From a virus (Duplodnaviria > Heunggongvirae > Uroviricota > Caudoviricetes), in IMG/VR virus record IMGVR_UViG_3300046820_000635: 64,000 nucleotides of DNA, one strand, 5' to 3'. This document shows, piece by piece, positions 1 through 64,000 of the stretch. A program made the translations under genes and the position numbers. The first letter of the stretch is position 1; the number at the start of each line of letters is the position of its first letter. Below the pieces are notes generated by a model, which was not told the origin of the DNA, did not search any database, and worked only from the letters and a program-made list of their open reading frames with translations.

Positions 1-735
1 CGCGGCCTCAAGTACGGTGATGCAGACGCTCTCGCAGAAGTTAAGACTTGGCAAGAACATCAATCGTTCTATCTCACAGAGATGTCAGTTGAGTTGGCAA
101 AAGAGCGTGGTAAGTGTTTAGGTTCAGATCAAACACGTTATGGTCAAGGTAAGTTTCCGTGGGAGCTACGTGCCAAGGGTGTTAATGAACTAACAGACTT
201 TACCCCAGAACTAGACTGGGAAACATTAAGAGCACAGATGATTCAATACGGTGTTCGTAATGCTACTAATGGTGCTATTGCTCCTGTTGAGTCCAGCTCA
301 GTTGTTATTGGTTCAACCAACGGTATTGAAATGCCGATGAGTTTGATCAGTACCAAAGAATCGAAGGCCGGCTCGTTCACGCAGGTCGTACCTGAGTATC
401 ACAATGCCAAGGTTCGTAAGAACTATCAACTGATGTGGGAACAGACAGACTGCGAAGGTTATCTAAAGACTAGTGCTGTGTTAGCTGCCTATACTGATCA
501 GAGCATTAGTACTAATACATTCTACAATCCGGCAAACTATCCTGATCGAAAAGTACCAACGACACTGATTGCTAAGAATTTAATGCAGGCACACATGTGG
601 GGTATTAAGACATTCTACTATAGCTTGATCAATAAGGCAGGTAGCAAACAGACTGCCGAAGAAGCACCGTCTCAAACTCCGTTAGCAGTCATTGATTATG
701 ATGATACAGAAGATTGTGAGGCCTGTAAGCTATGA
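1..735 (+). CDS. nrdA: Ribonucleoside-diphosphate reductase alpha subunit, C-terminal part (5' end lies outside the window)
   Basis: Frame 1 is open from base 1. C-terminal tail ...DYDDTEDCEACKL carries the CxxC redox pair typical of class Ia NrdA. Immediately followed by nrdB and a glutaredoxin. Confidence 0.8.
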   Translation, partial: RGLKYGDADALAEVKTWQEHQSFYLTEMSVELAKERGKCLGSDQTRYGQGKFPWELRAKGVNELTDFTPELDWETLRAQMIQYGVRNATNGAIAPVESSSVVIGSTNGIEMPMSLISTKESKAGSFTQVVPEYHNAKVRKNYQLMWEQTDCEGYLKTSAVLAAYTDQSISTNTFYNPANYPDRKVPTTLIAKNLMQAHMWGIKTFYYSLINKAGSKQTAEEAPSQTPLAVIDYDDTEDCEACKL

Positions 736-1280
736 CCTTTAGTTTCTTAAGAAATGTCCTAAAGGAAGGTAGAGAGCATAAGTTAGAAATTTATGCACTA
801 CCTTACGAATCTGATGAGTTGAATCCTGCAATTTCTAAAGACACAATCGACTACCATTATGGCAAGTTGGCCAAGGCCTATGCAGAGCGCTATAATAATA
901 ACGAAGGTGATGCAGGATTTAATGAAGCAGGAGTATTCTTGCATAATATCTTGTTTCAACAATATCAAACTCCTAAGAGTTCAAACAAACCCACGGGCGG
1001 TATTGAAGATTTTATCATCGACCACTATGTGACTTTTGATTTGTTTAAAGATGAGTTTGCTAAAGTAGCAATGAGCATACAAGGTAGCGGTTGGGTTTAT
1101 CTAGCCAAAGATGGCAAGATTAAAACTATCAAAAATCACGAGATTAAGAAAGACATTGTATTATTGATCGACTGGTGGGAACATGCAATGTACGATTATA
1201 AATGGGACAAAAAATCATACCTCACTAACCAATGGAAAATCATCAACTGGGATCATATAAATGTTAGAAACAATATGTGA
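732..1280 (+). CDS. sod: Fe/Mn superoxide dismutase
   Basis: LPYESDELNPAISKDTIDYHYGK (N-terminal His ligand), FLHNILF (second His), IDWWEHAMYDYKWD...NWDHIN (Asp/His ligand motif D-x-W-E-H). 182 aa. Confidence 0.8.
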   Translation: MTFSFLRNVLKEGREHKLEIYALPYESDELNPAISKDTIDYHYGKLAKAYAERYNNNEGDAGFNEAGVFLHNILFQQYQTPKSSNKPTGGIEDFIIDHYVTFDLFKDEFAKVAMSIQGSGWVYLAKDGKIKTIKNHEIKKDIVLLIDWWEHAMYDYKWDKKSYLTNQWKIINWDHINVRNNM

Positions 1281-1881
1281 TATTATGGTAGACGCTTATA
1301 AGCGTAACTGGATTACTAGTCGTGATGGCAATGTAAGTATTCGTCACCACGACCGTGATCACTTTTACATTACACCTAGTGGTGTGCGTAAGCAAACTCT
1401 ACAACCTGATCAGTTTAAGAAAATCAGTATTCATGGCTTACTATGGCAAGAAGAATTCTATTCTGATATTAGTGCTAACTTAAAGCCTAGTGGTGAGATA
1501 CCATTACACTTTGGATTACAACGAGCAATGGGTCAACATAGTAATGATGTTCGAGTAGTAGTTCACGTACATCCTACTTATTGCATTGCGGCCATGCACG
1601 CCGGTATCAACCTTAGTACTATCAGCGATGCATTTCCGGAACTCAATCGCTATACAAAAGTTGCACCCAATGTCGGTGATGTACCTCCTATCAGTCAAGC
1701 ACTTGCTGACCAGTGCCATAAGAACTTACAGTTAGACAGCAACGGAAATATTGCCTACGACATAGTAGGTATCAAAGGTCATGGCGTGGTTGCCATTGAT
1801 ACTAGTCCATGGCGTGCTTACGAGCACATTGAAAGACTAGAACACATCTGCAAGATAGTACTTGCTTCGGGAAAATATTAA
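1261..1881 (+). CDS. Class II aldolase/adducin-family protein (ribulose-5-P 4-epimerase / fuculose-P aldolase-like)
   Basis: GNVSIR...FYITPSGV and VVVHVHPTYCIAA motifs. Start may be the ATG at 1285. Confidence 0.6.
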   Translation: MLETICDIMVDAYKRNWITSRDGNVSIRHHDRDHFYITPSGVRKQTLQPDQFKKISIHGLLWQEEFYSDISANLKPSGEIPLHFGLQRAMGQHSNDVRVVVHVHPTYCIAAMHAGINLSTISDAFPELNRYTKVAPNVGDVPPISQALADQCHKNLQLDSNGNIAYDIVGIKGHGVVAIDTSPWRAYEHIERLEHICKIVLASGKY

Positions 1882-1882
1882 A

Positions 1883-2983
1883 ATGTCAAAACAACAATAC
1901 AATCTAACAACAAAAACAGACTATCTTAATCGCAAGATGTTTCTAGATCCAGCAGGACCGGTTACTATCCAACGTTTTGAAGAAGTAAAGTACAAGAAGA
2001 TTGCAGACTTTGAAACAACAGCACGTGGTTTCTTTTGGGTACCGGAAGAAGTTTCACTGACAAAAGACAGTCAAGATTTTAAAGATGCTAGTGATGCAGT
2101 CAAGCACATCTTCACTAGCAACCTTCTAAGACAAACAGCACTAGATAGTTTACAAGGTCGCGGCCCAAGTCAAATCTTTACTCCGGTTGTTAGTCTGCCA
2201 GAGCTAGAAAGTCTAATGTTCAACTGGAGCTTCTTCGAAACTAACATTCATAGTCGTTCATACAGCCATATCATCCGCAACATCTACAACGTGCCCAAGG
2301 AAGTGTTCAACACTATCCACGATACTACAGAGATTGTATCCATGGCATCTAGTGTAGGCAAGTATTATGATGATCTACATTTAATCAACTGCCGTAAAGA
2401 AATCGGCGAAGTGATTACAGAGCACGAACACATCAAGGCAATCTGGTTAGCACTAAATGCCAGCTATGCACTAGAAGCATTCCGCTTTATGGTATCGTTT
2501 GCTACATCGTTGGCCATGGTCGAGAACAAGATCTTTATTGGTAACGGTAACATCATCAGTTTAATCCTTCAGGACGAGTTGTTGCACAAAGGGTGGACTG
2601 CTTACCTAATCAATCAAGTAGTTAAAGAAGACCCGCGCTTTGCTAAAATGAAGATTGAGTGCGAAGCAGAAGTCTATGCATTGTACATGGATGTTATCCG
2701 TGAAGAAAAAGAGTGGGCAGAATATCTGTTCAAGAAAGGTCCTGTGATTGGTCTTAATGCAAACATTTTGAAAGAGTTCGTTGACTATACTGCCCGCGAT
2801 GCTCTGCATCAGATTGGTATTAAGTATCTTGCACCTAGTCCAAAGTCAACTCCTATTCCTTGGTTCAACAAGCATAGCGATACCAGCAAGAAACAAACAG
2901 CACTACAAGAAAATGAAAGTACTAACTATGTCATCGGTGTAATGAGTGAAAAGTTAGATTACGATGAACTGCCAGCTATTTAA
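1883..2983 (+). CDS. nrdB: Ribonucleotide reductase beta subunit (diiron/tyrosyl radical)
   Basis: MSKQQYN start. NWSFFETNIHSRSYSHIIRNIY ferritin-like diiron motif. Acidic C-terminal tail for alpha-subunit binding. The ORF track starts at 1862, but the ATG at 1883 is more likely. Confidence 0.85.
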   Translation: MSKQQYNLTTKTDYLNRKMFLDPAGPVTIQRFEEVKYKKIADFETTARGFFWVPEEVSLTKDSQDFKDASDAVKHIFTSNLLRQTALDSLQGRGPSQIFTPVVSLPELESLMFNWSFFETNIHSRSYSHIIRNIYNVPKEVFNTIHDTTEIVSMASSVGKYYDDLHLINCRKEIGEVITEHEHIKAIWLALNASYALEAFRFMVSFATSLAMVENKIFIGNGNIISLILQDELLHKGWTAYLINQVVKEDPRFAKMKIECEAEVYALYMDVIREEKEWAEYLFKKGPVIGLNANILKEFVDYTARDALHQIGIKYLAPSPKSTPIPWFNKHSDTSKKQTALQENESTNYVIGVMSEKLDYDELPAI

Positions 2984-3002
2984 AATTTATTAAGGAAGAA
3001 AA

Positions 3003-3227
3003 ATGAAAGCTATCGTTTGGTCTAAGTACCACTGCCCATTTTGCGATCAAGCAAAGGCATTATTAACACAGAAAGGTATTACCTTCGAAGAACGAAAGAT
3101 CGGAGACGGATATTCAAAAGAAGATCTATTAGAAGCTGTACCGACAGCAAGAACTGTTCCGCAGATTTTTATCGGCGAACAGCACATCGGCGGATTTACA
3201 GAACTTAAAGCACACCTACAAGGATAA
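3003..3227 (+). CDS. Glutaredoxin (RNR-associated hydrogen donor)
   Basis: 74 aa. CPFC active site at the N-terminus (WSKYHCPFCDQAKALL). Adjacent to nrdAB. Confidence 0.8.
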   Translation: MKAIVWSKYHCPFCDQAKALLTQKGITFEERKIGDGYSKEDLLEAVPTARTVPQIFIGEQHIGGFTELKAHLQG

Positions 3228-3228
3228 T

Positions 3229-3519
3229 ATGTTAATCGATAAAGGCGCAACAGAAGGCGAAGTAGTAACGCTAAAACTTACTAGCGGAGAAGAACTGGTA
3301 GCAAAGTTAGTAGAAGATGGACCTATGTTTTACAAACTAGGAAGACCTATGGTATTAACTATGGCACAACAAGGACTAGGAATGGTTCCTTACCTGTTTA
3401 CTGTAAATCCAGATAAGGATGTTAAATTGTTTAAATCTACAGTAACAGTTATTGAAGCAACCGATAAGTCGTTTGCCGATGCTTACATTCAGCAGACCAC
3501 TGGTATCAAGTTGGTGTAA
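3229..3519 (+). CDS. hypothetical protein
   Basis: 96 aa ORF, ATGA-coupled to the glutaredoxin gene. Confidence 0.4.
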   Translation: MLIDKGATEGEVVTLKLTSGEELVAKLVEDGPMFYKLGRPMVLTMAQQGLGMVPYLFTVNPDKDVKLFKSTVTVIEATDKSFADAYIQQTTGIKLV

Positions 3520-3529
3520 ATAAAAGATA

Positions 3530-4519
3530 ATGACATCCCCTACTATCAACCCGTCCAACTCGCCCTCTACTTCGGTAGGCGGGCACTTTTTAGTCCCGCA
3601 CACACATAACTTTACATCTGTTGTGGGCCTACGGTTTGGGCCCGATGGTAGAGTTGAGCCTGTGTACGATTCTGCTGACGTCAAGGCAAATAATCAAGTT
3701 ATTGCTCTCTATAACGCAGCCACACCTAAATCGGCTTTTAGTCAAAGTACTGTTCCTCCAGTTACAGTTATACAGGCTGTGCAGAACGAAGATGGAGAAG
3801 ATACTACTCGTGGTAAAGCCGAAGCTGATCGATTCCTTGCTGAAGGAAAAATCACTAAGAAAGAATACGAAGAAATCACTAAAGAAGTTAAACCTGCTGG
3901 AACAGGAACGCCACCTAGTGCCGTAACAGTTAGAGGACAGGATATCACTCCTGTGAGTGAAGGTGACTTTAAGATGTCTACAGTGTTAACACCTAACGGC
4001 ACAACACTGGGCGATATGATTTCCAAGGTAACATTTCCTAGAACAATCCCTCAACTCAGCGAAGGATTTCCGGGAATGACCCCCGCACAGATTGTCAACA
4101 ATCTTGCTGCTCTAGCTCTCAATATTGTTGAACCAGTCAAGCGTCAATATCCAAAAGCATTTCTTACTAATAGTTTCCGCCATGGCGCAAGTATTGGTGG
4201 CGGGCAGCATGGCACCGGACAGGCCTGTGATATACAAATTCGAGGATTGGCAGCACACGACTACTACGATGTTGCATTGTGGATGAGCAAGAATCTACCA
4301 TATGATCAATTATTGTTAGAGTATATGCCCGGAAAGACAGTGTGGATACATATAAGCTATGCAATACCTAATCTACCATACGGTGGAAAATGGATATCTC
4401 AAACTAAACCTCAAAATAAACTAGCAACATTAAGTGCTGCCGCCGGGGGAAAGTTTTTACCGAATCTGCATTCTGATGTAGTTGTGGCAGCAGTACCAAA
4501 TAGAGTAGTAGCAGCATAA
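3530..4519 (+). CDS. Protein with C-terminal peptidase M15-like (zinc D-Ala-D-Ala carboxypeptidase fold) domain
   Basis: FRHGASIGGGQHGTGQACDIQI fits the R..GG...H..G.A.D zinc-site signature of M15/DUF882. A later WIHISY supplies the second His. The N-terminus is Ser/Pro/Thr-rich. Confidence 0.55.
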   Translation: MTSPTINPSNSPSTSVGGHFLVPHTHNFTSVVGLRFGPDGRVEPVYDSADVKANNQVIALYNAATPKSAFSQSTVPPVTVIQAVQNEDGEDTTRGKAEADRFLAEGKITKKEYEEITKEVKPAGTGTPPSAVTVRGQDITPVSEGDFKMSTVLTPNGTTLGDMISKVTFPRTIPQLSEGFPGMTPAQIVNNLAALALNIVEPVKRQYPKAFLTNSFRHGASIGGGQHGTGQACDIQIRGLAAHDYYDVALWMSKNLPYDQLLLEYMPGKTVWIHISYAIPNLPYGGKWISQTKPQNKLATLSAAAGGKFLPNLHSDVVVAAVPNRVVAA

Positions 4520-4929
4520 TGAAAAAGTTTTTATGGAACGTATTAGGTTTCCTGTGTTTAGGTTTAGCCTACTTGGGAGTTATTACTCCCGGATTACCTT
4601 ATAGCATTTGGGTAGTGGCAGCAGCCTATTGTTTCAGCAAGGGCAGCGAACGTATGCACAACTGGATTATGAATCACAAGTTGTTTGGCCCATTCTTACG
4701 TAATTGGGGAGAGAAACGTGTTTTCCCTCAGAAGATGAAATACTTCATGTTGGGTATGATGAGTTTAAGTCTAGTTCTCATGTACTTGGGCGGAGTTAAA
4801 CTTATTGGTATAATCAGTACCGCAGTCTTTATGGCCATTGTTGCTATCTGGGCATGGAGATATCCTTCCTCTGTTGAGGAGCACGACCGTAGAAAAGAAA
4901 CAGGAGAGAAGATAGGATGGCTAAAATAA
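4519..4929 (+). CDS. YbaN/DUF454-family inner membrane protein
   Basis: LGFLCLGLAYLGVITPGLPYSIWVVAAAYCFSKGSERMHNWIMNHKLFGPFLRNW closely matches the YbaN pattern. 136 aa. ATGA-coupled. Confidence 0.6.
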   Translation: MKKFLWNVLGFLCLGLAYLGVITPGLPYSIWVVAAAYCFSKGSERMHNWIMNHKLFGPFLRNWGEKRVFPQKMKYFMLGMMSLSLVLMYLGGVKLIGIISTAVFMAIVAIWAWRYPSSVEEHDRRKETGEKIGWLK

Positions 4930-5165
4930 CTATCGACGAGTTGGTTGAACTGGCATTTGCTGTAGAAGAAGGAGATCCTTTTGATTGGAGCACATTCAAA
5001 CAGGGCAAAGAACAGGCAATGCGTATGATTGCTGCAAGTATAATAGAACAGTTTGACAAAGACGATGTCAATGATCAAGATCAAATTATTATGTTGGCAA
5101 CTATCACTAAGTTAGTTACTGAAAATATGATTCTACATGCACAACTAATGCAGGCAAAGAAATGA
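4917..5165 (+). CDS. hypothetical protein
   Basis: 82 aa acidic ORF, overlapping start and stop. Confidence 0.35.
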   Translation: MAKITIDELVELAFAVEEGDPFDWSTFKQGKEQAMRMIAASIIEQFDKDDVNDQDQIIMLATITKLVTENMILHAQLMQAKK

Positions 5166-5464
5166 AATGCGAAAAGGGCGATTTAGCCAAAATCATTCAC
5201 AGTATACGCCCTACTAACATAGGTAAAACTGTGTTAGTTGAAGAGTATATTGGGCATCTTAAAGAAGGCGAAGTATTTCAGTTTCGTGGTATTTTATGCA
5301 AGGCAATAATTACAGATCATTATTGGTGGATAGAAACTGAATATGGTCTCCAAAATATGCTAGGCGATACGCCAAAAGCATATATTCCAGACACTTGGTT
5401 AGATCCAATACGTCCGGAAAAACAAGTCCAAAAAGAAAAAGTAGATATTGACATCTTTGCCTAA
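5162..5464 (+). CDS. hypothetical protein
   Basis: 100 aa ORF, ATGA-coupled. Confidence 0.35.
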   Translation: MKCEKGDLAKIIHSIRPTNIGKTVLVEEYIGHLKEGEVFQFRGILCKAIITDHYWWIETEYGLQNMLGDTPKAYIPDTWLDPIRPEKQVQKEKVDIDIFA

Positions 5465-5466
5465 AG

Positions 5467-6342
5467 ATGTTTAAATATAAGTTATTGCTGTATGAAGCGA
5501 TGAGAAATAAGTTCAAGACGCGGGGCCGAATAGGCAGCATCGAAGTATCGTCCAGCATAAATACATTTATGTATTACTATGTCTATCAAATAACAAACTT
5601 GTTAAACGGTAAGATTTATGTTGGGAAACATAAATCTTCCAAACATCCTTCTGAAAATCAATACTACGGTTCAGGAAAGCAAATCACTGCCGCTATTAAA
5701 AAATACGGCGTAGAAAACTTCAAGAAAGAAGTCTTGCATTATTGTTCTTCTTTAGAAGAAATGGCAGACAAAGAAGCAGAAGTTGTCACAGAAGATTTTG
5801 TAAAAAGACCCGATACATATAACATGCACAAAGGCGGCCCGGGAGGTTGGGACCACTACAACGGCAGCAAAGAGCACAGTGAAAATTCCCGCAAAGGCGG
5901 GAAAAAAGGTGCCAAGCGATTGAATGACTTTATAGCAGAACAAAAAGCCAACAACACAGAATGGTGGCAAAATTGGTATGCTACAGTTGTCGAACAAAAT
6001 CGTGCCAAGAATTCCAATGGCTGGAGCAATTTTACTCCCGACGAATATGAGCAGAGACGAGCACAAGCAAGTAAGTTAGCAACCGGAGAGGGCAATAGTC
6101 AATACGGTAAGATTTGGATCTCAAATGTATTGACTAAAGAAGTAAAACGTATTACAATCAATGATACTATTCCACAAGGATGGGTCAGAGGAAAGAAAGG
6201 GCACGTTCCTACAAAACTTTGGGTAAATAATGGTGTTAAGGAACATTATATCTTACTTGAAAAGAAACAAGAATATGTCCTTAAAGGTTTTAGTAGTGGC
6301 AGACTTAAATCAAGTATGTTACGAACGAGTATAGTAGTTTAA
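5467..6342 (+). CDS. GIY-YIG homing endonuclease (Seg-like)
   Basis: YYYVYQITNLLNGKIYVGKH (GIY-YIG core), later YYGSG and NFKKEV. Basic C-terminal DNA-binding half. The true start may be the ATG at 5569. Confidence 0.75.
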   Translation: MFKYKLLLYEAMRNKFKTRGRIGSIEVSSSINTFMYYYVYQITNLLNGKIYVGKHKSSKHPSENQYYGSGKQITAAIKKYGVENFKKEVLHYCSSLEEMADKEAEVVTEDFVKRPDTYNMHKGGPGGWDHYNGSKEHSENSRKGGKKGAKRLNDFIAEQKANNTEWWQNWYATVVEQNRAKNSNGWSNFTPDEYEQRRAQASKLATGEGNSQYGKIWISNVLTKEVKRITINDTIPQGWVRGKKGHVPTKLWVNNGVKEHYILLEKKQEYVLKGFSSGRLKSSMLRTSIVV

Positions 6343-6360
6343 TGCTTCGATAGAAAGAAG

Positions 6361-6397
6361 TTCTGGACCCGGCTATCGTATGCCGGCAGGTCCACCA
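6361..6397 (+). ncRNA. ssrA: Putative tmRNA acceptor piece (T-arm-like hairpin plus 3' acceptor strand CAGGUCC-ACCA) of a permuted ssrA gene
   Basis: CAGGTCCACCA (6387-6397) is exactly complementary to GGGCCTG at 6539-6545, giving a G3:U70 pair (Ala identity) plus an ACCA tail. It is preceded by the hairpin CCGGC-tatcgtat-GCCGG. Confidence 0.5.
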
Positions 6398-6538
6398 AAA
6401 GAAAATATATGATTGATAAACCATTACCACCAGCAACAAAATATTGGTGTGACGCATGTGGAACTTTAGAAAGTCCAGATAAACACAAAAATATTTTTTG
6501 TAAGTTGTTTAAATGGTTAGATAGTGTTTTCTTTTGAT

Positions 6539-6750
6539 GGGCCTGAAAGGTTTCGACAGGGCAACAAGTATTGACAAGATCTACTCGGCAATGTAGAAGC
6601 CGTTAGGATTGGGGTCTCCCGGTCGAAGAAGCAAAACAAAGTAAACGCAAACGACTCACAGTTCGCATTAGCTGCCTAAACTCAGCTTAGGGTAAGACAT
6701 ACCTCGTAACAGAAACTCAAGAAGGCTACTTCGGTAGCCTTTCTCTTGAT
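6539..6750 (+). ncRNA. ssrA: Putative tmRNA coding piece: 5' acceptor strand GGGCCUG, UUCGAC D-analog, tag reading frame AND SQF ALAA ending in stop
   Basis: GGGCCTGAAAGGTTTCGACAGGG resembles the E. coli tmRNA 5' end GGGGCUGAUUCUGGAUUCGACGGG. gcaaacgactcacagttcgcattagctgcctaa (6647-6679) encodes ANDSQFALAA*. No downstream T-arm or CCA, so a two-piece arrangement is implied. The hairpin GGCTACttcgGTAGCC at 6725-6740 may end the transcript. Confidence 0.6.
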
Positions 6751-6810
6751 CGTGTAAGAAAACTATTATACAATATCAATGTAACTATATAGGTTACTTC
6801 AGTTTATATT

Positions 6811-7113
6811 ATGATAGGTATTGATATTACTAAAATATCAAGGTTTGAAAAGATGATACATTTTCCAGCCTTTCTTAAAAGATTTAATGTCGAAGGCGAT
6901 GATGCTATCTCTGCGGCTAAGACATGGTCCTGTCTTGAGGCTATAGTAAAAGCAGAAGGTCGGTCATTTGCCTACAATAAAATAAAGATTAGATTTCCTG
7001 CAAATAGTTCTCCGGTAGTAGAAGACCCAGAAGGTATCTTACAAGGATCCTATGCACTGTCACTAAGTCATGACGATGACATATTAGTAGCAGTTGCCCT
7101 GCGGCTCATTTAA
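6811..7113 (+). CDS. Holo-ACP synthase-like 4'-phosphopantetheinyl transferase (AcpS family)
   Basis: MIGIDITKISRFEKMI...FLKRFNVEGDDA...AAKTWSCLEAIVKAEG...LSLSHDDDILVAVALR aligns with the bacterial AcpS motifs GIGTDIVEI...KEAAAKA...SLSHEgdyAiA. 100 aa, shorter than typical AcpS. Confidence 0.55.
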   Translation: MIGIDITKISRFEKMIHFPAFLKRFNVEGDDAISAAKTWSCLEAIVKAEGRSFAYNKIKIRFPANSSPVVEDPEGILQGSYALSLSHDDDILVAVALRLI

Positions 7114-7249
7114 AAAAACTATTGCTGCCATAAAAATATATTAGATAAAATCTATTAAAAACGCTTGGTCTATAGCGTAAATAAAAGTATAATATTAAAC
7201 ATAGAACAACAAGTTCTTAATTTTCATTTCACACACAAAGGAGAAACAG

Positions 7250-7789
7250 ATGAAAACAATCGGCGATAAACTAACAGCATTTGCAGTAACAGGTGTTAAG
7301 CCAGGACAACCAGAAGATGCATATTTCACAATCACAGACCAAAGCTTCGAAGGCAAGTGGAAAGTGATTGTGTTCTATCCAAAAGACTTTACATTTGTAT
7401 GTCCAACAGAAATTGTAGCATACGATAAGTTAAACAGTGACTTTGCTGATCGCGATGCTGTATTGCTAACAGGAAGCACAGACAATGAGTTTTGCAAAAC
7501 AGCTTGGCAAAAAGCACACTCGGATCTACAGAAAATCACTCACACTCAGTTTGCCGATACACAGCGTGGTGAGTTGAGCTTAGTTGAACAGCTAGGCGTG
7601 TTCTACGCACCTGCCGGTGCTGCACTTCGTGCAACATTTATTGTTGACCCACAAAACGTTATCCAGCACGTTACAGTGAACAACCTAGATGTTGGTCGTA
7701 GCCCAGAAGAAACACTGCGTATTCTTGACGCATTGCAAACTGGCGAGCTGTGTGCTTGCAACCGTACTATCGGCGGCGAAACACTTTAA
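7250..7789 (+). CDS. 2-Cys peroxiredoxin (AhpC/Prx1 family)
   Basis: VIVFYPKDFTFVCPTEI peroxidatic Cys motif. C-terminal GELCACN resolving Cys region. 179 aa. Confidence 0.85.
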   Translation: MKTIGDKLTAFAVTGVKPGQPEDAYFTITDQSFEGKWKVIVFYPKDFTFVCPTEIVAYDKLNSDFADRDAVLLTGSTDNEFCKTAWQKAHSDLQKITHTQFADTQRGELSLVEQLGVFYAPAGAALRATFIVDPQNVIQHVTVNNLDVGRSPEETLRILDALQTGELCACNRTIGGETL

Positions 7790-7800
7790 TCGGGACTAAC

Positions 7801-8202
7801 ATGTTGGATTGCTTGATCATCGGAGATAGTATTGCTGTAGGAACTAAAATGTTCCGTCCAGAGTGTGTAGATTATGCACAGGGCGGAATTACCAGTCATG
7901 GTTGGAATAAGAAGTACGGCAATAATAATCTATCAGCTAAATCTGTAATCATTAGTCTAAGCACAAATGATTGGGAAAAAGCAGACACTTACGGTATGTT
8001 GATGAACATACGAACAAAAGTAACAGCTGATAGAGTCTTCTGGGTATTGCCTAATGAAGAATCTAAACCTGATGCTGTTAGGCATGTCCAACGTGTTGCG
8101 GCTCAGTTTAACGACACTGTTATTCCCACCACACGTTGGCAGAAAGATAAAATCCATCCTAGTTGGGCCGGTTACAAAAACATTGCGGAGAAAACAAAAT
8201 GA
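7801..8202 (+). CDS. SGNH/GDSL-type hydrolase
   Basis: MLDCLIIGDSIAVG: GDS block at the N-terminus. 133 aa. Start at 7801 preferred over the track start at 7750. Confidence 0.5.
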   Translation: MLDCLIIGDSIAVGTKMFRPECVDYAQGGITSHGWNKKYGNNNLSAKSVIISLSTNDWEKADTYGMLMNIRTKVTADRVFWVLPNEESKPDAVRHVQRVAAQFNDTVIPTTRWQKDKIHPSWAGYKNIAEKTK

Positions 8203-8717
8203 CAGCATGGGTAGACGCTCTTAAAGAGTCAAGCATTCCTGAGTATGCTAAAGACACAAAACTCAACATTGATGCAGTTATCAAACGTTCAACACTGCCT
8301 GTTGAAGAAGCTGAAGCTGTTGCATTAGCGGCAGCATTTGCAACAGGCAATAGCAAGTTATGGACTTGGGTCCATAGTCAACTTGCAGATCGTAAAGAAG
8401 CAGATGCCGCCTTGACAGCCGCTAGCATTATGGCACAAAACAACGTCTGGTATCCCTACGTTGAAATGGCCGATGATGAACAGCTAAAAGGCTTGCCAGC
8501 ACAGTTGCGCATGAATGCTATCGCAAGCCACGGCGGAACTACAAAGGCTCGTTTCGAAGCATACAGTTTGGCAGCTAGTATTGTGGGCAAGTGTCACTTC
8601 TGTGTTAAGGCACACTACGAAACACTCAAGAAGGAAGGTTACACTGTAGAACAACTTCGTGACATCGGACGTATTGCCGCAGTAATGACCAGTGTTTCTA
8701 GAGTAGTAGCTAACTGA
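8199..8717 (+). CDS. AhpD-like alkylhydroperoxidase / carboxymuconolactone decarboxylase family protein
   Basis: GKCHFCVKAHYETLKKEG CxxC-H motif characteristic of AhpD. ATGA overlap with the upstream gene. GGAG RBS. Confidence 0.7.
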   Translation: MTAWVDALKESSIPEYAKDTKLNIDAVIKRSTLPVEEAEAVALAAAFATGNSKLWTWVHSQLADRKEADAALTAASIMAQNNVWYPYVEMADDEQLKGLPAQLRMNAIASHGGTTKARFEAYSLAASIVGKCHFCVKAHYETLKKEGYTVEQLRDIGRIAAVMTSVSRVVAN

Positions 8718-8722
8718 TAGAC

Positions 8723-8751
8723 TTGACAACCTCCAAACTTTCTGTTATACT
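8723..8751 (+). promoter_or_regulatory. sigma70-type promoter TTGACA-N17-TATACT lying in the loop of an 11-bp hairpin
   Basis: TTGACA at 8723-8728, TATACT at 8746-8751. Flanking inverted repeat CCTCCAAACTT (8730-8740) / AAGTTTGGAGG (8768-8778) contains the GGAGG RBS of the 8785 gene. Confidence 0.6.
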
Positions 8752-8784
8752 AGTCCTATAGTTTAACAAGTTTGGAGGTTTCTT

Positions 8785-9165
8785 TTGAGTATGCATTTAG
8801 AAGGCCCGTGGCTCAGCACTATCGGCAAGAAAAAAGGCAAGAAGAAATTTACTTCTGCCGAATCTAAACGAAAGTTTGAAGAACAGGCAGCAAGTTGGCA
8901 AGCTATCCTAGACAAATACGACAACAAGAAAGTTGTCAAAGAAATAAAGAAAACACTAAAAGATGTATACAAGTTGGATGTACCTCCTGGTCGTAGCAGT
9001 CGCCACATTCCTAGCCGTGACACAGGTATGGTTCCGTGTGTAAAAGCCCCAGATAAAATCTACACCGGAGACAAGATTAAAGGCATTGGCACAATGCACA
9101 AGAGCAATGCAGTGCCGGTGTTTAGCGATGAAGAAGCTCAAGATATTGCCAAAATGCGTCGATAA
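8785..9165 (+). CDS. hypothetical Lys-rich protein
   Basis: 126 aa. GGAGG RBS 7 nt upstream. Confidence 0.45.
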   Translation: MSMHLEGPWLSTIGKKKGKKKFTSAESKRKFEEQAASWQAILDKYDNKKVVKEIKKTLKDVYKLDVPPGRSSRHIPSRDTGMVPCVKAPDKIYTGDKIKGIGTMHKSNAVPVFSDEEAQDIAKMRR

Positions 9166-9463
9166 TCACCGGTTTCGCCCTGTGATATTGGATTATGAGG
9201 TATATATTACTACGTTTCGCAAAGAAACTAAGATAGTTGGTTTGATTTAATGGGATTCATTTTATTAAACCCGCGGGTCTTGGCCAATGAGAAACCCGTA
9301 TTTTCGGGAAGCCAAGGGTCGCCAAAGGCACACAAGTTATGAGATTGTGCGTCCAATGGAGACAACTACACGAAAGTAGGGTTCTTTCAGAGCCTCGTGA
9401 AGTTAACTCCCTTTATGTAATGTGATTTGAAGTTTTGAATCACACCAAGTCAAAGGAGGACTT

Positions 9464-10024
9464 ATGGAAAAAGCATTAAGGCTTACTGCCTTTATTTTAG
9501 GTATTATTTTGGTATCGTTTCTTGTAATGAAAGTAACAGATACTAAGTTCAATAACCTTCGTGAACGAAATGGTTACTACAGCCAAGATGTCGTTACAAT
9601 CAAAACCAGAGAAAGACAACTAGATTGTCTTGCCCTTAATATCTATAGAGAAGCAGGACATGAAAGCTTCGAAGGTAAAGTTGCTGTCGCACAGGTTACT
9701 ATGAATCGTGCGGCACACCCAGACTTTCCAAAAGATATCTGCGGTGTCATTTATCAGAAAAGTGTTATAATGGAAAAAGTCGTATGCCAGTTCTCATGGT
9801 ACTGCGAATCAGGATCCAAAGTAGCACCTTTACAAAATGCTGCCTATAAAGAAAGCTATGAAGTTGCCAAGAAGGTGCTATTGGAAGGATTCAAACTTGA
9901 CGTTCTAAAAGAAGCACTGTACTATCATGCGAACTATGTCAATCCTAAATGGAACTTAGACAAAATCGGAAGTATCGGTAATCACATTTTCTACAAACCC
10001 AAAGACAAAGGAACTAAAAAATGA
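9464..10024 (+). CDS. Cell-wall hydrolase, SleB/Hydrolase_2 family, with N-terminal signal-anchor (endolysin candidate)
   Basis: LDCLALNIYREAGHESFEGKVAVAQVTMNRAAH...QFSWYCESG matches the SleB/CwlJ catalytic-domain signature. N-terminal TM LTAFILGIILVSFLV. AAAGGAGG RBS. Confidence 0.75.
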   Translation: MEKALRLTAFILGIILVSFLVMKVTDTKFNNLRERNGYYSQDVVTIKTRERQLDCLALNIYREAGHESFEGKVAVAQVTMNRAAHPDFPKDICGVIYQKSVIMEKVVCQFSWYCESGSKVAPLQNAAYKESYEVAKKVLLEGFKLDVLKEALYYHANYVNPKWNLDKIGSIGNHIFYKPKDKGTKK

Positions 10025-10326
10025 CAGACTTTAATCTTCAACTGTTCAAAGAATCTATCCTTGCTAAGTTCTCTTCAGTCTCTGCAGAAACATTTGGGTG
10101 GTTAGCAGTGTTGGTATTACATGCCGCAACTGTTCCTAGTTTGCTCGCAGTAATGAGTGGACTCACAGATCGATTGCCTGGTGTAGACCTAGTATTGCTA
10201 GTTTGGTCTGGTCTTACACTGTTGTTTATCAAGGCAGCAGTACAGAAAGACATGCTTAATATCATTACAATCGGTTTGGGCTTCATCATCCAAGCCGTAA
10301 TGATGGCACTGATTTTCTTCAAATAA
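10021..10326 (+). CDS. Small multi-TM membrane protein (holin candidate)
   Basis: 101 aa with 2-3 hydrophobic helices. ATGA-coupled directly after the hydrolase gene. Confidence 0.45.
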   Translation: MTDFNLQLFKESILAKFSSVSAETFGWLAVLVLHAATVPSLLAVMSGLTDRLPGVDLVLLVWSGLTLLFIKAAVQKDMLNIITIGLGFIIQAVMMALIFFK

Positions 10327-10347
10327 CCAATTTGAATACCAAAACAC

Positions 10348-10376
10348 TTGACACCGCCTTTGAGCGGTGTTATACT
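10348..10376 (+). promoter_or_regulatory. sigma70-type promoter TTGACA-N17-TATACT with a terminator hairpin in the spacer
   Basis: TTGACA at 10348-10353, TATACT at 10371-10376. ACACCGC...GCGGTGT 7-bp hairpin followed by a T-run. Confidence 0.55.
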
Positions 10377-10410
10377 TTTAATACTGAAAACACACACAGA
10401 AAGGTCAGTT

Positions 10411-10548
10411 ATGATTCGTTACAAGTATCGTGTATACCTACAAGGTCGTACGTTTGATACAGTTTTTGAATGTGCTACTGCTAGCGAAGGCGAAGCAGCT
10501 CTTAAAGCACAATACGGCTGTAATGTAGCATGGCTCGGTCGAGCTTAA
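10411..10548 (+). CDS. hypothetical small protein (46 aa)
   Basis: AAAGG RBS then ATG at 10411, downstream of the 10348 promoter. Confidence 0.35.
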   Translation: MIRYKYRVYLQGRTFDTVFECATASEGEAALKAQYGCNVAWLGRA

Positions 10549-10571
10549 TCTTAACTCACAGAAAGACACAC

Positions 10572-11054
10572 ATGAAAAAGATTCTATTCCTCATTCCATT
10601 CATTGCTCTAATGACTGCATGTTCTTCTATGAAAGAAATCGAAGAACGTAAAACCTATGCACAGCCCGATTGGTATCAAGAGTGTCAACAAGCTGGTGTT
10701 AAAGGTTACTTCTGGTGGAAGAAAGAGTTCGCTTATGCTTGCGGCGGCGGCGAATCTATTCACGCACAGGCAGCAGAAGAACAGATGTATGCTATTGCAA
10801 TGAACAACTTTGCAAAACGCATTAACTCAGAAGTCAACAGTGAAACAACTCTTGATTTTGTCAATGACAAAAAGAACACACGAACAAAGATTTCGTATGT
10901 TGTCAAGAGTACAACTATTCGTGAACACCTAAAAACTGAAACAGCACAGTTTACCATGAAAGGACGTCACTATACATTTGTTCGTCTAGAAATGCCCAAG
11001 GCCGTATTTGATCAACTGATCGCAGAAGCTAAGGCATCGAAAGCAGAACAATGA
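10572..11054 (+). CDS. Lipoprotein (spanin-like candidate)
   Basis: MKKILFLIPFIALMTACSS lipobox. Confidence 0.55.
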   Translation: MKKILFLIPFIALMTACSSMKEIEERKTYAQPDWYQECQQAGVKGYFWWKKEFAYACGGGESIHAQAAEEQMYAIAMNNFAKRINSEVNSETTLDFVNDKKNTRTKISYVVKSTTIREHLKTETAQFTMKGRHYTFVRLEMPKAVFDQLIAEAKASKAEQ

Positions 11055-11371
11055 AATATCTGTTAGTTCTGGCGATAATAGCCTTAGCAGGATGTTCGTC
11101 ATCTCCAAAAGTTGTTGCAGAAAAACCACAGTACTGTTATACCAGTCAAAAAATTGTTAGTGAAGACAAAGAAGTAGTTAGCAGTCGTACTGAAGTTGAC
11201 TGTACAGATGATCAAATCAAACGTCTAGCAGTTGCTAGGATAGGCATGGCTCCTAACTGTGGCGAGTTTACCTATTGGATGAATATCGGAGGAAGCAATG
11301 TTCAACGCAAAGGCATCAGTTGTCAAAAGCTGGATGGTAGTTGGGAAGTTGTTAATACTTCTGGCCGGTAA
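11051..11371 (+). CDS. Lipoprotein, Cys-containing (outer-membrane spanin-like candidate)
   Basis: MKYLLVLAIIALAGCSS lipobox. 106 aa. Several Cys. ATGA overlap. Confidence 0.55.
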   Translation: MKYLLVLAIIALAGCSSSPKVVAEKPQYCYTSQKIVSEDKEVVSSRTEVDCTDDQIKRLAVARIGMAPNCGEFTYWMNIGGSNVQRKGISCQKLDGSWEVVNTSGR

Positions 11372-11726
11372 CGCCCACGCCGATAATATTGGCAATCCGA
11401 GGTTCTTCGAGTACCAAGCTAGTAATATTGCCAATAGACTTTTAGAACTCAGCTTCGGTTGGTATAAGACTCTTGACTTAGATCAAAAAGCCGCGTACTA
11501 TCAAAGTATAACACATGCTTTGATGTATGCAGAAAACGGAGAGGCAGTAAGTTGGTATGAAAGAGATGCTAGTGGGCTGTCTGTCCCTGTTATGACCTGG
11601 CCTACAGGTTCTGGATACTGTCGAAGGCTGCATATTAAGGCCATTGCCTACAATACAGAAAAAAACATTACACGCACTGCCTGTTTTGAAAATGCTAGTA
11701 GTAAATGGCAATGGCTGAGGGAATAA
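11298..11726 (+). CDS. Secreted hypothetical protein
   Basis: Signal peptide MVVGKLLILLAGNAHA. The true start may be about 11337. Confidence 0.4.
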   Translation: MFNAKASVVKSWMVVGKLLILLAGNAHADNIGNPRFFEYQASNIANRLLELSFGWYKTLDLDQKAAYYQSITHALMYAENGEAVSWYERDASGLSVPVMTWPTGSGYCRRLHIKAIAYNTEKNITRTACFENASSKWQWLRE

Positions 11727-11730
11727 ATAT

Positions 11731-13041
11731 TTGTTCATGAAAATAAATCTTGGTGATCGTATAATAGCCTATTTGGCTTTAATCAGTGGTTTGACAATTT
11801 CGGCAGTGGCCGTTTGGTACTCTGTTGCTGGTTTGGTGTCTATCTTTGCCGCAGCCGCAGTGCCTATCATTGTCATGGGGGTGACCTTAGAAATCAGTAA
11901 ACTTATAGCTACTGTATGGCTGAAGCTAAACTGGAATCGCGCCCCGCAACTTATCAAAATATATCTATGCGCAGCCATCGCAATACTGATGGTTATTACC
12001 AGTATGGGTATCTTTGGCTTCCTTTCAAAAGCACACAGTGATCAAAGCCTGGTGTCAGGTGACGTGCAAAGTAAGATAGCAGTCTACGACGAAAAGATTA
12101 AAATAGCAAAGGAAAATATAGATGCTAACCGCAAGGCGCTTAAACAGATGGATGAAGCTGTGGACCAAGTCATGGCAAGGAGCAGTTCAGAAACGGGTGC
12201 CGACAAAGCTGTTGGGATTAGACGCTCACAACAAAAAGAACGTGCCCGCCTTCAGTCTGACATCCAAGCCGAACAGAAAACTATTACTGCCCTTAGCGAA
12301 GAACGGGCGCCCATTGCCGCTGAGGTTCGAAAGGTTGAAGCAGAAGTTGGTCCGATAAAATATATCGCAGCCTTTGTCTACGGTGATAACCCAGATGCTA
12401 ACGTATTAGAAAAAGCAGTCACATGGGTAATCATTATCATTGTATCAGTGTTTGATCCACTAGCAGTTATTCTATTGTTAGCCAGTCAGTATAGCTTCCA
12501 ATGGTTTAGACAAGCTCGTGAAGAAGAAACCACGGAGGGTGACAGCCCTGAAAAGGAATCTGACGTAGTCAGCACAGCCACTGTCACTGAACAAGCGCCT
12601 ATCATAATAGAAAAGATTGAACCACAGCCAGTTTCTATTGTTGTTCCGGTAATACCTGAGCCTATAGTAGAACCAGATCCGACACCAGAACCAGAACCGA
12701 TAGTAGAATCTGCTCCTGTTGATGATGACATCGAAGAAATCGAATCGGCTCAACCTTCCGAAAAAGAAGCAATGAAAAAGTGGAAGGCTGAAAATCCTAA
12801 CGACTCATTGAAGCATCAAAAGAAGTTGTTAGAAAGAGGAATGATTTCTAGGCTACCCTGGGAAGACTATCTAAAGGCACAGCCAGATGTGTCAGACGCC
12901 GAGGCAGCAGAAGAAGCAGCCAAGTGGGCAATGGAACAACTAGAACGACCAGGTGATTATCTCACATCGTCTGAAAAAGGCTATGTGCAGAACAGTGAAC
13001 AGAACAAGTCTACTCTTTGGCAGAAAATACATAAAACATGA
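11731..13041 (+). CDS. Membrane protein with coiled-coil and Pro/Glu-rich repeats (PEPIVEPDPTPEPEPIVE)
   Basis: 436 aa. About 4 N-terminal TM helices, a central coiled-coil, another TM, then an acidic Pro-rich tail. Confidence 0.5.
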   Translation: MFMKINLGDRIIAYLALISGLTISAVAVWYSVAGLVSIFAAAAVPIIVMGVTLEISKLIATVWLKLNWNRAPQLIKIYLCAAIAILMVITSMGIFGFLSKAHSDQSLVSGDVQSKIAVYDEKIKIAKENIDANRKALKQMDEAVDQVMARSSSETGADKAVGIRRSQQKERARLQSDIQAEQKTITALSEERAPIAAEVRKVEAEVGPIKYIAAFVYGDNPDANVLEKAVTWVIIIIVSVFDPLAVILLLASQYSFQWFRQAREEETTEGDSPEKESDVVSTATVTEQAPIIIEKIEPQPVSIVVPVIPEPIVEPDPTPEPEPIVESAPVDDDIEEIESAQPSEKEAMKKWKAENPNDSLKHQKKLLERGMISRLPWEDYLKAQPDVSDAEAAEEAAKWAMEQLERPGDYLTSSEKGYVQNSEQNKSTLWQKIHKT

Positions 13042-13439
13042 CCGAAAAGATTCTTCTAGTAACTAGTCCAGATGATGTTCAGCAACAAGGGCTAAGAATA
13101 CTTTTTGTAGATCTTAGTGACGATCAAACCCAACTAATATCGCAATCTCTCAATCTCATTGAAGATTTTCCTACAATCATTTCATACATATGGAAAGTTG
13201 GAGAAGATGTCGATTGGTTGATTGATAAAAAATATAAAGCCGATTTAATAATATTCAACGCAGAAAGTATTAATCAAACTGTTGTCGGTTATATGGCCGG
13301 TCAGTATAACGCATATTATTTTGGTAACTTAAAATCGTTATCAGCAGTAAACACATCTGCATTATATTCCCTAGAAGAATGTAAACAGTTGCTCGACAAA
13401 TATATAGAAAAGAAAACTTCTTTTAAACTTACACATTAA
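13038..13439 (+). CDS. hypothetical protein
   Basis: 133 aa, ATGA-coupled. Confidence 0.4.
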   Translation: MTEKILLVTSPDDVQQQGLRILFVDLSDDQTQLISQSLNLIEDFPTIISYIWKVGEDVDWLIDKKYKADLIIFNAESINQTVVGYMAGQYNAYYFGNLKSLSAVNTSALYSLEECKQLLDKYIEKKTSFKLTH

Positions 13440-13497
13440 TCTTGCATTTTTATAAAAGAAGATGCTAAACTAATATTTTAAGAAAGACTATACAACA

Positions 13498-14079
13498 ATG
13501 CTAACTGATATTATGATCGACATGGAGACACTCGATGTACTCCCTACTGCAACTATTCTTACTATTGGAGCAGTAAAGTTTGACCCGTTTGGCGATGATG
13601 TAAAAGATCCAAAATGTGAAAAGTTTTATGTTCGTGTAGATGTTGATAGTTGCGATGCTATTGGTTGTACTGTAAGTCCTGCTACTTTAGAATGGTGGAG
13701 TAAACAAGATCAAGCAGCACAAGACGAAGCATTTGATCCTGCAAATCGTATCAAGATTGAAGATGCTATGGCACAGCTTTATAAGTTTTGCTGGGGAGCA
13801 AAACGAGTATGGAGTCACGGTGCAGGATTTGATGTTATTATCTGCGAACACTTATTTAGAAAGCTGGGCCGAGCAGTTCCTTGGAGCTTCTGGGAGGTAC
13901 GTGATACTCGTACACTATTTGATATCGGTATTAATCCTAACCGCCCTCCTGTTTTAAAGCATCATGCTTTAGAAGATGCGTGGAATCAAGCAGTAGGTGT
14001 CCAGAACGTTTACAAAGCGCTACGATCTTCTACAATGCTTGACGGAACTTATATTAGTCCTCTGGCATCTCAGAGATAA
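13498..14079 (+). CDS. DEDDh 3'-5' exonuclease (DnaQ-like)
   Basis: MIDMETLD (Exo I), SHGAGFDV (Exo II), HHALEDA (Exo III). Confidence 0.7.
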   Translation: MLTDIMIDMETLDVLPTATILTIGAVKFDPFGDDVKDPKCEKFYVRVDVDSCDAIGCTVSPATLEWWSKQDQAAQDEAFDPANRIKIEDAMAQLYKFCWGAKRVWSHGAGFDVIICEHLFRKLGRAVPWSFWEVRDTRTLFDIGINPNRPPVLKHHALEDAWNQAVGVQNVYKALRSSTMLDGTYISPLASQR

Positions 14080-14133
14080 ATATTTTTTGTTAGCACCTGA
14101 TGGGCTAACATCGGGCATAATGCCCAAATTAGA

Positions 14134-14150
14134 TCTTACTTTATAAGGAG
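14134..14150 (+). promoter_or_regulatory. Conserved 18-nt element TCTTACTTTATAAGGAGA upstream of dnaK
   Basis: Identical copy sits upstream of the hsp20 gene at 16073-16090. Confidence 0.4.
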
Positions 14151-14157
14151 ATAGACA

Positions 14158-16041
14158 ATGTCTAAGATCATCGGTATTGACCTCGGCACCACCAATTCAT
14201 GCGTGGCTGTTATCGAGAATGGAACTTCCAAAGTTATTGAAAATGCAGAAGGTGCAAGAACAACACCTAGTATCGTCGCCTATGCAAATGACGAAATCCT
14301 AGTTGGTGCATCAGCAAAGCGTCAAGCAGTTACAAATCCCAAAAATACAATCTATGCAGCCAAGCGTTTAATCGGACGTAAGTTTAAAGAACAGGCTGTA
14401 CAAAAAGATCTCGGTCTAATGCCATATGAAATCTACGAAGCAGGCAACGGTGATGCATGGGTTCGTGCTCAAGGCAAAGAACTAGCACCACCACAGATTA
14501 GCGCAGAAGTCTTGCGCAAAATGAAAAAAACAGCAGAGGATTATCTAGGTGAAGAAGTTACTCAAGCGGTTATCACAGTTCCCGCATATTTTAATGACAG
14601 CCAAAGACAGGCTACAAAGGACGCTGGAAAGATCGCAGGCTTGGAAGTACTCCGTATTATTAACGAGCCTACTGCGGCAGCTCTTAGTTATGGCGTTGAT
14701 AAAACTGACAAAGCTGATCGCAAGATTGCTGTTTACGACCTTGGTGGCGGTACATTCGACGTATCAATCATTGAAATCGCGAATGTTGACGGTGACAAAC
14801 AAATCGAAGTACTAAGTACTAACGGCGACACTTTCTTGGGTGGCGAAGACTTTGATCAGCGTATTATGGATTTTCTGGTTGATACATTCAAACAGGAACA
14901 GGGCATTGATCTAACTAAAGATATGCTGGCCCTACAGCGGTTAAAAGAAGCCGCTGAAAAGGCTAAGATTGAGCTGTCTAGTTCTGCACAAACAGACGTT
15001 AACTTGCCCTACATTACAGCAGATGCAACAGGTCCTAAGCACATGAATGTCAAGTTGACTCGTGCTAAACTAGAAAGTCTTGTTGACGAACTAATCCAAC
15101 GTAGTATTGCACCATGTAAAACTGCTATGCAAGATGCTGGCGTAACCGCTAGCGATATTGACGAAGTTATTCTTGTTGGCGGTATGACACGTATGCCAAA
15201 GGTACAAGAAGCTGTTGAGAAGTTGTTTGGTAAGGCTCCTCGAAAGGATGTCAATCCGGACGAAGCAGTTGCTGTCGGCGCTGCTATTCAAGGTGCTGTG
15301 CTAGGTGGTGATCGTAAAGACGTTCTATTGCTAGACGTTACTCCATTGAGCCTAGGTATCGAAACACTAGGCGGTGTAATGAGCAAGTTGATTCAAAAGA
15401 ATACGACTATTCCGACTAAGTCTAGTCAAACATTCTCAACAGCTGAAGACAATCAACCTGCCGTAACTATCAAGGCCTACCAAGGTGAACGTGAACTATG
15501 CCAACACAACAAACTGTTAGGAGAGTTTAATCTCGAAGGTATTGCACCAGCTCGTCGTGGACAACCGCAGATCGAAGTTACCTTTGATATCGATGCTAAT
15601 GGTATCATGCATATCTCTGCCAAAGACAAGAGTACAGGTAAAGAAAATAAAATCACTATCAAGTCTAACAGCGGATTGAGTGACGATGAAGTTCAACGTA
15701 TGATTCGAGAAGCAGAAGAAAATGCCGAAGCCGATAAAAAGGCACGTACTCTTATTGAGACACGAAATCAAGCAGAAGCTATGGTGCATGAACTCAAGAA
15801 AGATACAGAAGATCTAAAAGACGAGCTTACTGACACACAACGTAGCGATGCCGAAGCTGCTATCCAAGCAGTGGCAGACGCAGGCAATGACGTAGATGCT
15901 ATCAAATCAGCAATCGAGAAACTGACTACAGTAGCGGTTTCTTTTGCACAGAAAAAACAGCTTAAAGAATCTGGTACAACACCGGACCAAGCTGCACAGG
16001 ATGATGTAGTTGATGCTACTTTTACTGAGAGCAAAAACTAA
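14158..16041 (+). CDS. dnaK: Hsp70 chaperone (DnaK-like)
   Basis: [26 protein letters not shown], complete 627 aa. AAGGAG RBS. Confidence 0.9.
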
Positions 16042-16072
16042 TCATAAAGAGTACCGTAATGGACTCTATTGA

Positions 16073-16090
16073 TTCTTACTTTATAAGGAG
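16073..16090 (+). promoter_or_regulatory. Conserved 18-nt element TCTTACTTTATAAGGAGA upstream of hsp20
   Basis: Identical to the element at 14134-14150 upstream of dnaK. Confidence 0.4.
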
Positions 16091-16096
16091 AAACAT

Positions 16097-16528
16097 ATGA
16101 ATCAACTAGCAAGAATAGACGCTTTAAACAGAGCATTGATTGGATTCGACACCATGTTCGATCAAATGGAACGCCGTTTCGCAAACAGCGTATCAAATAA
16201 CTATCCACCTCATAATATCATCAAGGTCGGAGAAAATAACTACAAGATTCAGTTGGCAGTAACAGGATTTAACAAATCCGAAGTTAGCGTAACTGTAGAA
16301 AACAATGTGCTGATTGTCAAGGGCGAAAGTATGACAACAGAGTGGCCTTCCGAAGCTTACCTCTATCGTGGTCTTGCTACCCGCGATTTTGTCAAAGAGT
16401 TTCCTCTTGCCGAACATATCGAAGTAGTTGGAGCACAAATCGAAAACGGCCTTTTGATCATTAGTTTGATTCGCAACATTCCAGAATCTGCGAAGCCTAA
16501 AGTGATTGACATCGTCGAGATTAAGTAA
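16097..16528 (+). CDS. Small heat shock protein (Hsp20/alpha-crystallin, IbpA-like)
   Basis: NYKIQLAVTGFNKSEVSVTVENNVLIVKGE alpha-crystallin domain. 143 aa. Confidence 0.8.
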   Translation: MNQLARIDALNRALIGFDTMFDQMERRFANSVSNNYPPHNIIKVGENNYKIQLAVTGFNKSEVSVTVENNVLIVKGESMTTEWPSEAYLYRGLATRDFVKEFPLAEHIEVVGAQIENGLLIISLIRNIPESAKPKVIDIVEIK

Positions 16529-16577
16529 TATAATAAAGGGGAAGGAAACTTCCCCTGTAACATAACCCGGAGAAAAC

Positions 16578-16880
16578 ATGGCCGTAGACACACAAATTGA
16601 CGAGAAGGTATCGATCAAAGTAGAACCACCAAAGATGTGGAAAGTAGTATTTTTAAACGATGACCATACTCCGATGGAATTTGTAATCGAACTGCTGGTA
16701 AGTATCTTTAGACATACTGAAAGCAAAGCTAAAGATCTTACTTTAGAAATTCATAATTCTGGTAGTGCAGTCGCGGGCATTTACAGTCACGAGATTGCAG
16801 AACAACGTGGGATGGAAGCAACACATCTCTCAAGAGCAAATGGATTCCCACTTCAGGTCCAACTAGAACAAGATTCCTAA
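16578..16880 (+). CDS. clpS: ClpS-like ATP-dependent Clp protease adaptor
   Basis: PKMWKVVFLNDDHTPMEFVIELLVSIFRHTESKA matches the ClpS core (YKVILLNDDYTPMEFV...). Confidence 0.8.
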   Translation: MAVDTQIDEKVSIKVEPPKMWKVVFLNDDHTPMEFVIELLVSIFRHTESKAKDLTLEIHNSGSAVAGIYSHEIAEQRGMEATHLSRANGFPLQVQLEQDS

Positions 16881-16881
16881 C

Positions 16882-17148
16882 ATGATTCATGGCGAGGACT
16901 TTAAATTTTTAAAGTATAAAAATGTAGGCACTCGCCAATTTTCTTACTGGCTAACATTTCTTGATACAAGACCTAGCAATAGGCGATATGGTAAACGATC
17001 AAGAAAAGAATTAATAAACTTTTGGTCTTATAGTTTGGGCAAACTAGGAGATCGTTGGGAATATAGCGCACCCGGTAATGGAGAGTTTATTATCAAAATC
17101 CATCAAGAAAGTGATATCACAATAATGCTCTTGAAGTATCACAGATAG
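16882..17148 (+). CDS. hypothetical protein
   Basis: 88 aa ORF. Confidence 0.35.
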   Translation: MIHGEDFKFLKYKNVGTRQFSYWLTFLDTRPSNRRYGKRSRKELINFWSYSLGKLGDRWEYSAPGNGEFIIKIHQESDITIMLLKYHR

Positions 17149-17162
17149 TAAATAATCACACT

Positions 17163-17708
17163 ATGAGTCTAAAAGATATTACCAAAGACCTCCACCATGA
17201 GGCAGAAACAACAAAGTTCGCTAAGATGCTGCTTAGTGGCAAGATTGGCAAAGAAGACTACAGAAACTATCTGTATAACTTAATGGCAGTATACGATCCA
17301 ATCGAATGGTACTGTCAGCGTCAAGGATTCCTTGTCGCAATGCCAGACTTACCTCGTCTAAAATCAATCTATGCAGATTTCATGGAGCTAGACGACGGAT
17401 CTTACTGTTACCTAACTCCAGCAACACTTGAATACCAAGCATACTTACACAAACTAGGTAACGATGAACAACGTAAACACCTTGTTAAAGCGCATCTATA
17501 TTGCCGCCATATGGGCGACTTATTCGGTGGCCAAATCATTAAGAAGCAGGTAGCACATATTTCAAGCGGTAAGTTCTACGACTTTGAAAATGCTGATGCT
17601 ATGAAGATGGCTATTCGCGTAACGCTTACCGACGACTTAGGTGACGAAGCTCGTGTAGCATTTGAATACGCTATTAAGATGATGCGAGATTTGTATAATG
17701 GAGAGTAA
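17163..17708 (+). CDS. Heme oxygenase (HO-1 family)
   Basis: LKDITKDLHHEAETTKF...YRNYLYNLMAVYDPIEW and AHLYCRHMGDLFGGQIIKK match the proximal-His and GDLSGGQ helix motifs of heme oxygenase. Confidence 0.7.
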   Translation: MSLKDITKDLHHEAETTKFAKMLLSGKIGKEDYRNYLYNLMAVYDPIEWYCQRQGFLVAMPDLPRLKSIYADFMELDDGSYCYLTPATLEYQAYLHKLGNDEQRKHLVKAHLYCRHMGDLFGGQIIKKQVAHISSGKFYDFENADAMKMAIRVTLTDDLGDEARVAFEYAIKMMRDLYNGE

Positions 17709-18381
17709 AGTTTGGGACTCACTGATTGCTGTACAACAGTACTTTGAAGAGTCATTTAATAATACAGGAAAGGAAGTCTATGAGACGGGTATGGATCGCT
17801 TTAACAGCCCTGGTTGGGTTAACCGTGTTTGGACCAGTGGGTCTTATCGTCGTGCTCACGTTGATGTTGTGGATGCTAGGAAAACAAAAGGACTGTGGAT
17901 GATGCACTGCTGTGTGTTTCCTCATACACACAATCCGGCACCAATCTTTGGTTTTGATGTTATTGCAGGCAAGAATAAAATCACAGGTTGTTTTTATGAC
18001 TACAGCCCTGCAGGCGATCCCGAACACCCTATGCTTGACTGGTTCGCAGACGAAGCACAACAACTAGAATGGGTTAAGACACGCAAGTTACCCGAGTGGG
18101 CTGAACGTATCTTTAGTACCAGTATGGTAGCTGCTGCTAATGTTAGTGACGAGACCGAACTTGCACAGATTGTAGACATGGCCTATCGTGGAATCGATAC
18201 TTACCTGCAATCAGTAGGCAATACCAACAATACAGCACATGACACAACAGACGCACAAAACTTCTATTGCGAAAATCAAAAGATGAATCCGCATACACCA
18301 AAAGTTATGGTCAGTCTTGGACTTAGCGAAGAAGACGTAAAGGTCTTTATTCAGGATTGTCTGTTTCCTGAAATCAAATAA
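17698..18381 (+). CDS. Ferredoxin-dependent bilin reductase (PebS/PcyA/PcyX family)
   Basis: RRAHVDVVDARKTKGLWMMHCCVFPHTHNPAPIFGFDVIAG matches the FDBR core (R.AH.D......L...H.V.FP......P.FG.D...). Overlaps and follows the heme oxygenase gene. Confidence 0.7.
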   Translation: MESKVWDSLIAVQQYFEESFNNTGKEVYETGMDRFNSPGWVNRVWTSGSYRRAHVDVVDARKTKGLWMMHCCVFPHTHNPAPIFGFDVIAGKNKITGCFYDYSPAGDPEHPMLDWFADEAQQLEWVKTRKLPEWAERIFSTSMVAAANVSDETELAQIVDMAYRGIDTYLQSVGNTNNTAHDTTDAQNFYCENQKMNPHTPKVMVSLGLSEEDVKVFIQDCLFPEIK

Positions 18382-18389
18382 ATACTTGC

Positions 18390-18671
18390 ATGAGAGCAAG
18401 TGATTTTGATAGAATAAAGAAAGACAAGTTTAAACCTAAACTGGTCGCAAGATGGTGGGGTGGTTACAACGGTAACAGTATCCCGCCTGATGTAAAGCCT
18501 CTATTTCAAAAACACGTTAAAACAGCCGCTAACGGCAAACAATACATTAATCAATATGACGATCGTTGGTATTATAGTGTATTCAAAAACTACCCACATA
18601 TTACAGACTGGGACAGTTTCTTTGACGTAATCAAACCCTACTTTACCGTACAAAGAAAACAAGATATTTAA
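18390..18671 (+). CDS. hypothetical protein
   Basis: 93 aa ORF. Confidence 0.35.
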   Translation: MRASDFDRIKKDKFKPKLVARWWGGYNGNSIPPDVKPLFQKHVKTAANGKQYINQYDDRWYYSVFKNYPHITDWDSFFDVIKPYFTVQRKQDI

Positions 18672-18755
18672 GGTTTTCTTGCTCTAGATTAAACTCAGCG
18701 TTTAATTGCTGCCCCCGTGTATCTAAATACTATACCGATTACCGGGAGCGAATCA

Positions 18756-19247
18756 ATGAAAAGAACAATAGTAGGATTGGGGATTACTCTGGCCGTATAC
18801 ACGACATACGCAGCAGAAATCCAACATAGCTTTAATAGTCCGTCATTTAGTGGTGTAGGATATAGCAGCCATGTTCTTACACTTAAACAACTAGAAGATC
18901 AGCAGAAAGATAAAAACAAAGCTGCGATCGACGCATTAAAAGCTGCTGCTGAAAGAGAAGCAGCAAATACTCCACAGGCTAGATTTAAAGCCAGCATGGA
19001 AACAAGAGTCTACAGCGAGTTAGCTAAACGTATTAGCGATAGCCTATTCGGTAGCACAACTACAGCACCTACCTGCAATGGCGGTGGATCTAGTTCTTCT
19101 AGCAGCCCTTGCGCTGCTATTGAGTTAGTAGGACAAAACATTTCTTGGTGGATTACAGGATCTAACATTATTGTTAGAATTCAGGATGCTAATGATCCTA
19201 ACACATACACAGAAATGACCATGCCATATGCGGCATTTAGCATCTAA
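18756..19247 (+). CDS. CsgF-like curli assembly component (secreted)
   Basis: Signal peptide MKRTIVGLGITLAVYTTYA. Mature N-terminus EIQHSFNSPSFSGVGYSSHVLTLKQ parallels CsgF [29 protein letters not shown]. GGGAG RBS. Confidence 0.6.
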   Translation: MKRTIVGLGITLAVYTTYAAEIQHSFNSPSFSGVGYSSHVLTLKQLEDQQKDKNKAAIDALKAAAEREAANTPQARFKASMETRVYSELAKRISDSLFGSTTTAPTCNGGGSSSSSSPCAAIELVGQNISWWITGSNIIVRIQDANDPNTYTEMTMPYAAFSI

Positions 19248-19258
19248 GGATTAGAAAC

Positions 19259-20215
19259 ATGACAAAAACAATTATATCCTTAGCAATCATTGCATTATTG
19301 AGCGGATGTGCAACAAGTTCAGCTATACATGAAAAAGTCACAGGCAAACAATTTGATGAGCCAGTAGTTGAACAGAGTACATACTTAAAGAAAGATACAA
19401 ACAAGTTAAAGCCGCCAGCAACTGGTCCCATTCCTATTGCCGTATACGGATTTCAGGACAAGACTGGACAACGTAAGAGCATTCCGAACATTGCTAGTTT
19501 GAGTTCGGCAGTAACACAAGGTGCAGACAGCTATTTGATTAAAGCATTACAAGATGTAGGTGACCAGCGTTGGTTTACTGTTCTTGAAAGAGTTGGTTTA
19601 GAAAACCTAATCAAAGAGCGTCAAATGATTCGACAGATGCGTGAGCAGTATCAAGGTAAGGATGCAAAGCCTTTACCTCCTATGATGTTTGCTGGCGTAA
19701 TAGTTGAAGGTGGTATTATAGGCTATGATTCAAATACTCTAACTGGTGGTAGCGGAGTTAGATTTTTAGGAGTCGGAGCAACTACACAATACCAAAGCGA
19801 TACTGTAACTGTTAATCTACGCACAGTTAGCGTAAGCACAGGAGAAGTATTAACCAGTGTTACTATCACAAAAACTGTGTTAAGTTACATGGACAAGTTC
19901 GGAGTTCTGAAGTTTGTTGAGCAAGGTACACAAAGTATCGAAGCAGAAACAGGCGGCAGTATCAACGAAAGTATCAACAAAGCTGTGAATCTAGCAGTTC
20001 AAGCAGCCGTTGTTGGTACTATACATGAAGGTGCAAGGAAAGGGCATTGGAACTTTAAGGAGGAGAAAAAAGATGAGTTGGTTCAATCACAAACCTCGCC
20101 GCAAAGAGCCGCCGAAACTGTACCCTCACAACCACAGCCCAGCGACAAAGAAAGCGCTGGATCAGGCAAAGCAGTTGAGTCCGACAAAACAAACGGACAA
20201 AAAGAAGTAAAATAA
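19259..20215 (+). CDS. CsgG-like outer-membrane lipoprotein secretion channel
   Basis: Lipobox LLSGCATSS. IAVYGFQDKTGQ...RWFTVLERVGLENLIKERQMIRQ...AGVIVEGGIIGYDSNTLTGGSGVRFLGVGATTQYQSDTVTVNLRTVSVSTGEVLTSV aligns along the whole E. coli CsgG sequence. Confidence 0.85.
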   Translation: MTKTIISLAIIALLSGCATSSAIHEKVTGKQFDEPVVEQSTYLKKDTNKLKPPATGPIPIAVYGFQDKTGQRKSIPNIASLSSAVTQGADSYLIKALQDVGDQRWFTVLERVGLENLIKERQMIRQMREQYQGKDAKPLPPMMFAGVIVEGGIIGYDSNTLTGGSGVRFLGVGATTQYQSDTVTVNLRTVSVSTGEVLTSVTITKTVLSYMDKFGVLKFVEQGTQSIEAETGGSINESINKAVNLAVQAAVVGTIHEGARKGHWNFKEEKKDELVQSQTSPQRAAETVPSQPQPSDKESAGSGKAVESDKTNGQKEVK

Positions 20216-20228
20216 CAGGGAGCTCACT

Positions 20229-21065
20229 GTGTTACAAGCCGCAGTGAAAATAAAAATGAAATTAGGACAAACAAATACAATTAAAAATATAGTCCTGGTA
20301 ACGGCATTGGCAATGGCTAGCATCACAAATGCTCAGTCAACAGTTGCTACAGGCCCAAACAAGGTCTATATCGAACAAGTCGGTAATAGCAATACAGTTA
20401 CCATTCAGCAAGTTGGCGGAACTAACGACGTTGGCGGAACAGCCGTTACAGCATCATCAGTTGCAGCCAATGGAGTAACCACATTAACTCCAACAGCACC
20501 TAGTTCTTCGAACTATGCTACTATCACAGGTAGTTCGAATACTGTTACTCTAAATCAAACAGGTAACGGCAACAGTGCGCAGTACAATATTCAAGGTAAC
20601 GACAATGTCTATACCAGCAACGTTACAGGACACGGTAATCAAACTAGGTTAACTGTGGGCGATGTTAACAATGCTAGTAATCTACGTAATGTTATTACAG
20701 AAACAATCGTTGGCGACACAAACTTGATTATACAAGATATTGTTGGTAGTGATATTACCAGTATTACAGGTATTACAGGCAACTCAAACCAAGTTACAAA
20801 AAGTTTGTTAAGCTCAAACGGTACTAGCGACATTAGTATTTCTGGTAATAGTAACGTTCTAAACATTCAGCAAACAGACGCTGCTGGTGCAAACGGGCAT
20901 TATCTAAAACAAGTTATAGCAGGTGACTACAACAGCATCACTACTCAACAGCAAGGTACTAATGATACCACTGTTGATATCCGTGCTACAGGTAGCCACA
21001 ATACTATTACTGTAAGAACTAGTAGTTCAGCTATCGTTAATCCTGCAACAGCAATCGTGAGGTAA
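20229..21065 (+). CDS. Curlin-repeat secreted protein (CsgA/CsgB-like amyloid subunit candidate)
   Basis: Signal peptide, then degenerate repeats of the S-x5-Q-x-G-x-G-N-x-A-x3-Q type: NSNTVTIQQVGGTNDVGG, SSNTVTLNQTGNGNSAQYNIQG, GHGNQTRLTVGDVNNASNLRNVI and others. Confidence 0.6.
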   Translation: MLQAAVKIKMKLGQTNTIKNIVLVTALAMASITNAQSTVATGPNKVYIEQVGNSNTVTIQQVGGTNDVGGTAVTASSVAANGVTTLTPTAPSSSNYATITGSSNTVTLNQTGNGNSAQYNIQGNDNVYTSNVTGHGNQTRLTVGDVNNASNLRNVITETIVGDTNLIIQDIVGSDITSITGITGNSNQVTKSLLSSNGTSDISISGNSNVLNIQQTDAAGANGHYLKQVIAGDYNSITTQQQGTNDTTVDIRATGSHNTITVRTSSSAIVNPATAIVR

Positions 21066-21068
21066 GAC

Positions 21069-22172
21069 ATGCGAGTCCTTTTGTTAGCTCTACTGCTAAC
21101 ATTTTCTGTGGCTTCAAATGCCAATGGCAATATTGGCAAAGTCACAGAAAATAAAGGAAATGCCTGTGAAGTTGAAAGGAACAAGAAGAAGATGTCCGGC
21201 ATTAAAGGTGCCGACATTGAATCTTTGGATACCTATATAACACAGGCATGCGTAAGCACCTTGACATTTACCGATGATACCAAAGTCAAAGTTACAGAAA
21301 ACAGCCGTCTGCTTATTGACGATTTTGTTTTCGATCCTAAGAAAAGCGATGCAGGCAAGCTCGCTCTCAAAGTGGGTATGGGAACCGTTAGATACGCTAG
21401 CGGGCAGATTGCTAAGAACAATCCACAACAAGTCGCAATAAAAACCCCTTCGGCAACTATCGCAGTTCGCGGTACTGATTTCTCTATGACTGTGGACGAA
21501 GCAGGACAGAGTCTTGTGGTCCTACTGCCCAGCTGCAAAGAAGAAAAAGACATGAAGCAGTATGAGCTGGAAGAGAATCGCTGTAAAGTTGGTAAGATTG
21601 AAGTTAGTACAGATGCGGGTAAGGTAGTGTTGGATCAAGCATTTCATGCTACCTATGTTACCAGTACAAACATAATGCCGACTCCGGCTACAGTTATCAA
21701 CACCATCGAGGCCAAAATCAACAACAACCTAATATTGGTTAAGCCTATGGAAGTATCTACTGCTATCCGTGAACATGCCAAGACTAAGCAGGATCGAGAA
21801 CTAGAGGAAATCGAAGCAGAAGCTTCACGCAGACTTGCCGCAAGAGTTAAAGAAGCAGCAGAAGAAATAGAAAGAGCTAGACTGTTGGCACTAGCAGTTG
21901 CCTTGGGTACGGCTAGCTGTAATGCCAGTACCAGTATCTGTGTAAACTGGGAAAACACCGATGCCAGCACTATTCAAACCAAAGGCAAAGGCACTGCTTT
22001 TCGTACCAACGAGGATCACTATGCTGAAGTTAAGACACAGGGCTATAGTTCAAATACAAGCATTACAATAATACACAACGATGCATCGGCAACAGAAGTT
22101 ATCGGTGACGGAAGCGCAGGCGGAAATATGATTTATATCAAACAGAATGCAGGAGTGCTAAGAAGAAGATGA
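21069..22172 (+). CDS. Secreted FecR-domain protein with C-terminal coiled coil
   Basis: Signal peptide MRVLLLALLLTFSVASNA. IAIKTPSATIAVRGTDFSMTV matches the FecR beta-motif. Confidence 0.5.
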   Translation: MRVLLLALLLTFSVASNANGNIGKVTENKGNACEVERNKKKMSGIKGADIESLDTYITQACVSTLTFTDDTKVKVTENSRLLIDDFVFDPKKSDAGKLALKVGMGTVRYASGQIAKNNPQQVAIKTPSATIAVRGTDFSMTVDEAGQSLVVLLPSCKEEKDMKQYELEENRCKVGKIEVSTDAGKVVLDQAFHATYVTSTNIMPTPATVINTIEAKINNNLILVKPMEVSTAIREHAKTKQDRELEEIEAEASRRLAARVKEAAEEIERARLLALAVALGTASCNASTSICVNWENTDASTIQTKGKGTAFRTNEDHYAEVKTQGYSSNTSITIIHNDASATEVIGDGSAGGNMIYIKQNAGVLRRR

Positions 22173-24064
22173 TGACACGCATATTACAGTTCTTGGCATT
22201 GTTGGTACTTTCTGTCAGTGCGCAGAGTCAAACATATTACAATGCTATTGCTACTGCCTATGTTACAACAACTATCAGTCAGCATGTTGTATTTGATGCA
22301 AATATGCAAGCAGGTGGAACATTTACCTTTAGTGTATTAGCACACAATGGCGGTGGACGTGCCGGGCAAAGCGACACAGCCAACGTAAAGATAGAATTCT
22401 ACAACAGTAGTGGCGGATTAGTGTCGCAGGTAAACACATCGCACTCTGCTAACTTACCAAACCCTAACGCTGTGTGTGGTAATCCTTGTATCGATACAAG
22501 CGTTCCTTGGACAACACTGACTGTTAGTAAAACACTATCTGCGGCGGAAGCTGGAACAGTGGCCTATGCCCGAGTTAGTATGTATGGTATTGATGGAAGC
22601 TATTGGGCAGGTGATTACGGTCCGTGGTATCGTGCTCCTACTCTGCAACTTAACAGTGGTGGCAACTTATTGTATAACCCAGAGTTTGGTCCTTACAACA
22701 ACATAACAGCACAGGGTTGGACCAGTAATCCAGGGTTCGGTGCTTGTCAAGGTGCATGGGGTGGTAGTAATGCCTGTATCGTTAACAGCGATGGTGTACC
22801 TGGTTCTAGTACAGTTGGTTTAGTTGCTAACCAGAATGGTGGAGGCCCTAGTGCAACAGGTGGTACAACTAGCGGTACTGCTGGCGGATATAATAACACT
22901 ATGACAGTAACCAACGCAGGTACCGGTGCAACAGCTGGTGGTCCTCCCCCACCAGCCCCAACAGTTATTACCGGGTCATCACCGACAGTTTATATAACAA
23001 ACTACTATCCCACAAGTAATAACAGTCCTGTAAGTGAAGGAGCATCCAATGCTTTTGATGGTAATCCGAATACCAAATATCTAAACTTCGATAAACTAAA
23101 TGCAGGTGTAACTATTAAATTAAATTCGGGTCGAGTAGTTACAGGATTTAAACTTACTACAGCTAACGATTTTAGTGGGAGAGATCCTACTAGTTATAAA
23201 CTCTACGGAAGTAATAACGGAAGTACCTGGACTCTGATTCAGGAAGGTGCATTATCACTTAGCGAAAATCGACTTACAGTTAGTTCTGAGATTACTGTAA
23301 CTAATACTAATGCCTATGTTTACTATTATATTTTCTTTCCAACTACAAAAGCAGGTACAGGTTGTGGATTAGATTGTGATAGTATGCAGATTGCCGAAAT
23401 CACATACATCTATGATGCTAATAATACAACAACATCTACAGCTACAGGTTCATCAGTTTCTAACCCAGGAAGTTTATGCTGCGGAGGAAATGCTTCTTCG
23501 TTTAATGCTAATACTTCTAACTCTGCAAAAGTTTTATTATTCACTAATAGAACAACAGCAGATAGTCAAGTTTATATTGAACAAATCGGTATTGGTAATA
23601 ATATAGAAGTATTTCAATCCGGCACTAGACAAAACTATGCAAAATATTACGGCAATGGATCAAACAATGATGTAACTATTATACAGACAGGAAATGCCTC
23701 TACTTCTGTGAACTATACAGATTTGTCAATAACAGGCAATTCAAATAATGTTAATGTTACACAACAAAGCAGCGGAGGCGGCAAAGGAGCGTTTGTTACT
23801 ATATCTAATAACTCGAATATTGTTAATGTTACGCAAAAAGATTCTGGAAGCCATTATTTAGATCTAGCACTATCCGGTGGAAATAAAACTGTAGGTGTAC
23901 TACAACAGGGATCCGCTAGTCATATGGCTACTATTAATCTAAGTGGAAATCCTACCAGTTTAAATCTAACTCAAAGCGGAAGTACACAAAACTTTTATTC
24001 TATTACTCACAACTGTGCAACAGCAGGTGGGTGTGCTCCTATTACAGTGACACAAGGCAACTAA
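22169..24064 (+). CDS. Large secreted protein: N-terminal beta-rich domain, Gly/Thr/Pro linker, F5/8-type-C (discoidin-like) domain, C-terminal curlin-like repeats
   Basis: Signal peptide. NAFDGNPNTKYLNFDK...TGFKLTTANDFSGRDPTSYKLYGSNNGSTW discoidin-like. C-terminal repeats SQVYIEQIGIGNNIEVFQSG, SNNDVTIIQTGNAS, NSNNVNVTQQSSGGGKGA, NKTVGVLQQGSASHMA. Confidence 0.55.
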   Translation: MMTRILQFLALLVLSVSAQSQTYYNAIATAYVTTTISQHVVFDANMQAGGTFTFSVLAHNGGGRAGQSDTANVKIEFYNSSGGLVSQVNTSHSANLPNPNAVCGNPCIDTSVPWTTLTVSKTLSAAEAGTVAYARVSMYGIDGSYWAGDYGPWYRAPTLQLNSGGNLLYNPEFGPYNNITAQGWTSNPGFGACQGAWGGSNACIVNSDGVPGSSTVGLVANQNGGGPSATGGTTSGTAGGYNNTMTVTNAGTGATAGGPPPPAPTVITGSSPTVYITNYYPTSNNSPVSEGASNAFDGNPNTKYLNFDKLNAGVTIKLNSGRVVTGFKLTTANDFSGRDPTSYKLYGSNNGSTWTLIQEGALSLSENRLTVSSEITVTNTNAYVYYYIFFPTTKAGTGCGLDCDSMQIAEITYIYDANNTTTSTATGSSVSNPGSLCCGGNASSFNANTSNSAKVLLFTNRTTADSQVYIEQIGIGNNIEVFQSGTRQNYAKYYGNGSNNDVTIIQTGNASTSVNYTDLSITGNSNNVNVTQQSSGGGKGAFVTISNNSNIVNVTQKDSGSHYLDLALSGGNKTVGVLQQGSASHMATINLSGNPTSLNLTQSGSTQNFYSITHNCATAGGCAPITVTQGN

Positions 24065-24080
24065 TACAGCAAATAAATAG

Positions 24081-26135
24081 TTGATGCAAATCAAACTAAA
24101 ATCTTTGCTGTTAAGCCCGTGGACAGCAGTAATCACACTGGCACTAGTACTAGGTATCCGCGTTAGCGATCCAGCGTTTGTAGAAAGCGTTAGACTACGT
24201 TATTTTGACACACTAATCACTGCTAAAGAACCTACACAAAATAATATTGTTACGGTTAACATTGACGAAGAATCTTTAGATAAACTAGGACAATGGCCTT
24301 TACCGAGGGCAGAGTATGCTAAAATTATTAAAGACTTGTATGATAGGGGCGCTGGCCTTGTTGTTCTCAACGTGCTTATGGCTGAGCCTGATCGCACTGG
24401 TGGTGACTCAGCTCTTGCCCAGGCTCTTTCTCAATATCCAGTAGTTCTAGGTAGTGTACCTAGCGACAAAACAAAAAACATTCCACGCAATCCGGGCAGT
24501 GCTGTTCTGGGACCAGAGTTTCTTGATCAAATCATAACCTATCCCGGAATCATTGCCAATATACCTCCTCTAGAAAAATCAGCAGCAGGGATTGGTATTG
24601 TAAATACTCTACCAGAAGTTGATGGTGTAAATCGCCGATTACCTTTGATTGCCGGTGTTGACGGCAAACTATACCCAAGCATAGCTATGGAGACACTGCG
24701 AGTAGCAGCAGGCGATTCAACCTTTCAAGTAAAGCTCAACGAGAATGGCGTTGAGAAAATGCGTATTCCAAAGTTTGGCCCTATTACTACGGACAACTTT
24801 GGACGCATCTGGGTCGATTGGAGCCAGGAGAATCAAAGTGTAAGTCTAACTAACTTGCCCAAAGATCTCGCTGGCGCTATCGTTATTGTTGGACCTACCG
24901 CAGCAGGGGTGAGCAATCCAGTACCGACTGCTAAGGGTGCAGTATGGCCGCATGATGTTCAAGCCGCAGTTATTGGTACAATGGTCAATGGCGTTGTTAT
25001 ACAGAGGCCTGACTATGCAGACGGTCTAGAAATACTTGCTATTGCATTAGCAGGATTAATTTTATTATTTTTAACAAGGTGGACTTATGTTGGATTGGGT
25101 GCAACTATTGTTATTGCTGTGGGCGGCTACGTTGCTAGTAGCTACGCTTTCAGTAACTTTCTATTCTTATTTGATACTACTGCCTTTACAGCTGGCACAG
25201 TCTTGGTCGCTTTGCATGCCTATGGTGTCAAGTTTGTAAGTGAGTTTTTACAGAAGCAGGCAATCAAGAAACAGTTTGCTGGCTACTGCTCAAAAGAAGT
25301 AGTAGAGATGCTACAGAAAGATCCAGACTTAATCAAGCGTGGTGTGCGTAAAGACGTGTCAGTTATGTTTAGTGACTTGCGTGGATTTACTCCTATTGGT
25401 GAACATTACGGTGATGATGTAGGCGGACTAGGCAAGTACATGAACGGCTACATGGATGCTATTAGTCGTCCTATTATGGACAACAAGGGTATGGTTATCA
25501 AGTATGTAGGTGATGCGTCAATGCACATCCATGGAGCTCCTATTGAAGATCCTAACCACGCTAGAACTATTGTTGCTGTTGGCCTACAGATGTTAGATGC
25601 TGTTGATGCCTATACAAAAGAAATGGAAGCACAAGGATTACCACCAGCCGCAATGGGTTGGGGTTGTAACACAGGTATTGGCTTCATTGGCGAGATGGGT
25701 TCAACTGATAGGCACAGCTATGACATCTTAGGCGACATGGTTTCAACTGCGGCTCGCTTAGAAGCACGTTGCAAGGCTTATGGCGTACTATGTATTATTG
25801 GTGCTGAAACATACAACCGCACTAAAGATGATTTCTTCTACTTGTGTATCGATAACTTACAACCCAAGGGCAAGTCAGTAGCAGACTTAATATATACAGC
25901 ACTACGCCCCAACGGTGAGGACTGGAGTAAAGACCTAGTTAAGTACAACGAAATGCAAGCCCTGTACAAGGCTAAGAAGTTTGACGAAGCTGCTGCTATG
26001 TGCTCTAAGATGAAAGGTACATTCGGTGGACAAATGGACAAGTATTATAAGATTTGGATTGAACGTTGTGACTTCATGAAACAGCAAGATCTAGGCCCAG
26101 ATTGGCAGGGAGAGTTTATAGCGAATGAAAAATAA
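24081..26135 (+). CDS. CHASE2 sensor domain - multi-TM - class III adenylate/guanylate cyclase
   Basis: N-terminal TM plus an extracytoplasmic CHASE2-like region, about 4 TM helices, then VSVMFSDLRGFTPIGEHY...GDASMHIHGAP (cyclase metal-binding Asp and transition-state residues). Confidence 0.75.
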   Translation: MMQIKLKSLLLSPWTAVITLALVLGIRVSDPAFVESVRLRYFDTLITAKEPTQNNIVTVNIDEESLDKLGQWPLPRAEYAKIIKDLYDRGAGLVVLNVLMAEPDRTGGDSALAQALSQYPVVLGSVPSDKTKNIPRNPGSAVLGPEFLDQIITYPGIIANIPPLEKSAAGIGIVNTLPEVDGVNRRLPLIAGVDGKLYPSIAMETLRVAAGDSTFQVKLNENGVEKMRIPKFGPITTDNFGRIWVDWSQENQSVSLTNLPKDLAGAIVIVGPTAAGVSNPVPTAKGAVWPHDVQAAVIGTMVNGVVIQRPDYADGLEILAIALAGLILLFLTRWTYVGLGATIVIAVGGYVASSYAFSNFLFLFDTTAFTAGTVLVALHAYGVKFVSEFLQKQAIKKQFAGYCSKEVVEMLQKDPDLIKRGVRKDVSVMFSDLRGFTPIGEHYGDDVGGLGKYMNGYMDAISRPIMDNKGMVIKYVGDASMHIHGAPIEDPNHARTIVAVGLQMLDAVDAYTKEMEAQGLPPAAMGWGCNTGIGFIGEMGSTDRHSYDILGDMVSTAARLEARCKAYGVLCIIGAETYNRTKDDFFYLCIDNLQPKGKSVADLIYTALRPNGEDWSKDLVKYNEMQALYKAKKFDEAAAMCSKMKGTFGGQMDKYYKIWIERCDFMKQQDLGPDWQGEFIANEK

Positions 26136-26298
26136 TTTCTACACTCCACTAGACTGGTGGGTTGAATATTCTGTATGGATAATGCTACAGTACAAGTTTA
26201 TGTTGCCGGCAATGATGATTGCTCGTAACAATGAAACAGAACAGTTTATCAAACAGTTTACACTTAACGGTATTAAGATTCCTACTATTTGCAGGCCA

Positions 26299-26327
26299 TA
26301 AAAAAAGCACCCTATGGGTGCTTTTTA
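26299..26327. terminator. Bidirectional rho-independent terminator
   Basis: AAAAAAAGCACCC-tat-GGGTGCTTTTT between convergent gene blocks. Confidence 0.75.
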
Positions 26328-26654
26328 ACTACTTCCACTTTTGGCTTCTTTATCATCGTCGCCAACTTTATTAATTTCTTTTTCAGCTTCAACACGCTCG
26401 TATTCAATAGTCTTGCCACGCAGGTGTAAGACTGTGTTGACCTTTTGATTTAAACGAATCAAATCGTTATCTAGCATACGGATACGATCAATAAGTGCAA
26501 TCAAAACGGTATTGGCATCACTGATAACTGGTTTAACTTCTTTAGTAGCCCATTCCCAAACGTATTTGATAATGAAGCCCATTCCAACTGCCATGACAAT
26601 TGGAAAACCATACTTATTGACTAACTCAACTACATCCATTCTCGTCTCCAACAT
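26325..26654 (-). CDS. Small membrane protein, paralog A
   Basis: N-terminal TM. ALIDRIRMLDNDLIRLNQKVNTVLHLRG parallels the motif in the 26835..27116 ORF. Confidence 0.5.
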   Translation of the reverse strand: MLETRMDVVELVNKYGFPIVMAVGMGFIIKYVWEWATKEVKPVISDANTVLIALIDRIRMLDNDLIRLNQKVNTVLHLRGKTIEYERVEAEKEINKVGDDDKEAKSGSS

Positions 26655-26838
26655 TTACTGTGTATCCTCTTACGAATGCTTCTAACGGATCCACTTTAAC
26701 TAACATTTGGCGCCCATTCACATTGGTAAATCTAAATAGATCACCGTGTTTGTATCCTAGCTTATCTGTGTTAAGTTCTTCATCTAAAAGAATTCTATTA
26801 GGATTTAGATCCCAGGAGTAATCGAAATGTAGCATCAA
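26626..26838 (-). CDS. hypothetical protein
   Basis: 70 aa ORF between the two paralogs on the minus strand. Confidence 0.35.
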   Translation of the reverse strand: MMLHFDYSWDLNPNRILLDEELNTDKLGYKHGDLFRFTNVNGRQMLVKVDPLEAFVRGYTVNVGDENGCS

Positions 26839-27116
26839 TCTCTCCTAGCATCATTCTTACCGTCTGCTCGAGCAATACGGTCAACGTCCGGACGGAGTCC
26901 TAATGCATTGGATACAATAGTGTCGATGCGGACAACATCGTGATTCATGGTCTTTACACGATTGTCCAAGGCTGTAATAATACCAGCCATACCTTTAATA
27001 CTGCCCAAAACTCCCTGTAACAACAGTTTGATCGTGAGATACACAAAGTATCCGCCGGCTAAGGCTGCTGCTACTGGCATACCTAAATCGCCAATAATCT
27101 TGAAAATATCGCCCAT
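26835..27116 (-). CDS. Small membrane protein, paralog B
   Basis: Two TM segments then ALDNRVKTMNHDVVRIDTIVSNALGLRP. Confidence 0.5.
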   Translation of the reverse strand: MGDIFKIIGDLGMPVAAALAGGYFVYLTIKLLLQGVLGSIKGMAGIITALDNRVKTMNHDVVRIDTIVSNALGLRPDVDRIARADGKNDARRD

Positions 27117-27153
27117 CGTTTCGCTCCCGGGTTATGTACTACTATTTAACCAT

Positions 27154-27182
27154 TTGACAAACTTTTAAACTGGTGCTATAAT
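27154..27182 (+). promoter_or_regulatory. Consensus extended -10 promoter TTGACA-N17-TGcTATAAT
   Basis: The 19-mer GGTGCTATAATATACACAT is repeated verbatim at 40738-40756. Confidence 0.65.
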
Positions 27183-27209
27183 ATACACATATATTATCTA
27201 GAGGCCTTT

Positions 27210-28025
27210 ATGAAGATTAAGTTAGTATCAGATCTACACTTAGAGTTCAGCGATTACAACGTTAAAAACGATGACGGGTGTGATGTGTTAATTCTCAGTG
27301 GCGATATCATGGTTGCTGAAAAGGTTCTAAAACCCGAAAGTGAGTATGGTATTAGATTCCGAGACTTTTTAAAACGTGTAAGTTTCCAGTTTCCTCATGT
27401 TATCTATGTGGCAGGTAATCATGAGTTTTACGGAGGATATTGGGTCAAAAGTCTTAACGAGCTGCGTATGGCCTGTGGTGTGCATGACAATGTCTACTTC
27501 CTAGAACGTGAAATCAAGAAGATCGACGATGTGACTTTTATCGGGGGTACACTATGGACCGACATGAACAAGTTCGATCCTATTACACTACATGCCGTTC
27601 GTGATATGATGAACGATTACCGAAGTATCCGTAACGATCAGGCAGGCTATACAAACTTAAAACCTGCAGATACGTGCCAACGACACAAACTAACGCTTGA
27701 CTATATTAAGAGTGTGGTAGCAGAACGCCCAGACGAAAAGTTTGTTGTTGTTGGACATCATAGCCCTAGCTTCCAAAGTGTACACGAACAGTATAAAGGC
27801 GAGTTCTTAATGAACGGTGCTTATCACAGCAGCCTTGAAGAGTTTATTATAGATCGTCCACAGATTAAACTTTGGACACACGGTCACACTCATCACCCAT
27901 TTGATTATCAAATTGGGGAAACTCGTATAGTATGCAATCCCCGTGGCTACGAGTCGATTAGGGGTAACGGATCTTTCTGGGGTGAAGATACTGGTTGGAA
28001 TCCTAACATAGTATTAGAAGTATGA
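27210..28025 (+). CDS. Calcineurin-like metallophosphoesterase
   Basis: VSDLHLE, GDIM, GNHEF, GHHS motifs. Confidence 0.7.
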   Translation: MKIKLVSDLHLEFSDYNVKNDDGCDVLILSGDIMVAEKVLKPESEYGIRFRDFLKRVSFQFPHVIYVAGNHEFYGGYWVKSLNELRMACGVHDNVYFLEREIKKIDDVTFIGGTLWTDMNKFDPITLHAVRDMMNDYRSIRNDQAGYTNLKPADTCQRHKLTLDYIKSVVAERPDEKFVVVGHHSPSFQSVHEQYKGEFLMNGAYHSSLEEFIIDRPQIKLWTHGHTHHPFDYQIGETRIVCNPRGYESIRGNGSFWGEDTGWNPNIVLEV

Positions 28026-28504
28026 AAAAAATCTTTTATGAAAAAGTCGGTCGTAGGTATACTCCAGTCAGCGAGTACGACAGTGATTTTCTAGATAGTT
28101 TTCGCAAGGGTACCCATCTTATAATGTGTTACCCGGGCGGAAGCAGTCGCCGTTTTGACATTGATCCCAACTATGCGGCTATGATTGCCGCTGGTCGAGT
28201 TGCAGAAGATGCTATCTCTAAGAAGATCATGGATGTTACAGAGATTCGTAGACAACAAAAGAATCGTAATACTCCTCTGACTCCTAGTCAGAAGGCTGCT
28301 TGGGAAAAACTTGTAGAAGAGTTTGGTCCTGATGCTAAACAATTAGAATGGCCAAGTGCTAGAGAAGCCGCAGAAGAGGCTGTTAAAGCTATGCAGGCAG
28401 AAGCAGATAAACTTATGCAACACGAAAGTGTACGTAAGGCCTATGATCATTTTCAACTAATGTGTAAACTGGTAAAACAAAATGAACTGGAACAATCCTT
28501 TTAA
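28022..28504 (+). CDS. hypothetical protein
   Basis: 160 aa, ATGA-coupled. Confidence 0.4.
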   Translation: MKKIFYEKVGRRYTPVSEYDSDFLDSFRKGTHLIMCYPGGSSRRFDIDPNYAAMIAAGRVAEDAISKKIMDVTEIRRQQKNRNTPLTPSQKAAWEKLVEEFGPDAKQLEWPSAREAAEEAVKAMQAEADKLMQHESVRKAYDHFQLMCKLVKQNELEQSF

Positions 28505-28721
28505 AACCGTTGCAATCAAAACTATCAAGCCCAGTGATAAGATGTTCAAGATCAACACTGGATTTATGACTGCTGATCGAGCCAGCATTGAGATTGATCG
28601 AGCCTGTCCTTCGAAGTACGCCGATATTATTGCACAGTGCTATAGTAATGGTTGGATCAAACCTGTAGCACACGTTACAGAAAAAGAATACATGCTAATG
28701 GGATTATCAAACAATGGGTAA
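28482..28721 (+). CDS. hypothetical protein
   Basis: 79 aa ORF. Confidence 0.3.
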   Translation: MNWNNPFKTVAIKTIKPSDKMFKINTGFMTADRASIEIDRACPSKYADIIAQCYSNGWIKPVAHVTEKEYMLMGLSNNG

Positions 28722-28953
28722 CCAAACAGACTACTTTAATCGCATTGGTTACAAGCCAAAGTATTTTATCGGTGATCGAATTATAGGCAAGTGGAATAAG
28801 ATTCCTTTTGTAGGCACTGTAGGCAATGATCGAAAAATTAACGACACCGACGGTCCGGAAATCACAGTTCATCTCGATTTGCCTATCAAGTTTCAGGGCA
28901 AAGTTTATAACTTCATCATTGTTAAGCACAAGGACGTATCGGCGTATAAATGA
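28714..28953 (+). CDS. hypothetical protein
   Basis: 79 aa ORF. Confidence 0.3.
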   Translation: MGNQTDYFNRIGYKPKYFIGDRIIGKWNKIPFVGTVGNDRKINDTDGPEITVHLDLPIKFQGKVYNFIIVKHKDVSAYK

Positions 28954-29213
28954 ACATCTATAATAAAAATACCACATGGGAAACAATCGTAAGAGATATC
29001 GAGGATTTCCAGAACCGTCGACCAAAAGTTAACATACCTGAAGAGACTAGTAATATTACCTGTGTTGCGGGAGATGTTGAAATGTTGAAAGTATCAAAAG
29101 ATGGATTTTATGTGCGTGGCGTAAAAGTTCCCGCAGATGATAAAGAAGCAGAGACTGTTTATAATGCCTTCAAGAGTTTTTTAATGTGGGCTGAACTTAA
29201 CAAGAGGCAATAA
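28950..29213 (+). CDS. hypothetical protein
   Basis: 87 aa ORF, ATGA-coupled. Confidence 0.35.
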   Translation: MNIYNKNTTWETIVRDIEDFQNRRPKVNIPEETSNITCVAGDVEMLKVSKDGFYVRGVKVPADDKEAETVYNAFKSFLMWAELNKRQ

Positions 29214-29881
29214 TGGGGTTATTAGATATTTTTACAGAAATAACTGAAGCTACAGGAAAATATGAGGAAGGTGGAAAGAAGTCTGTCCCATATACAATAT
29301 ATCGGACTGTAAACATTGTTGATAACGAACCTGTAGCTGTAATCGAGCCAGACTTTGATAGGGGGCCTTGGATAGCAGGAGGTGCTTGTCTTCGTTGGTA
29401 TCAAGGACAGCCAGTAGGCGATAGCGACATTGATGTATTCTGTGCCAACGCTAAACAGGCTGCTGATGTTATTGCTCGCATTAAAAGCTACGGACGTTAT
29501 ACAGTCAAGTTTGAAAGCGAAAATGCTGTAACATTGCAATACCGTAGCGAACACTACGGCAACTGCATAGGAGTAGATCACTGGATCATTCAAGTAATCA
29601 CCAAACGTTATTACACCAGTGTTCGAGAGATTGTTGATAACTTCGATGTGAGTGTATGTCAACTAGGTACAGCAGGATTTGATTGGGCTCTAGGTGAACA
29701 TACTGCTCGAGATATTCGCGAAAAAAATCTAAGAATGAATATTCCTTTACAACCAGATGCTGTTAAGCGTTTGTCAAAGTACTGGACTTACGGATACCGT
29801 CCGGTACCAAATCTGCTAGATGCCATTATCAATAATCCTACAGGTAAATGGGAGTTTGAATCATCGGAGGATTACTCATGA
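29213..29881 (+). CDS. Nucleotidyltransferase-fold protein (minimal pol-beta-type NTase)
   Basis: GGACLRWYQGQPVGDSDIDVF fits the hG[GS]x9-13DhD signature. Confidence 0.5.
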   Translation: MGLLDIFTEITEATGKYEEGGKKSVPYTIYRTVNIVDNEPVAVIEPDFDRGPWIAGGACLRWYQGQPVGDSDIDVFCANAKQAADVIARIKSYGRYTVKFESENAVTLQYRSEHYGNCIGVDHWIIQVITKRYYTSVREIVDNFDVSVCQLGTAGFDWALGEHTARDIREKNLRMNIPLQPDAVKRLSKYWTYGYRPVPNLLDAIINNPTGKWEFESSEDYS

Positions 29882-30249
29882 GAGATGAACGTACATGGAG
29901 TTTGCTAGATCCTAAACCAGTATTGCTTTATCTTAAAAAGCATGACGAGTACATTGTCTATTGGAACGGCATAGCCATGACTCACAGTCAGGCACTGAAT
30001 ATGACATTGGAGTACTGTGGCATTTATCCAACACCTGAAATGAAAGTTGCTATGCGATTGACTTTTAATAAGTTATACTATGCAGAAGCATTTAAAACTC
30101 GATCTTGGGATCATCAGGTAGACTGTGGTGACATTTACGGATCTCAGAAAAAATGGATGCGTGAGCATCTAACGGCACATGTTAAAGACAAAGATCCCAA
30201 AGAAGTTCTAAAGTGGTTTGATTATGCAAGAGCAAGAACAGAAGAATGA
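29878..30249 (+). CDS. hypothetical protein
   Basis: 123 aa. Confidence 0.4.
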   Translation: MRDERTWSLLDPKPVLLYLKKHDEYIVYWNGIAMTHSQALNMTLEYCGIYPTPEMKVAMRLTFNKLYYAEAFKTRSWDHQVDCGDIYGSQKKWMREHLTAHVKDKDPKEVLKWFDYARARTEE

Positions 30250-30481
30250 ACTGTGTTTCGAAGGTTGGTCTACAGAAAACGGTAACAGCAGTGGACGATG
30301 TTGCTGTAACTGTATGTACCAAAAGAAGATCACAGGGCATCCTTGGAATAAAAATGTAGCCTACAGAAGTAGGATTGTTGATGTTATAGGATATGCCTGC
30401 ACTGTGCCGGAACTTCCTCATATAACATTTTTTGAAAGTAAACATGGAATGTGCGAAATGCACGATTGGAGAAAGATATGA
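30218..30481 (+). CDS. hypothetical Cys-rich protein
   Basis: 87 aa, 9 Cys. Confidence 0.3.
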   Translation: MIMQEQEQKNELCFEGWSTENGNSSGRCCCNCMYQKKITGHPWNKNVAYRSRIVDVIGYACTVPELPHITFFESKHGMCEMHDWRKI

Positions 30482-30654
30482 TTAGACTTTGGTTAACATT
30501 TATTATTTTTGCAGGGCTGATTCACTTGAGCATCACATCTTGGCGTGCTCTAAGTGGAAAAGAAAAATGGGGCTTGACAAAGACTGCAATCTATAGTATA
30601 GTTATTGCAATGTTAGCAGCAGCTGGCATGATTTTATTGGTATTTCTTTTTTAA
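30451..30654 (+). CDS. small membrane protein
   Basis: 67 aa, two hydrophobic helices. Confidence 0.35.
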   Translation: MRNARLEKDMIRLWLTFIIFAGLIHLSITSWRALSGKEKWGLTKTAIYSIVIAMLAAAGMILLVFLF

Positions 30655-30666
30655 GGACACACAGAC

Positions 30667-31086
30667 ATGAAACGTATTTTGATTGCATCCTCAGTAGTAG
30701 CCGCAGCCTTGCTCACAGCATGTGGTCAGCCTGCACATGAAGTTTCTTTTGCTTCTCTAGAAGAAGCTAAAGGCACTGCCCGCGAGAACGCAATGTTCAA
30801 CGCACAAATGTATCGCCAAAGTAACATCTTGTTCAAAGGCTGGGACATTATTGGCCGCGGCGACTCAACACAGTCTAACTCTTGCCCACAAGGCGACGGT
30901 TGGGCTACAATGGAATTTGTGAACCCAGAAAAGACTCGATTGGTTAAAGCTAAGTGCTCTACAGTGTCAGGTAACACTGGTTGTTTGGACGATGCTGATT
31001 TTAAAACCAAACATTTTGCTGCTGAAGACGGTGTTTGCGCTCCGTTGAATCGTGTTCCATACCCACTGCCTAAAATTGCAAAATGA
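30667..31086 (+). CDS. Lipoprotein
   Basis: MKRILIASSVVAAALLTACGQ lipobox. Confidence 0.5.
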   Translation: MKRILIASSVVAAALLTACGQPAHEVSFASLEEAKGTARENAMFNAQMYRQSNILFKGWDIIGRGDSTQSNSCPQGDGWATMEFVNPEKTRLVKAKCSTVSGNTGCLDDADFKTKHFAAEDGVCAPLNRVPYPLPKIAK

Positions 31087-31258
31087 TTATCATTGAGGCA
31101 TTAATTATTATCGGCATTATCTGCGTAATCGGCCTGGCCTTTTACGCAGGTCGAAAATCAAAGGATACAGAATGATTAACGATGTTTGGCTCCGCCCCCT
31201 GTACTTTGTACTGGGATTCGTAGTGTGTTTCTTTCTTACGGTAAAAGGATTTATCTAA

Positions 31259-31600
31259 ATGAAACGTATTCTATTAGCCGCAACTATTGCTCTTCTTTCA
31301 GCACAGGTACAGGCCATGTGCTACAGTGAAGGTATCCGTACCGGCACTGTTCAGAAGTTCAGTAAGAAGGGAATGTTAATCAAGAGCTGGGAAGGCGAAC
31401 TTGTAATGGAAGGCAACAAGTTCAACATGCAATCGGGCGGAAATGTTTGGAAGTTCAGCGTAAAAGATCCTACTGTTGCTACAAACATTGAAACTGCAAC
31501 TATGAACGGTAAGCCAGTTAGTTTAAAGTATTGTCAAGTCTACATGACTTTCAATATGACCGACACTGACTATCAAATCACTGAATCTGTAACTCACTAA
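31259..31600 (+). CDS. Secreted protein
   Basis: Signal peptide MKRILLAATIALLSAQVQA. Confidence 0.45.
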   Translation: MKRILLAATIALLSAQVQAMCYSEGIRTGTVQKFSKKGMLIKSWEGELVMEGNKFNMQSGGNVWKFSVKDPTVATNIETATMNGKPVSLKYCQVYMTFNMTDTDYQITESVTH

Positions 31601-31609
31601 GGAAATCAA

Positions 31610-32404
31610 ATGAAACGTATTTTTATTCTCGGTACTATGCTGGCAGCAGTTTTGATGACTGGCTGCACTCGAATTGAAACTGGCGAGGTTGGCGTCCGCG
31701 TTGGCTTTGACAAACAGGTACAGCAAGGCGAACTATTGCCTGGTTCATTTAATCAGGTCTTAATCGGTGATGTACTTACATTTCCAATCAAAGATGTTAA
31801 CGTTAAGTTGGAAGACATGACTCCAGTTGCTAAAGACAACAGTACCATGAAAGATTTTGATGCTGTAGTTATCTATAACATCAATCAAGCACAGGTTGCT
31901 GAACTCTACAGTCAAAAGAGTCAGGCATTTCATGCCCGTCACAATGGTGACATCTATTTGATGTATAACTACATTGTCCAAACTACTCGTAATGCTATCT
32001 ATAAAGAAGCACGTAAGTACGAAGCGTTGGACATGGCAGACAATCGTCAGCTTATGGAACAGAGTATTAAAGAGCAAATCCAAAAGTCATTGGCCGAAGA
32101 AAAACTAGATGGTAGTTTGATTATCGGTCAGGTATTGATTCGTAATGTTGTGCCCGCAGATAGTGTTGTAGAATCCGCTAACGCTCTTGTACGTGCCAAG
32201 AACGAATACAAGCAGAAAGAAGTTGAAGTGCAGACTGCCAAAAAAGAAGCAGAGCGTATGGCAGCACTGGCTAATAACTCAGCAAGTTCTATTGCATTCA
32301 TGAATGCTCAGGCATCACTGAATATTTCCGAAGGTATTAAGAACGGTCGGGTCCAGACTATTGTTGTGCCAAGCAACATGACTGGTTTGATGATTAACAA
32401 GTAA
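31610..32404 (+). CDS. SPFH/band-7 (flotillin/YqiK-like) domain lipoprotein
   Basis: Lipobox LMTGCTR. ETGEVGVRVGFDKQV...VLTFPIKDVNVKLEDMTPVAKDNSTMKDFDAVVIYNI...IIGQVLIRNVVPADSVVESANALVRAKNE follows the SPFH-domain pattern. Confidence 0.55.
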   Translation: MKRIFILGTMLAAVLMTGCTRIETGEVGVRVGFDKQVQQGELLPGSFNQVLIGDVLTFPIKDVNVKLEDMTPVAKDNSTMKDFDAVVIYNINQAQVAELYSQKSQAFHARHNGDIYLMYNYIVQTTRNAIYKEARKYEALDMADNRQLMEQSIKEQIQKSLAEEKLDGSLIIGQVLIRNVVPADSVVESANALVRAKNEYKQKEVEVQTAKKEAERMAALANNSASSIAFMNAQASLNISEGIKNGRVQTIVVPSNMTGLMINK

Positions 32405-32741
32405 TCAAGGATAGGGCAGGCAACTGCCCTATTTTCAAAATGAATCTATTTAAGCGTGGTATCGATGCACTTCGCCAGCCAGATCGTAATCCACGATGCT
32501 ACGAAATGACTGAAGATGAACGACTAGAGAAAATCAAAGAGTGGAATAATCGTAACGTATGGAACGATCCTAAACTGTCCGATGACGACCAAATGAACTT
32601 TTATCACGGAGAATAATATGAACTGGATTATGGAAAATTTTGAAGTAGTAGCAGCCGCAATGGTTCCACTTACAGTGATTGCAGTGTTAGTTGGTATCTT
32701 GGTTAAGGCTCAAGTTACACAGGTTTTCGAATAAGTCATAT

Positions 32742-33236
32742 ATGAAGTTATTTGACCGTACTGGCGGATACTGGATATTTTATACCAGTGCCATTTACCT
32801 TATCGGTAGCATGTGGAGTTGGATTGTTGGAGTACCTGCAATATGGTTGGCACCTGCTTATGTGATATGTTTGGCGATGCCCTTTTGGTTTCCTCCATTA
32901 GGGCGTTCAATGAATTTACTTGTAGATTGGGATCTTAGAATGTTTAACTGGTTTAAAAACTACAGAAAATCAGAAGGCTCTGTTGCAGAAGATATGGACA
33001 AAGTTATGAATGATTTAAACAATGTTGTCAAGTTTCCAGAACTCAAGGCAGCACCTCCTCCCATGCCAGAAGTTGAACAGCCTGCTAAGATTTTTTATAG
33101 GCTGGGACTAACTGATAACAATCGTCTTGCATTCAGTATGGGTTATAGTGAAATCACTATGAACAAGCAGGGTGTTCAAAATATGATCGATCAACTTGCG
33201 TTCTTTCAAAGTCAACTAGTGGATGATGAAGAATGA
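32742..33236 (+). CDS. Membrane protein
   Basis: Three hydrophobic helices after MKLFDRTGGYWIF. Preceded by a 38-aa TM micro-ORF at 32618-32734 with a GGAG RBS. Confidence 0.4.
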   Translation: MKLFDRTGGYWIFYTSAIYLIGSMWSWIVGVPAIWLAPAYVICLAMPFWFPPLGRSMNLLVDWDLRMFNWFKNYRKSEGSVAEDMDKVMNDLNNVVKFPELKAAPPPMPEVEQPAKIFYRLGLTDNNRLAFSMGYSEITMNKQGVQNMIDQLAFFQSQLVDDEE

Positions 33237-33739
33237 CTAAGTTAACGATATATTTGGATATGGATGATGTAGTAGCAGACTGGCAGGGTCATGTTGAGCA
33301 AATGCTAGACTATAAGTTTGCCAAAGATGAACGCTTGCCAGATGGTAAGTGGCGTCGTCTCAAAGACAATCAACGATTGTATAGTGAACTGCCCTTACGA
33401 AAAGGTGCTTTGGAACTAGTGGAATGGGTTACTAACTATGCGGACAGTACAGGCGGACATGTTTTTTTTCTAAGTGCAATCCCTAAAGGTAATGATATGC
33501 CCTGGGCGCCTCAGGATAAAGTATTCTGGGCACAGCGTTACTTTCCACGTATCCCGGTATTTCTTGGACCCTATGCAACCCAAAAGTATATGCACTGTCG
33601 TAATCCCGGAGACATTCTAATCGATGATCGTGGCAGTAACTGCGAAGAATGGCGTGCTGCTGGTGGCCGTGCTCATCAATACAAAGAATGGCCCGAATGT
33701 AAACTTTGGCTAGAAGAAACTCTAGGAGAAAGAAAATGA
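33233..33739 (+). CDS. HAD-family 5'(3')-deoxyribonucleotidase
   Basis: IYLDMDDVVADW (DxDxV motif I), later D/K motifs. Typical of T4-like phages. Confidence 0.65.
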   Translation: MTKLTIYLDMDDVVADWQGHVEQMLDYKFAKDERLPDGKWRRLKDNQRLYSELPLRKGALELVEWVTNYADSTGGHVFFLSAIPKGNDMPWAPQDKVFWAQRYFPRIPVFLGPYATQKYMHCRNPGDILIDDRGSNCEEWRAAGGRAHQYKEWPECKLWLEETLGERK

Positions 33740-33930
33740 GTGGACGTGGCGTAATAATGCAAGAGCCCGAACAGTTCTGCGAAATGTGCGGCAAGCTAGA
33801 CGAATGCCGACCTTATGGTCCTAACAACGAGCAGATCTGTTTTGATTGTGCAATGAAGGATGACGAATCCAAAGCAATCGCAGAAAAGAAAATGGCAGCA
33901 TATATCTTCGGTGAAGAAAGCGGTAATTAA
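33736..33930 (+). CDS. Zinc-ribbon small protein
   Basis: CEMCG...CFDC, 64 aa, ATGA overlap. Confidence 0.4.
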   Translation: MSGRGVIMQEPEQFCEMCGKLDECRPYGPNNEQICFDCAMKDDESKAIAEKKMAAYIFGEESGN

Positions 33931-33933
33931 TCG

Positions 33934-33962
33934 TTGACAAACTAAAGGTATGGTTGTACAAT
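33934..33962 (+). promoter_or_regulatory. sigma70-type promoter TTGACA-N17-TACAAT driving the CUA-anticodon tRNA
   Basis: Consensus -35, 17-nt spacer, TACAAT ending 9 nt before the tRNA. Confidence 0.65.
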
Positions 33963-33971
33963 AAAAACATC

Positions 33972-34046
33972 GCGCTATTAGCTAAGTGGCATAGCAGGAG
34001 CCTCTAAAACTCCGTAGCGTGGGTTCGATTCCCACATAGCGCACCA
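33972..34046 (+). tRNA. tRNA with CUA anticodon (amber-reading suppressor-type tRNA), CCA encoded
   Basis: Perfect 7-bp acceptor GCGCTAT/ATAGCGC, D arm GCTA-AGTGGCA-TAGC, anticodon arm GGAGC-CTCTAAA-ACTCC (U33, A37), T arm GTGGG-TTCGATT-CCCAC, discriminator A, CCA. Confidence 0.65.
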
Positions 34047-34429
34047 GATCAATGTAGTAAAGGACAGCGCGGTAAGAGTGGCGCCCGTGGCAAAGGGTAA
34101 CTTGGATTCTCGTAGAGATGAGCGACATTAAATTGTGCCCAAGGTAGAGTATGCCTAAGTTACGATCACTCCTTCCGACAGTCGGGAAAAAGCGCAAACG
34201 CGAAAGCGGTCAGCAAAGGTTGGCAATGTATGATGTCTTGAAAAACACATACGAAACCGTTGTAAAGCTGGCAAGTGAGGAACCCTCGGGCCGCCCAAGA
34301 CTGTTACTACAAAGAGCAGCGAGACTACTACAACCTCAGCGGTGTGCTATCGCAGCGAGCAATAACGCAACCTTGTAGTTGGCTTCCAGGAACTAGACTG
34401 GACATAGATTAACACACAGAAAGCAGTAA

Positions 34430-34579
34430 ATGGACAAGTACAAACAAATCGGTAAGTTGGCAGAAGCAGCAGCATTGATCCAGGAAGTAATGAATGTCTG
34501 CGATCCAGAGTTTCATGACGCTCTTGAAGACATGCCGGATCGACTTGCAGATATCAGTGACGCAATCGAGGTGGCCTAA
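34430..34579 (+). CDS. hypothetical small acidic protein (49 aa)
   Basis: Unlisted ORF MDKYKQIGKLAEAAALIQEV.... TAATATG coupling to the next gene. Confidence 0.4.
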   Translation: MDKYKQIGKLAEAAALIQEVMNVCDPEFHDALEDMPDRLADISDAIEVA

Positions 34580-34580
34580 T

Positions 34581-35525
34581 ATGGGATGCTGGAATAAAAC
34601 CTGCGGATTGAGTAACCTGTTTATCAACAGCGGCACTCCTGTATATGTATTCGTACTTGAGCGTAATAAAAAAGTCGATAGTCTTTGCTACTCTACTCCT
34701 TTCTACAGCCCATTGCTATTGCCTTTCGAAAGCGAGTACAACGACTACGGTGGTGGTGAAAATAGCAGTGGCCCAGCAATGACATTGATCATGGAAGCTA
34801 TTAAAGAACAGCTGGTCGAAGTAGAAGTAGGTGATAATCAATATCACGACATTGCTGTTAAAAAGGCAGACTTCGACGAAGAATTATTCTTCGAAGCTAT
34901 TCACGAAGATCGTTTAAAAGTACAACAACACTCTATGGCCGAACCTACTGATGTTGGCTTTGTAATGTTCCGCAAGGACGTTGTTGACGATATCATTGCA
35001 AACTGGAAGCGTGAAGAATATGTAGGTGACGGTAAAGGTACTACTGGTTGGGATAACAACTATATTATCTATGGCTTCAAAGACATTGTTGCAGACTTAC
35101 CCGAATTTCTCGACAAGCTAGAAGAAAATCTAAGTGAAGATGAAGACGGTGGGTTGAACATGCGATTCTTTGGCGGCATCAAGGATCTCTTTAAGTATGG
35201 TGATCCTAACAAGGTTGGCAAATGGATGAGGGGTGATCATTATCGTTACTCAAAGATTCTAGACATTAGCGATGTTATTGTTAGTCTAATGCAAGAGGGT
35301 AAGCGTAAAGATGCACAGCTACTCTTGATTGAGCATTTGAAGGCCAAGTACATTGATGGATTTATGCACAGTACTCGTCGTGTTTGGATCCCAGGCGGTC
35401 ACGAAGGCAGTCAAGATCAAGAGCATCACGGTTATCGCATAATGAACGCTGCTATTGCTAAAGTACTTGATGCTAAGAAAGCAGAGTTTGAACTAGAGAA
35501 CGACGAAGAGTTTTCGGAGTTTTAA
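34581..35525 (+). CDS. hypothetical protein
   Basis: 314 aa. GAGGTGG RBS. Start at 34581 preferred over the track start at 34494. Confidence 0.5.
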   Translation: MGCWNKTCGLSNLFINSGTPVYVFVLERNKKVDSLCYSTPFYSPLLLPFESEYNDYGGGENSSGPAMTLIMEAIKEQLVEVEVGDNQYHDIAVKKADFDEELFFEAIHEDRLKVQQHSMAEPTDVGFVMFRKDVVDDIIANWKREEYVGDGKGTTGWDNNYIIYGFKDIVADLPEFLDKLEENLSEDEDGGLNMRFFGGIKDLFKYGDPNKVGKWMRGDHYRYSKILDISDVIVSLMQEGKRKDAQLLLIEHLKAKYIDGFMHSTRRVWIPGGHEGSQDQEHHGYRIMNAAIAKVLDAKKAEFELENDEEFSEF

Positions 35526-35526
35526 A

Positions 35527-35694
35527 ATGTCCAAAGAAAAAGAATTATTTAAACTTTGCAAAAAGTTCATCGAAGAGCAAAACATTCACTGTGCAGAAAC
35601 AGTTTATCAAAGTGATCGCGTTATTGAAAACGCATACGAGTTTATCGAAGACATCTGCAATATTGTAGGTTATAATGAGGAAGAGGAAGAATGA
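35527..35694 (+). CDS. hypothetical small protein (55 aa)
   Basis: Unlisted ORF MSKEKELFKLCKKFIEEQNIHCAETVY..., ATGA-coupled to the next gene. Confidence 0.35.
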   Translation: MSKEKELFKLCKKFIEEQNIHCAETVYQSDRVIENAYEFIEDICNIVGYNEEEEE

Positions 35695-36020
35695 GAGTTC
35701 ACTTGATTTTGCCTTTTATTGGTTTTCTTCTGAAGAAAGTATTTTCGGGAGTGTTCAGGATCCATAGGAGATATCGTGAAACTATGGAGGATAGCCCAGG
35801 GCTGGCTATGTTTGCCGGAACTATGTGCAGCGTAGGTTTTGTGATGGTTACAACATTTATCAGCATGATGGCTTTTCAAGAAATATCTCCTATCAAATAT
35901 ACTATTGTAACATCAGCAGTTGTTGCTTTTTCCTACGTCTGCTATATGTTTTTTAGTATGCAGTTCAAAAACTTCTTAGATGAAAGAAAAGAACTATTTG
36001 ATATTATCAAGGATCGATAA
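35691..36020 (+). CDS. membrane protein
   Basis: 109 aa, 3 hydrophobic helices. Confidence 0.4.
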   Translation: MRVHLILPFIGFLLKKVFSGVFRIHRRYRETMEDSPGLAMFAGTMCSVGFVMVTTFISMMAFQEISPIKYTIVTSAVVAFSYVCYMFFSMQFKNFLDERKELFDIIKDR

Positions 36021-36250
36021 TGAGTTGCAAACACGAAAGAACTGTTAGTCGCTATGTTGAAGAAGAAAACTGGTACACAGGCGAAACAGAAGGTAATTGG
36101 GAATATACAACCGAAAACACCTATGTAGATATTGACCTACACAGATACAAGTGTACAATGTGTAATGAAGTATTTTATTACTCAGGACGTGCTCGAGACT
36201 ACTATGAAAAAGGTATCAAGAGCGAATGGATTACAGGACTAGACAAATGA
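36020..36250 (+). CDS. hypothetical protein (Cys-pair zinc-finger-like)
   Basis: 76 aa, C..HE...CTMC. Confidence 0.35.
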   Translation: MSCKHERTVSRYVEEENWYTGETEGNWEYTTENTYVDIDLHRYKCTMCNEVFYYSGRARDYYEKGIKSEWITGLDK

Positions 36251-36630
36251 GATTAGAAGGAAGAAATGTTATGCGTGATGTAAAAATGGACAAAGCTGAA
36301 TTGCTAAACATTGTTCGAGAGAACAAAGAAAAGCATATTCGTGAATACAACGAAGCTGTTGAGGACTATAAGAAAGCTGCTGTTAAGCTAGCTCAAGAAA
36401 ATCTTGAACTTGCTAACACAGGCGACCTTGATAAGATTTCGAAGATCAAGTCTCTGCCTAGTAAGCCAACTAGTTACGAAGACAGCTATACTCGTGCTAT
36501 TCGAATGTTGGAACTGAGTGTTGAATCAATTATTGAAATTGAAGAGCAAATCTTCAACCAACTAGTACTCGATGAGTGGCAATGGAAACATAACTTTGCA
36601 GTAGCATCTGCATTGTACAAAACAATTTAA
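36226..36630 (+). CDS. hypothetical protein
   Basis: 134 aa. Confidence 0.4.
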   Translation: MDYRTRQMRLEGRNVMRDVKMDKAELLNIVRENKEKHIREYNEAVEDYKKAAVKLAQENLELANTGDLDKISKIKSLPSKPTSYEDSYTRAIRMLELSVESIIEIEEQIFNQLVLDEWQWKHNFAVASALYKTI

Positions 36631-36690
36631 AGATTTTAGTCATTTGACTAAAAAACCCGCCGTAAGGCATTATTATAAAGGCAATTTACA

Positions 36691-37167
36691 ATGACGGTAC
36701 TTAAACTTAAAGACTTGACAACTGCATCTCGGTCTACACTTTGGCGTCGAGCTAATCCAGCTCGATATCAGTTTCATCTGCGTTCGGCACAAGCTGATCG
36801 TAAAATTCATAACTTACCAAAAGCAGTTCGTACTGCACTCATGATATGTTTCCATAGTGCAAAGAAAAGTGCAACGGTTGATAATCGAGAGTTTAAGTTG
36901 ACTAAAGACTTTTTGCAACGTCAATGGATTTTGCAAGAAGGTAAATGCAAAGTCAGTGGCATTCCTATGCAAACAGAATCTGGAACAGTTAAAGAGCGTA
37001 ATAATCTGCGTGTAAGTATTGATCGAATTGATAATACCAAAGGTTATACTAAAAATAACATCCACTTAGTTATTTGGCAGGTGAATAATGCCAAGGGCGC
37101 AGATACTATGCAGTCAGTGTTTGATCTTGCAGTCGCAATTGTTAAGAACAATAATCTGACAGTATAA
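36691..37167 (+). CDS. HNH endonuclease
   Basis: SIDRIDNTKGYTKNNIHLVIWQVNNAKG (HNH core), upstream Cys. Confidence 0.6.
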   Translation: MTVLKLKDLTTASRSTLWRRANPARYQFHLRSAQADRKIHNLPKAVRTALMICFHSAKKSATVDNREFKLTKDFLQRQWILQEGKCKVSGIPMQTESGTVKERNNLRVSIDRIDNTKGYTKNNIHLVIWQVNNAKGADTMQSVFDLAVAIVKNNNLTV

Positions 37168-37171
37168 ATAG

Positions 37172-37196
37172 ATTGAGGGGGAAGGTCCCCCTCAAT
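37172..37196 (+). terminator. Stable hairpin ATTGAGGGGG-aaggt-CCCCCTCAAT
   Basis: 10-bp GC-rich stem directly after the HNH gene. Confidence 0.5.
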
Positions 37197-37253
37197 CACC
37201 AACACTCTTTAAAAACTATGCGTCTAGAGTGTACGCAGTAAAAAGGAGATACC

Positions 37254-38153
37254 ATGATGTATCAATCAAAACTCGTTGCGAGTCTAAAAGCTAACGGCAA
37301 AATTCTTCGCGAATTTAAAGACACAATCTATATCCCCTTCGGCGCGGAATATAGCTTTCTAATCAAGAACTTAAACACAACTCGAGCACTGGTCAATATT
37401 TTTATTGATGGCGAAGATGTGATTGAAGGTGGACTTGTACTCAGTGCAGGACAAGAAGTTGATCTTGAGCGTTATGTAAAGAACGGCAACCTGTCAGCAG
37501 GTAATCGTTTTAAGTTCATTGAACGTACACAGGCAATCGAAGATGGTCCACGCGGTGCAAAGTTAGAGGACGGATTAGTTCGTATTGAGTTTCAATATGA
37601 AAAGCCTCGGCCTGTTATCAACGTCAACTCTATCTTCAATAACGATGGTATGATTTATCCACAAGGCGTTCGTACACCTTGGTACAGCACTAACGCTACT
37701 ACTACAGGTGTTAGCGGCAGCTTGGGTAAAGATCGTTTCTCTGTAACCGCCAGTGGTGCTACTTACTCTGCTAACGTTGGCGGTGTGATGCGTGGTGTTG
37801 ATTTTAGTAACGGCGAAGCAACTAGAGCCGCAGCCGCAGCCGCTATCGATACAATAGCCCCTCAGTCAATGAATGCACACGATGGTTCTGCTACAATGGA
37901 CTGGAACGATGTAGGCATTACTGTTCCGGGAAGTAAGAGCACACAAAAGTTTACAACTGTAACTATGGGCGAAATGGAGGCTGAAAAGCATACCATTGTT
38001 CTAAAGCTATTGGGCGAAACTCCTGATAACAAACCTGTAATGAAACCAGTTACTGTTGAGCGTAAACCAAAATGTGTTACCTGCGGCAAGCAAAATAAAG
38101 CTCATGCTAAGTTTTGTGTCGAATGTGGCACAGCACTAGAGATTTTTGCATAA
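37254..38153 (+). CDS. hypothetical protein with C-terminal zinc ribbon
   Basis: 299 aa. AAAAGGAG RBS. KCVTCGK...CVECG. Confidence 0.5.
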   Translation: MMYQSKLVASLKANGKILREFKDTIYIPFGAEYSFLIKNLNTTRALVNIFIDGEDVIEGGLVLSAGQEVDLERYVKNGNLSAGNRFKFIERTQAIEDGPRGAKLEDGLVRIEFQYEKPRPVINVNSIFNNDGMIYPQGVRTPWYSTNATTTGVSGSLGKDRFSVTASGATYSANVGGVMRGVDFSNGEATRAAAAAAIDTIAPQSMNAHDGSATMDWNDVGITVPGSKSTQKFTTVTMGEMEAEKHTIVLKLLGETPDNKPVMKPVTVERKPKCVTCGKQNKAHAKFCVECGTALEIFA

Positions 38154-38476
38154 TGGACTATATCCTCCGATACGAACTAACACCAGAAGACATCGAGTTT
38201 CTCAACACAACTTCGATGGATTATGAGTTGCACACTCCCGACAAGTTTTGTGTAGCTGATAGCGGATGGTGCGATTACAGTACCGGAGGATATATCGTTA
38301 GAAAAAACGACAGGGCAATCTTTAAGGACGTTAGTGATAGCAATCTAACGTTCCTAACTTTAAAGTTTGGTAACCGTCTAAAAGAGATGCATGACGGAAT
38401 GAGAGAAATCTACAATGTGGCAGAACAACACAATGTAGGTCCTCTGACTGTAATAGACAGCGAAAGCGTGATTTAA
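38152..38476 (+). CDS. hypothetical protein
   Basis: Start MDYILRYE by TAATGG coupling. Confidence 0.4.
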
Positions 38477-38483
38477 AATGGAC

Positions 38484-38517
38484 AAATAATCACTTTACAA
38501 GGTGATTATTTTTCTGT
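38484..38517 (+). terminator. Rho-independent terminator
   Basis: AAATAATCAC-tttacaag-GTGATTATTT then TTTT. Confidence 0.7.
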
Positions 38518-38575
38518 ATAATAAATACATAGCAAGGAGATAGACTCCAAGCACATTTATACAAAGGATTTTTGT

Positions 38576-38935
38576 ATGTCACAAAAAACATTCACCATCG
38601 ACAAGTTCTATGTCTTGTCAGCAATCAACAAAGCAGGAAAGCGTGTCTACTACGACACTGATTCACATTCGGGCGGTTATCCCTACTGGAGCACTTTTAC
38701 GGCTCACGCATGTTCTAAAAAGTTCGTTAAACTAGACGACATTCCTACATTCTCAAGCACTGACTATATGCGTCGTGATGTTAACAGCATCGAAGTACTA
38801 GAAGTCAAAATACAGGCCAAAGTAGTACAAACTACTGAAATCGTTTCAGAAGCCCGTGCAAAGGCCGAGGCAGAAATTGCTAAGATTCAAAAAGAACTAG
38901 CACAAAAAATCGCAAGACTGGAGAATGTAAAATGA
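38576..38935 (+). CDS. hypothetical protein
   Basis: 119 aa, C-terminal coiled coil. Confidence 0.4.
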   Translation: MSQKTFTIDKFYVLSAINKAGKRVYYDTDSHSGGYPYWSTFTAHACSKKFVKLDDIPTFSSTDYMRRDVNSIEVLEVKIQAKVVQTTEIVSEARAKAEAEIAKIQKELAQKIARLENVK

Positions 38936-39948
38936 AAAAATACGATACACTTGTCCTCATCGGACGCTTTCAGCCAATCCATAATGCTCATCTAGAGATT
39001 ATCAAACGTAGCACAGCATTGTGCAACAAATTGATTATCATCATAGGTTCAGCTAATCAACCACGCACTTACAAGAATCCATTTGTAGTTGAAGAACGAG
39101 CACGTATGATTCGTGCTGCAACTAGTGGACTTGCATTACAAGTTACCATTGAAGCCAACACAGATACCATTTATAATGATCAAGCATGGGCGGTGCGTAT
39201 CCAATCCATTGTGAACAAGCACACTCTTCCGGGTGAAAAGATTGCTGTCATTGGCCACAAGAAAGATGACAGCTCATTCTACTTGGACATGTTCCCCCAA
39301 TGGGGTTACGAAAATGTGGAGGAAATCGAGCCACTGAGCGCGGTTAACATTCGTGACCTGTACTTCAAACGTGACTGCAATATGAAGTTCATTAAGGCTG
39401 TGGTTCCTGAAACTACTTATGACTTCCTTAACGAATTCAAAGACACTGCCGAATACGAACAAATCATTCGTGAGCGTGAGTTCTTGATTGAACACAATAA
39501 ACAGTATGCCAGCTTGAAGTATCCTCCGATCTTCAGCACTGCTGATGCTGTGGTTATTTGCTCTGCTCACGTGTTGATGATCAAACGCCGTGCCGAGCCA
39601 GGTCGAGGCTTGTGGGCACTGCCAGGTGGTTATGTAAATGCTAATACTGACAAGAGTGTTGAAGACGCTGCTATTCGCGAACTCCGCGAAGAAACGATGA
39701 TCAAAGTTCCTGCTCCAGTATTGCGTGGCAACATTGTTCGTAGTAAAGTATTTGATGCTATTGATCGTAGTCCGAGAGGGCGTATCATCACTCATGCGTT
39801 TTACATTCAATTACCCGACGGCGAACTGCCTAAAGTGAAAGGCAGCGACGATGCAGAGAAAGCACGTTGGGTCCCTATTGCAGAGGTCGAGAGCGAAGAG
39901 TGCTTCGAAGATCATTACGAAATTCTGAGTTCATTCCTCGGTGCTTGA
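38932..39948 (+). CDS. nadM: Bifunctional NMN adenylyltransferase / Nudix ADP-ribose pyrophosphatase (NadM-like)
   Basis: LVLIGRFQPIHNAH (nucleotidyltransferase H-x-x-H). Nudix box GGYVNANTDKSVEDAAIRELREETMI. Confidence 0.8.
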   Translation: MKKYDTLVLIGRFQPIHNAHLEIIKRSTALCNKLIIIIGSANQPRTYKNPFVVEERARMIRAATSGLALQVTIEANTDTIYNDQAWAVRIQSIVNKHTLPGEKIAVIGHKKDDSSFYLDMFPQWGYENVEEIEPLSAVNIRDLYFKRDCNMKFIKAVVPETTYDFLNEFKDTAEYEQIIREREFLIEHNKQYASLKYPPIFSTADAVVICSAHVLMIKRRAEPGRGLWALPGGYVNANTDKSVEDAAIRELREETMIKVPAPVLRGNIVRSKVFDAIDRSPRGRIITHAFYIQLPDGELPKVKGSDDAEKARWVPIAEVESEECFEDHYEILSSFLGA

Positions 39949-40677
39949 TAGAATCATAAATCCAGTCTTCTTATGTGGGGCTTTGTTAGTAATCGTATTT
40001 CTCAAGGATGAATAGTTGATGTTATTTTCTACACACCATAGTTTCAAACAATCAGTAGTAGTAATACCGCTGGGCGTTTGTATGGTGTATATGATGCCGT
40101 GGCCTTTGCCGGCTCTGGCTTTAGACATAGCATCCTTTGTTTCTTTACTTGCTGTTCTACCCTTGTTAGCATCGCCCATTCTTTTAGCCTTCAGTTTAGA
40201 GGCTTCGGATTGTTTTTCTGTGCGAGGCATTTTTCCAACACGAGACATATTGGATCGCATCTTTTCTGTTGCGGGTCGTTCTGCTCCAAGTTTCTTTAAC
40301 TTCTCAATGTGTTCAGGAGAGTGCCTTTTGCCCGCCCAACCGTTAAATCCTTTGAAGGAACCTCCGTCTAATCCTGATTCTGGCTTGAAGTTCAACCAAT
40401 CAGTTGATCCTGTTATATCCATTATGTCTGACATTACTACGGCAGTTTCTACCAAAGTTTCAATGTCAGTGAATAAACAATACCATAGTGTCAAAACTTT
40501 GTCTTTACCGTGGGCAGTGATATGACGACCCCAATGTATTCCGGACCCTGTGTATCGTTCAACATTCTTTTGGGTAGTTTTGCCAAAATAAAGTTTGCCC
40601 GTTTCTGTATGCTGTTTGATATACAGGTAAGTGGGCTTAAAGTTGTCTTTATGGAGTTGGGTAATAGTGTTCTTCAT
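39931..40677 (-). CDS. Degenerate GIY-YIG-type (Seg-like) homing endonuclease
   Basis: TYLYIKQHTETGKLYFGKTTQ...YTGSG; repeated basic ...H..KLKKLG... modules. The only sizeable minus-strand gene, inserted between the NAD-salvage genes nadM and NAMPT. Confidence 0.5.
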   Translation of the reverse strand: MKNTITQLHKDNFKPTYLYIKQHTETGKLYFGKTTQKNVERYTGSGIHWGRHITAHGKDKVLTLWYCLFTDIETLVETAVVMSDIMDITGSTDWLNFKPESGLDGGSFKGFNGWAGKRHSPEHIEKLKKLGAERPATEKMRSNMSRVGKMPRTEKQSEASKLKAKRMGDANKGRTASKETKDAMSKARAGKGHGIIYTIQTPSGITTTDCLKLWCVENNINYSSLRNTITNKAPHKKTGFMILSSTEE

Positions 40678-40723
40678 ACATTTATTTATCCAATCACTAC
40701 GATATTATACAACATTTGTAGTA

Positions 40724-40752
40724 TTGACAGAATGGTAAAACGGTGCTATAAT
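40724..40752 (+). promoter_or_regulatory. Consensus promoter TTGACA-N17-TGcTATAAT (repeat of the 27154 element)
   Basis: GGTGCTATAATATACACAT is identical to 27173-27191. Confidence 0.65.
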
Positions 40753-40778
40753 ATACACATCAACAAAGAAAGTATCGT

Positions 40779-41054
40779 ATGAACGAACGAATTAAACAAC
40801 TTGCTGAACAGGCTACTATCAGGGGAGAAGAATATCTTCCTGGCAATGACGGTCATCCCACTCCAACATTTTACTTTGATAAAGAAAAGTTCGCCGAGTT
40901 GATTGTGCGGGAATGTTTGGGCATTGTTAAGTCAAATACTTACGGTCCAGCAGGAGAATACGATTATAGTTATTCGGATAAAAGTGCAGCAGCTGATGAA
41001 CGAGCAGAAACCATTCATGAAGAGATCGCATATCATTTCGGAGTTGAAGAATGA
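40779..41054 (+). CDS. hypothetical protein
   Basis: 91 aa. Confidence 0.4.
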   Translation: MNERIKQLAEQATIRGEEYLPGNDGHPTPTFYFDKEKFAELIVRECLGIVKSNTYGPAGEYDYSYSDKSAAADERAETIHEEIAYHFGVEE

Positions 41055-41302
41055 AAATAATCAAATGCTGGGACATTCAAGTTTGGGATGGCGGTGATCG
41101 CCACAATCACAAATACTATGTCAAGACTAAAGAAGCCGCAGAGGCTTGGAAAGAAACAAACAAGTATGATGAAATCTACGAAAAAGAATTTGTCATCCTT
41201 GATGACTTAACCGAAGTCGAAGCATTTAAGAACGGCGAACTTCGTAAGCAAGCGTTAGCCAAACTTACTGATGCTGAAAAGGTTGTATTGGGCTTAAAAT
41301 AA
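41051..41302 (+). CDS. hypothetical protein
   Basis: 83 aa, ATGA-coupled. Confidence 0.4.
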   Translation: MKIIKCWDIQVWDGGDRHNHKYYVKTKEAAEAWKETNKYDEIYEKEFVILDDLTEVEAFKNGELRKQALAKLTDAEKVVLGLK

Positions 41303-41313
41303 CCCAAAACAAG

Positions 41314-41342
41314 TTGACGTTTACGGGTGTAGACGTTATACT
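41314..41342 (+). promoter_or_regulatory. Promoter TTGACG-N17-TATACT
   Basis: Upstream of the NAMPT gene. Confidence 0.55.
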
Positions 41343-41395
41343 ATAAACAAGTCCAAGCGATAGACGCCTGGCATAACAAGTAAAGGAACTTTACC

Positions 41396-42796
41396 ATGAA
41401 ACTCGCAAAAAACATTATTCTCAACACCGACTCATATAAAGTGTCGATGTTCAAACAATACCCAGTAGGAACTACAGGTGTATATTCTTACATTGAATCC
41501 CGAGGCGGACGTTACGATCAGACTGTATTCTTCGGACTGCAAGCGTTCATTAAAGAGTACTTACTCGAGCCCATCACACAACAAGACATTGATGTGGCTG
41601 ATGAAATCCTTACCCTACACGGTGAGCCTTTCAACCGAGCAGGATGGCAGTACATTCTTGACAAGCACAATGGATACCTCCCAGTTGTTATCCGAGCCGT
41701 CCCCGAAGGAACAGTTGTACCTGTCAAGCAGGTGCTTGCAACAATTGAAAACACAGATCCAGAATGCTTCTGGTTGACTACTTGGTTAGAAACGGCCCTG
41801 CTTCGTGCTGTATGGTATCCAACTACCGTAGCCTCACAAAGTGCAACTATCCGCAAAGTAATTCTTGACGCATTGGAGAAAACTGGTGATCCATCTACTA
41901 TTGATTTCAAACTTCACGATTTCGGTGCTCGCGGCGTATCTTCTATGGAATCCGCCGGCATCGGTGGTGCGGCGCATCTCGTCAACTTCATGGGCACTGA
42001 CACTATCACTGGTGTTCTGTATGCTCGTGAGTATTACAATGCTGGTATCGCAGGTTTCTCAATCCCAGCCGCAGAACACTCAACAATCACAAGTTGGGGT
42101 CGTGAAGGTGAAGTAGATGCTTACAGAAATATGCTCAATCAATTCGCCAAACCTGGTTCCATTGTTGCTATTGTCAGCGACAGTTATGACATTTATAATG
42201 CCGTTGACAATCTTTGGGGTGAACAACTTCGTCAACAGGTTATTGATAGTGGTGCAACTGTTGTTATTCGCCCTGACAGTGGTGATCCTGATGTCGTGTG
42301 CCGCCAACTAGTCCAAAAGCTGGATGCCAAGTTTGGATCTACTGTGAACAGCAAAGGATTCAAAGTTCTCAACAATGTTCGCCTGATCCAAGGTGACGGT
42401 GTTAACGAAAACACTATCCGTACAATCTTGGGATCCTTCCAAGCATACGGATACTCAGCAGACAATATTGCATTTGGTATGGGTGGCGCACTGCTACAAC
42501 AAGTCGATCGAGATACACAACGTTTTGCAATGAAGTGTTCTAGCATTGTAGTTAACGGCGAAAATCGTGATGTGCAAAAAGATCCTATCACTGACAGTGG
42601 TAAGAAGTCTAAGGCTGGTCGTGTTAAGCTGTGGACTAACAGTGGCAGAGAGTTTGCATCCGGTGTCACTGCTCCTACTGGCTGGACAGACAAGGGCATC
42701 GGTGGATGGACTGAAGCATTGCAAATCGTTTATCAAAACGGTGCATTGTTTAACGAAATCACATTCGACCAAGTTCGAGCTAATGCTCGCAAATAA
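41396..42796 (+). CDS. Nicotinamide phosphoribosyltransferase (NAMPT/NadV-like)
   Basis: 466 aa. Start MKLAKNIILNTDSYKVSMFKQYP, then ...HDFGARG...GTDTITG.... Confidence 0.85.
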   Translation: MKLAKNIILNTDSYKVSMFKQYPVGTTGVYSYIESRGGRYDQTVFFGLQAFIKEYLLEPITQQDIDVADEILTLHGEPFNRAGWQYILDKHNGYLPVVIRAVPEGTVVPVKQVLATIENTDPECFWLTTWLETALLRAVWYPTTVASQSATIRKVILDALEKTGDPSTIDFKLHDFGARGVSSMESAGIGGAAHLVNFMGTDTITGVLYAREYYNAGIAGFSIPAAEHSTITSWGREGEVDAYRNMLNQFAKPGSIVAIVSDSYDIYNAVDNLWGEQLRQQVIDSGATVVIRPDSGDPDVVCRQLVQKLDAKFGSTVNSKGFKVLNNVRLIQGDGVNENTIRTILGSFQAYGYSADNIAFGMGGALLQQVDRDTQRFAMKCSSIVVNGENRDVQKDPITDSGKKSKAGRVKLWTNSGREFASGVTAPTGWTDKGIGGWTEALQIVYQNGALFNEITFDQVRANARK

Positions 42797-42803
42797 ATGA
42801 ATA

Positions 42804-42839
42804 AAGGGTCTTGACAGGCCCTTTATTCTACAGTATACT
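42804..42839 (+). promoter_or_regulatory. Terminator hairpin AAAGGG...CCCTTT whose loop carries the -35 of the promoter TTGACA-N17-TATACT
   Basis: TTGACA at 42811-42816, TATACT at 42834-42839. Confidence 0.55.
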
Positions 42840-42878
42840 AATAGCTCAACAACACTTTGTATTTTAAAGGCTCAAACA

Positions 42879-43955
42879 ATGTCTTACTTTCTGAAATCAG
42901 GCAACACTTTTAAGGTTTCTAACAAGGCCGCAATGGATCTGCATGATAAATTGCCAGTCGGCACTTACACTGTAGGTTTCGATAAAATGTCTGGTACGTT
43001 TTATCTAGAGCAAATCGAATCGTTCGAGTTGTCCGGCAAAATCTACGGTAATGCTACACGCCATGCAGATCGTATCCTACGTACATTCTTGTCACGTCCC
43101 AACGCTACTGGTGTAATGCTTACAGGCGAAAAGGGTTCTGGTAAGACATTGCTTACTAAGAAAATCGCAGTCGATGCGGCGGCACAAGATATCCCTACTA
43201 TCGTTATTAATCAGCCTTGGGCAGGTGAAGGCTTCAATGCGTTCATGCAAATGATTGATCAACCTACTGTGATTATCTTTGATGAGTTCGAGAAAGTCTA
43301 CGATCGCGAAACGCAAGAACAGATGTTGACATTACTTGACGGTGTTTACCCAAGCAAGAAACTGTTCATGTTGACCTGTAACGACAAGTGGCGTGTTGAC
43401 TCTCATATGCGTAACCGTCCAGGTCGTATCTTTTATATGATCGACTTCAAGGGCTTGGATGCAGAGTTCATTCGTGAGTACTGCATGGATAACTTGAACG
43501 CTAAAGAGTTTATCGAGAAAATTTGTCAGATTGCTGCTCTGTTCAGCGAGTTCAACTTCGACATGCTGAAAGCAATGGTTGAAGAAATGAATCGTTACAA
43601 CGAGTCTCCAACTGATGTACTGAAGCTGTTGAACGCTAAACCAGAGTTCAGCGATGAGTCTAAGTACAAGGTCGAACTGCAAATCGACGGTATCGAGATC
43701 GACGGCGAAAAAGTTGAACAAACCGAATGGCACGGTAATCCGTTAACAAAAGGTGTTCACATCGACTACAAGGTCTTCGAGAAAGACGACGATGGAGAAG
43801 AAGACTGGAACTGGGAAGGTGTGCGTTTTACCGCGCAAGATCTCAAGAAAGTTGATTCTACACACGGTAAGTTCATCTTTATGAATGAAACTGGCGCACG
43901 TTTGGTCCTGACCAAAGTCAAGGAAAAGACCTACTATCACTACGATGCACTGTGA
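42879..43955 (+). CDS. AAA+ ATPase
   Basis: Walker A LTGEKGSGKTLL; Walker B VIIFDEFEK. Confidence 0.65.
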   Translation: MSYFLKSGNTFKVSNKAAMDLHDKLPVGTYTVGFDKMSGTFYLEQIESFELSGKIYGNATRHADRILRTFLSRPNATGVMLTGEKGSGKTLLTKKIAVDAAAQDIPTIVINQPWAGEGFNAFMQMIDQPTVIIFDEFEKVYDRETQEQMLTLLDGVYPSKKLFMLTCNDKWRVDSHMRNRPGRIFYMIDFKGLDAEFIREYCMDNLNAKEFIEKICQIAALFSEFNFDMLKAMVEEMNRYNESPTDVLKLLNAKPEFSDESKYKVELQIDGIEIDGEKVEQTEWHGNPLTKGVHIDYKVFEKDDDGEEDWNWEGVRFTAQDLKKVDSTHGKFIFMNETGARLVLTKVKEKTYYHYDAL

Positions 43956-43981
43956 TCAGTCTCATGTAGATAAATATCTAC

Positions 43982-44281
43982 ATGAAAATCAGTGAAGTAT
44001 TAACAGAACTAACGTTCCATGGCAGCAAGTGTACCAAGGACTGTAGCGGACACAGTGCAGGGTATGCTTGGGCCATGCAACACAAAAGTTCTGCAGGGTG
44101 TAACTCTACTAGCCCGAGTTTCAACAAAGGCTGCGAAATAGCAGCTGATCAGCAGAAAACCGGTGTAGTTCGTCGTCCTAAGATACGTGATGTTCGTGGA
44201 AAGTTTGCTCCTAAACCAGTAGCAAAACCAGCAGTAAAGCCCGCACCTACTACACCAATTAAGCCTGTAGCACCAAGATAG
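43982..44281 (+). CDS. hypothetical Cys-rich, Pro/Lys-tailed protein (ends in TAG)
   Basis: 99 aa. C-terminus KPVAKPAVKPAPTTPIKPVAPR. Amber stop. Confidence 0.4.
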   Translation: MKISEVLTELTFHGSKCTKDCSGHSAGYAWAMQHKSSAGCNSTSPSFNKGCEIAADQQKTGVVRRPKIRDVRGKFAPKPVAKPAVKPAPTTPIKPVAPR

Positions 44282-44284
44282 ATC

Positions 44285-44312
44285 TTGACAAATCCTGTTA
44301 AGACTATATACT
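44285..44312 (+). promoter_or_regulatory. Promoter TTGACA-N16-TATACT
   Basis: Upstream of the 44343/44376 gene. Confidence 0.5.
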
Positions 44313-44375
44313 AAACAATAGACATTAACAAAGGAGATTAACATGTCGTAGATTGAATATGCTTGCAAGGACGTA

Positions 44376-44930
44376 GTGTTCCATTTTAACAAAAAACACT
44401 TAGAAGATCAGACCATTCCAATGTGGGTCATTAAAACACATGGAGAAAGTTTTTACGTACATCACGTAAGTTGCGAATTACCTTGGAGCACCAAGGAAAC
44501 ACCGGACAATTCGCATACTAAAGGTAGCATCAAAGTTAAAGATTGTTTATTAACAATCAATGACGACAACGAAGCTGCTATTTCCAAACTCACTATTTTT
44601 GATAAAGTTCGTCTGCGTAATCAGCGACTGGGTATCACTCGCGTTATGTGGAGTAACGGACACATGCCCGACATTCTTAAAAACGAAGGTATCAAGCACA
44701 GCCCTTTTAAAACTATTCACGGTGCCTGTTCCACTGCCTACACTGTTTGTGATTTGTTAGACAAACAGCAGGTAACCTTGCTTGCGTTAAAGTACAGCAA
44801 TAAGTTTCGTATCCTTATGCCCAACGAAACACAATATCGTGCCTATGACGATAAGAAACTATGGGAAAAGTTGCAACGTGATTATGACACTGCGGAGTAC
44901 GACGATGAAGATGAAGATTCCGATGAATAA
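44376..44930 (+). CDS. hypothetical protein (possible amber-containing alternative start at 44343)
   Basis: GTG at 44376 sits 4 nt after an AAGGA RBS. Alternatively, ATG at 44343 sits 7 nt after a perfect AAGGAG, but its codon 3 is TAG in frame. Confidence 0.5.
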   Translation: MFHFNKKHLEDQTIPMWVIKTHGESFYVHHVSCELPWSTKETPDNSHTKGSIKVKDCLLTINDDNEAAISKLTIFDKVRLRNQRLGITRVMWSNGHMPDILKNEGIKHSPFKTIHGACSTAYTVCDLLDKQQVTLLALKYSNKFRILMPNETQYRAYDDKKLWEKLQRDYDTAEYDDEDEDSDE

Positions 44931-45072
44931 GATTATTGATTTTATCAATGACATTAAACGGCTCAATATTCGCCATAAGCCGTTTAGTGCTTGGGTTCCT
45001 CACGGATACTACGAGATTGAACTTTATCCAAATCCAAACAACGATCTGTTGTATCTAAAATACTGTACTTGA
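44923..45072 (+). CDS. small protein (49 aa) ending ...DLLYLKYCT, related to the downstream paralog family
   Basis: ATGA-type coupling. C-terminus resembles the family motif. Confidence 0.35.
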   Translation: MNKIIDFINDIKRLNIRHKPFSAWVPHGYYEIELYPNPNNDLLYLKYCT

Positions 45073-45123
45073 CTTTGCTTGGATTTGGTGCTATACTTTA
45101 TCTAAAGCTGAAGAAAGGTTAGT

Positions 45124-45309
45124 ATGCTGTTGATCACTATCGTTATTGGTTTTGTTCTTGTCTTTATGAGTGGAGTACATTTTTGTGCCTACAAAGTAGA
45201 CAAGTTGGAAGGCCGGGCACGAGCTACTAACTCTCTCATGTGGAGTCTGTTGTCTGGAATCATTGGACTCTACCATATTATTGCTCTTATAGGAATGTCT
45301 GCAAAATGA
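45124..45309 (+). CDS. small membrane protein
   Basis: 61 aa, two helices. Confidence 0.35.
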   Translation: MLLITIVIGFVLVFMSGVHFCAYKVDKLEGRARATNSLMWSLLSGIIGLYHIIALIGMSAK

Positions 45310-45830
45310 TTACATTGAAACAATGGATGGAAGTTGTTGAGTATCGTGTTACCGAAGGTAGCGAATACTACTGGAAGTGCTACGGATATGACGCTTATGC
45401 GTTAGATTCTTGGAACGGTGACAATGAAGGTCACAGCTTTACAGTTATTTTTGATACCAAAACTCAAGTGGTCTACGAAGTGCAGGCACACGACTATAAA
45501 AATAATCGTGCCTATCGCATGATTAATCCAGAGTTCATAGAGGCTAATCGTACAGAAGCTGAACAGAAAAATGTAAGTCGTACAGAAGCTTGGGAAAATA
45601 CTTCCTATGTCGATCTAGATCTAGAAGAAGACTTTTTAGAAAAAGCAAAGGCCATTGCCAATGGTGAAGATTACGATACTCGAGTGCGTATTCCTCTCGA
45701 CTTCACTGACGAAGAGCTGTTAACCTACATGACTATGGCTCATGAACGTGACATGACATTCAACGCATTTATCGAAGAAGCATTGCGACATGCTATTGAC
45801 AAATATAAACTGACTGAAAACAATGAATAA
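45306..45830 (+). CDS. hypothetical protein
   Basis: Start MITLKQW by ATGA coupling. Confidence 0.45.
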   Translation: MITLKQWMEVVEYRVTEGSEYYWKCYGYDAYALDSWNGDNEGHSFTVIFDTKTQVVYEVQAHDYKNNRAYRMINPEFIEANRTEAEQKNVSRTEAWENTSYVDLDLEEDFLEKAKAIANGEDYDTRVRIPLDFTDEELLTYMTMAHERDMTFNAFIEEALRHAIDKYKLTENNE

Positions 45831-46146
45831 GCAAAAGTTCTTTGACGAGATCAAAGGTATTCAGAGAATCGTCATTAATGACTGCTACGGTGGCTTTGGC
45901 CTGAGCAGTCGTGCTGAAACTGAATATAAGAAACTTGCTGGTATTCCTGCAGATGATCAATGGAGTCACTATGATATTCCCCGTGACGATCCTTATCTTG
46001 TTAAGGTAGTAAGAGAGTTGGGCATGGCAGCAAATGGTGCTCATGCTAATCTTAAGATCGTTGAAGTGCCCGGGGATGTCCTGTGGGATATTGCAGAGTA
46101 CGATGGTGTAGAATGGGTTGCTGAAAAGCATCGCACATGGTCATGA
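45823..46146 (+). CDS. hypothetical protein ending ...HRTWS (tggtcatga junction, like the paralog family)
   Basis: 107 aa. Confidence 0.45.
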   Translation: MNKQKFFDEIKGIQRIVINDCYGGFGLSSRAETEYKKLAGIPADDQWSHYDIPRDDPYLVKVVRELGMAANGAHANLKIVEVPGDVLWDIAEYDGVEWVAEKHRTWS

Positions 46147-46340
46147 AAGTAGAACCCACAAGCTATCCCGGTTGGTCAGACCATCCTACTTATCTTGTTC
46201 GCACATTCAAAGACTACGAAGAAGTTTGTATGTGGATGTACAAAAATCAAGTAGAACATTTCTTGTTAAGTTCTGGATCCAACGGGTACACGTTTCAAGT
46301 TAGAGGTAAGAAGGAATGGTTTGAACTAAAATGGGGTTAA
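46143..46340 (+). CDS. paralog-family small protein 1 (C-term ...FELKWG)
   Basis: ATGA coupling. C-terminal family motif. Confidence 0.5.
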   Translation: MKVEPTSYPGWSDHPTYLVRTFKDYEEVCMWMYKNQVEHFLLSSGSNGYTFQVRGKKEWFELKWG

Positions 46341-46630
46341 TAGCAGTAAAAGGTGGTTGGGTAGCTATGCGTACAACATCAGTTAATCATTGGCAGTTTT
46401 ATGACGGAGTAACTCCGATTAATCCAGGTAATATATTTGGAGAGATAGTTCCGCCACGTGGATGGACCTGTTGGGTATATCCCGAAAACGATCAAGCATT
46501 TGAGGATTGGATGGCTACAAACTGTCCTACAGCAGAATGTACACATCGTTTTAACAGTGGAGATCCTATGTATACTGTTAATATTACAGACGACAAAGAG
46601 GCAACTATGTTTCAGCTGAAGTGGCTATGA
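46331..46630 (+). CDS. paralog-family small protein 2 (…DDKEATMFQLKWL)
   Basis: C-terminal E.DA..F.LKW motif. Confidence 0.5.
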   Translation: MGLIAVKGGWVAMRTTSVNHWQFYDGVTPINPGNIFGEIVPPRGWTCWVYPENDQAFEDWMATNCPTAECTHRFNSGDPMYTVNITDDKEATMFQLKWL

Positions 46631-46881
46631 AACCAATCATCCTTTCGAAACCTCAGTGGTATTCACTCAAGGAAAAGGTTAACCAAGATTATCCTCCTAG
46701 TGTAAGTCTTGTTCGAGAGAAGATGAAACGTGTGCTAGGCTTTACTCCTAGATTGCACGAAACGTGGGATGCACGTACAGGCTATAACATAGAAATGCAC
46801 TTAGATTTTTTCGACGATCAAAAACGAACAATGTTTCTTTTAAAGTATAGTGAATATGTCTCACAAAATCGCAACACTTGA
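46627..46881 (+). CDS. paralog-family small protein 3 (…DDQKRTMFLLKYS…)
   Basis: ATGA coupling. Motif present, with an 11-aa extension after it. Confidence 0.5.
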   Translation: MKPIILSKPQWYSLKEKVNQDYPPSVSLVREKMKRVLGFTPRLHETWDARTGYNIEMHLDFFDDQKRTMFLLKYSEYVSQNRNT

Positions 46882-47089
46882 CGAAATAATGTCCACTCGT
46901 GTTAAACAACAGTGGATGTATCGTGTTGACGTTACTGTCAACTCTGCAGAGATGGATAAGATGACTGCCTGGTGTGAAACCAATGCTAGAGGAGCATGGC
47001 GAGTTAATACTAAATTTATTGAATATTTTCAGTTTGAAAAAGACAGTGATGCTATGATGTTTATGTTAAAGTTTGGCGGTTCTCAATGA
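46850..47089 (+). CDS. paralog-family small protein 4 (…EKDSDAMMFMLKFGGSQ)
   Basis: C-terminal motif. Confidence 0.5.
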   Translation: MNMSHKIATLDEIMSTRVKQQWMYRVDVTVNSAEMDKMTAWCETNARGAWRVNTKFIEYFQFEKDSDAMMFMLKFGGSQ

Positions 47090-47448
47090 AACCCTGCATC
47101 TGGTATCATACCGCTGATAAAAATCCGGGCAGTAGTGGATTTTATCTCAGCCTTCGAGGTTGGGGTATTGCTGGTAAAGCAGACTACGATAGCGACTATG
47201 GTTATCTCTACTACGATAAAAAAAGAAATCAATGGAGAGAATACGACTCCATTAACAGTCACAGTGCTATTGTATATTACTGGACTGAGGCAGATCCGGG
47301 CAAATGGGTGGACAACGATCCTCCGGTAACTCATCGTAAGAGCATAACCACTGAGGCAAATGCTTCACTGAAGAGTGCTTGGGAAAATGTTGAAAAAGCA
47401 GTTGAACAATATAATCTAATTAAGGCACTATCAAATGATGTTGAATAA
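47086..47448 (+). CDS. array gene 5, no C-terminal motif
   Basis: 120 aa, W-rich, ATGA-coupled. Confidence 0.4.
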   Translation: MKPCIWYHTADKNPGSSGFYLSLRGWGIAGKADYDSDYGYLYYDKKRNQWREYDSINSHSAIVYYWTEADPGKWVDNDPPVTHRKSITTEANASLKSAWENVEKAVEQYNLIKALSNDVE

Positions 47449-47872
47449 TCTAACCGATAAAGAACTTATCAATCACGTTATCAAGTTTGATAATGACCCT
47501 ATTCGTATCCGTCTTGCTACGGCGAACGAAAGAACTACGGGAGCTATCTGGGACGATCTAGTTGATGTGGGTATGGACGAAACCTACTGCACGTTTACCA
47601 GCGAATGGGGTAGTAATATGCACGTTGGGCGTTACATTCAACATCTTCGCGAAGAGCTTGAAATTCGTGATGATGAGCTTCATAACCTACGCGAAGAGCT
47701 TGAAGAACAAAAAGCTCGCACTATTGCTGATTTGATTAACGAACTTAATCAACAGATTACTACAGAACGTTACATAGCAAAAGAAGCTCGTATGGATCTA
47801 GACAAAGCACGTCAAGAAGCAGCCGATGCCAAAGAAAAACTTAAAATGTGGAATCACTTGCGGACACCGTGA
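47435..47872 (+). CDS. array gene 6, coiled-coil protein, no motif
   Basis: 145 aa. Confidence 0.4.
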   Translation: MMLNNLTDKELINHVIKFDNDPIRIRLATANERTTGAIWDDLVDVGMDETYCTFTSEWGSNMHVGRYIQHLREELEIRDDELHNLREELEEQKARTIADLINELNQQITTERYIAKEARMDLDKARQEAADAKEKLKMWNHLRTP

Positions 47873-48129
47873 TGGAAATCTTTAACAGAGAGCAAGACGG
47901 ATATCCGGCTACAGCTGATCCTAAGGCGGTTAAAAGCTCGTCTGCTTTCTGGTTGCACCTAAGGTGGGTGGGCAGTGACGGAGTGAGCCGCTACAAGATC
48001 GAAGCCAATCAGGAAGTAATAGATTGGTTAACACGATCTGACCCTAATCGTAAGAATTGGTGGCCCATTAACGGCAAGATAAATGTCAACGAAGTGTTGT
48101 ATTTGCCTCTTGTGCTAAAGTTCAAATGA
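47848..48129 (+). CDS. array gene 7 (…LPLVLKFK)
   Basis: Weak motif. Confidence 0.4.
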   Translation: MESLADTVMEIFNREQDGYPATADPKAVKSSSAFWLHLRWVGSDGVSRYKIEANQEVIDWLTRSDPNRKNWWPINGKINVNEVLYLPLVLKFK

Positions 48130-48146
48130 CTGTATAATTCTTTCCT

Positions 48147-48488
48147 ATGCAACTTCAACCCTGGCAACAAGACATGTTAACAAAACTAGACGGCGTTAAA
48201 CCCAGTGAGCTGATGGTTATTAGTTCTGGTCGTCAGATAGGGAAGAGTTACTTAAACGCCTTTATGAAAGAATTGTATTACATGGCAACACCTTACCGAT
48301 ACATCAGCGAAGCAACGGTGGACGGAGAGAAGTGGTACACAGTTACGGGTCAGAAACCCGTATGTGCATGGATTCGTACACAGGATAATAAGTTCTGGCA
48401 CGAACACATCGACAGCACTTGGCACATTAGTTACAATACATTTGACATCCACGAAAAGATTTACACAATGTTGGGGATGAAGTTCTAA
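48147..48488 (+). CDS. array gene 8 (…TMLGMKF)
   Basis: 113 aa, weak motif. Confidence 0.4.
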   Translation: MQLQPWQQDMLTKLDGVKPSELMVISSGRQIGKSYLNAFMKELYYMATPYRYISEATVDGEKWYTVTGQKPVCAWIRTQDNKFWHEHIDSTWHISYNTFDIHEKIYTMLGMKF

Positions 48489-48733
48489 TGGTAACTACTC
48501 GACCTTATCGTAAAACTAACCCTCGTTCAATCCGTGGTGCTCGTAAACAGGGCTGGCATATTGTTAAGGTGCCTGGAAACACTATGGAACGATTTAACAC
48601 CAGTTGGCTAGGACTGGTAATGTGGACTACACATAAAACTCGTGGAAACTTTGTTAACAACTTTGTTCTAAGAGAGTTTGCCTTTGAGACTATTGAAGAT
48701 GCTAGTTGGTTTACTATGAAATGGTGCATATGA
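48488..48733 (+). CDS. paralog-family small protein 9 (…TIEDASWFTMKWCI)
   Basis: TAATG coupling, motif present. Confidence 0.5.
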   Translation: MVTTRPYRKTNPRSIRGARKQGWHIVKVPGNTMERFNTSWLGLVMWTTHKTRGNFVNNFVLREFAFETIEDASWFTMKWCI

Positions 48734-48999
48734 AAAGACTCATTCATAATAACATGACTGTTAGTGAGCAGTTTGCTCACATGAAGCAGTTTGAGGAAGT
48801 AACTGATCAAGCATGGCGTGTTCACGCACCTGTTGGATCCTACAGCAATGCTGATCTAAAACGTGATTTTGTTGAAGAAAGATTTGGCATTAGATGTAAA
48901 GTACTAATAACAGATTCTGTTCTTCATCAAGGTCGACTAGTTGAACCTAGGGTCGTAGACGAAAAGAAATGTTTATTTTATTTGATTAAAAGCCAATGA
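48730..48999 (+). CDS. array gene 10 (…LFYLIKSQ)
   Basis: ATGA coupling. Confidence 0.45.
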   Translation: MKRLIHNNMTVSEQFAHMKQFEEVTDQAWRVHAPVGSYSNADLKRDFVEERFGIRCKVLITDSVLHQGRLVEPRVVDEKKCLFYLIKSQ

Positions 49000-49295
49000 C
49001 AAAAATAGTTCGAACCATTGATCGTCGTAATGCTTTATATGGCAAATACAAGTATCAGGTTAAATCTGGTGCTATTGTTGGCGGAGCAGCCGAACCTAGA
49101 AAATGGTGCCGAGAAAAATGGGGGCCTCCAATACAATGGGTTGAACATAAAATCAGCGAAACCAGTTGGCAGTGTTGGAATGAAAAGAATCCGCGCTGGA
49201 CGGAAGTTAAGCGCCCAGGATTTAGTTCTCCTTTCATCTACATTCGTGATGAAGCTGATGCTGTAATGTTCGGACTTGTTTGGTCCACAAAATGA
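48996..49295 (+). CDS. paralog-family small protein 11 (…RDEADAVMFGLVWSTK)
   Basis: Motif present. Confidence 0.5.
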   Translation: MTKIVRTIDRRNALYGKYKYQVKSGAIVGGAAEPRKWCREKWGPPIQWVEHKISETSWQCWNEKNPRWTEVKRPGFSSPFIYIRDEADAVMFGLVWSTK

Positions 49296-49495
49296 CCAGT
49301 GCAAAGTTTTGGTGTAAACATTTTGTAGCTTTACCACACCTTGAAGTCGGTGTACGTCGAGAAGCTGCCGAATGGGCATTATCAAGATTCGGCTCACAGC
49401 AAGTTGATATATTTCATAATAACCCTACAGGACGACCGGGCTTTTACTTCGAACACGAAAAAGATGCTATACTGTTTGCACTAAGATGGAGTTAA
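49292..49495 (+). CDS. paralog-family small protein 12 (…FEHEKDAILFALRWS)
   Basis: ATGA coupling, canonical motif. Confidence 0.55.
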   Translation: MTSAKFWCKHFVALPHLEVGVRREAAEWALSRFGSQQVDIFHNNPTGRPGFYFEHEKDAILFALRWS

Positions 49496-49499
49496 TGCT

Positions 49500-49754
49500 G
49501 TGTGGACCACGCCTAGAGTTGTAAACAAGATCGAAATCGGTTACGCACCGGAATATGATCAACCTTATTGGGTTGAACTAAATCTCCGTGGCTCACAGAC
49601 ATATCTCCAATACGAAGAGGTTCATCGCTGGGTTAACGAAAAGTTTGGCGAAAAAACAGCAGCTTGGAATAATCCACGTTGGAGTGCCAGTAATCGCAAA
49701 TATTGGTTTAAGTATGAAAAAGATCGAACACTTTTTGTATTGAGGTGGGTATGA
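49500..49754 (+). CDS. paralog-family small protein 13 (…YEKDRTLFVLRWV)
   Basis: GTG start. Motif present. Confidence 0.5.
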   Translation: MWTTPRVVNKIEIGYAPEYDQPYWVELNLRGSQTYLQYEEVHRWVNEKFGEKTAAWNNPRWSASNRKYWFKYEKDRTLFVLRWV

Positions 49755-49963
49755 CAGCACAATACAGCCGCAGCCAAGAGCTTGTGCATCGTGTGGAAGT
49801 GCCACATTCAGGTGGATGGATTTGGGGTAAAGATCAGAGATTCGAATGGTGCGAACGGCACTGTCAAGACAACTATCGTGGCGCCATGTTTCGTCGAGAT
49901 CGAACTGTATGGCATTTTAAATCCCAGCAGGATGCTCTATTGTTTGCGTTGAAGTGGTCATGA
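49751..49963 (+). CDS. paralog-family small protein 14 (…SQQDALLFALKWS)
   Basis: ATGA coupling. Confidence 0.55.
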   Translation: MTAQYSRSQELVHRVEVPHSGGWIWGKDQRFEWCERHCQDNYRGAMFRRDRTVWHFKSQQDALLFALKWS

Positions 49964-50322
49964 AACAAGACGATATACAAAGAACAATCAATATGCTCAG
50001 GCATACTATTCCTGTGAGCATAGCACAGTCCATTGTAGGTGTACAACCAATAGATGCTGGCTCTTTCTTTGCTCCCCACATTCCAAAAGTTACATCTAAA
50101 TCGAAATATCAATTCAGCCGTGCTAAATGGCACACAGTTGATATCGGCGATGGTGTCTGGCGTCTAAGCCGTGAGTATAACGAAATCATCAAATGGTGTA
50201 CTGAACATTTTGGAAAACATCCAAACAAACCAGATGCATGGAGTCGTTGGTGGGTTGGTTTAGGAGTTATTAACTTCCGCGACGAAAAAGATTTTGTGTT
50301 TTATCAGTTGAAGTGGTCATGA
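49960..50322 (+). CDS. paralog-family small protein 15 (…RDEKDFVFYQLKWS)
   Basis: ATGA coupling. Confidence 0.55.
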   Translation: MKQDDIQRTINMLRHTIPVSIAQSIVGVQPIDAGSFFAPHIPKVTSKSKYQFSRAKWHTVDIGDGVWRLSREYNEIIKWCTEHFGKHPNKPDAWSRWWVGLGVINFRDEKDFVFYQLKWS

Positions 50323-50555
50323 GGGTAGAGTTTTATCAAGGTGTGCCCGAAGGTTGTACTGAATGGCTAAACAAACATGTAGGCAAAGGTAATATAACTG
50401 GGTTTGTTGACGATGACGATTATGCTTGGTTTTATGAGCGTATTAAGAAGCCTGTTCGTCTGGAAACAGTTTATGATGACCCGTGGCGATATGTACCCAC
50501 TATCACAGTGAAAGATGAAAAGAAAGCAATATTGTTTGTTATGAGGTGGTCATGA
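50319..50555 (+). CDS. paralog-family small protein 16 (…KDEKKAILFVMRWS)
   Basis: ATGA coupling; GAGGTGGTCATGA junction. Confidence 0.55.
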   Translation: MRVEFYQGVPEGCTEWLNKHVGKGNITGFVDDDDYAWFYERIKKPVRLETVYDDPWRYVPTITVKDEKKAILFVMRWS

Positions 50556-50773
50556 GAGTAGATATAAAACCGCAGTGGAAGAAACTAGCAAACTGGTATT
50601 GGGATAATGCCGGTGGCTACGAAGGCGTTGGCATGAGTATCTGGGACATGTTACAACGCGACTACGGTGCTTTTAAAGTGTTTAACATTAACAGTGTAAG
50701 AGACGATCGTAAAATGTGGGTTCGATTTCCTGATGAAAAAATGTATATGTTGTTTTTATTGAGGTGGTCATGA
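50552..50773 (+). CDS. paralog-family small protein 17 (…PDEKMYMLFLLRWS)
   Basis: ATGA coupling; GAGGTGGTCATGA junction. Confidence 0.55.
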   Translation: MRVDIKPQWKKLANWYWDNAGGYEGVGMSIWDMLQRDYGAFKVFNINSVRDDRKMWVRFPDEKMYMLFLLRWS

Positions 50774-50994
50774 ATCACTTGCCTAGAAAAGGACAGTACG
50801 AACTGTTTAGTCATGGTATGAAAACACATTGCTTCGACGATTTAGATCTCGAAGCTGTTAAATCAACTCCGGAAATGTTCGAATGGTTGCGTAGTCAAGA
50901 TCCGGAACTGTGTCGTCCAATGGACGATACAAATGTTGCATTTTATCTCGATCCTAAACTTTATTTGTTATGGAAGTTAAAATGGGCCTCGTAA
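50770..50994 (+). CDS. paralog-family small protein 18 (…LYLLWKLKWAS)
   Basis: ATGA coupling. Confidence 0.5.
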   Translation: MNHLPRKGQYELFSHGMKTHCFDDLDLEAVKSTPEMFEWLRSQDPELCRPMDDTNVAFYLDPKLYLLWKLKWAS

Positions 50995-51338
50995 AAATAC
51001 AGGGAAAGAAAACATTTTATGATGGACAAACAGTCTACATCATTGGCGGTATAACTCCTCACAAATTTCACAAATTTTATAAAGACACAGAGAGTGATGC
51101 GTTTGTTATGAACTGGTGTGATCAAGAACGTGCGCATCATGCGCTGCGTAGGGCGATCAGGCATCATCTTCCTGGGATAACTGAGTGGTTGTCTACAAAC
51201 AATGCCGAAACTACATGTTGGGTTGATCCGGATATTTTTAGATCAATAACTACTGATATGTTTACTGACTATCCTTGGGGTATTGGTTTTAAGAAAGACG
51301 ATCCGTTAGAATCTTGGTTTGTTATGAGGTGGTCATGA
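50970..51338 (+). CDS. paralog-family small protein 19 (…DDPLESWFVMRWS)
   Basis: 122 aa. Confidence 0.5.
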   Translation: MEVKMGLVKIQGKKTFYDGQTVYIIGGITPHKFHKFYKDTESDAFVMNWCDQERAHHALRRAIRHHLPGITEWLSTNNAETTCWVDPDIFRSITTDMFTDYPWGIGFKKDDPLESWFVMRWS

Positions 51339-51577
51339 AACCTTGTGAACTGCAACCAATATTAGCAAGAGCTGTAGAAACCGTTGGACCGAAAAATTAC
51401 TGGGAACTTCCGCCGGATTCACTAATAATCACTGGCAATCCAAAATATGATGCACAACTTCATTATGTGTTAGTTGAGTTCGGAGTAGATGTAAAGTTAG
51501 ATAAGAATCACGGCATGGAAGATTATCATATAGTCGATGATCAAAAGTTCATGATGTTTTTGTTGAGGTGGTTATGA
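51335..51577 (+). CDS. paralog-family small protein 20 (…DDQKFMMFLLRWL)
   Basis: ATGA coupling. Confidence 0.55.
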   Translation: MKPCELQPILARAVETVGPKNYWELPPDSLIITGNPKYDAQLHYVLVEFGVDVKLDKNHGMEDYHIVDDQKFMMFLLRWL

Positions 51578-51846
51578 AAGTCAAAAACACATTAAGCATA
51601 GATAAAGTCTGGTATACCTTGCCGGACAAGATGGAGAACTTTACTGGGAGCAGGGTAGACGATGTAGAGGCACGGCGGTATATTCGAAATAACTTTCCCC
51701 AGCAACAATACACTGGTATAGACAAGTTTGACAATGTAATAATCTGGTGCCACGCACACTTGGGCAACAACTTTGTTTGGGACTGGGAAACTTTTTATTT
51801 CAAGACCGAGCAAGATCGGGTGTTCTTTTTGTTGAAGTGGTCATGA
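51574..51846 (+). CDS. paralog-family small protein 21 (…KTEQDRVFFLLKWS)
   Basis: ATGA coupling. Confidence 0.55.
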   Translation: MKVKNTLSIDKVWYTLPDKMENFTGSRVDDVEARRYIRNNFPQQQYTGIDKFDNVIIWCHAHLGNNFVWDWETFYFKTEQDRVFFLLKWS

Positions 51847-52043
51847 TCAAAAAGCAATACCGTAGAGGCCAAAGAGGTTATTTTAATAACTTTATCATAT
51901 CTCACGATGGCAATGAGATAATAGAAGAAAAGTTAAAAGCCTTTAATGCCACTCTGGGCAAAAGTAAAAATAAACATGCTATAATGAATGTTAAATGGCA
52001 CGATAAAAATCTGTATGTAATGTTTGTATTGAGATGGACATGA
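51843..52043 (+). CDS. paralog-family small protein 22 (…HDKNLYVMFVLRWT)
   Basis: ATGA coupling. Confidence 0.55.
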   Translation: MIKKQYRRGQRGYFNNFIISHDGNEIIEEKLKAFNATLGKSKNKHAIMNVKWHDKNLYVMFVLRWT

Positions 52044-52246
52044 AATATTGGAACAAGGATAAAAAGGTTCGGCAATCTCATTGGTACAAAGTTTCAATGA
52101 AAGATCGACAAGGATGGAACTATCATACAATCAAACGTGAGTTGCAACTAACACACAGTAGCGGCAAGTTCTATTTGTATTACGGTAGCACGGCTATTTG
52201 GTTTGAGCGTGAACAAGATGCCATGTGGTGGATATTAAAGTCATGA
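52040..52246 (+). CDS. paralog-family small protein 23 (…EREQDAMWWILKS)
   Basis: ATGA coupling. Confidence 0.5.
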   Translation: MKYWNKDKKVRQSHWYKVSMKDRQGWNYHTIKRELQLTHSSGKFYLYYGSTAIWFEREQDAMWWILKS

Positions 52247-52446
52247 AAAAATACGGTCTTGTAGTCGAACATTGGGATTGGAAATACAAAACGGACGTGC
52301 GACTATGGTTGCAGGAGAACTTCGGCCCGGGTGGCGTAGGTGGTCCTAACTGCAATAAGCGATGGGGCGAAGAATATGATTACGGTCTTGAAAATCTCTA
52401 CATGGACGAAGATATTTTTGTAATGTATAACTTGAGGTGGTCATAA
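52243..52446 (+). CDS. paralog-family small protein 24 (…DEDIFVMYNLRWS)
   Basis: ATGA coupling. Confidence 0.55.
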   Translation: MKKYGLVVEHWDWKYKTDVRLWLQENFGPGGVGGPNCNKRWGEEYDYGLENLYMDEDIFVMYNLRWS

Positions 52447-52766
52447 TGGCAATCAAACCTAACGATTGTGTGATTAGAATTGAAGATCTAATTATTGGTA
52501 CAAAGGAAGTTGTTGACAGTTGGAATGGTCGTATGGTAGAAGTTGATCGGTATGAGCAGTATTGGGAAAATTTTCAAGAACACATAAATGAAGTTTCAAA
52601 AAGTATCACGCAAACAACGTGGAATCAATCTCCATATGACATAGCATTTGAGCAGGAACTTAATAAGCATGGCGGATCACTCAAGCAAACTAAAAATTGG
52701 AATAATCGATATATTAAGTTTAAGAGCCATTCTCATCTAACAATGTTTGTATTGAGGTTTTCGTGA
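52446..52766 (+). CDS. paralog-family small protein 25 (…SHSHLTMFVLRFS)
   Basis: TAATG coupling. Confidence 0.5.
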   Translation: MAIKPNDCVIRIEDLIIGTKEVVDSWNGRMVEVDRYEQYWENFQEHINEVSKSITQTTWNQSPYDIAFEQELNKHGGSLKQTKNWNNRYIKFKSHSHLTMFVLRFS

Positions 52767-52954
52767 GTAATCCTTATAAGTATCGTGTAGAGTTTCGACG
52801 AACAGGGGATTGGTACGACAGTGGAGGCATGTGGTATCAAATCTCTTCTTGGTGTAATCGAACATTTGGTGCCGGTAACTGGGATTATTTTTACGATGGA
52901 TTTGTTTTTGAAAAGGAAAGCGACTATATGTTGTTTAAACTAAAATGGCTGTAA
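52763..52954 (+). CDS. paralog-family small protein 26 (…EKESDYMLFKLKWL)
   Basis: GTGA overlap start. Confidence 0.5.
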   Translation: MSNPYKYRVEFRRTGDWYDSGGMWYQISSWCNRTFGAGNWDYFYDGFVFEKESDYMLFKLKWL

Positions 52955-53277
52955 TGCATATAAACAACACCGGCCGTCCTATTCGATATAGAACATGGAT
53001 GACTCGCGCTTCTCTAGTTACTTCAAATCATTTTGTGGTACTTAAAAGTCACAACATTCCGGCGAGATATTTGTTAGATTCGGATGTGCTAACAGCACCT
53101 AATGGATCTCACTACAGGTATTCTAATAGCGACCCTAGGGCCGAGTTTGAAACCACTTGCGACGAACAAGATGTTGTGTTACAATTACTATACGGTAAAG
53201 ACCTTATTCTACTAATGGAAGAAGTAGTCTTGCCTAACACATATTCTGTCTGTACACTTTCTACAATGAACATCTAA
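52945..53277 (+). CDS. array gene 27, no motif
   Basis: 110 aa. Confidence 0.4.
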   Translation: MAVMHINNTGRPIRYRTWMTRASLVTSNHFVVLKSHNIPARYLLDSDVLTAPNGSHYRYSNSDPRAEFETTCDEQDVVLQLLYGKDLILLMEEVVLPNTYSVCTLSTMNI

Positions 53278-53561
53278 TGACCCGATACTCGTTTAATCCA
53301 ATTGAACAAAACTTTCAAGAATGGGATACTGAACAGCGGCGACGACGAAACGAGTATTGGAAAAAGTTACACATGGCAAGGGCTGATTTCTTCAACAGCA
53401 CTGTTGAAAAAGAACATCCTACTACTTCTTCATTTTACTACTATATGCAGAATAAATGGGGTGTAAAAATGATGCTTGACGATAATCAGAATATTACAAG
53501 AGAATATAAAATCGTAGATGAATCAAAGTACCTAATGTTTTTAATGAAATATGGCAGTTAG
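53277..53561 (+). CDS. paralog-family small protein 28 (…DESKYLMFLMKYGS)
   Basis: TAATGA coupling. Confidence 0.5.
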   Translation: MTRYSFNPIEQNFQEWDTEQRRRRNEYWKKLHMARADFFNSTVEKEHPTTSSFYYYMQNKWGVKMMLDDNQNITREYKIVDESKYLMFLMKYGS

Positions 53562-53928
53562 AACTCTAAAGCGTAAAGTACTGATCCGTGAGTACGATTA
53601 CAAAAAAGTTAAAGCCCAGGCATTTACGTCGGTGGGTATTTCCACATTATATGATCGTGCTAGTTTTACTCCAGTGTCGTTTAGCGATATTGAAAAGCAT
53701 CAGATGCTGGAGATTTTAAAAGGCAAAACAGAAACTACCTGGCGAGACTTAGAACAGCCCGCACTTGCCCTATACTCTGTAAGAGATTATCTATATGATG
53801 TTCGTTATTATGATTGGCGAGTAACTTTTGACGAAGAAGGATATCTATGTGTACAGGCAAGAAAGAATACACCATTAAGTCGGATTGGTTGGGGGATCTT
53901 CGAAAAGGATCTCTTGGCGAGAATATGA
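53551..53928 (+). CDS. array gene 29, no motif
   Basis: 125 aa. Confidence 0.4.
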   Translation: MAVRTLKRKVLIREYDYKKVKAQAFTSVGISTLYDRASFTPVSFSDIEKHQMLEILKGKTETTWRDLEQPALALYSVRDYLYDVRYYDWRVTFDEEGYLCVQARKNTPLSRIGWGIFEKDLLARI

Positions 53929-54200
53929 CAGCTACACAAATATTAGAACAGAATTACATTGATGAAGCTGTCAAGCGCTCAGCTAAAGAACTTCACGACG
54001 AAATAGATTTTAGCATATTGGCAGATTTATATAAAAAGAATGGATGGACTGAAGTTGATTTTAATCCGTATCGACGGCATGAAGCTATTAAAGAATGGCT
54101 GAAGAATAATTGCAAAGGACATCGTATAAGTCGAGGTCGCCGCTTTTTGTTTCAAGATCAAAGTGATGCTATTAATTTTGTACTAAGATGGTCAGAATAA
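53925..54200 (+). CDS. paralog-family small protein 30 (…QDQSDAINFVLRWSE)
   Basis: ATGA coupling. Confidence 0.5.
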   Translation: MTATQILEQNYIDEAVKRSAKELHDEIDFSILADLYKKNGWTEVDFNPYRRHEAIKEWLKNNCKGHRISRGRRFLFQDQSDAINFVLRWSE

Positions 54201-54589
54201 AAGATTACATTGTAGACAAGTATCTCACTTGGCGTACAGGCAAGGACAAACTTCAGCGTGATTGGGAAGCCTGGTATGATGTAAATGTTGTCTATCGTGC
54301 CAGTACTATCGAAAATATGTTTATGCACTTTAAACATATCATCATTGTAGACTCTAATAGATTTATGGTAGAAGATCCGTTTGTGTGGAGGCCGTGTGAG
54401 GATGCTCGACAATATTTTTATCCTGCTCGCAGATTAGGAGAAAATTGTGTTTGGCGTTTTGAGCGAGTTAGAAAAGATCAATGGGACGGTCGTTGGCACA
54501 TCGACGAAATGGGTGGGAGCGATTATGTATTTGTAGCAACAAATTGTGAAAAAGATGCTATAATGATATCGTTAAAATATGCAGGTTGA
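54188..54589 (+). CDS. paralog-family small protein 31 (…CEKDAIMISLKYAG)
   Basis: 133 aa. Confidence 0.5.
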   Translation: MVRIKDYIVDKYLTWRTGKDKLQRDWEAWYDVNVVYRASTIENMFMHFKHIIIVDSNRFMVEDPFVWRPCEDARQYFYPARRLGENCVWRFERVRKDQWDGRWHIDEMGGSDYVFVATNCEKDAIMISLKYAG

Positions 54590-54595
54590 CAATAA

Positions 54596-54835
54596 ATGGC
54601 ACTTATCAATCACATTGACCAAGATCATGATTATAGGGTAGCGATCCCTTGGAATAAAGTTTGGACGAACTTAGCTGCTAGAGAACAGCAGTGGAATGAT
54701 GTGGCTGCTTATGCTCTCGAACATTTTGGTTTGCCCGGAGAAAGATACACCTGTCGTCCTACTACAAAAAATTTAGAGTTTTGGTTTCGTGCTGAGCTAG
54801 ATGCCCTTATGTTTCAAATACGATGGAGTTCATAA
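54596..54835 (+). CDS. paralog-family small protein 32 (…RAELDALMFQIRWSS)
   Basis: Motif present. Confidence 0.5.
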   Translation: MALINHIDQDHDYRVAIPWNKVWTNLAAREQQWNDVAAYALEHFGLPGERYTCRPTTKNLEFWFRAELDALMFQIRWSS

Positions 54836-55047
54836 TGGGACAGAAAATCTTTAAGGAAAAAGGTGGCTTGTCCTTTCGCAGTGACGAACGTGATATCGCT
54901 GTTCCTTATTCTATGAGACAGGCAGTTTACGAATGGTGTGGAGCAAATAAGATTACTGTTGAGTATCAGGGCACGTTAGGTGGAACTGATGTTTGGCGTG
55001 TTAGAGATGAACAACAACGTGCTTGGTTTACTATGAGGTGGTCATGA
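54835..55047 (+). CDS. paralog-family small protein 33 (…RDEQQRAWFTMRWS)
   Basis: TAATG coupling. Confidence 0.5.
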   Translation: MGQKIFKEKGGLSFRSDERDIAVPYSMRQAVYEWCGANKITVEYQGTLGGTDVWRVRDEQQRAWFTMRWS

Positions 55048-55271
55048 TTCAAGCCAGCGTTAGATTAAATCAGCCCTTGGCTCCAAATCGATTCATTGAT
55101 GAAAGTCCTATCAATATATGGTTGTTGGCTAATATAGGTCAGTGTGCCAAGTTTCGAGACTCGATAACCAAAGAACATCCGTGGCATGTTGATCATCGAT
55201 ATGGATATCTTGTGTACAGTTTTGCTCGAGAGCAGGATGCTGTTATGTTTGCATTAAGATGGAGTAAATGA
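55044..55271 (+). CDS. paralog-family small protein 34 (…AREQDAVMFALRWSK)
   Basis: ATGA coupling. Confidence 0.55.
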   Translation: MIQASVRLNQPLAPNRFIDESPINIWLLANIGQCAKFRDSITKEHPWHVDHRYGYLVYSFAREQDAVMFALRWSK

Positions 55272-55570
55272 TGGAATATTTTTATGGCGGTGGTGGAAAT
55301 AATCGCCCGGACTTTACCTACAGATTCTTAGTTACTAGAGTCACAGAAGAAATGTTCCACTGGTGTGAACGCTATCCACTAACAGGTCCCTTTGAACGCT
55401 GGCACGTAATCTATAACTACAGGGATCACGGATACAGAAAAGGCAAACCGGAAGCAGATATCGTTGAGATTCCGCTTATACAGTTCGAAAACAAACAGGC
55501 TGCTTTTATGTTTAGTCTTGCTTTCAGTGAATACATAGTAGAAGACAAAACTTTTAGCTTTGCCAAATGA
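55268..55570 (+). CDS. paralog-family small protein 35 (…ENKQAAFMFSLAFSEY…)
   Basis: ATGA coupling. Motif present, followed by a 14-aa extension. Confidence 0.5.
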   Translation: MMEYFYGGGGNNRPDFTYRFLVTRVTEEMFHWCERYPLTGPFERWHVIYNYRDHGYRKGKPEADIVEIPLIQFENKQAAFMFSLAFSEYIVEDKTFSFAK

Positions 55571-55905
55571 AAATAGTCTGGGGAAGAAGTTTAGGATGGA
55601 ACATAGAACTGCACAAGGCACGTATGAGTTATAACGGCGCGGCAAAATGGAATCCCAGTCCGGGAAAAGTATACATGGAATACACTATTATTACAGACGG
55701 ATGCGATTGTTATCCTTGGCACGAAGTGTTCATTTGGTGGCCGGTTAAAACTATTACCGGAAAACGAGTTTGGGGTACCAAACTCTATAAGCGTAAAGTT
55801 TGGGTAGTGTGGGGCACAGGTTTTCACATGGAACCTGAAACACAGTACGCAACATTATTTGAGATGATAGAGCATGGCGATACTAAGAAAATATCAGTGG
55901 CCTAA
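55567..55905 (+). CDS. array gene 36, W-rich, no motif
   Basis: 112 aa. Confidence 0.4.
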   Translation: MKIVWGRSLGWNIELHKARMSYNGAAKWNPSPGKVYMEYTIITDGCDCYPWHEVFIWWPVKTITGKRVWGTKLYKRKVWVVWGTGFHMEPETQYATLFEMIEHGDTKKISVA

Positions 55906-56281
55906 TGTGCCTGACAGAACAGCAGACATCAATCAGATACTTGCTGACCAGTTCTTTGAGTATCACAATCCTTATACTCATAGACCTGTACGTAATAAGT
56001 ACAATGTTATCAAAGACGGGGAGACTCAAAGAGTGGAAGAATGTCGCGAAATGGTTGTACATGAATTTAAACTAGGTGATGTAGACGATCCGGATCTATA
56101 CGCTGCTCAACCGTTATATGAATGGCAGAGTACAGAGTTTGGTCAATGGGTTATGAAAAATGCGGCCGACACACCTACATGGCAGAGGTATGCAGACCCT
56201 ACGTCCTACGGTTACCAATATAGAATCACAGCAAAGTTTATGGGGCCTGCTCTAACTGAAATGCTGCTCAGGAAAGGTTAA
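55874..56281 (+). CDS. array gene 37, no motif
   Basis: 135 aa. Confidence 0.4.
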   Translation: MAILRKYQWPNVPDRTADINQILADQFFEYHNPYTHRPVRNKYNVIKDGETQRVEECREMVVHEFKLGDVDDPDLYAAQPLYEWQSTEFGQWVMKNAADTPTWQRYADPTSYGYQYRITAKFMGPALTEMLLRKG

Positions 56282-56532
56282 TGGGCGCAACAGTTCCTCG
56301 GATTACTGGAAACATTCGTCGACAGCCCCAACTTGTTGACGACAAACTATTAGAAGCATTAAAAGATTATCACATCGTTCGACTCTATTCCGATGCTGAT
56401 TATAACGATAAACTCACTTGGTGTTTGGAAAACTGCCAAAATAAGTTTAGAGATTTTAAAGAGTCAAATCAACGTGCTTGGTACTTTAAAGAAGAACAAG
56501 ATGCACTGATGTTTGCTATGAAATGGAGTTGA
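56281..56532 (+). CDS. paralog-family small protein 38 (…KEEQDALMFAMKWS)
   Basis: TAATG coupling. Canonical motif. Last array member. Confidence 0.55.
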   Translation: MGATVPRITGNIRRQPQLVDDKLLEALKDYHIVRLYSDADYNDKLTWCLENCQNKFRDFKESNQRAWYFKEEQDALMFAMKWS

Positions 56533-56588
56533 CCTTTTGGAATATAGATGCTATACTATATTTTTAATCAACTACTTTAAAGTCAATC

Positions 56589-57050
56589 ATGGCACGTGAA
56601 AGAGCAAAACTTACCGATAAAGAAGAAAAGATTTTGATTCAAGCTCAGCTGATGGGTTTGAGTACTGCTTCTATGGTTAAGATCGGTAATCGATTAAAGG
56701 CACTCGAACACGAACGTGAGCTCAAAGCCAGGGTTGACAACATAACAAGTAAGTATACTTTTTCTCCGATTGAAGGCGGCTGGCGTATCGTTGATAAAAA
56801 CGGTCTGCACTACGACTTTACCAATCGAATAATCAGCTACGGCAATCGTATAAGTTGGGGTAGTAGAAAAGAAATCTGCTGGGATGTTAAGATTAACAAG
56901 CCCGGAACACGATACGTAGAACGTGTAGGCAAGCGACAGGTGATTCATACGGGTGACGAGTATCCTGCACGCCTTTGCCCAGAAAAGAATAAAGAGCTGC
57001 TTGGAATGATGCGTGTTATTGAACGCGGAACTTTGGATAAAATAAAATGA
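56589..57050 (+). CDS. hypothetical protein
   Basis: 153 aa. Confidence 0.4.
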   Translation: MARERAKLTDKEEKILIQAQLMGLSTASMVKIGNRLKALEHERELKARVDNITSKYTFSPIEGGWRIVDKNGLHYDFTNRIISYGNRISWGSRKEICWDVKINKPGTRYVERVGKRQVIHTGDEYPARLCPEKNKELLGMMRVIERGTLDKIK

Positions 57051-57448
57051 AAATTGGATTCAGCCTTGGACGTTGTATACGTGATATTGTCAACGGTGAA
57101 GTTTCTATTGACGATGTTGCATTTATTATTGCAGCCACCCATATTAAAGAAGCAGAGCAGTTAGATCAAGTGATCGAAATGTATGGCTATGAGCGTGGCT
57201 ATCTGTTAGGTCTTGATTTAGAAAAATCTAAAGAAGTAGCAAGACAACTTTGGGATAGCAGTAAAATTTTACAGCCCCGACGAGAAGGAATGAGTCGTCA
57301 CATGCAGCCCGAAAACTCTATTTGGGTAGACATGTTTCCAACAGTTTTGAGCGAAAACGAATCAGTCAAGAAAGCCTGGGATGGGTATCGTTTTATGCTA
57401 CATATGGTAGAGAACGTAGACACTGAGGCTACGGAAATTTTTCGGTAA
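57047..57448 (+). CDS. hypothetical protein
   Basis: 133 aa, ATGA-coupled. Confidence 0.4.
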   Translation: MKIGFSLGRCIRDIVNGEVSIDDVAFIIAATHIKEAEQLDQVIEMYGYERGYLLGLDLEKSKEVARQLWDSSKILQPRREGMSRHMQPENSIWVDMFPTVLSENESVKKAWDGYRFMLHMVENVDTEATEIFR

Positions 57449-57453
57449 ACAAT

Positions 57454-57636
57454 ATGAACATTAAAGAAGGCAGTCGCTGGCATGCAGGCGATAGTAAAAA
57501 ATTCGTCGTATTACATCTTGTAGAACAGGGCGAACAGACCTGGGTACACTATCGAGACGAAAAGGGTAATCCTCCTAGAGAGTATAGCTGTTATAAAGAA
57601 AGTTTTCTTCAACGATTTTCGGAACTGCCATCATGA
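57454..57636 (+). CDS. hypothetical protein
   Basis: 60 aa. Confidence 0.3.
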   Translation: MNIKEGSRWHAGDSKKFVVLHLVEQGEQTWVHYRDEKGNPPREYSCYKESFLQRFSELPS

Positions 57637-57923
57637 TTGCTTTTAGTTTTGATTTTTCGCCTCTGACACGTGAGTTTAAAAACTACTGGTGCAAATATTA
57701 TGCAACACCTTTTAAGCACAAGTTTGTTGAGTTAGAGTTGCACACTACAGAAGCATTAGTTGGCTTTAACTTTCTTTGGACTACCCGGCGAGATCATGCA
57801 GGACTAGACATGCAGTTGTCATTGTTTGGACTGTGTTTTCATTTTAACTTCTATGATAATCGTCATTGGAATCATGAAGAAGAACGTTGGATGATCTATA
57901 CCGAAGAAGAAGGACTGCACTGA
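57633..57923 (+). CDS. hypothetical protein
   Basis: 96 aa, ATGA-coupled. Confidence 0.4.
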   Translation: MIAFSFDFSPLTREFKNYWCKYYATPFKHKFVELELHTTEALVGFNFLWTTRRDHAGLDMQLSLFGLCFHFNFYDNRHWNHEEERWMIYTEEEGLH

Positions 57924-58318
57924 TGCTCGATAATATTACAGAAGCACAGGCCGTTGTGCTGTTACTGACCTTTTTAGCACTCAAGCACTTTGTTGTTGAC
58001 TTCCTGCTACAGCAAAAGTATCAGTATTCTAACAAAGGCACATATGGACATCCCGGGGGCCTGCTACACGCTGGTCTACATGGACTAGGAACAATAGCTG
58101 CTCTTTGGTTATTTGGTGATATTGAATGGGTGATTTTAATGGCAGTTTTTGATAGTGTTGTACACTATCATGTAGATTGGTTAAAAACCAATGTAAACGC
58201 TAAAATGGGTTGGGGTCCGTCAACTCATGAAGAATTTTGGTGGTTGTTGGGCGCAGATCAACTACTTCACTCTTTAACATATATTGTGATTATTGGTTGG
58301 ACAATCGGAGCTTTTTGA
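57923..58318 (+). CDS. His-rich multi-TM membrane protein
   Basis: Start MLDNITEAQAV by TGATG coupling. 4 hydrophobic helices. HPGGLLHAGLHG, HYHVDW. Confidence 0.45.
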   Translation: MLDNITEAQAVVLLLTFLALKHFVVDFLLQQKYQYSNKGTYGHPGGLLHAGLHGLGTIAALWLFGDIEWVILMAVFDSVVHYHVDWLKTNVNAKMGWGPSTHEEFWWLLGADQLLHSLTYIVIIGWTIGAF

Positions 58319-58332
58319 GATTCATTTGTTAG

Positions 58333-58926
58333 ATGATAAGTAATAGTGAATCCATAGGAGCAAAAGTGAAGAAAATCGACGATTTCAACGCCGAGGATCG
58401 CATTAGTGTAAAACTGCTAGAGAATTCGATACATTTTCTATCAGGTGATATAGACGAAGAATCTATCGCATCATGTATCCGCTGGATAACCTACGAAAAC
58501 CTAACTCATAAAGAAGGTAAAACCTTAACTTTATATGTCAACAGCTCGGGCGGAGATCTGTATCAAGCATTTGCCCTTGTTGATATCATGCGTAACAGTG
58601 TACATCCTATAAGAACTATAGGCATCGGAAATGTTATGAGTGCCGCATTTCTAATTTTTGTCAGCGGTACTCGTGGGGAAAGATATATAGCTGAGAACAC
58701 AGGAATAATGTGTCATCAATACAGCGATAGTCCGGAAGGAAAACATCACGATCTCAGAGCCTCAATGAAAGAGGGCGAGAACTGCAATGCCAGGATGTTA
58801 GAAATATTAAAATCAGCAACCGGACTTGCTGCTTCAAAAATAAAAGCCAAACTACTACCGGCCAGCGATGTTTATATTACTGCTGCCGAGGCAATAGACT
58901 TGGGCGTAGCCGATTATATCTTATAA
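58333..58926 (+). CDS. clpP: ClpP-family serine peptidase (S14)
   Basis: LYVNSSGG (YINSPGG), GNVMSAAFL (GQAASMG, catalytic Ser), GIMCHQYS (MIHQP, catalytic His), ASDVYITAAEAIDLGVADYIL C-terminal helix. Confidence 0.7.
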   Translation: MISNSESIGAKVKKIDDFNAEDRISVKLLENSIHFLSGDIDEESIASCIRWITYENLTHKEGKTLTLYVNSSGGDLYQAFALVDIMRNSVHPIRTIGIGNVMSAAFLIFVSGTRGERYIAENTGIMCHQYSDSPEGKHHDLRASMKEGENCNARMLEILKSATGLAASKIKAKLLPASDVYITAAEAIDLGVADYIL

Positions 58927-58936
58927 GGAAAACAAT

Positions 58937-59185
58937 ATGAAAACCGATATGAAAGTCATCAGCATCAATGGTAAAGAAGAGTTTGATGCAAAACGTAGAC
59001 AAGACTTGTTAGATGTGTTAGACTCAATGAGACTTATGGTGCAAAGCGGAGAGATATCTGAGTTCGTTGCCTGTAGTGTTGACGAAGATGGTATTGCTCA
59101 GATTCACGTATGTGCTATGGACTTACCTGGCAGTGTCGGACTCTTCGAGATCGGCAAACATATGTTGATTGCACAAGAAAGTTAA
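58937..59185 (+). CDS. hypothetical protein
   Basis: 82 aa. AAGGAAAA RBS. Confidence 0.4.
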   Translation: MKTDMKVISINGKEEFDAKRRQDLLDVLDSMRLMVQSGEISEFVACSVDEDGIAQIHVCAMDLPGSVGLFEIGKHMLIAQES

Positions 59186-59224
59186 AATGTTACAAAAAAG
59201 CCACATTATCTGGTACTTTTTTAG

Positions 59225-59253
59225 TTGACAACTAAATAAAAAGGTCATACAAT
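59225..59253 (+). promoter_or_regulatory. Promoter TTGACA-N17-TACAAT
   Basis: Consensus hexamers. Confidence 0.5.
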
Positions 59254-59308
59254 AAGAACATGGTTAGGAAAGTTGCAAAAAATATTTTGCCAGAAATGCA
59301 AATAGTGG

Positions 59309-59337
59309 TTGACAACAGAACTAAATAAATGTATACT
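59309..59337 (+). promoter_or_regulatory. Promoter TTGACA-N17-TATACT
   Basis: Consensus hexamers. Precedes a roughly 270-nt unit that ends at the terminator at 59571. Confidence 0.5.
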
Positions 59338-59570
59338 TAAACACATGCACTAGAAATAGTGCTTGTGTAAATTTTTCAAAGGTAAAGAAACGCAAATGAA
59401 AACGTCATCATTACATAGACAATGTAAATCGATAGCCCAGGTGGGAGGCATTATGCCCTCTTATTGGCTTGCGATTGAGAGTCTATCTAATAATGATCGC
59501 ACACCAGAATTTACCTCGGGGTCCGAAGGAGCAGGTTACGCTTAACTAGCAAAGTAACTTAAACTCAAAA

Positions 59571-59603
59571 GGACCCCAGGATTAAAAACCCTGGGGTTTT
59601 TGT
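59571..59603 (+). terminator. Rho-independent terminator
   Basis: GGACCCCAGG-attaaaaa-CCCTGGGG then TTTTTGTTTG. Confidence 0.8.
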
Positions 59604-59618
59604 TTGCTAAAAGGCAAA

Positions 59619-59780
59619 ATGGTTAGTGATAAGAAAGTGGTTGACGCAGAGTTTACAAGACAGTATACTTTAAGTCCAGAGGCATTCAACAAGTTGATTG
59701 CTGATAAGATTAAAAGATACTCAATGTATAACAAAGCAGATACAAAGCAGCGAGAAAGGCAGGTTAAACAACTTGCATAG
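59619..59780 (+). CDS. hypothetical small basic protein (53 aa, TAG stop)
   Basis: Unlisted ORF MVSDKKVVDAEFTRQ... AAAGG RBS. Confidence 0.35.
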   Translation: MVSDKKVVDAEFTRQYTLSPEAFNKLIADKIKRYSMYNKADTKQRERQVKQLA

Positions 59781-59998
59781 TATTGCAAAAGTGGAATAGA
59801 TTACGGTAACGAGGACCGGACTGCCCACTCTAAACATGCAGTAAACGGGCGGCCTAGTCGATGAAACTCCTTTTGTGGAGGGAAAAACACTAGCGTATTA
59901 AAACAAATTGGTTCCCACCACTTTTGACGTGGACCGTGGCTGCATAGCAGGACAGTTTGTTTTAATACACACATTCTTAAGAGTGTGTTACAATTTAT

Positions 59999-60084
59999 GG
60001 AGTCGTAGGAAAATTGGTAACCCCAGTGGACTGTAAATCCGCCGCCCTTGTGCATTACTGGTTCAAGTCCAGTCGGCTCCACCA
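59999..60084 (+). tRNA. tRNA-Tyr (GUA), type II
   Basis: Anticodon arm GTGGA-CTGTAAA-TCCGC, long variable arm, T arm ACTGG-TTCAAGT-CCAGT, CCA encoded. Confidence 0.7.
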
Positions 60085-60089
60085 TATAT

Positions 60090-60165
60090 GCTTCGTTAGC
60101 TCAATTGGGAGAGCGCGACACTGTCACTGTCGAGGTAAGGGGATCGAAACCCCTACGAGGCGCCA
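60090..60165 (+). tRNA. tRNA-Asp (GUC)
   Basis: GCTTCGT/ACGAGGC acceptor, CGACA-CTGTCAC-TGTCG, GCCA end. Confidence 0.75.
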
Positions 60166-60172
60166 AGTTTAT

Positions 60173-60246
60173 GTATCCCTAATGTAATGGCAGCATCACA
60201 GTCTCCAAAACTGTTCGTCGGAGTTCGAGTCTCTGGGGGTACGCCA
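60173..60246 (+). tRNA. tRNA-Trp (CCA)
   Basis: ACAGT-CTCCAAA-ACTGT anticodon arm, as in E. coli tRNA-Trp. CGGAG-TTCGAGT-CTCTG T arm. Confidence 0.7.
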
Positions 60247-60262
60247 AGTTTCAATAATATAT

Positions 60263-60337
60263 GGACCGTTCGTCTATCGGTCAGGACATTAGGTTTTCAT
60301 CCTAAGAAGAGGGGTTCGATTCCCCTACGGTCTTCCA
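60263..60337 (+). tRNA. tRNA-Glu (UUC), copy 1
   Basis: D arm TTCGTCTA..GG.CAGGACA as in E. coli tRNA-Glu. TTAGG-TTTTCAT-CCTAA. AGGGG-TTCGATT-CCCCT. Confidence 0.7.
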
Positions 60338-60343
60338 TATAAT

Positions 60344-60417
60344 GCGGGTATGATGTAAAGGTAACCTGAAACCTTGCCAAGGTTTATTTGCGAGTTCGAT
60401 TCTCGCTACCCGCTCCA
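60344..60417 (+). tRNA. tRNA-Gly (GCC)
   Basis: GCGGGTA/TACCCGC acceptor, AAACC-TTGCCAA-GGTTT, GCGAGTTCGATTCTCGC, U73-CCA. Confidence 0.75.
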
Positions 60418-60422
60418 ACAAT

Positions 60423-60500
60423 GCACACGTGGCAGAGAGGCCCAATGCAACTGATTGCAAACCAGTAAAACCGCAGGTTCAAATCCTGCCGTGTGCTCCA
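60423..60500 (+). tRNA. tRNA-Cys (GCA)
   Basis: GCACACG/CGTGTGC acceptor, loop TTGCAAA, U73-CCA. Confidence 0.7.
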
Positions 60501-60627
60501 ATATACAAATGGCAAAAAGTTTCAACGTAGTTGAGATGGCTGAGAAGAGAAGTGCCTTGATAAGGAATAACACGACGAACTTTAAATAGTGGGATACAAA
60601 ACGCACCACTCCATATTGTACTCATTT

Positions 60628-60704
60628 ACCCCAGTGGCGCAACTGGTAGACGTGCTTCTCTCAAAAGGAAGATGCTGAAGGTTCGAATCCTTCCTGGGGT
60701 ACCA
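60628..60704 (+). tRNA. Leu-like tRNA, anticodon CAA, but type I (short variable arm)
   Basis: ACCCCAG/CTGGGGT acceptor, A73-CCA, D loop AACTGGTAGAC, anticodon arm CTTCT-CTCAAAA-GGAAG, T arm GAAGG-TTCGAAT-CCTTC. Confidence 0.5.
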
Positions 60705-60710
60705 AACAAT

Positions 60711-60802
60711 GGAAAGTAATGCAGCTGGGATGGTCCGGCGACTAGCCTTGAAAACTAGGTTCTCAGAAATGGGATGGGGTTCGACTCCTCTGCTTTCCGC
60801 CA
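60711..60802 (+). tRNA. tRNA-Ser (UGA), type II
   Basis: GGAAAGT/GCTTTCC acceptor, loop CTTGAAA, long variable arm, G73-CCA. Confidence 0.7.
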
Positions 60803-60807
60803 AATAT

Positions 60808-60881
60808 TCCTCTATAGTTAAATGGTATAACAATCGGCTGATAACCGGTCATTCCACGTTCAATTCGTGGTGGAGGAACCA
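60808..60881 (+). tRNA. tRNA-Ile (GAU)
   Basis: ATCGG-CTGATAA-CCGGT, CCACG-TTCAATT-CGTGG, A73-CCA. Confidence 0.7.
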
Positions 60882-61112
60882 AGTTTTGTAAGTGTCAGCA
60901 AGTACAGTCACGCTATCTAGGTAAGTTCGAACTACCGAAATAGTAAAAGGGGACGGGTTCAACTCCCGGCTGCTCGGAAGAGCGGTGCAGATTGGTTGCT
61001 AACTGGACAGGTACCCAAGTGATATCCATCGTGCTCGAGGTCAGGCTAGGCGGCCGGTAGGTCCTGAATAAATCTACGATAAACGTTGACGTAGGCTTAC
61101 AAATTCAATTAT

Positions 61113-61186
61113 CTGGGTGTAGGATAATGGTAGTCGACGAAGCTTGGATCTTCGAGGCGCAGGTTCGATTCCTGCCACCCAGACCA
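61113..61186 (+). tRNA. tRNA-Pro (UGG)
   Basis: CTGGGTG/CACCCAG acceptor, CGAAG-CTTGGAT-CTTCG, GCAGG-TTCGATT-CCTGC, A73-CCA. Confidence 0.7.
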
Positions 61187-61389
61187 TTTATGTCATGGTG
61201 TAATGAGAATGCACAGGATCGCCATTATAAAATCCTTCGGGTGATGGAACAAGGTTCAGGTACGGTAAGAACCCGTAACGACAATATTTTCTGCAGAAAG
61301 AACAGAGACACGGTGGTCCTAAAGGTGTGGGGACTATAAAAGCCGAGCAACGTCTGGGGTACAACTCCATACGCACCGACAAATTCTAT

Positions 61390-61468
61390 TCCGTGAAATC
61401 CAAGCAGGGTGCAAGGACTTGACTGTTAATCAATGATTAGGTGGGTTCGATCCCCACACACGGAGCCA
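61390..61468 (+). tRNA. tRNA-Asn (GUU)
   Basis: TCCGTGA/ACACGGA acceptor, loop CTGTTAA, GTGGG-TTCGATC-CCCAC, G73-CCA. Confidence 0.65.
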
Positions 61469-61484
61469 AATAAAGGAGAATGCA

Positions 61485-61697
61485 ATGAGCATCAAAGAAA
61501 TGGTGGCAGGTAAGTCAGTTAAGTTTGTTAGATACCAACGTAAAGAGTTGTGGTATGTAACTGAATGCGGATTTGAATTTCCTGTACCAATCGAAGATAC
61601 TGGTGATGCTGCATTTAACGACAGCGACAAGGCTATGTTGTTTATGAGATGGATTCGTAAGCACAAAGAGATGTTAGCTGAAGCAGTAACAGAATAA
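61485..61697 (+). CDS. small protein (70 aa) carrying the paralog-family motif internally (…FNDSDKAMLFMRWIRKH…)
   Basis: AAGGAG RBS. Sits between tRNA genes. Confidence 0.5.
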   Translation: MSIKEMVAGKSVKFVRYQRKELWYVTECGFEFPVPIEDTGDAAFNDSDKAMLFMRWIRKHKEMLAEAVTE

Positions 61698-61699
61698 TG

Positions 61700-61773
61700 G
61701 GGGGAGCCGAGGGCGGCGGCGTTGCTTTGCAAGCATCGTGACTACAAGGGTTCGATACCCTGGTCCTCCACCA
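61700..61773 (+). tRNA. Atypical tRNA, possibly tRNA-Ala (UGC)
   Basis: GGGGGAG/GTCCTCC acceptor with G3:U70, A73-CCA, loop TTTGCAA, T arm AGGG-TTCGATA-CCCT. The D arm is truncated and the variable region is long. Confidence 0.4.
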
Positions 61774-62009
61774 AGAATGTCTGGGTCTGACATGGTGTTT
61801 CTGAAGAGGTTGATCACTCTGAGGAGAATGTGGTTCGATACCACGCCCGGCGCCAACTTTCGAAGATAGACGTACTGCTTGAGTCCCAAGTAACTGGCGC
61901 TAAGAGCGCAATGGTTTGACAGTGAAGTATGGTTTGTTAAAACTCGCGGATACGAGACAATCTAGTGAGTCCTCCCAGGAGGATAGTTAGGCTCTTCGAA
62001 AACCTTTAT

Positions 62010-62085
62010 ATCGCGTTGGACTTCTGGGTTAGGTCATCACCCTTTCAAGGTGACTAGACGGGTTCGATTCCCGTACGCGATACCA
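62010..62085 (+). tRNA. tRNA with UUC anticodon (Glu), copy 2, A73
   Basis: ATCGCGT/ACGCGAT acceptor, TCACC-CTTTCAA-GGTGA, ACGGG-TTCGATT-CCCGT. Confidence 0.65.
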
Positions 62086-62089
62086 ATAT

Positions 62090-62165
62090 GCCCCTGAAAC
62101 CTTTAATGGATGAGGTCCTGTTTTGTAAGCAGGAGAAGTCGGTTCGATTCCGGACTGGGGCACCA
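62090..62165 (+). tRNA. tRNA-Thr (UGU)
   Basis: CCTGT-TTTGTAA-GCAGG, GGGCACCA end. Confidence 0.65.
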
Positions 62166-62178
62166 ATACAAGGAGATT

Positions 62179-62244
62179 ATGATGGCAATAGTTGTTGTAG
62201 TAATAATCTTCGTTACATTATATATTTTTATAAGGAAACTTTGA
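62179..62244 (+). CDS. 21-aa hydrophobic micro-protein MMAIVVVVIIFVTLYIFIRKL
   Basis: Perfect AAGGAG RBS 6 nt upstream. Lies between tRNA genes. Confidence 0.35.
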   Translation: MMAIVVVVIIFVTLYIFIRKL

Positions 62245-62332
62245 CATGAAACGTACTGACAAACGATAGTGTCATTCTAGACCCCCGTATGGTCCTGGAT
62301 GGCACGTAAAAGAAAATCTAATACGATTCCAT

Positions 62333-62408
62333 CCCTTGTTAGCGTTAACGGTAGCGCACTTGACTCTTAATCAATGAGGTCTCGGTTCGAATCCGAGGCA
62401 AGGGACCA
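62333..62408 (+). tRNA. tRNA-Lys (CUU)
   Basis: CCCTTGT/GCAAGGG acceptor, loop CTCTTAA, TCTCG-GTTCGAA-TCCGAG, A73-CCA. Confidence 0.65.
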
Positions 62409-62411
62409 TAT

Positions 62412-62485
62412 GGGGGTGAAGCTTTAAGGTGAAGCAACGAGCTTTTAACTCGTAGAACAGGGGTCAGTACCCTGTACCCCTACCA
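62412..62485 (+). tRNA. tRNA-Lys (UUU)
   Basis: ACGAG-CTTTTAA-CTCGT, D arm GCTT-TAAGGTG-AAGC, A73-CCA. Confidence 0.65.
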
Positions 62486-62945
62486 TATAAAAGACAATTG
62501 ACAGCGAACACAGGTACAAGGGCCCTTGTAGCCTAGTAACTGGCAGTTAACAATGCCAAGTGGAGAGGAAAGGTTTTCGCGACCAACGCCGTGCCAGCAA
62601 CATTGTTTTCGCAGTTGTCTTCTATATGGTAAATGTTATCTGCAGGTAACATCCATATTGGGGAGTAATTAACCTCAAGAACTCGCGGTGATGGAATGGT
62701 AGACATAGGCCCATTATGGGGTCAGTGGAAATAAACGCCACATGCAGGTTCGAGTCCTGCCCGCAATGAGTTTGCAACAAACAAGTCGGCATGTGTGTCC
62801 ACCGTGCATTAACCGACGATAAACAAAGCTAGGGCAAGCGCCAGTTAACGGTGGAGCTCATACAAAAACATATTCGAAGACTTGTGCATAGCACCTGGAA
62901 CGGATGGGCACGCCGGAGGACCTGGGCCTGAGTATGTTTCTATAT

Positions 62946-63021
62946 GGTGATGTAGTTCAGTTGGTAGAACACCTCCTTCATACGGAGACTGTCGGCGGTT
63001 CAAATCCGTCCATCACTACCA
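62946..63021 (+). tRNA. tRNA with CAU anticodon (Met; T arm GGCGG-TTCAAAT-CCGTC is initiator-like)
   Basis: GGTGATG/CATCACT acceptor, loop TTCATAC, A73-CCA. Confidence 0.6.
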
Positions 63022-63028
63022 AATTTGT

Positions 63029-63102
63029 TGGTCTATGGTGTAATGGTAACACAACAGACTTTGACTCTGTCGTTCCAGGTTCGAGCCCTGGTAGGCCTGC
63101 CA
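63029..63102 (+). tRNA. tRNA-Gln (UUG)
   Basis: ACAGA-CTTTGAC-TCTGT, CCAGG-TTCGAGC-CCTGG, 1:72 U-U mismatch (E. coli has weak U1-A72), G73-CCA. Confidence 0.65.
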
Positions 63103-63111
63103 ACAATAAAT

Positions 63112-63203
63112 GCCAGCGAGACTTGGTAGTCAGAGAGTCCTTATAAGACTTTTAGCGCCAGATTAGCGTTCTTGAGTGGGTTCGATTCCCACCGCTGGTA
63201 CCA
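63112..63203 (+). tRNA. Type II tRNA with Leu-like acceptor (GCCAGCG, A73) but apparent UAU anticodon
   Basis: 7-bp anticodon stem GAGAGTC/GACTTTT with loop CTTATAA. Long variable arm. GTGGG-TTCGATT-CCCAC. CCA encoded. Confidence 0.5.
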
Positions 63204-63207
63204 ATAT

Positions 63208-63282
63208 CGGTCCTTAGTTCAATGGATAGAATGCCATGCTTCGAACTTGGAGATGTGGGTTCGATTCCTGCAGGACCGGCCA
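63208..63282 (+). tRNA. tRNA-Arg (UCG)
   Basis: CGGTCCT/AGGACCG acceptor, loop CTTCGAA, G73-CCA. Confidence 0.6.
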
Positions 63283-63289
63283 AAGATAT

Positions 63290-63364
63290 GCGTCCGTCGT
63301 ATAGTGGAGAATACACGATCCTACGAAGTTCGGAACGGTGGTTCGATTCCATCCGGGCGCACCA
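63290..63364 (+). tRNA. tRNA-Arg (ACG)
   Basis: GCGTCCG/CGGGCGC acceptor, loop CTACGAA identical to E. coli tRNA-Arg, A73-CCA. Confidence 0.7.
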
Positions 63365-63371
63365 AAGTTAT

Positions 63372-63445
63372 AGCGGGTAGGGCGGTCACCACTCCAGTCT
63401 CATAAGCTCGGAGCATCGGCAGTTCGAATCTGTCACCCGCATCCA
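63372..63445 (+). tRNA. Second CAU-anticodon tRNA (Met or Ile2-lysidine type); boundaries uncertain
   Basis: Loop CTCATAA, GGCAG-TTCGAAT-CTGTC, 1:72 mismatch. The D arm is hard to place. Confidence 0.45.
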
Positions 63446-63451
63446 ATCAAT

Positions 63452-63525
63452 GTTGTTCCTAGTGTAGTGGCTGCACACCTGTCTGTGAAACAGGTAGAGA
63501 GGGTTCGATTCCCCGGTTCAACCCA
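63452..63525 (+). tRNA. tRNA-His (GUG) with encoded G-1
   Basis: CCTGT-CTGTGAA-ACAGG. 8-bp acceptor GTTGTTCC/GGTTCAAC (G-1:C73) containing two U-U mismatches. CCA encoded. Confidence 0.6.
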
Positions 63526-63536
63526 AAGGAAATATT

Positions 63537-63956
63537 ATGGAACAAATGAAAACATACAATACACTAAAAGGTTCTGTAAGAACATTTGACGAACTTTTAG
63601 GTAGAACTCTTTATAAAGTAGAACAAGACGGCGAAACATTGACTTTGTATCTTTCGAACACAAACTATGTAAGATTTTATCACAGCCAGGACTGTTGTGA
63701 ACATGTGTATATTGAAGACATCTGCGGTGATTTGCAAGACTTGGTAGGAGCACCTTTGTTAATAGCAGAGGAAGTATCTGATGAGTTGTACGAAGCAGAA
63801 CATACACCAGAATATTCAGAATCATATACGTGGACATTCTACAAGTTTGCTACACGCAAAGGCTATGTTGATGTTCGTTGGTTTGGTAGTTCAAATGGCT
63901 ATTATTCTGAAAGTGTTAGTGTCGAGTTCGTTGACACAACAGTGACAGAAGACTAG
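63537..63956 (+). CDS. hypothetical protein
   Basis: 139 aa. AAAGGA RBS directly after the tRNA array. Confidence 0.45.
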   Translation: MEQMKTYNTLKGSVRTFDELLGRTLYKVEQDGETLTLYLSNTNYVRFYHSQDCCEHVYIEDICGDLQDLVGAPLLIAEEVSDELYEAEHTPEYSESYTWTFYKFATRKGYVDVRWFGSSNGYYSESVSVEFVDTTVTED

Positions 63957-64000
63957 GATGATTATTTCAGTGGTAGAATAACTCCTCGACACGGAGTCGG

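Follow-up and report, generated by a model that had tools for sequence, protein, structure and literature searches.

In prokaryotic operons, termination-reinitiation coupling occurs at -4 (ATGA) and -1 (TAATG) overlaps between genes (PMC10666635; reviewed in PMC12548453). The array of small phage genes described here resembles such coupled operons in that -4 or -1 overlaps make up 27 of its 37 junctions, Shine-Dalgarno (SD) sequences are embedded in the 3' end of the preceding gene, and no intergenic space is left. Unlike in ordinary coupled operons, the SD, spacer, and overlap of the array lie within the conserved C-terminus of a single protein family, and this SD/overlap tail is conserved along with the family across hundreds of phage contigs. 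As the SD and the overlap are built into the tail of the family, the coupling element travels with the gene. A literature search found no description of a family-wide dual-coding tail of this kind.

In the hyperplastic regions of T4-type phages, promoter-early stem-loops (PeSLs) mediate modular shuffling (PMC2839356; PMC4122927). Like these regions, the array consists of small, presumably non-essential same-strand genes of unassigned role, and its relatives differ by whole-gene insertions and deletions with breakpoints in a short repeated element. PeSLs, however, are intergenic cassettes of promoter and terminator, whereas the repeat of the array is coding sequence plus an SD/start overlap, and the genes of the array are paralogs rather than unrelated ORFans.

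Large DNA viruses carry multigene families, such as the poxvirus "genomic accordions," in which tandem paralogs of small domains vary in copy number within an accessory region. The array likewise holds tandem paralogs of a small, predicted non-enzymatic domain in an accessory region, with a copy number that varies between relatives, but unlike in the poxvirus accordions its copies are ancient and individually conserved, and its domain shows no relationship to ankyrin, BTB, or any other family known to be expanded. The internal proteins of phage T4 (IPI-III) are small proteins from a variable locus with a common N-terminal capsid-targeting peptide. The array similarly encodes variable tandem small accessory proteins with one conserved terminal element; however, this element is a folded C-terminal domain without sequence similarity to IPI-III or sign of packaging. 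Taken together, it is likely that the locus is a polycistronic unit of an old family, whose dual-coding tails provide translational coupling and in-register recombination and whose products are binding modules made early in infection.

Organization of the array

The window, i.e., the whole stretch of 64,000 nucleotides that was analyzed, derives from a large uncultivated phage and contains an operon of ~11 kb. Positions 46143-56532 of its + strand encode 38 genes of 63-145 a.a., with a coding density of 99.7%. Of the 37 junctions, 20 are ATGA (-4) and 7 are TAATG/TGATG (-1) overlaps; another 7 have longer overlaps, and the other 3 leave 4-17 nt between the genes. The initial annotation, which had described 38 small head-to-tail ORFs with overlaps, is borne out, and the array and its family are confirmed as a real and statistically strong observation.

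The window carries 9 sites with the motif TTGAC-N17/18-TATACT (0.13 expected), none of them on the - strand; two of these flank the array, and a window scan found none between 45098 and 56528. No promoter or terminator was found inside the array, and Rfam yielded no element for the operon. The genes probably form one long polycistronic unit, from the putative promoter at ~45.07 kb to the next putative promoter at 56.53 kb. The unit lies in the accessory region of a T4-type phage of ~370 kb that comes from an aquatic metagenome. In other phages, the neighbors of such arrays are replication and nucleotide-metabolism genes.

Two HMMs assign 27 genes to the family (E<0.01; 23 of these at E<1e-7), and an HMM trained on external sequences alone recovers 25 array genes. 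Four others (48147-48488, 48730-48999, 50770-50994, and 54188-54589) were added by orthology to canonical-tail proteins elsewhere, so that ~31 of the 38 genes are family members, where about 29 motif-bearing genes had been counted at first. Relatives had also been proposed outside the array, but neither HMM nor orthology supports them: 44923-45072 and 45823-46146 have no family HMM match, orthologs of the latter are not family members, and 61485-61697 scores borderline (E 0.13-1.1). The features are listed below (E, HMM E-value; L001, a related locus).

45069..45097 (+), putative sigma70-like promoter, TTGACT-N17-(TG)-TATACT, by consensus match, in the gap that precedes the operon
45306-45830 and 45823-46146 (+), non-family genes, the first two of the operon; 45823-46146 has the end ...TWS and an ATGA overlap, yet is not family
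46143..46340 (+), weak family member, tail LKWG, E 3e-3 and 1.7e-3 (external HMM); its AAA-TGG codon pair makes the ATG of the next gene; L001 ortholog 89% identical
46331..46630 (+), family member, tail LKWL, ATGA overlap, E 3.7e-12
46627..46881 (+), family member, C-terminal extension beyond LKY, E 4e-5
46856..47089 (+), family member, tail LKFGGSQ, ATGA overlap, E 6e-16
47086-47448, 47435-47872 (coiled-coil), and 47872-48129 (+), three non-family genes by HMM and orthology; the first two also occur beside arrays in other phages
48147..48488 (+), divergent family member by orthology (HMM E 0.13), tail degenerated to GMKF, P-loop fragment (..SSGRQIGKS..) at N-terminus; orthologs elsewhere end ..LALRWS/..ALKWS
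48488..48733 (+), family member, tail MKWCI, ATGA overlap, E 9e-14
48730..48999 (+), family member by orthology, degenerated tail YLIKSQ; orthologs end FVLRWS/FVLKWT
48996..49295 (+), family member, tail LVWSTK, E 7e-14
49292..49495 (+), family member, tail LRWS (CTA AGA TGG AGT TAA), E 1e-15; left breakpoint of the 13-gene block missing in L001
49500..49754 (+), family member, TTG AGG TGG GTA TGA, E 3e-19
49751..49963 (+), family member, TTG AAG TGG TCA TGA, E 2e-18
49960..50322 (+), family member, E 2e-13, capsid-protein-like N-terminal extension (..IPVSIAQSIVGVQPI..), KYQFSRAKW segment; Pfam Gp23 E 0.05, homologue P0164 above the Gp23 gathering score
50319..50555 (+), family member, ATG AGG TGG TCA TGA, exact junction, E 1e-9
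50552..50773 (+), family member, TTG AGG TGG TCA TGA, exact junction, E 8e-12
50770..50994 (+), family member by orthology, tail LKWAS, E 0.067 (external HMM); ortholog tails are KLRWC/KMRWI, and one ortholog is HMM-positive
50982..51338 (+), family member, exact junction, E 6e-10
51335..51577 (+), family member, TTG AGG TGG TTA TGA, E 9e-14
51574..51846 (+), family member, TTG AAG TGG TCA TGA, E 1e-14
51843..52043 (+), family member, TTG AGA TGG ACA TGA, E 3e-10
52040..52246 (+), family member without tail Trp (WWILKS), E 7e-4 and 4e-6 (external HMM)
52243..52446 (+), family member, TTG AGG TGG TCA TAA-TG, E 1e-9, SD pairing -15.8 kcal/mol
52446..52766 (+), family member, tail LRFS, E 3e-4; right breakpoint of the block missing in L001
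52763..52954 (+), family member, tail LKWL, E 6e-13
52954..53277 (+), non-family gene by HMM and orthology
53277..53561 (+), family member, tail MKYGS, E 4e-11
53551..53928 (+), non-family gene by HMM and orthology
53925..54200 (+), family member, tail LRWSE, E 2e-14; its AGA-TGG codon pair is the sole available ATG for the next gene (54188)
54188..54589 (+), family member by orthology, tail LKYAG, 5 of 18 homologues HMM-positive; left breakpoint of a second block missing in L001
54596..54835 (+), family member, tail IRWSS, E 7e-15
54835..55047 (+), family member, exact junction, E 2e-15
55044..55271 (+), family member, tail LRWSK, E 4e-14
55268..55570 (+), family member, C-terminal extension beyond LAF, E 2e-8
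55567-55905 and 55874-56281 (+), two HMM-negative genes, compared by orthology; the second may be a remote family member, as some homologues end ..LKWS/..LKWG
56281..56532 (+), last family member, top score (E 6e-25), tail MKWS (AAA), without SD or downstream overlap
56529..56557 (+), putative next sigma70-like promoter, TTGACC-N17-(TG)-TATACT, by consensus match; shares nucleotides with the stop codon of the final family gene, where the unit ends

Codons of the C-terminal tail

The sequence TTG-AGG-TGG-NNA-TGA encodes L-R-W-x-stop and also spells an extended SD (GAGGUGGUC); 5 nt further on follows an AUG overlapping the stop. Through up to 9 pairs, GAGGUGGUC is predicted to bind the 16S 3' end at -14 kcal/mol, and anti-SD pairing at GAGGTGGTC junctions reaches -14.1 kcal/mol, although the 16S 3' end of the actual host may differ. 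When the basic residue is encoded by AGA or AAA, the same codon pair spells an in-frame AUG instead.

Beyond the window, a pattern-selected set contained 600 family ORFs from 115 IMG/VR loci, and a codon-neutral sample, ascertained independently of the tail codons tested, contained 438 unique genes from 53 loci. In the codon-neutral sample, the tail Arg is AGG in 73% of cases vs. 9% internally (OR 28, p 3e-112), the tail Leu is TTG in 60% vs. 24% internally (p 2e-33), exactly one residue follows the Trp in 91%, the final codon is NNA in 79% vs. 27%, and 81% of genes have a start overlap (ATGA 65%, TAATG 16%). Within the window, AGG occupies 8 of 13 tail Arg positions against a background of 5.7% (p 1e-7), and starts after family genes have a mean anti-SD pairing of -7.0 kcal/mol vs. 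-3.6 kcal/mol for random ATGs (p 9e-6); canonical SDs are in use elsewhere in the genome. The dual coding proposed from the window is strongly supported family-wide by the tail vs. internal codon usage (p ~1e-112 and ~1e-33), i.e., the tail codons appear to double as ribosome-binding site and start overlap for the next gene. The initial annotation had also placed GAGGTGGTCATGA at many junctions. It is enriched at family gene ends, where all 4 exact and 5 one-mismatch copies lie (0.07 expected), but it is limited to 9 of the 37 junctions; a strong SD is present at only ~9 of 37, and many others, several of them after family genes, have a weak SD or none.

A family gene would carry a translation-initiation signal for any downstream gene, and a ribosome finishing one gene would re-initiate on the next. 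Through such translational coupling, ~40 genes could be expressed from one promoter with zero intergenic space. Because all units share the same final ~15-40 nt, recombination between units would delete or insert whole genes in register, which would explain why three related phages carry 9, 12, and 27 family copies.

Both indels that distinguish the window from L001 break inside the junction; the 13-gene block that L001 lacks has its breakpoints at 49292..49495 (left) and 52446..52766 (right), and each L001 junction is a chimera of the window genes on either side. These breakpoints, the variable copy number, the two-domain fusion proteins (P0150, P0153, P0163, P0190), and the retention of AGG in genes without a downstream overlap would also fit a junction conserved mainly as a substrate for recombination or gene conversion, as in PeSL cassette shuffling, with translation signals secondary. 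AGG is found in 53% of family genes lacking an overlapping downstream ORF vs. 64% of coupled genes (n=30, p 0.32), so part of the codon bias could be non-SD, e.g., junction homogenization. However, recombination needs no 16S rRNA complementarity, fixed 5-nt SD-AUG spacing, or NNA-TGA layout, and since the rest of the paralog sequences is highly diverged, gene conversion would need to be confined to tracts of ~15 nt. Recombination as the main cause is thus unlikely, and it is compatible with the dual-coding tail rather than exclusive of it.

Less probable still is a tail kept for protein reasons alone, such as helix packing or a C-terminal signal (e.g., a ClpP degron), with an incidental likeness to an SD. 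The Trp is nearly invariant, the Arg/Lys alternation is conservative at the protein level, Lys tails do not favor AAG over AAA (37 vs. 41) though AAG pairs better, AGG persists in 53% of "uncoupled" genes, and a phage ClpP gene (58333-58926) lies near the array, with ClpX-type genes adjoining some arrays elsewhere. On the other hand, protein constraint leaves unexplained the ~8-fold excess of one Arg codon and 2.5-fold excess of one Leu codon, the single near-arbitrary residue after the Trp with its A-ending codon (79%), and the TGA stop in the ATGA overlap (65%).

Age and selection

The paralogs are 24-52% identical over partial lengths only, and for 27 of 27 the full-length orthologs from other phages (36-93% identity) are closer than the paralogs in their own genome; therefore, the repertoire is ancient, with every member individually conserved, and a recent expansion is not supported. 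Between window and L001 orthologs, dN/dS is 0.05-0.33 where dS is unsaturated, with no difference between N- and C-terminal halves, which speaks against the "diversifying arsenal" suggested earlier. Old paralogs under purifying selection do not represent a recent or fast-diversifying amplification. A recent "genomic accordion," i.e., a single effector gene that was rapidly amplified in tandem and diversified in an arms race, would agree with the many copies and with their differing number between relatives, but it is contradicted by the diverged paralogs with external orthologs and by the dN/dS values, and is highly improbable. The genes of the 13-gene block are mutually diverged and have orthologs elsewhere, so the block reflects loss or transfer, not de novo duplication.

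The domain and its distribution

The family domain comprises ~55 a.a. with a beta-alpha-beta-beta-alpha topology and a C-terminal end F-x-L-(R/K)-W-x, preceded by a variable N-terminal part. AF2 models of two proteins agree on this topology (pLDDT 72 for 56281..56532 and 90-95 within the domain for 49960..50322), and a conserved W-C-x-E-x-F-G helix lies 30 residues before the tail. Conserved residues occupy aromatic/hydrophobic core positions, while N-termini, surfaces, and charge vary. The proteins are soluble, with pI 4.7-10.9, and Trp-rich as first described (5.3% vs. 1.5% in the long ORFs of the window). They may be non-enzymatic binding modules made early in infection, each paralog possibly with its own conserved partner.

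BLASTP links 23 proteins through alignments of 40-50 a.a., and with L-[RK]-W-S fully cut off, 17 of the 23 are still top-ranked of 545 in leave-one-out HMM searches. Since homology spans the ~55-a.a. domain and survives removal of the tail, the paralogs form a genuine family, with similarity beyond the RW imposed by the SD. That unrelated ORFs are alike only through the SD (AGG-TGG) encoded for the next gene has a negligible chance of being correct: R/K-W, the most conserved residues, do coincide with the SD, but this artefact is rejected by the tail-trimmed searches, the alignment lengths, the conserved helix, the confident common fold, and non-family operon genes that also overlap their neighbors yet lack the motif.

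The initial annotation had not recognized the family, and likewise none of Pfam, PHROGs, NCBIfam, PADLOC, or PDB recognizes it, and tblastn against 50,697 GenBank phages gave no family match. Metagenomes contain 1,754 family clusters (50% identity; representatives E<1e-3), nearly always in same-strand tandem arrays on phage contigs; in the representatives, the domain occupies the very C-terminus. All members lie on one strand in 115 of 115 loci of the pattern-selected set, and IMG/VR arrays have a median spacing of 278 nt with up to 21 genes per 12 kb. Cellular genomes (596 Gb) gave 39 chance-level matches, only 2 real arrays among them. Judged from these sequence searches, the family is widespread, phage-only, old, and undescribed.

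For the anti-defence, host-takeover, or decoy roles first suggested, the only hints are the sigma70-type (early-like) position of the operon beside replication genes and the chimeric N-termini of some members, with similarity to parts of the major capsid protein and a DnaB-type helicase.

Array layout and the LRWS-tail family

The array comprises 38 consecutive + strand genes of 63-145 a.a. that span 46143-56532, a region in which 99.7% of the bases are coding. Its 37 junctions consist of 20 ATGA overlaps (-4), seven TAATG/TGATG overlaps (-1), seven longer overlaps, and three gaps of 4-17 nt. Overlaps of 4 or 1 nt between same-strand neighbors are the arrangement by which termination-reinitiation coupled pairs are recognized, and the array has it. 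In this respect the locus appears to be an instance of something known, namely small accessory genes that are clustered in a large phage and coupled in translation.

The array proteins are a real homologous family, referred to here as the LRWS-tail family. BLASTP joins 23 of them into one component through alignments of 40-50 a.a., and an HMM puts the count at 27 with a cutoff of E < 0.01 and at 23 with E < 1e-7; every one of these genes is on the + strand and falls within 46125-56529. An HMM built from 688 other-phage sequences alone recovers 25 array members. The borderline genes at 48147, 48730, 50770, and 54188 are members by virtue of orthologs elsewhere that carry a canonical tail, which brings membership to ~31 of the 38 genes. 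The initial annotation, which had counted about 29 genes with a shared C-terminal motif, had raised the possibility that this motif is an artifact of an Arg-Trp dipeptide imposed by the Shine-Dalgarno (SD) sequence. After removal of L-[RK]-W-S and all downstream residues, leave-one-out HMM searches still place 17 of the 23 members at the top of 545 sequences, and the motif thus marks a genuine family.

The C-terminal block described in that annotation is indeed conserved, but it was drawn too small, as the conserved unit reaches upstream to include a strand, a helix with W-C-x-E-x-F-G, and a loop with W, followed by F-x-F-(K/R)-x-E-x-D-A-x-x-F-x-L-(R/K)-W-x. Two AlphaFold models, made for different members with different alignments, have the same beta-alpha-beta-beta-alpha topology (pLDDT 72 for the first model; 90-95 over the domain for the other). 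The proposed relatives outside the array (44923-45072, 45823-46146, and 61485-61697) find no support from the HMM or from orthology; the last of these, an ORF inside the tRNA array, has a family-like DSDKAMLFMRW segment at an E-value of only 0.13. In four metagenomic homologs (P0150, P0153, P0163, and P0190), two tandem copies of the domain are found in a single protein, and these look like adjacent array members fused after loss of the stop/start junction.

Dual coding in the C-terminal tail

The last codons of a family gene (e.g., TTG-AGG-TGG-NNA-TGA) also form the SD and start overlap of the next gene. Within the window, the tail Arg is encoded by AGG in 8 of 13 cases, as compared with 5.7% genome-wide (p 1e-7), and the Leu that precedes it by TTG in 9 of 19 (vs. 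19%). Because a first external sample had been selected through its DNA pattern, a second was collected by peptide alone, using FRDExD[YA]xxF, which lies upstream of the tail and was back-translated without codon preference. This codon-neutral sample contains 438 unique family genes from 53 loci, and internal codons of the same genes serve as the baseline.

Codon use in the tail and at internal positions of 438 family genes
Arg codon AGG: tail 73%, internal 9% (OR 28, p 3e-112)
Leu codon TTG: tail 60%, internal 24% (p 2e-33)
Final codon ending in A: tail 79%, internal 27%

In 91% of the 438 genes the Trp is followed by exactly one residue, which may be S, A, L, T, E, Q, or G, and the stop codon overlaps the next start as ATGA in 65% and in the TAATG-type form in 16%. 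Selection at the protein level cannot yield such regularities of codon, spacing, and stop. An SD (GAGG) set off by a 5-nt spacer from an overlapping AUG, however, demands exactly these features. The dual coding proposed in the initial annotation is therefore strongly supported, and extends from the window to the family as a whole.

Assuming a canonical host 16S rRNA, the junction strings GAGGTGGTC and GAGGUGGUC pair with the 16S 3' end at -14.1 kcal/mol, and GAAGTGGTC at -7.5 kcal/mol. The pairing of GAGGUGGUC exceeds that of every SD preceding the long ORFs of the window, which use canonical AGGAGG/AAGGAG. Downstream of family genes, anti-SD pairing averages -7.0 kcal/mol, as compared with -3.6 kcal/mol at random ATGs (p 9e-6). 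Complementarity ~5-10 nt upstream of the start is present at a subset of junctions and weak at about half of them, and the strong SD form is found in only ~9 of the 37 window junctions. A basic codon AGA, AAA, or CGA followed by TGG creates an in-frame ATG instead; for instance, the ATG from this codon pair is the sole available start at 54188. Tails of the Lys variant show no preference for AAG. Genes without a downstream overlap still use AGG in 53% of cases, in a small set (n = 30) that does not differ significantly from coupled genes (p 0.32).

The tail is an unusually clean natural case of dual coding, in which a conserved protein C-terminus doubles as ribosome-binding site and start overlap for the gene that follows, and its codon statistics (p~1e-112) are strong enough to part selection at the nucleotide level from selection at the protein level. 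The design suggests how phages can run 40-gene operons without intergenic DNA while adding or dropping whole genes in register, and the coupling element could be reused for compact synthetic operons.

Transcription may treat the array as a whole. The sigma70-like sequence TTGAC-N17/18-TATACT has nine copies in the window (0.13 expected), all on the + strand, and is probably the early promoter class of the phage.

Promoter-like sites matching the consensus
8723, + strand
10348, + strand
41314, + strand
42811, + strand
44285, + strand
45069, + strand (45069-45097, in the gap before the array unit)
56529, + strand (56529-56557, overlapping the stop codon of the last family gene)
59309, + strand
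59641, + strand

Between the two flanking copies, 45098-56528 contains no such site and no convincing + strand terminator; Rfam elements were also sought, and none was found. Since promoter copies flank the array and none lies within it, the simplest reading of the array is a single unit of ~11.4 kb transcribed by host-type RNA polymerase. By analogy with T4-type phages, use of this polymerase may point to early expression.

Evolution, distribution, and novelty

Three external contigs are related to the window: L001 (Ga0480294_000005), a 369,613-bp JGI contig syntenic with it; L004 (288,938 bp), a more distant relative; and L005, a Logan contig 100% identical to window 47630-53831. Samples SRR35184831 and JGI 3300043530 hold this phage or one closely related to it. 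HMM-positive members number 27 in the window and 12 and 9 in two related phages. The window carries two blocks that are extra relative to L001:

49490-52743, 13 genes
about 54588-55235, 3 genes

At both positions, L001 has a chimeric junction that joins the tail of the left gene to the start of the right gene, which puts both breakpoints within the conserved junction (two events examined). Breakage at a repeated element is also a feature of the PeSL cassettes that shuffle genes in the hyperplastic regions of T4-type phages, and the array resembles them in this regard, on the evidence of the same two events. In contrast, PeSL cassettes have an intergenic sigma70-like promoter and a stem-loop terminator between their small genes, whereas the array, at 99.7% coding, lacks both.

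Recent tandem amplification (an "accordion") predicts that paralogs are each other's closest relatives, which holds for none of 27 members. Paralogs are 24-52% identical over partial lengths only, and all 27 have a closer full-length relative in another phage (36-93% identity) than any paralog in the window. Between window and L001 orthologs, amino-acid identity ranges from 39% to 93%, and dN/dS is 0.05-0.33 wherever dS is unsaturated, with no systematic difference between N- and C-terminal parts. The "diversifying arsenal" of the initial annotation is not supported as stated, given this range of dN/dS, the likeness of the two halves, and the age of the paralogs. By these data the repertoire is old, with every member individually maintained, and phages differ mostly by losses or transfers of whole units. 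A 145-a.a. coiled-coil gene (window 47435-47872, L001 8904-9335; 84% nt identity) occupies a different position in the two arrays, and thus rearrangement as well as indels has occurred within the array. Outside it, ~17.8 kb at ~28020-45850, with the genes for NAMPT, NMNAT-Nudix, and the AAA ATPase among its contents, is missing from the syntenic position in L001, where a Metallophos gene directly abuts the array.

The initial annotation did not recognize the family, and database searches agree. To count as a match to a curated family, the conserved domain had to exceed that family's threshold or give E < 1e-3. By this measure the domain in 30 window and 56 diverse other members is unmatched in Pfam-A, PHROGs v4, NCBIfam 20, and PADLOC 2.0, where the best E-values (0.02-0.05) each pair one member with an unrelated model. 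Megablast of the array against 50,697 GenBank phages gave no match, nor did tblastn of three family queries and the P-loop gene against the same records. A profile search of 1.84 billion representatives, on the other hand, returned 1,754 clusters (50% identity) at E < 1e-3, nearly all with representatives of 45-150 a.a. in which the domain ends on the last residue. The best structural neighbors are unnamed proteins of "uncultured Caudovirales phage."

The junction pattern is found in at least 120 IMG/VR contigs, often repeated within one contig. Across bacterial and archaeal genomes (596 Gb) it has 39 matches against ~70 expected, which is about chance, and the only real arrays there lie on two small MAG contigs that are probably phage:

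L155 (DLXM01000070.1), 11 members in 6.4 kb, Bacteroidota MAG bin
L160 (JBDNIA010000391.1), 5 members, Bacteroidota MAG bin

Their binning reflects either mis-binned phage DNA or a hint that some carriers have Bacteroidota hosts. Searches of the accessible literature, which takes in few subscription journals, turned up neither the family nor a dual-coding tail shared by a whole family, and both the family and its fusion of C-terminus with downstream ribosome-binding site appear undescribed. Current annotation is blind to this very large family (1,754 clusters, hundreds of phage contigs, and up to ~30 copies per genome). Pfam, PHROGs, and NCBIfam offer no model for it, none of its structures has been solved, and tblastn with three queries detects no homolog in cultivated phages. 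Such phage regions can be recognized specifically by the HMM and by the junction pattern TTY-NNN-YTG-AGG-TGG-TCA-TGA.

N-terminal extensions and genome setting

Family proteins are soluble and rich in Trp, which makes up 5.3% of their residues against 1.5% in the long ORFs of the window; their pI values lie between 4.7 and 10.9. Their conserved positions are aromatic or hydrophobic core residues and a helix cap, with nothing among them pointing to a catalytic site. A tentative reading is that the proteins are binding modules, each a stable small scaffold with variable surfaces and N-terminal extensions.

A widespread KYKFSRAKW... subfamily, which includes the product of 49960-50322, has N-terminal extensions of two kinds that resemble pieces of essential phage proteins. 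The product of 49960-50322 scores 13.4 bits (E 0.051) against Pfam PF07068 Gp23, under the gathering threshold of 24.4. Among its homologs, P0164 clears this cutoff with 29.1 bits over model positions 3-38, and the E-value is 4e-4 for P0200 and P0178. The N-terminus of P0164 also matches annotated major capsid protein (MCP) genes of 350-386-kb coliphages (33% identity, E 9e-3), and the segment ..IP.L.AQ.I.GVQPM..G.iF, found in P0164, P0200, P0178, P0181, and P0196, resembles the conserved N-terminal region of T4-type MCPs. From the Gp23 scores and the MCP matches of P0164, the extension is therefore a capsid-protein-like fragment of the subfamily, degenerate in the window copy, and not a capsid protein.

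The second is a P-loop fragment with the consensus ..YQ..l....GGF..GE....(A/S)GRQ(T/S)GKS.., present in 17 proteins, i.e., that of window gene 48147-48488 and those of 16 small ORFs at external loci (e.g., L007, L105, L168, L172, L183, and L191). Terminase large subunit was discarded as its source, as no terminase model matches at E <= 1. Four of 10 P-loop proteins have sub-threshold matches to DnaB_C (E 0.03-0.19), and the fragment weakly resembles the Walker-A region of DnaB-type helicases of related loci (43-47% identity over ~30 a.a.). Some proteins join the P-loop fragment to a capsid-like NLCKEI.LPM piece.

The extensions may be either functional mimics or recombination debris. One conceivable but improbable reading treats the array as a decoy library that is expressed early, with the domain serving as its display scaffold. 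Every paralog would then show an N-terminal peptide of its own, and the mimicked segments would be the most conserved parts of the phage's own essential proteins, namely the MCP N-terminal "IP.L.A..I.GVQPM" and the replicative helicase Walker-A. Their targets, to be occupied or blunted, would be immune sensors of the host or factors of competitor phages that recognize these segments, and the dual-coding tail would let such decoys enter and leave as ready-to-translate cassettes. Chimeric members with capsid-like and helicase-like fragments offer a concrete, testable way into function.

The source of the window is a large phage genome. Its genes include RNR, NAMPT, NMNAT-Nudix, a SegE-like endonuclease, and ClpP, together with an auxiliary set unusual for a phage: full-length Hsp70/DnaK, a CHASE2-adenylate/guanylate cyclase, heme oxygenase with a ferredoxin-dependent bilin reductase, Fe/Mn SOD, peroxiredoxin, and CsgG/CsgF curli-secretion homologs. 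Assignment to the T4 type rests on gene content and the capsid-like fragments; the structural genes lie outside the window. A tblastn search with the AAA ATPase, used for taxonomic placement, gave promiscuous matches only. The arrays of other phages adjoin helicase, ligase, exonuclease, RNR, and radical-SAM genes, not structural genes.

Auxiliary and tRNA genes of the window
14158-16041, + strand, auxiliary-gene ORF
24081-26135, + strand, auxiliary-gene ORF
Other long ORFs upstream of the array (not individually mapped), + strand, auxiliary genes
33972-34046, tRNA with a CUA (amber-reading) anticodon, called tRNA-Pyl by ARAGORN
59999-63524, 20-tRNA array that begins right after the ClpP-like gene

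The CUA anticodon prompted consideration of amber-codon recoding. The 33 long ORFs of the window end in TAA (21) or TGA (12) and never in TAG, and in-frame TAG is absent inside them; recoding is therefore without evidence. The tRNA array holds a tRNA-Ile(UAU) as well as a tRNA with an unassignable 2-base anticodon call (62682-62768).
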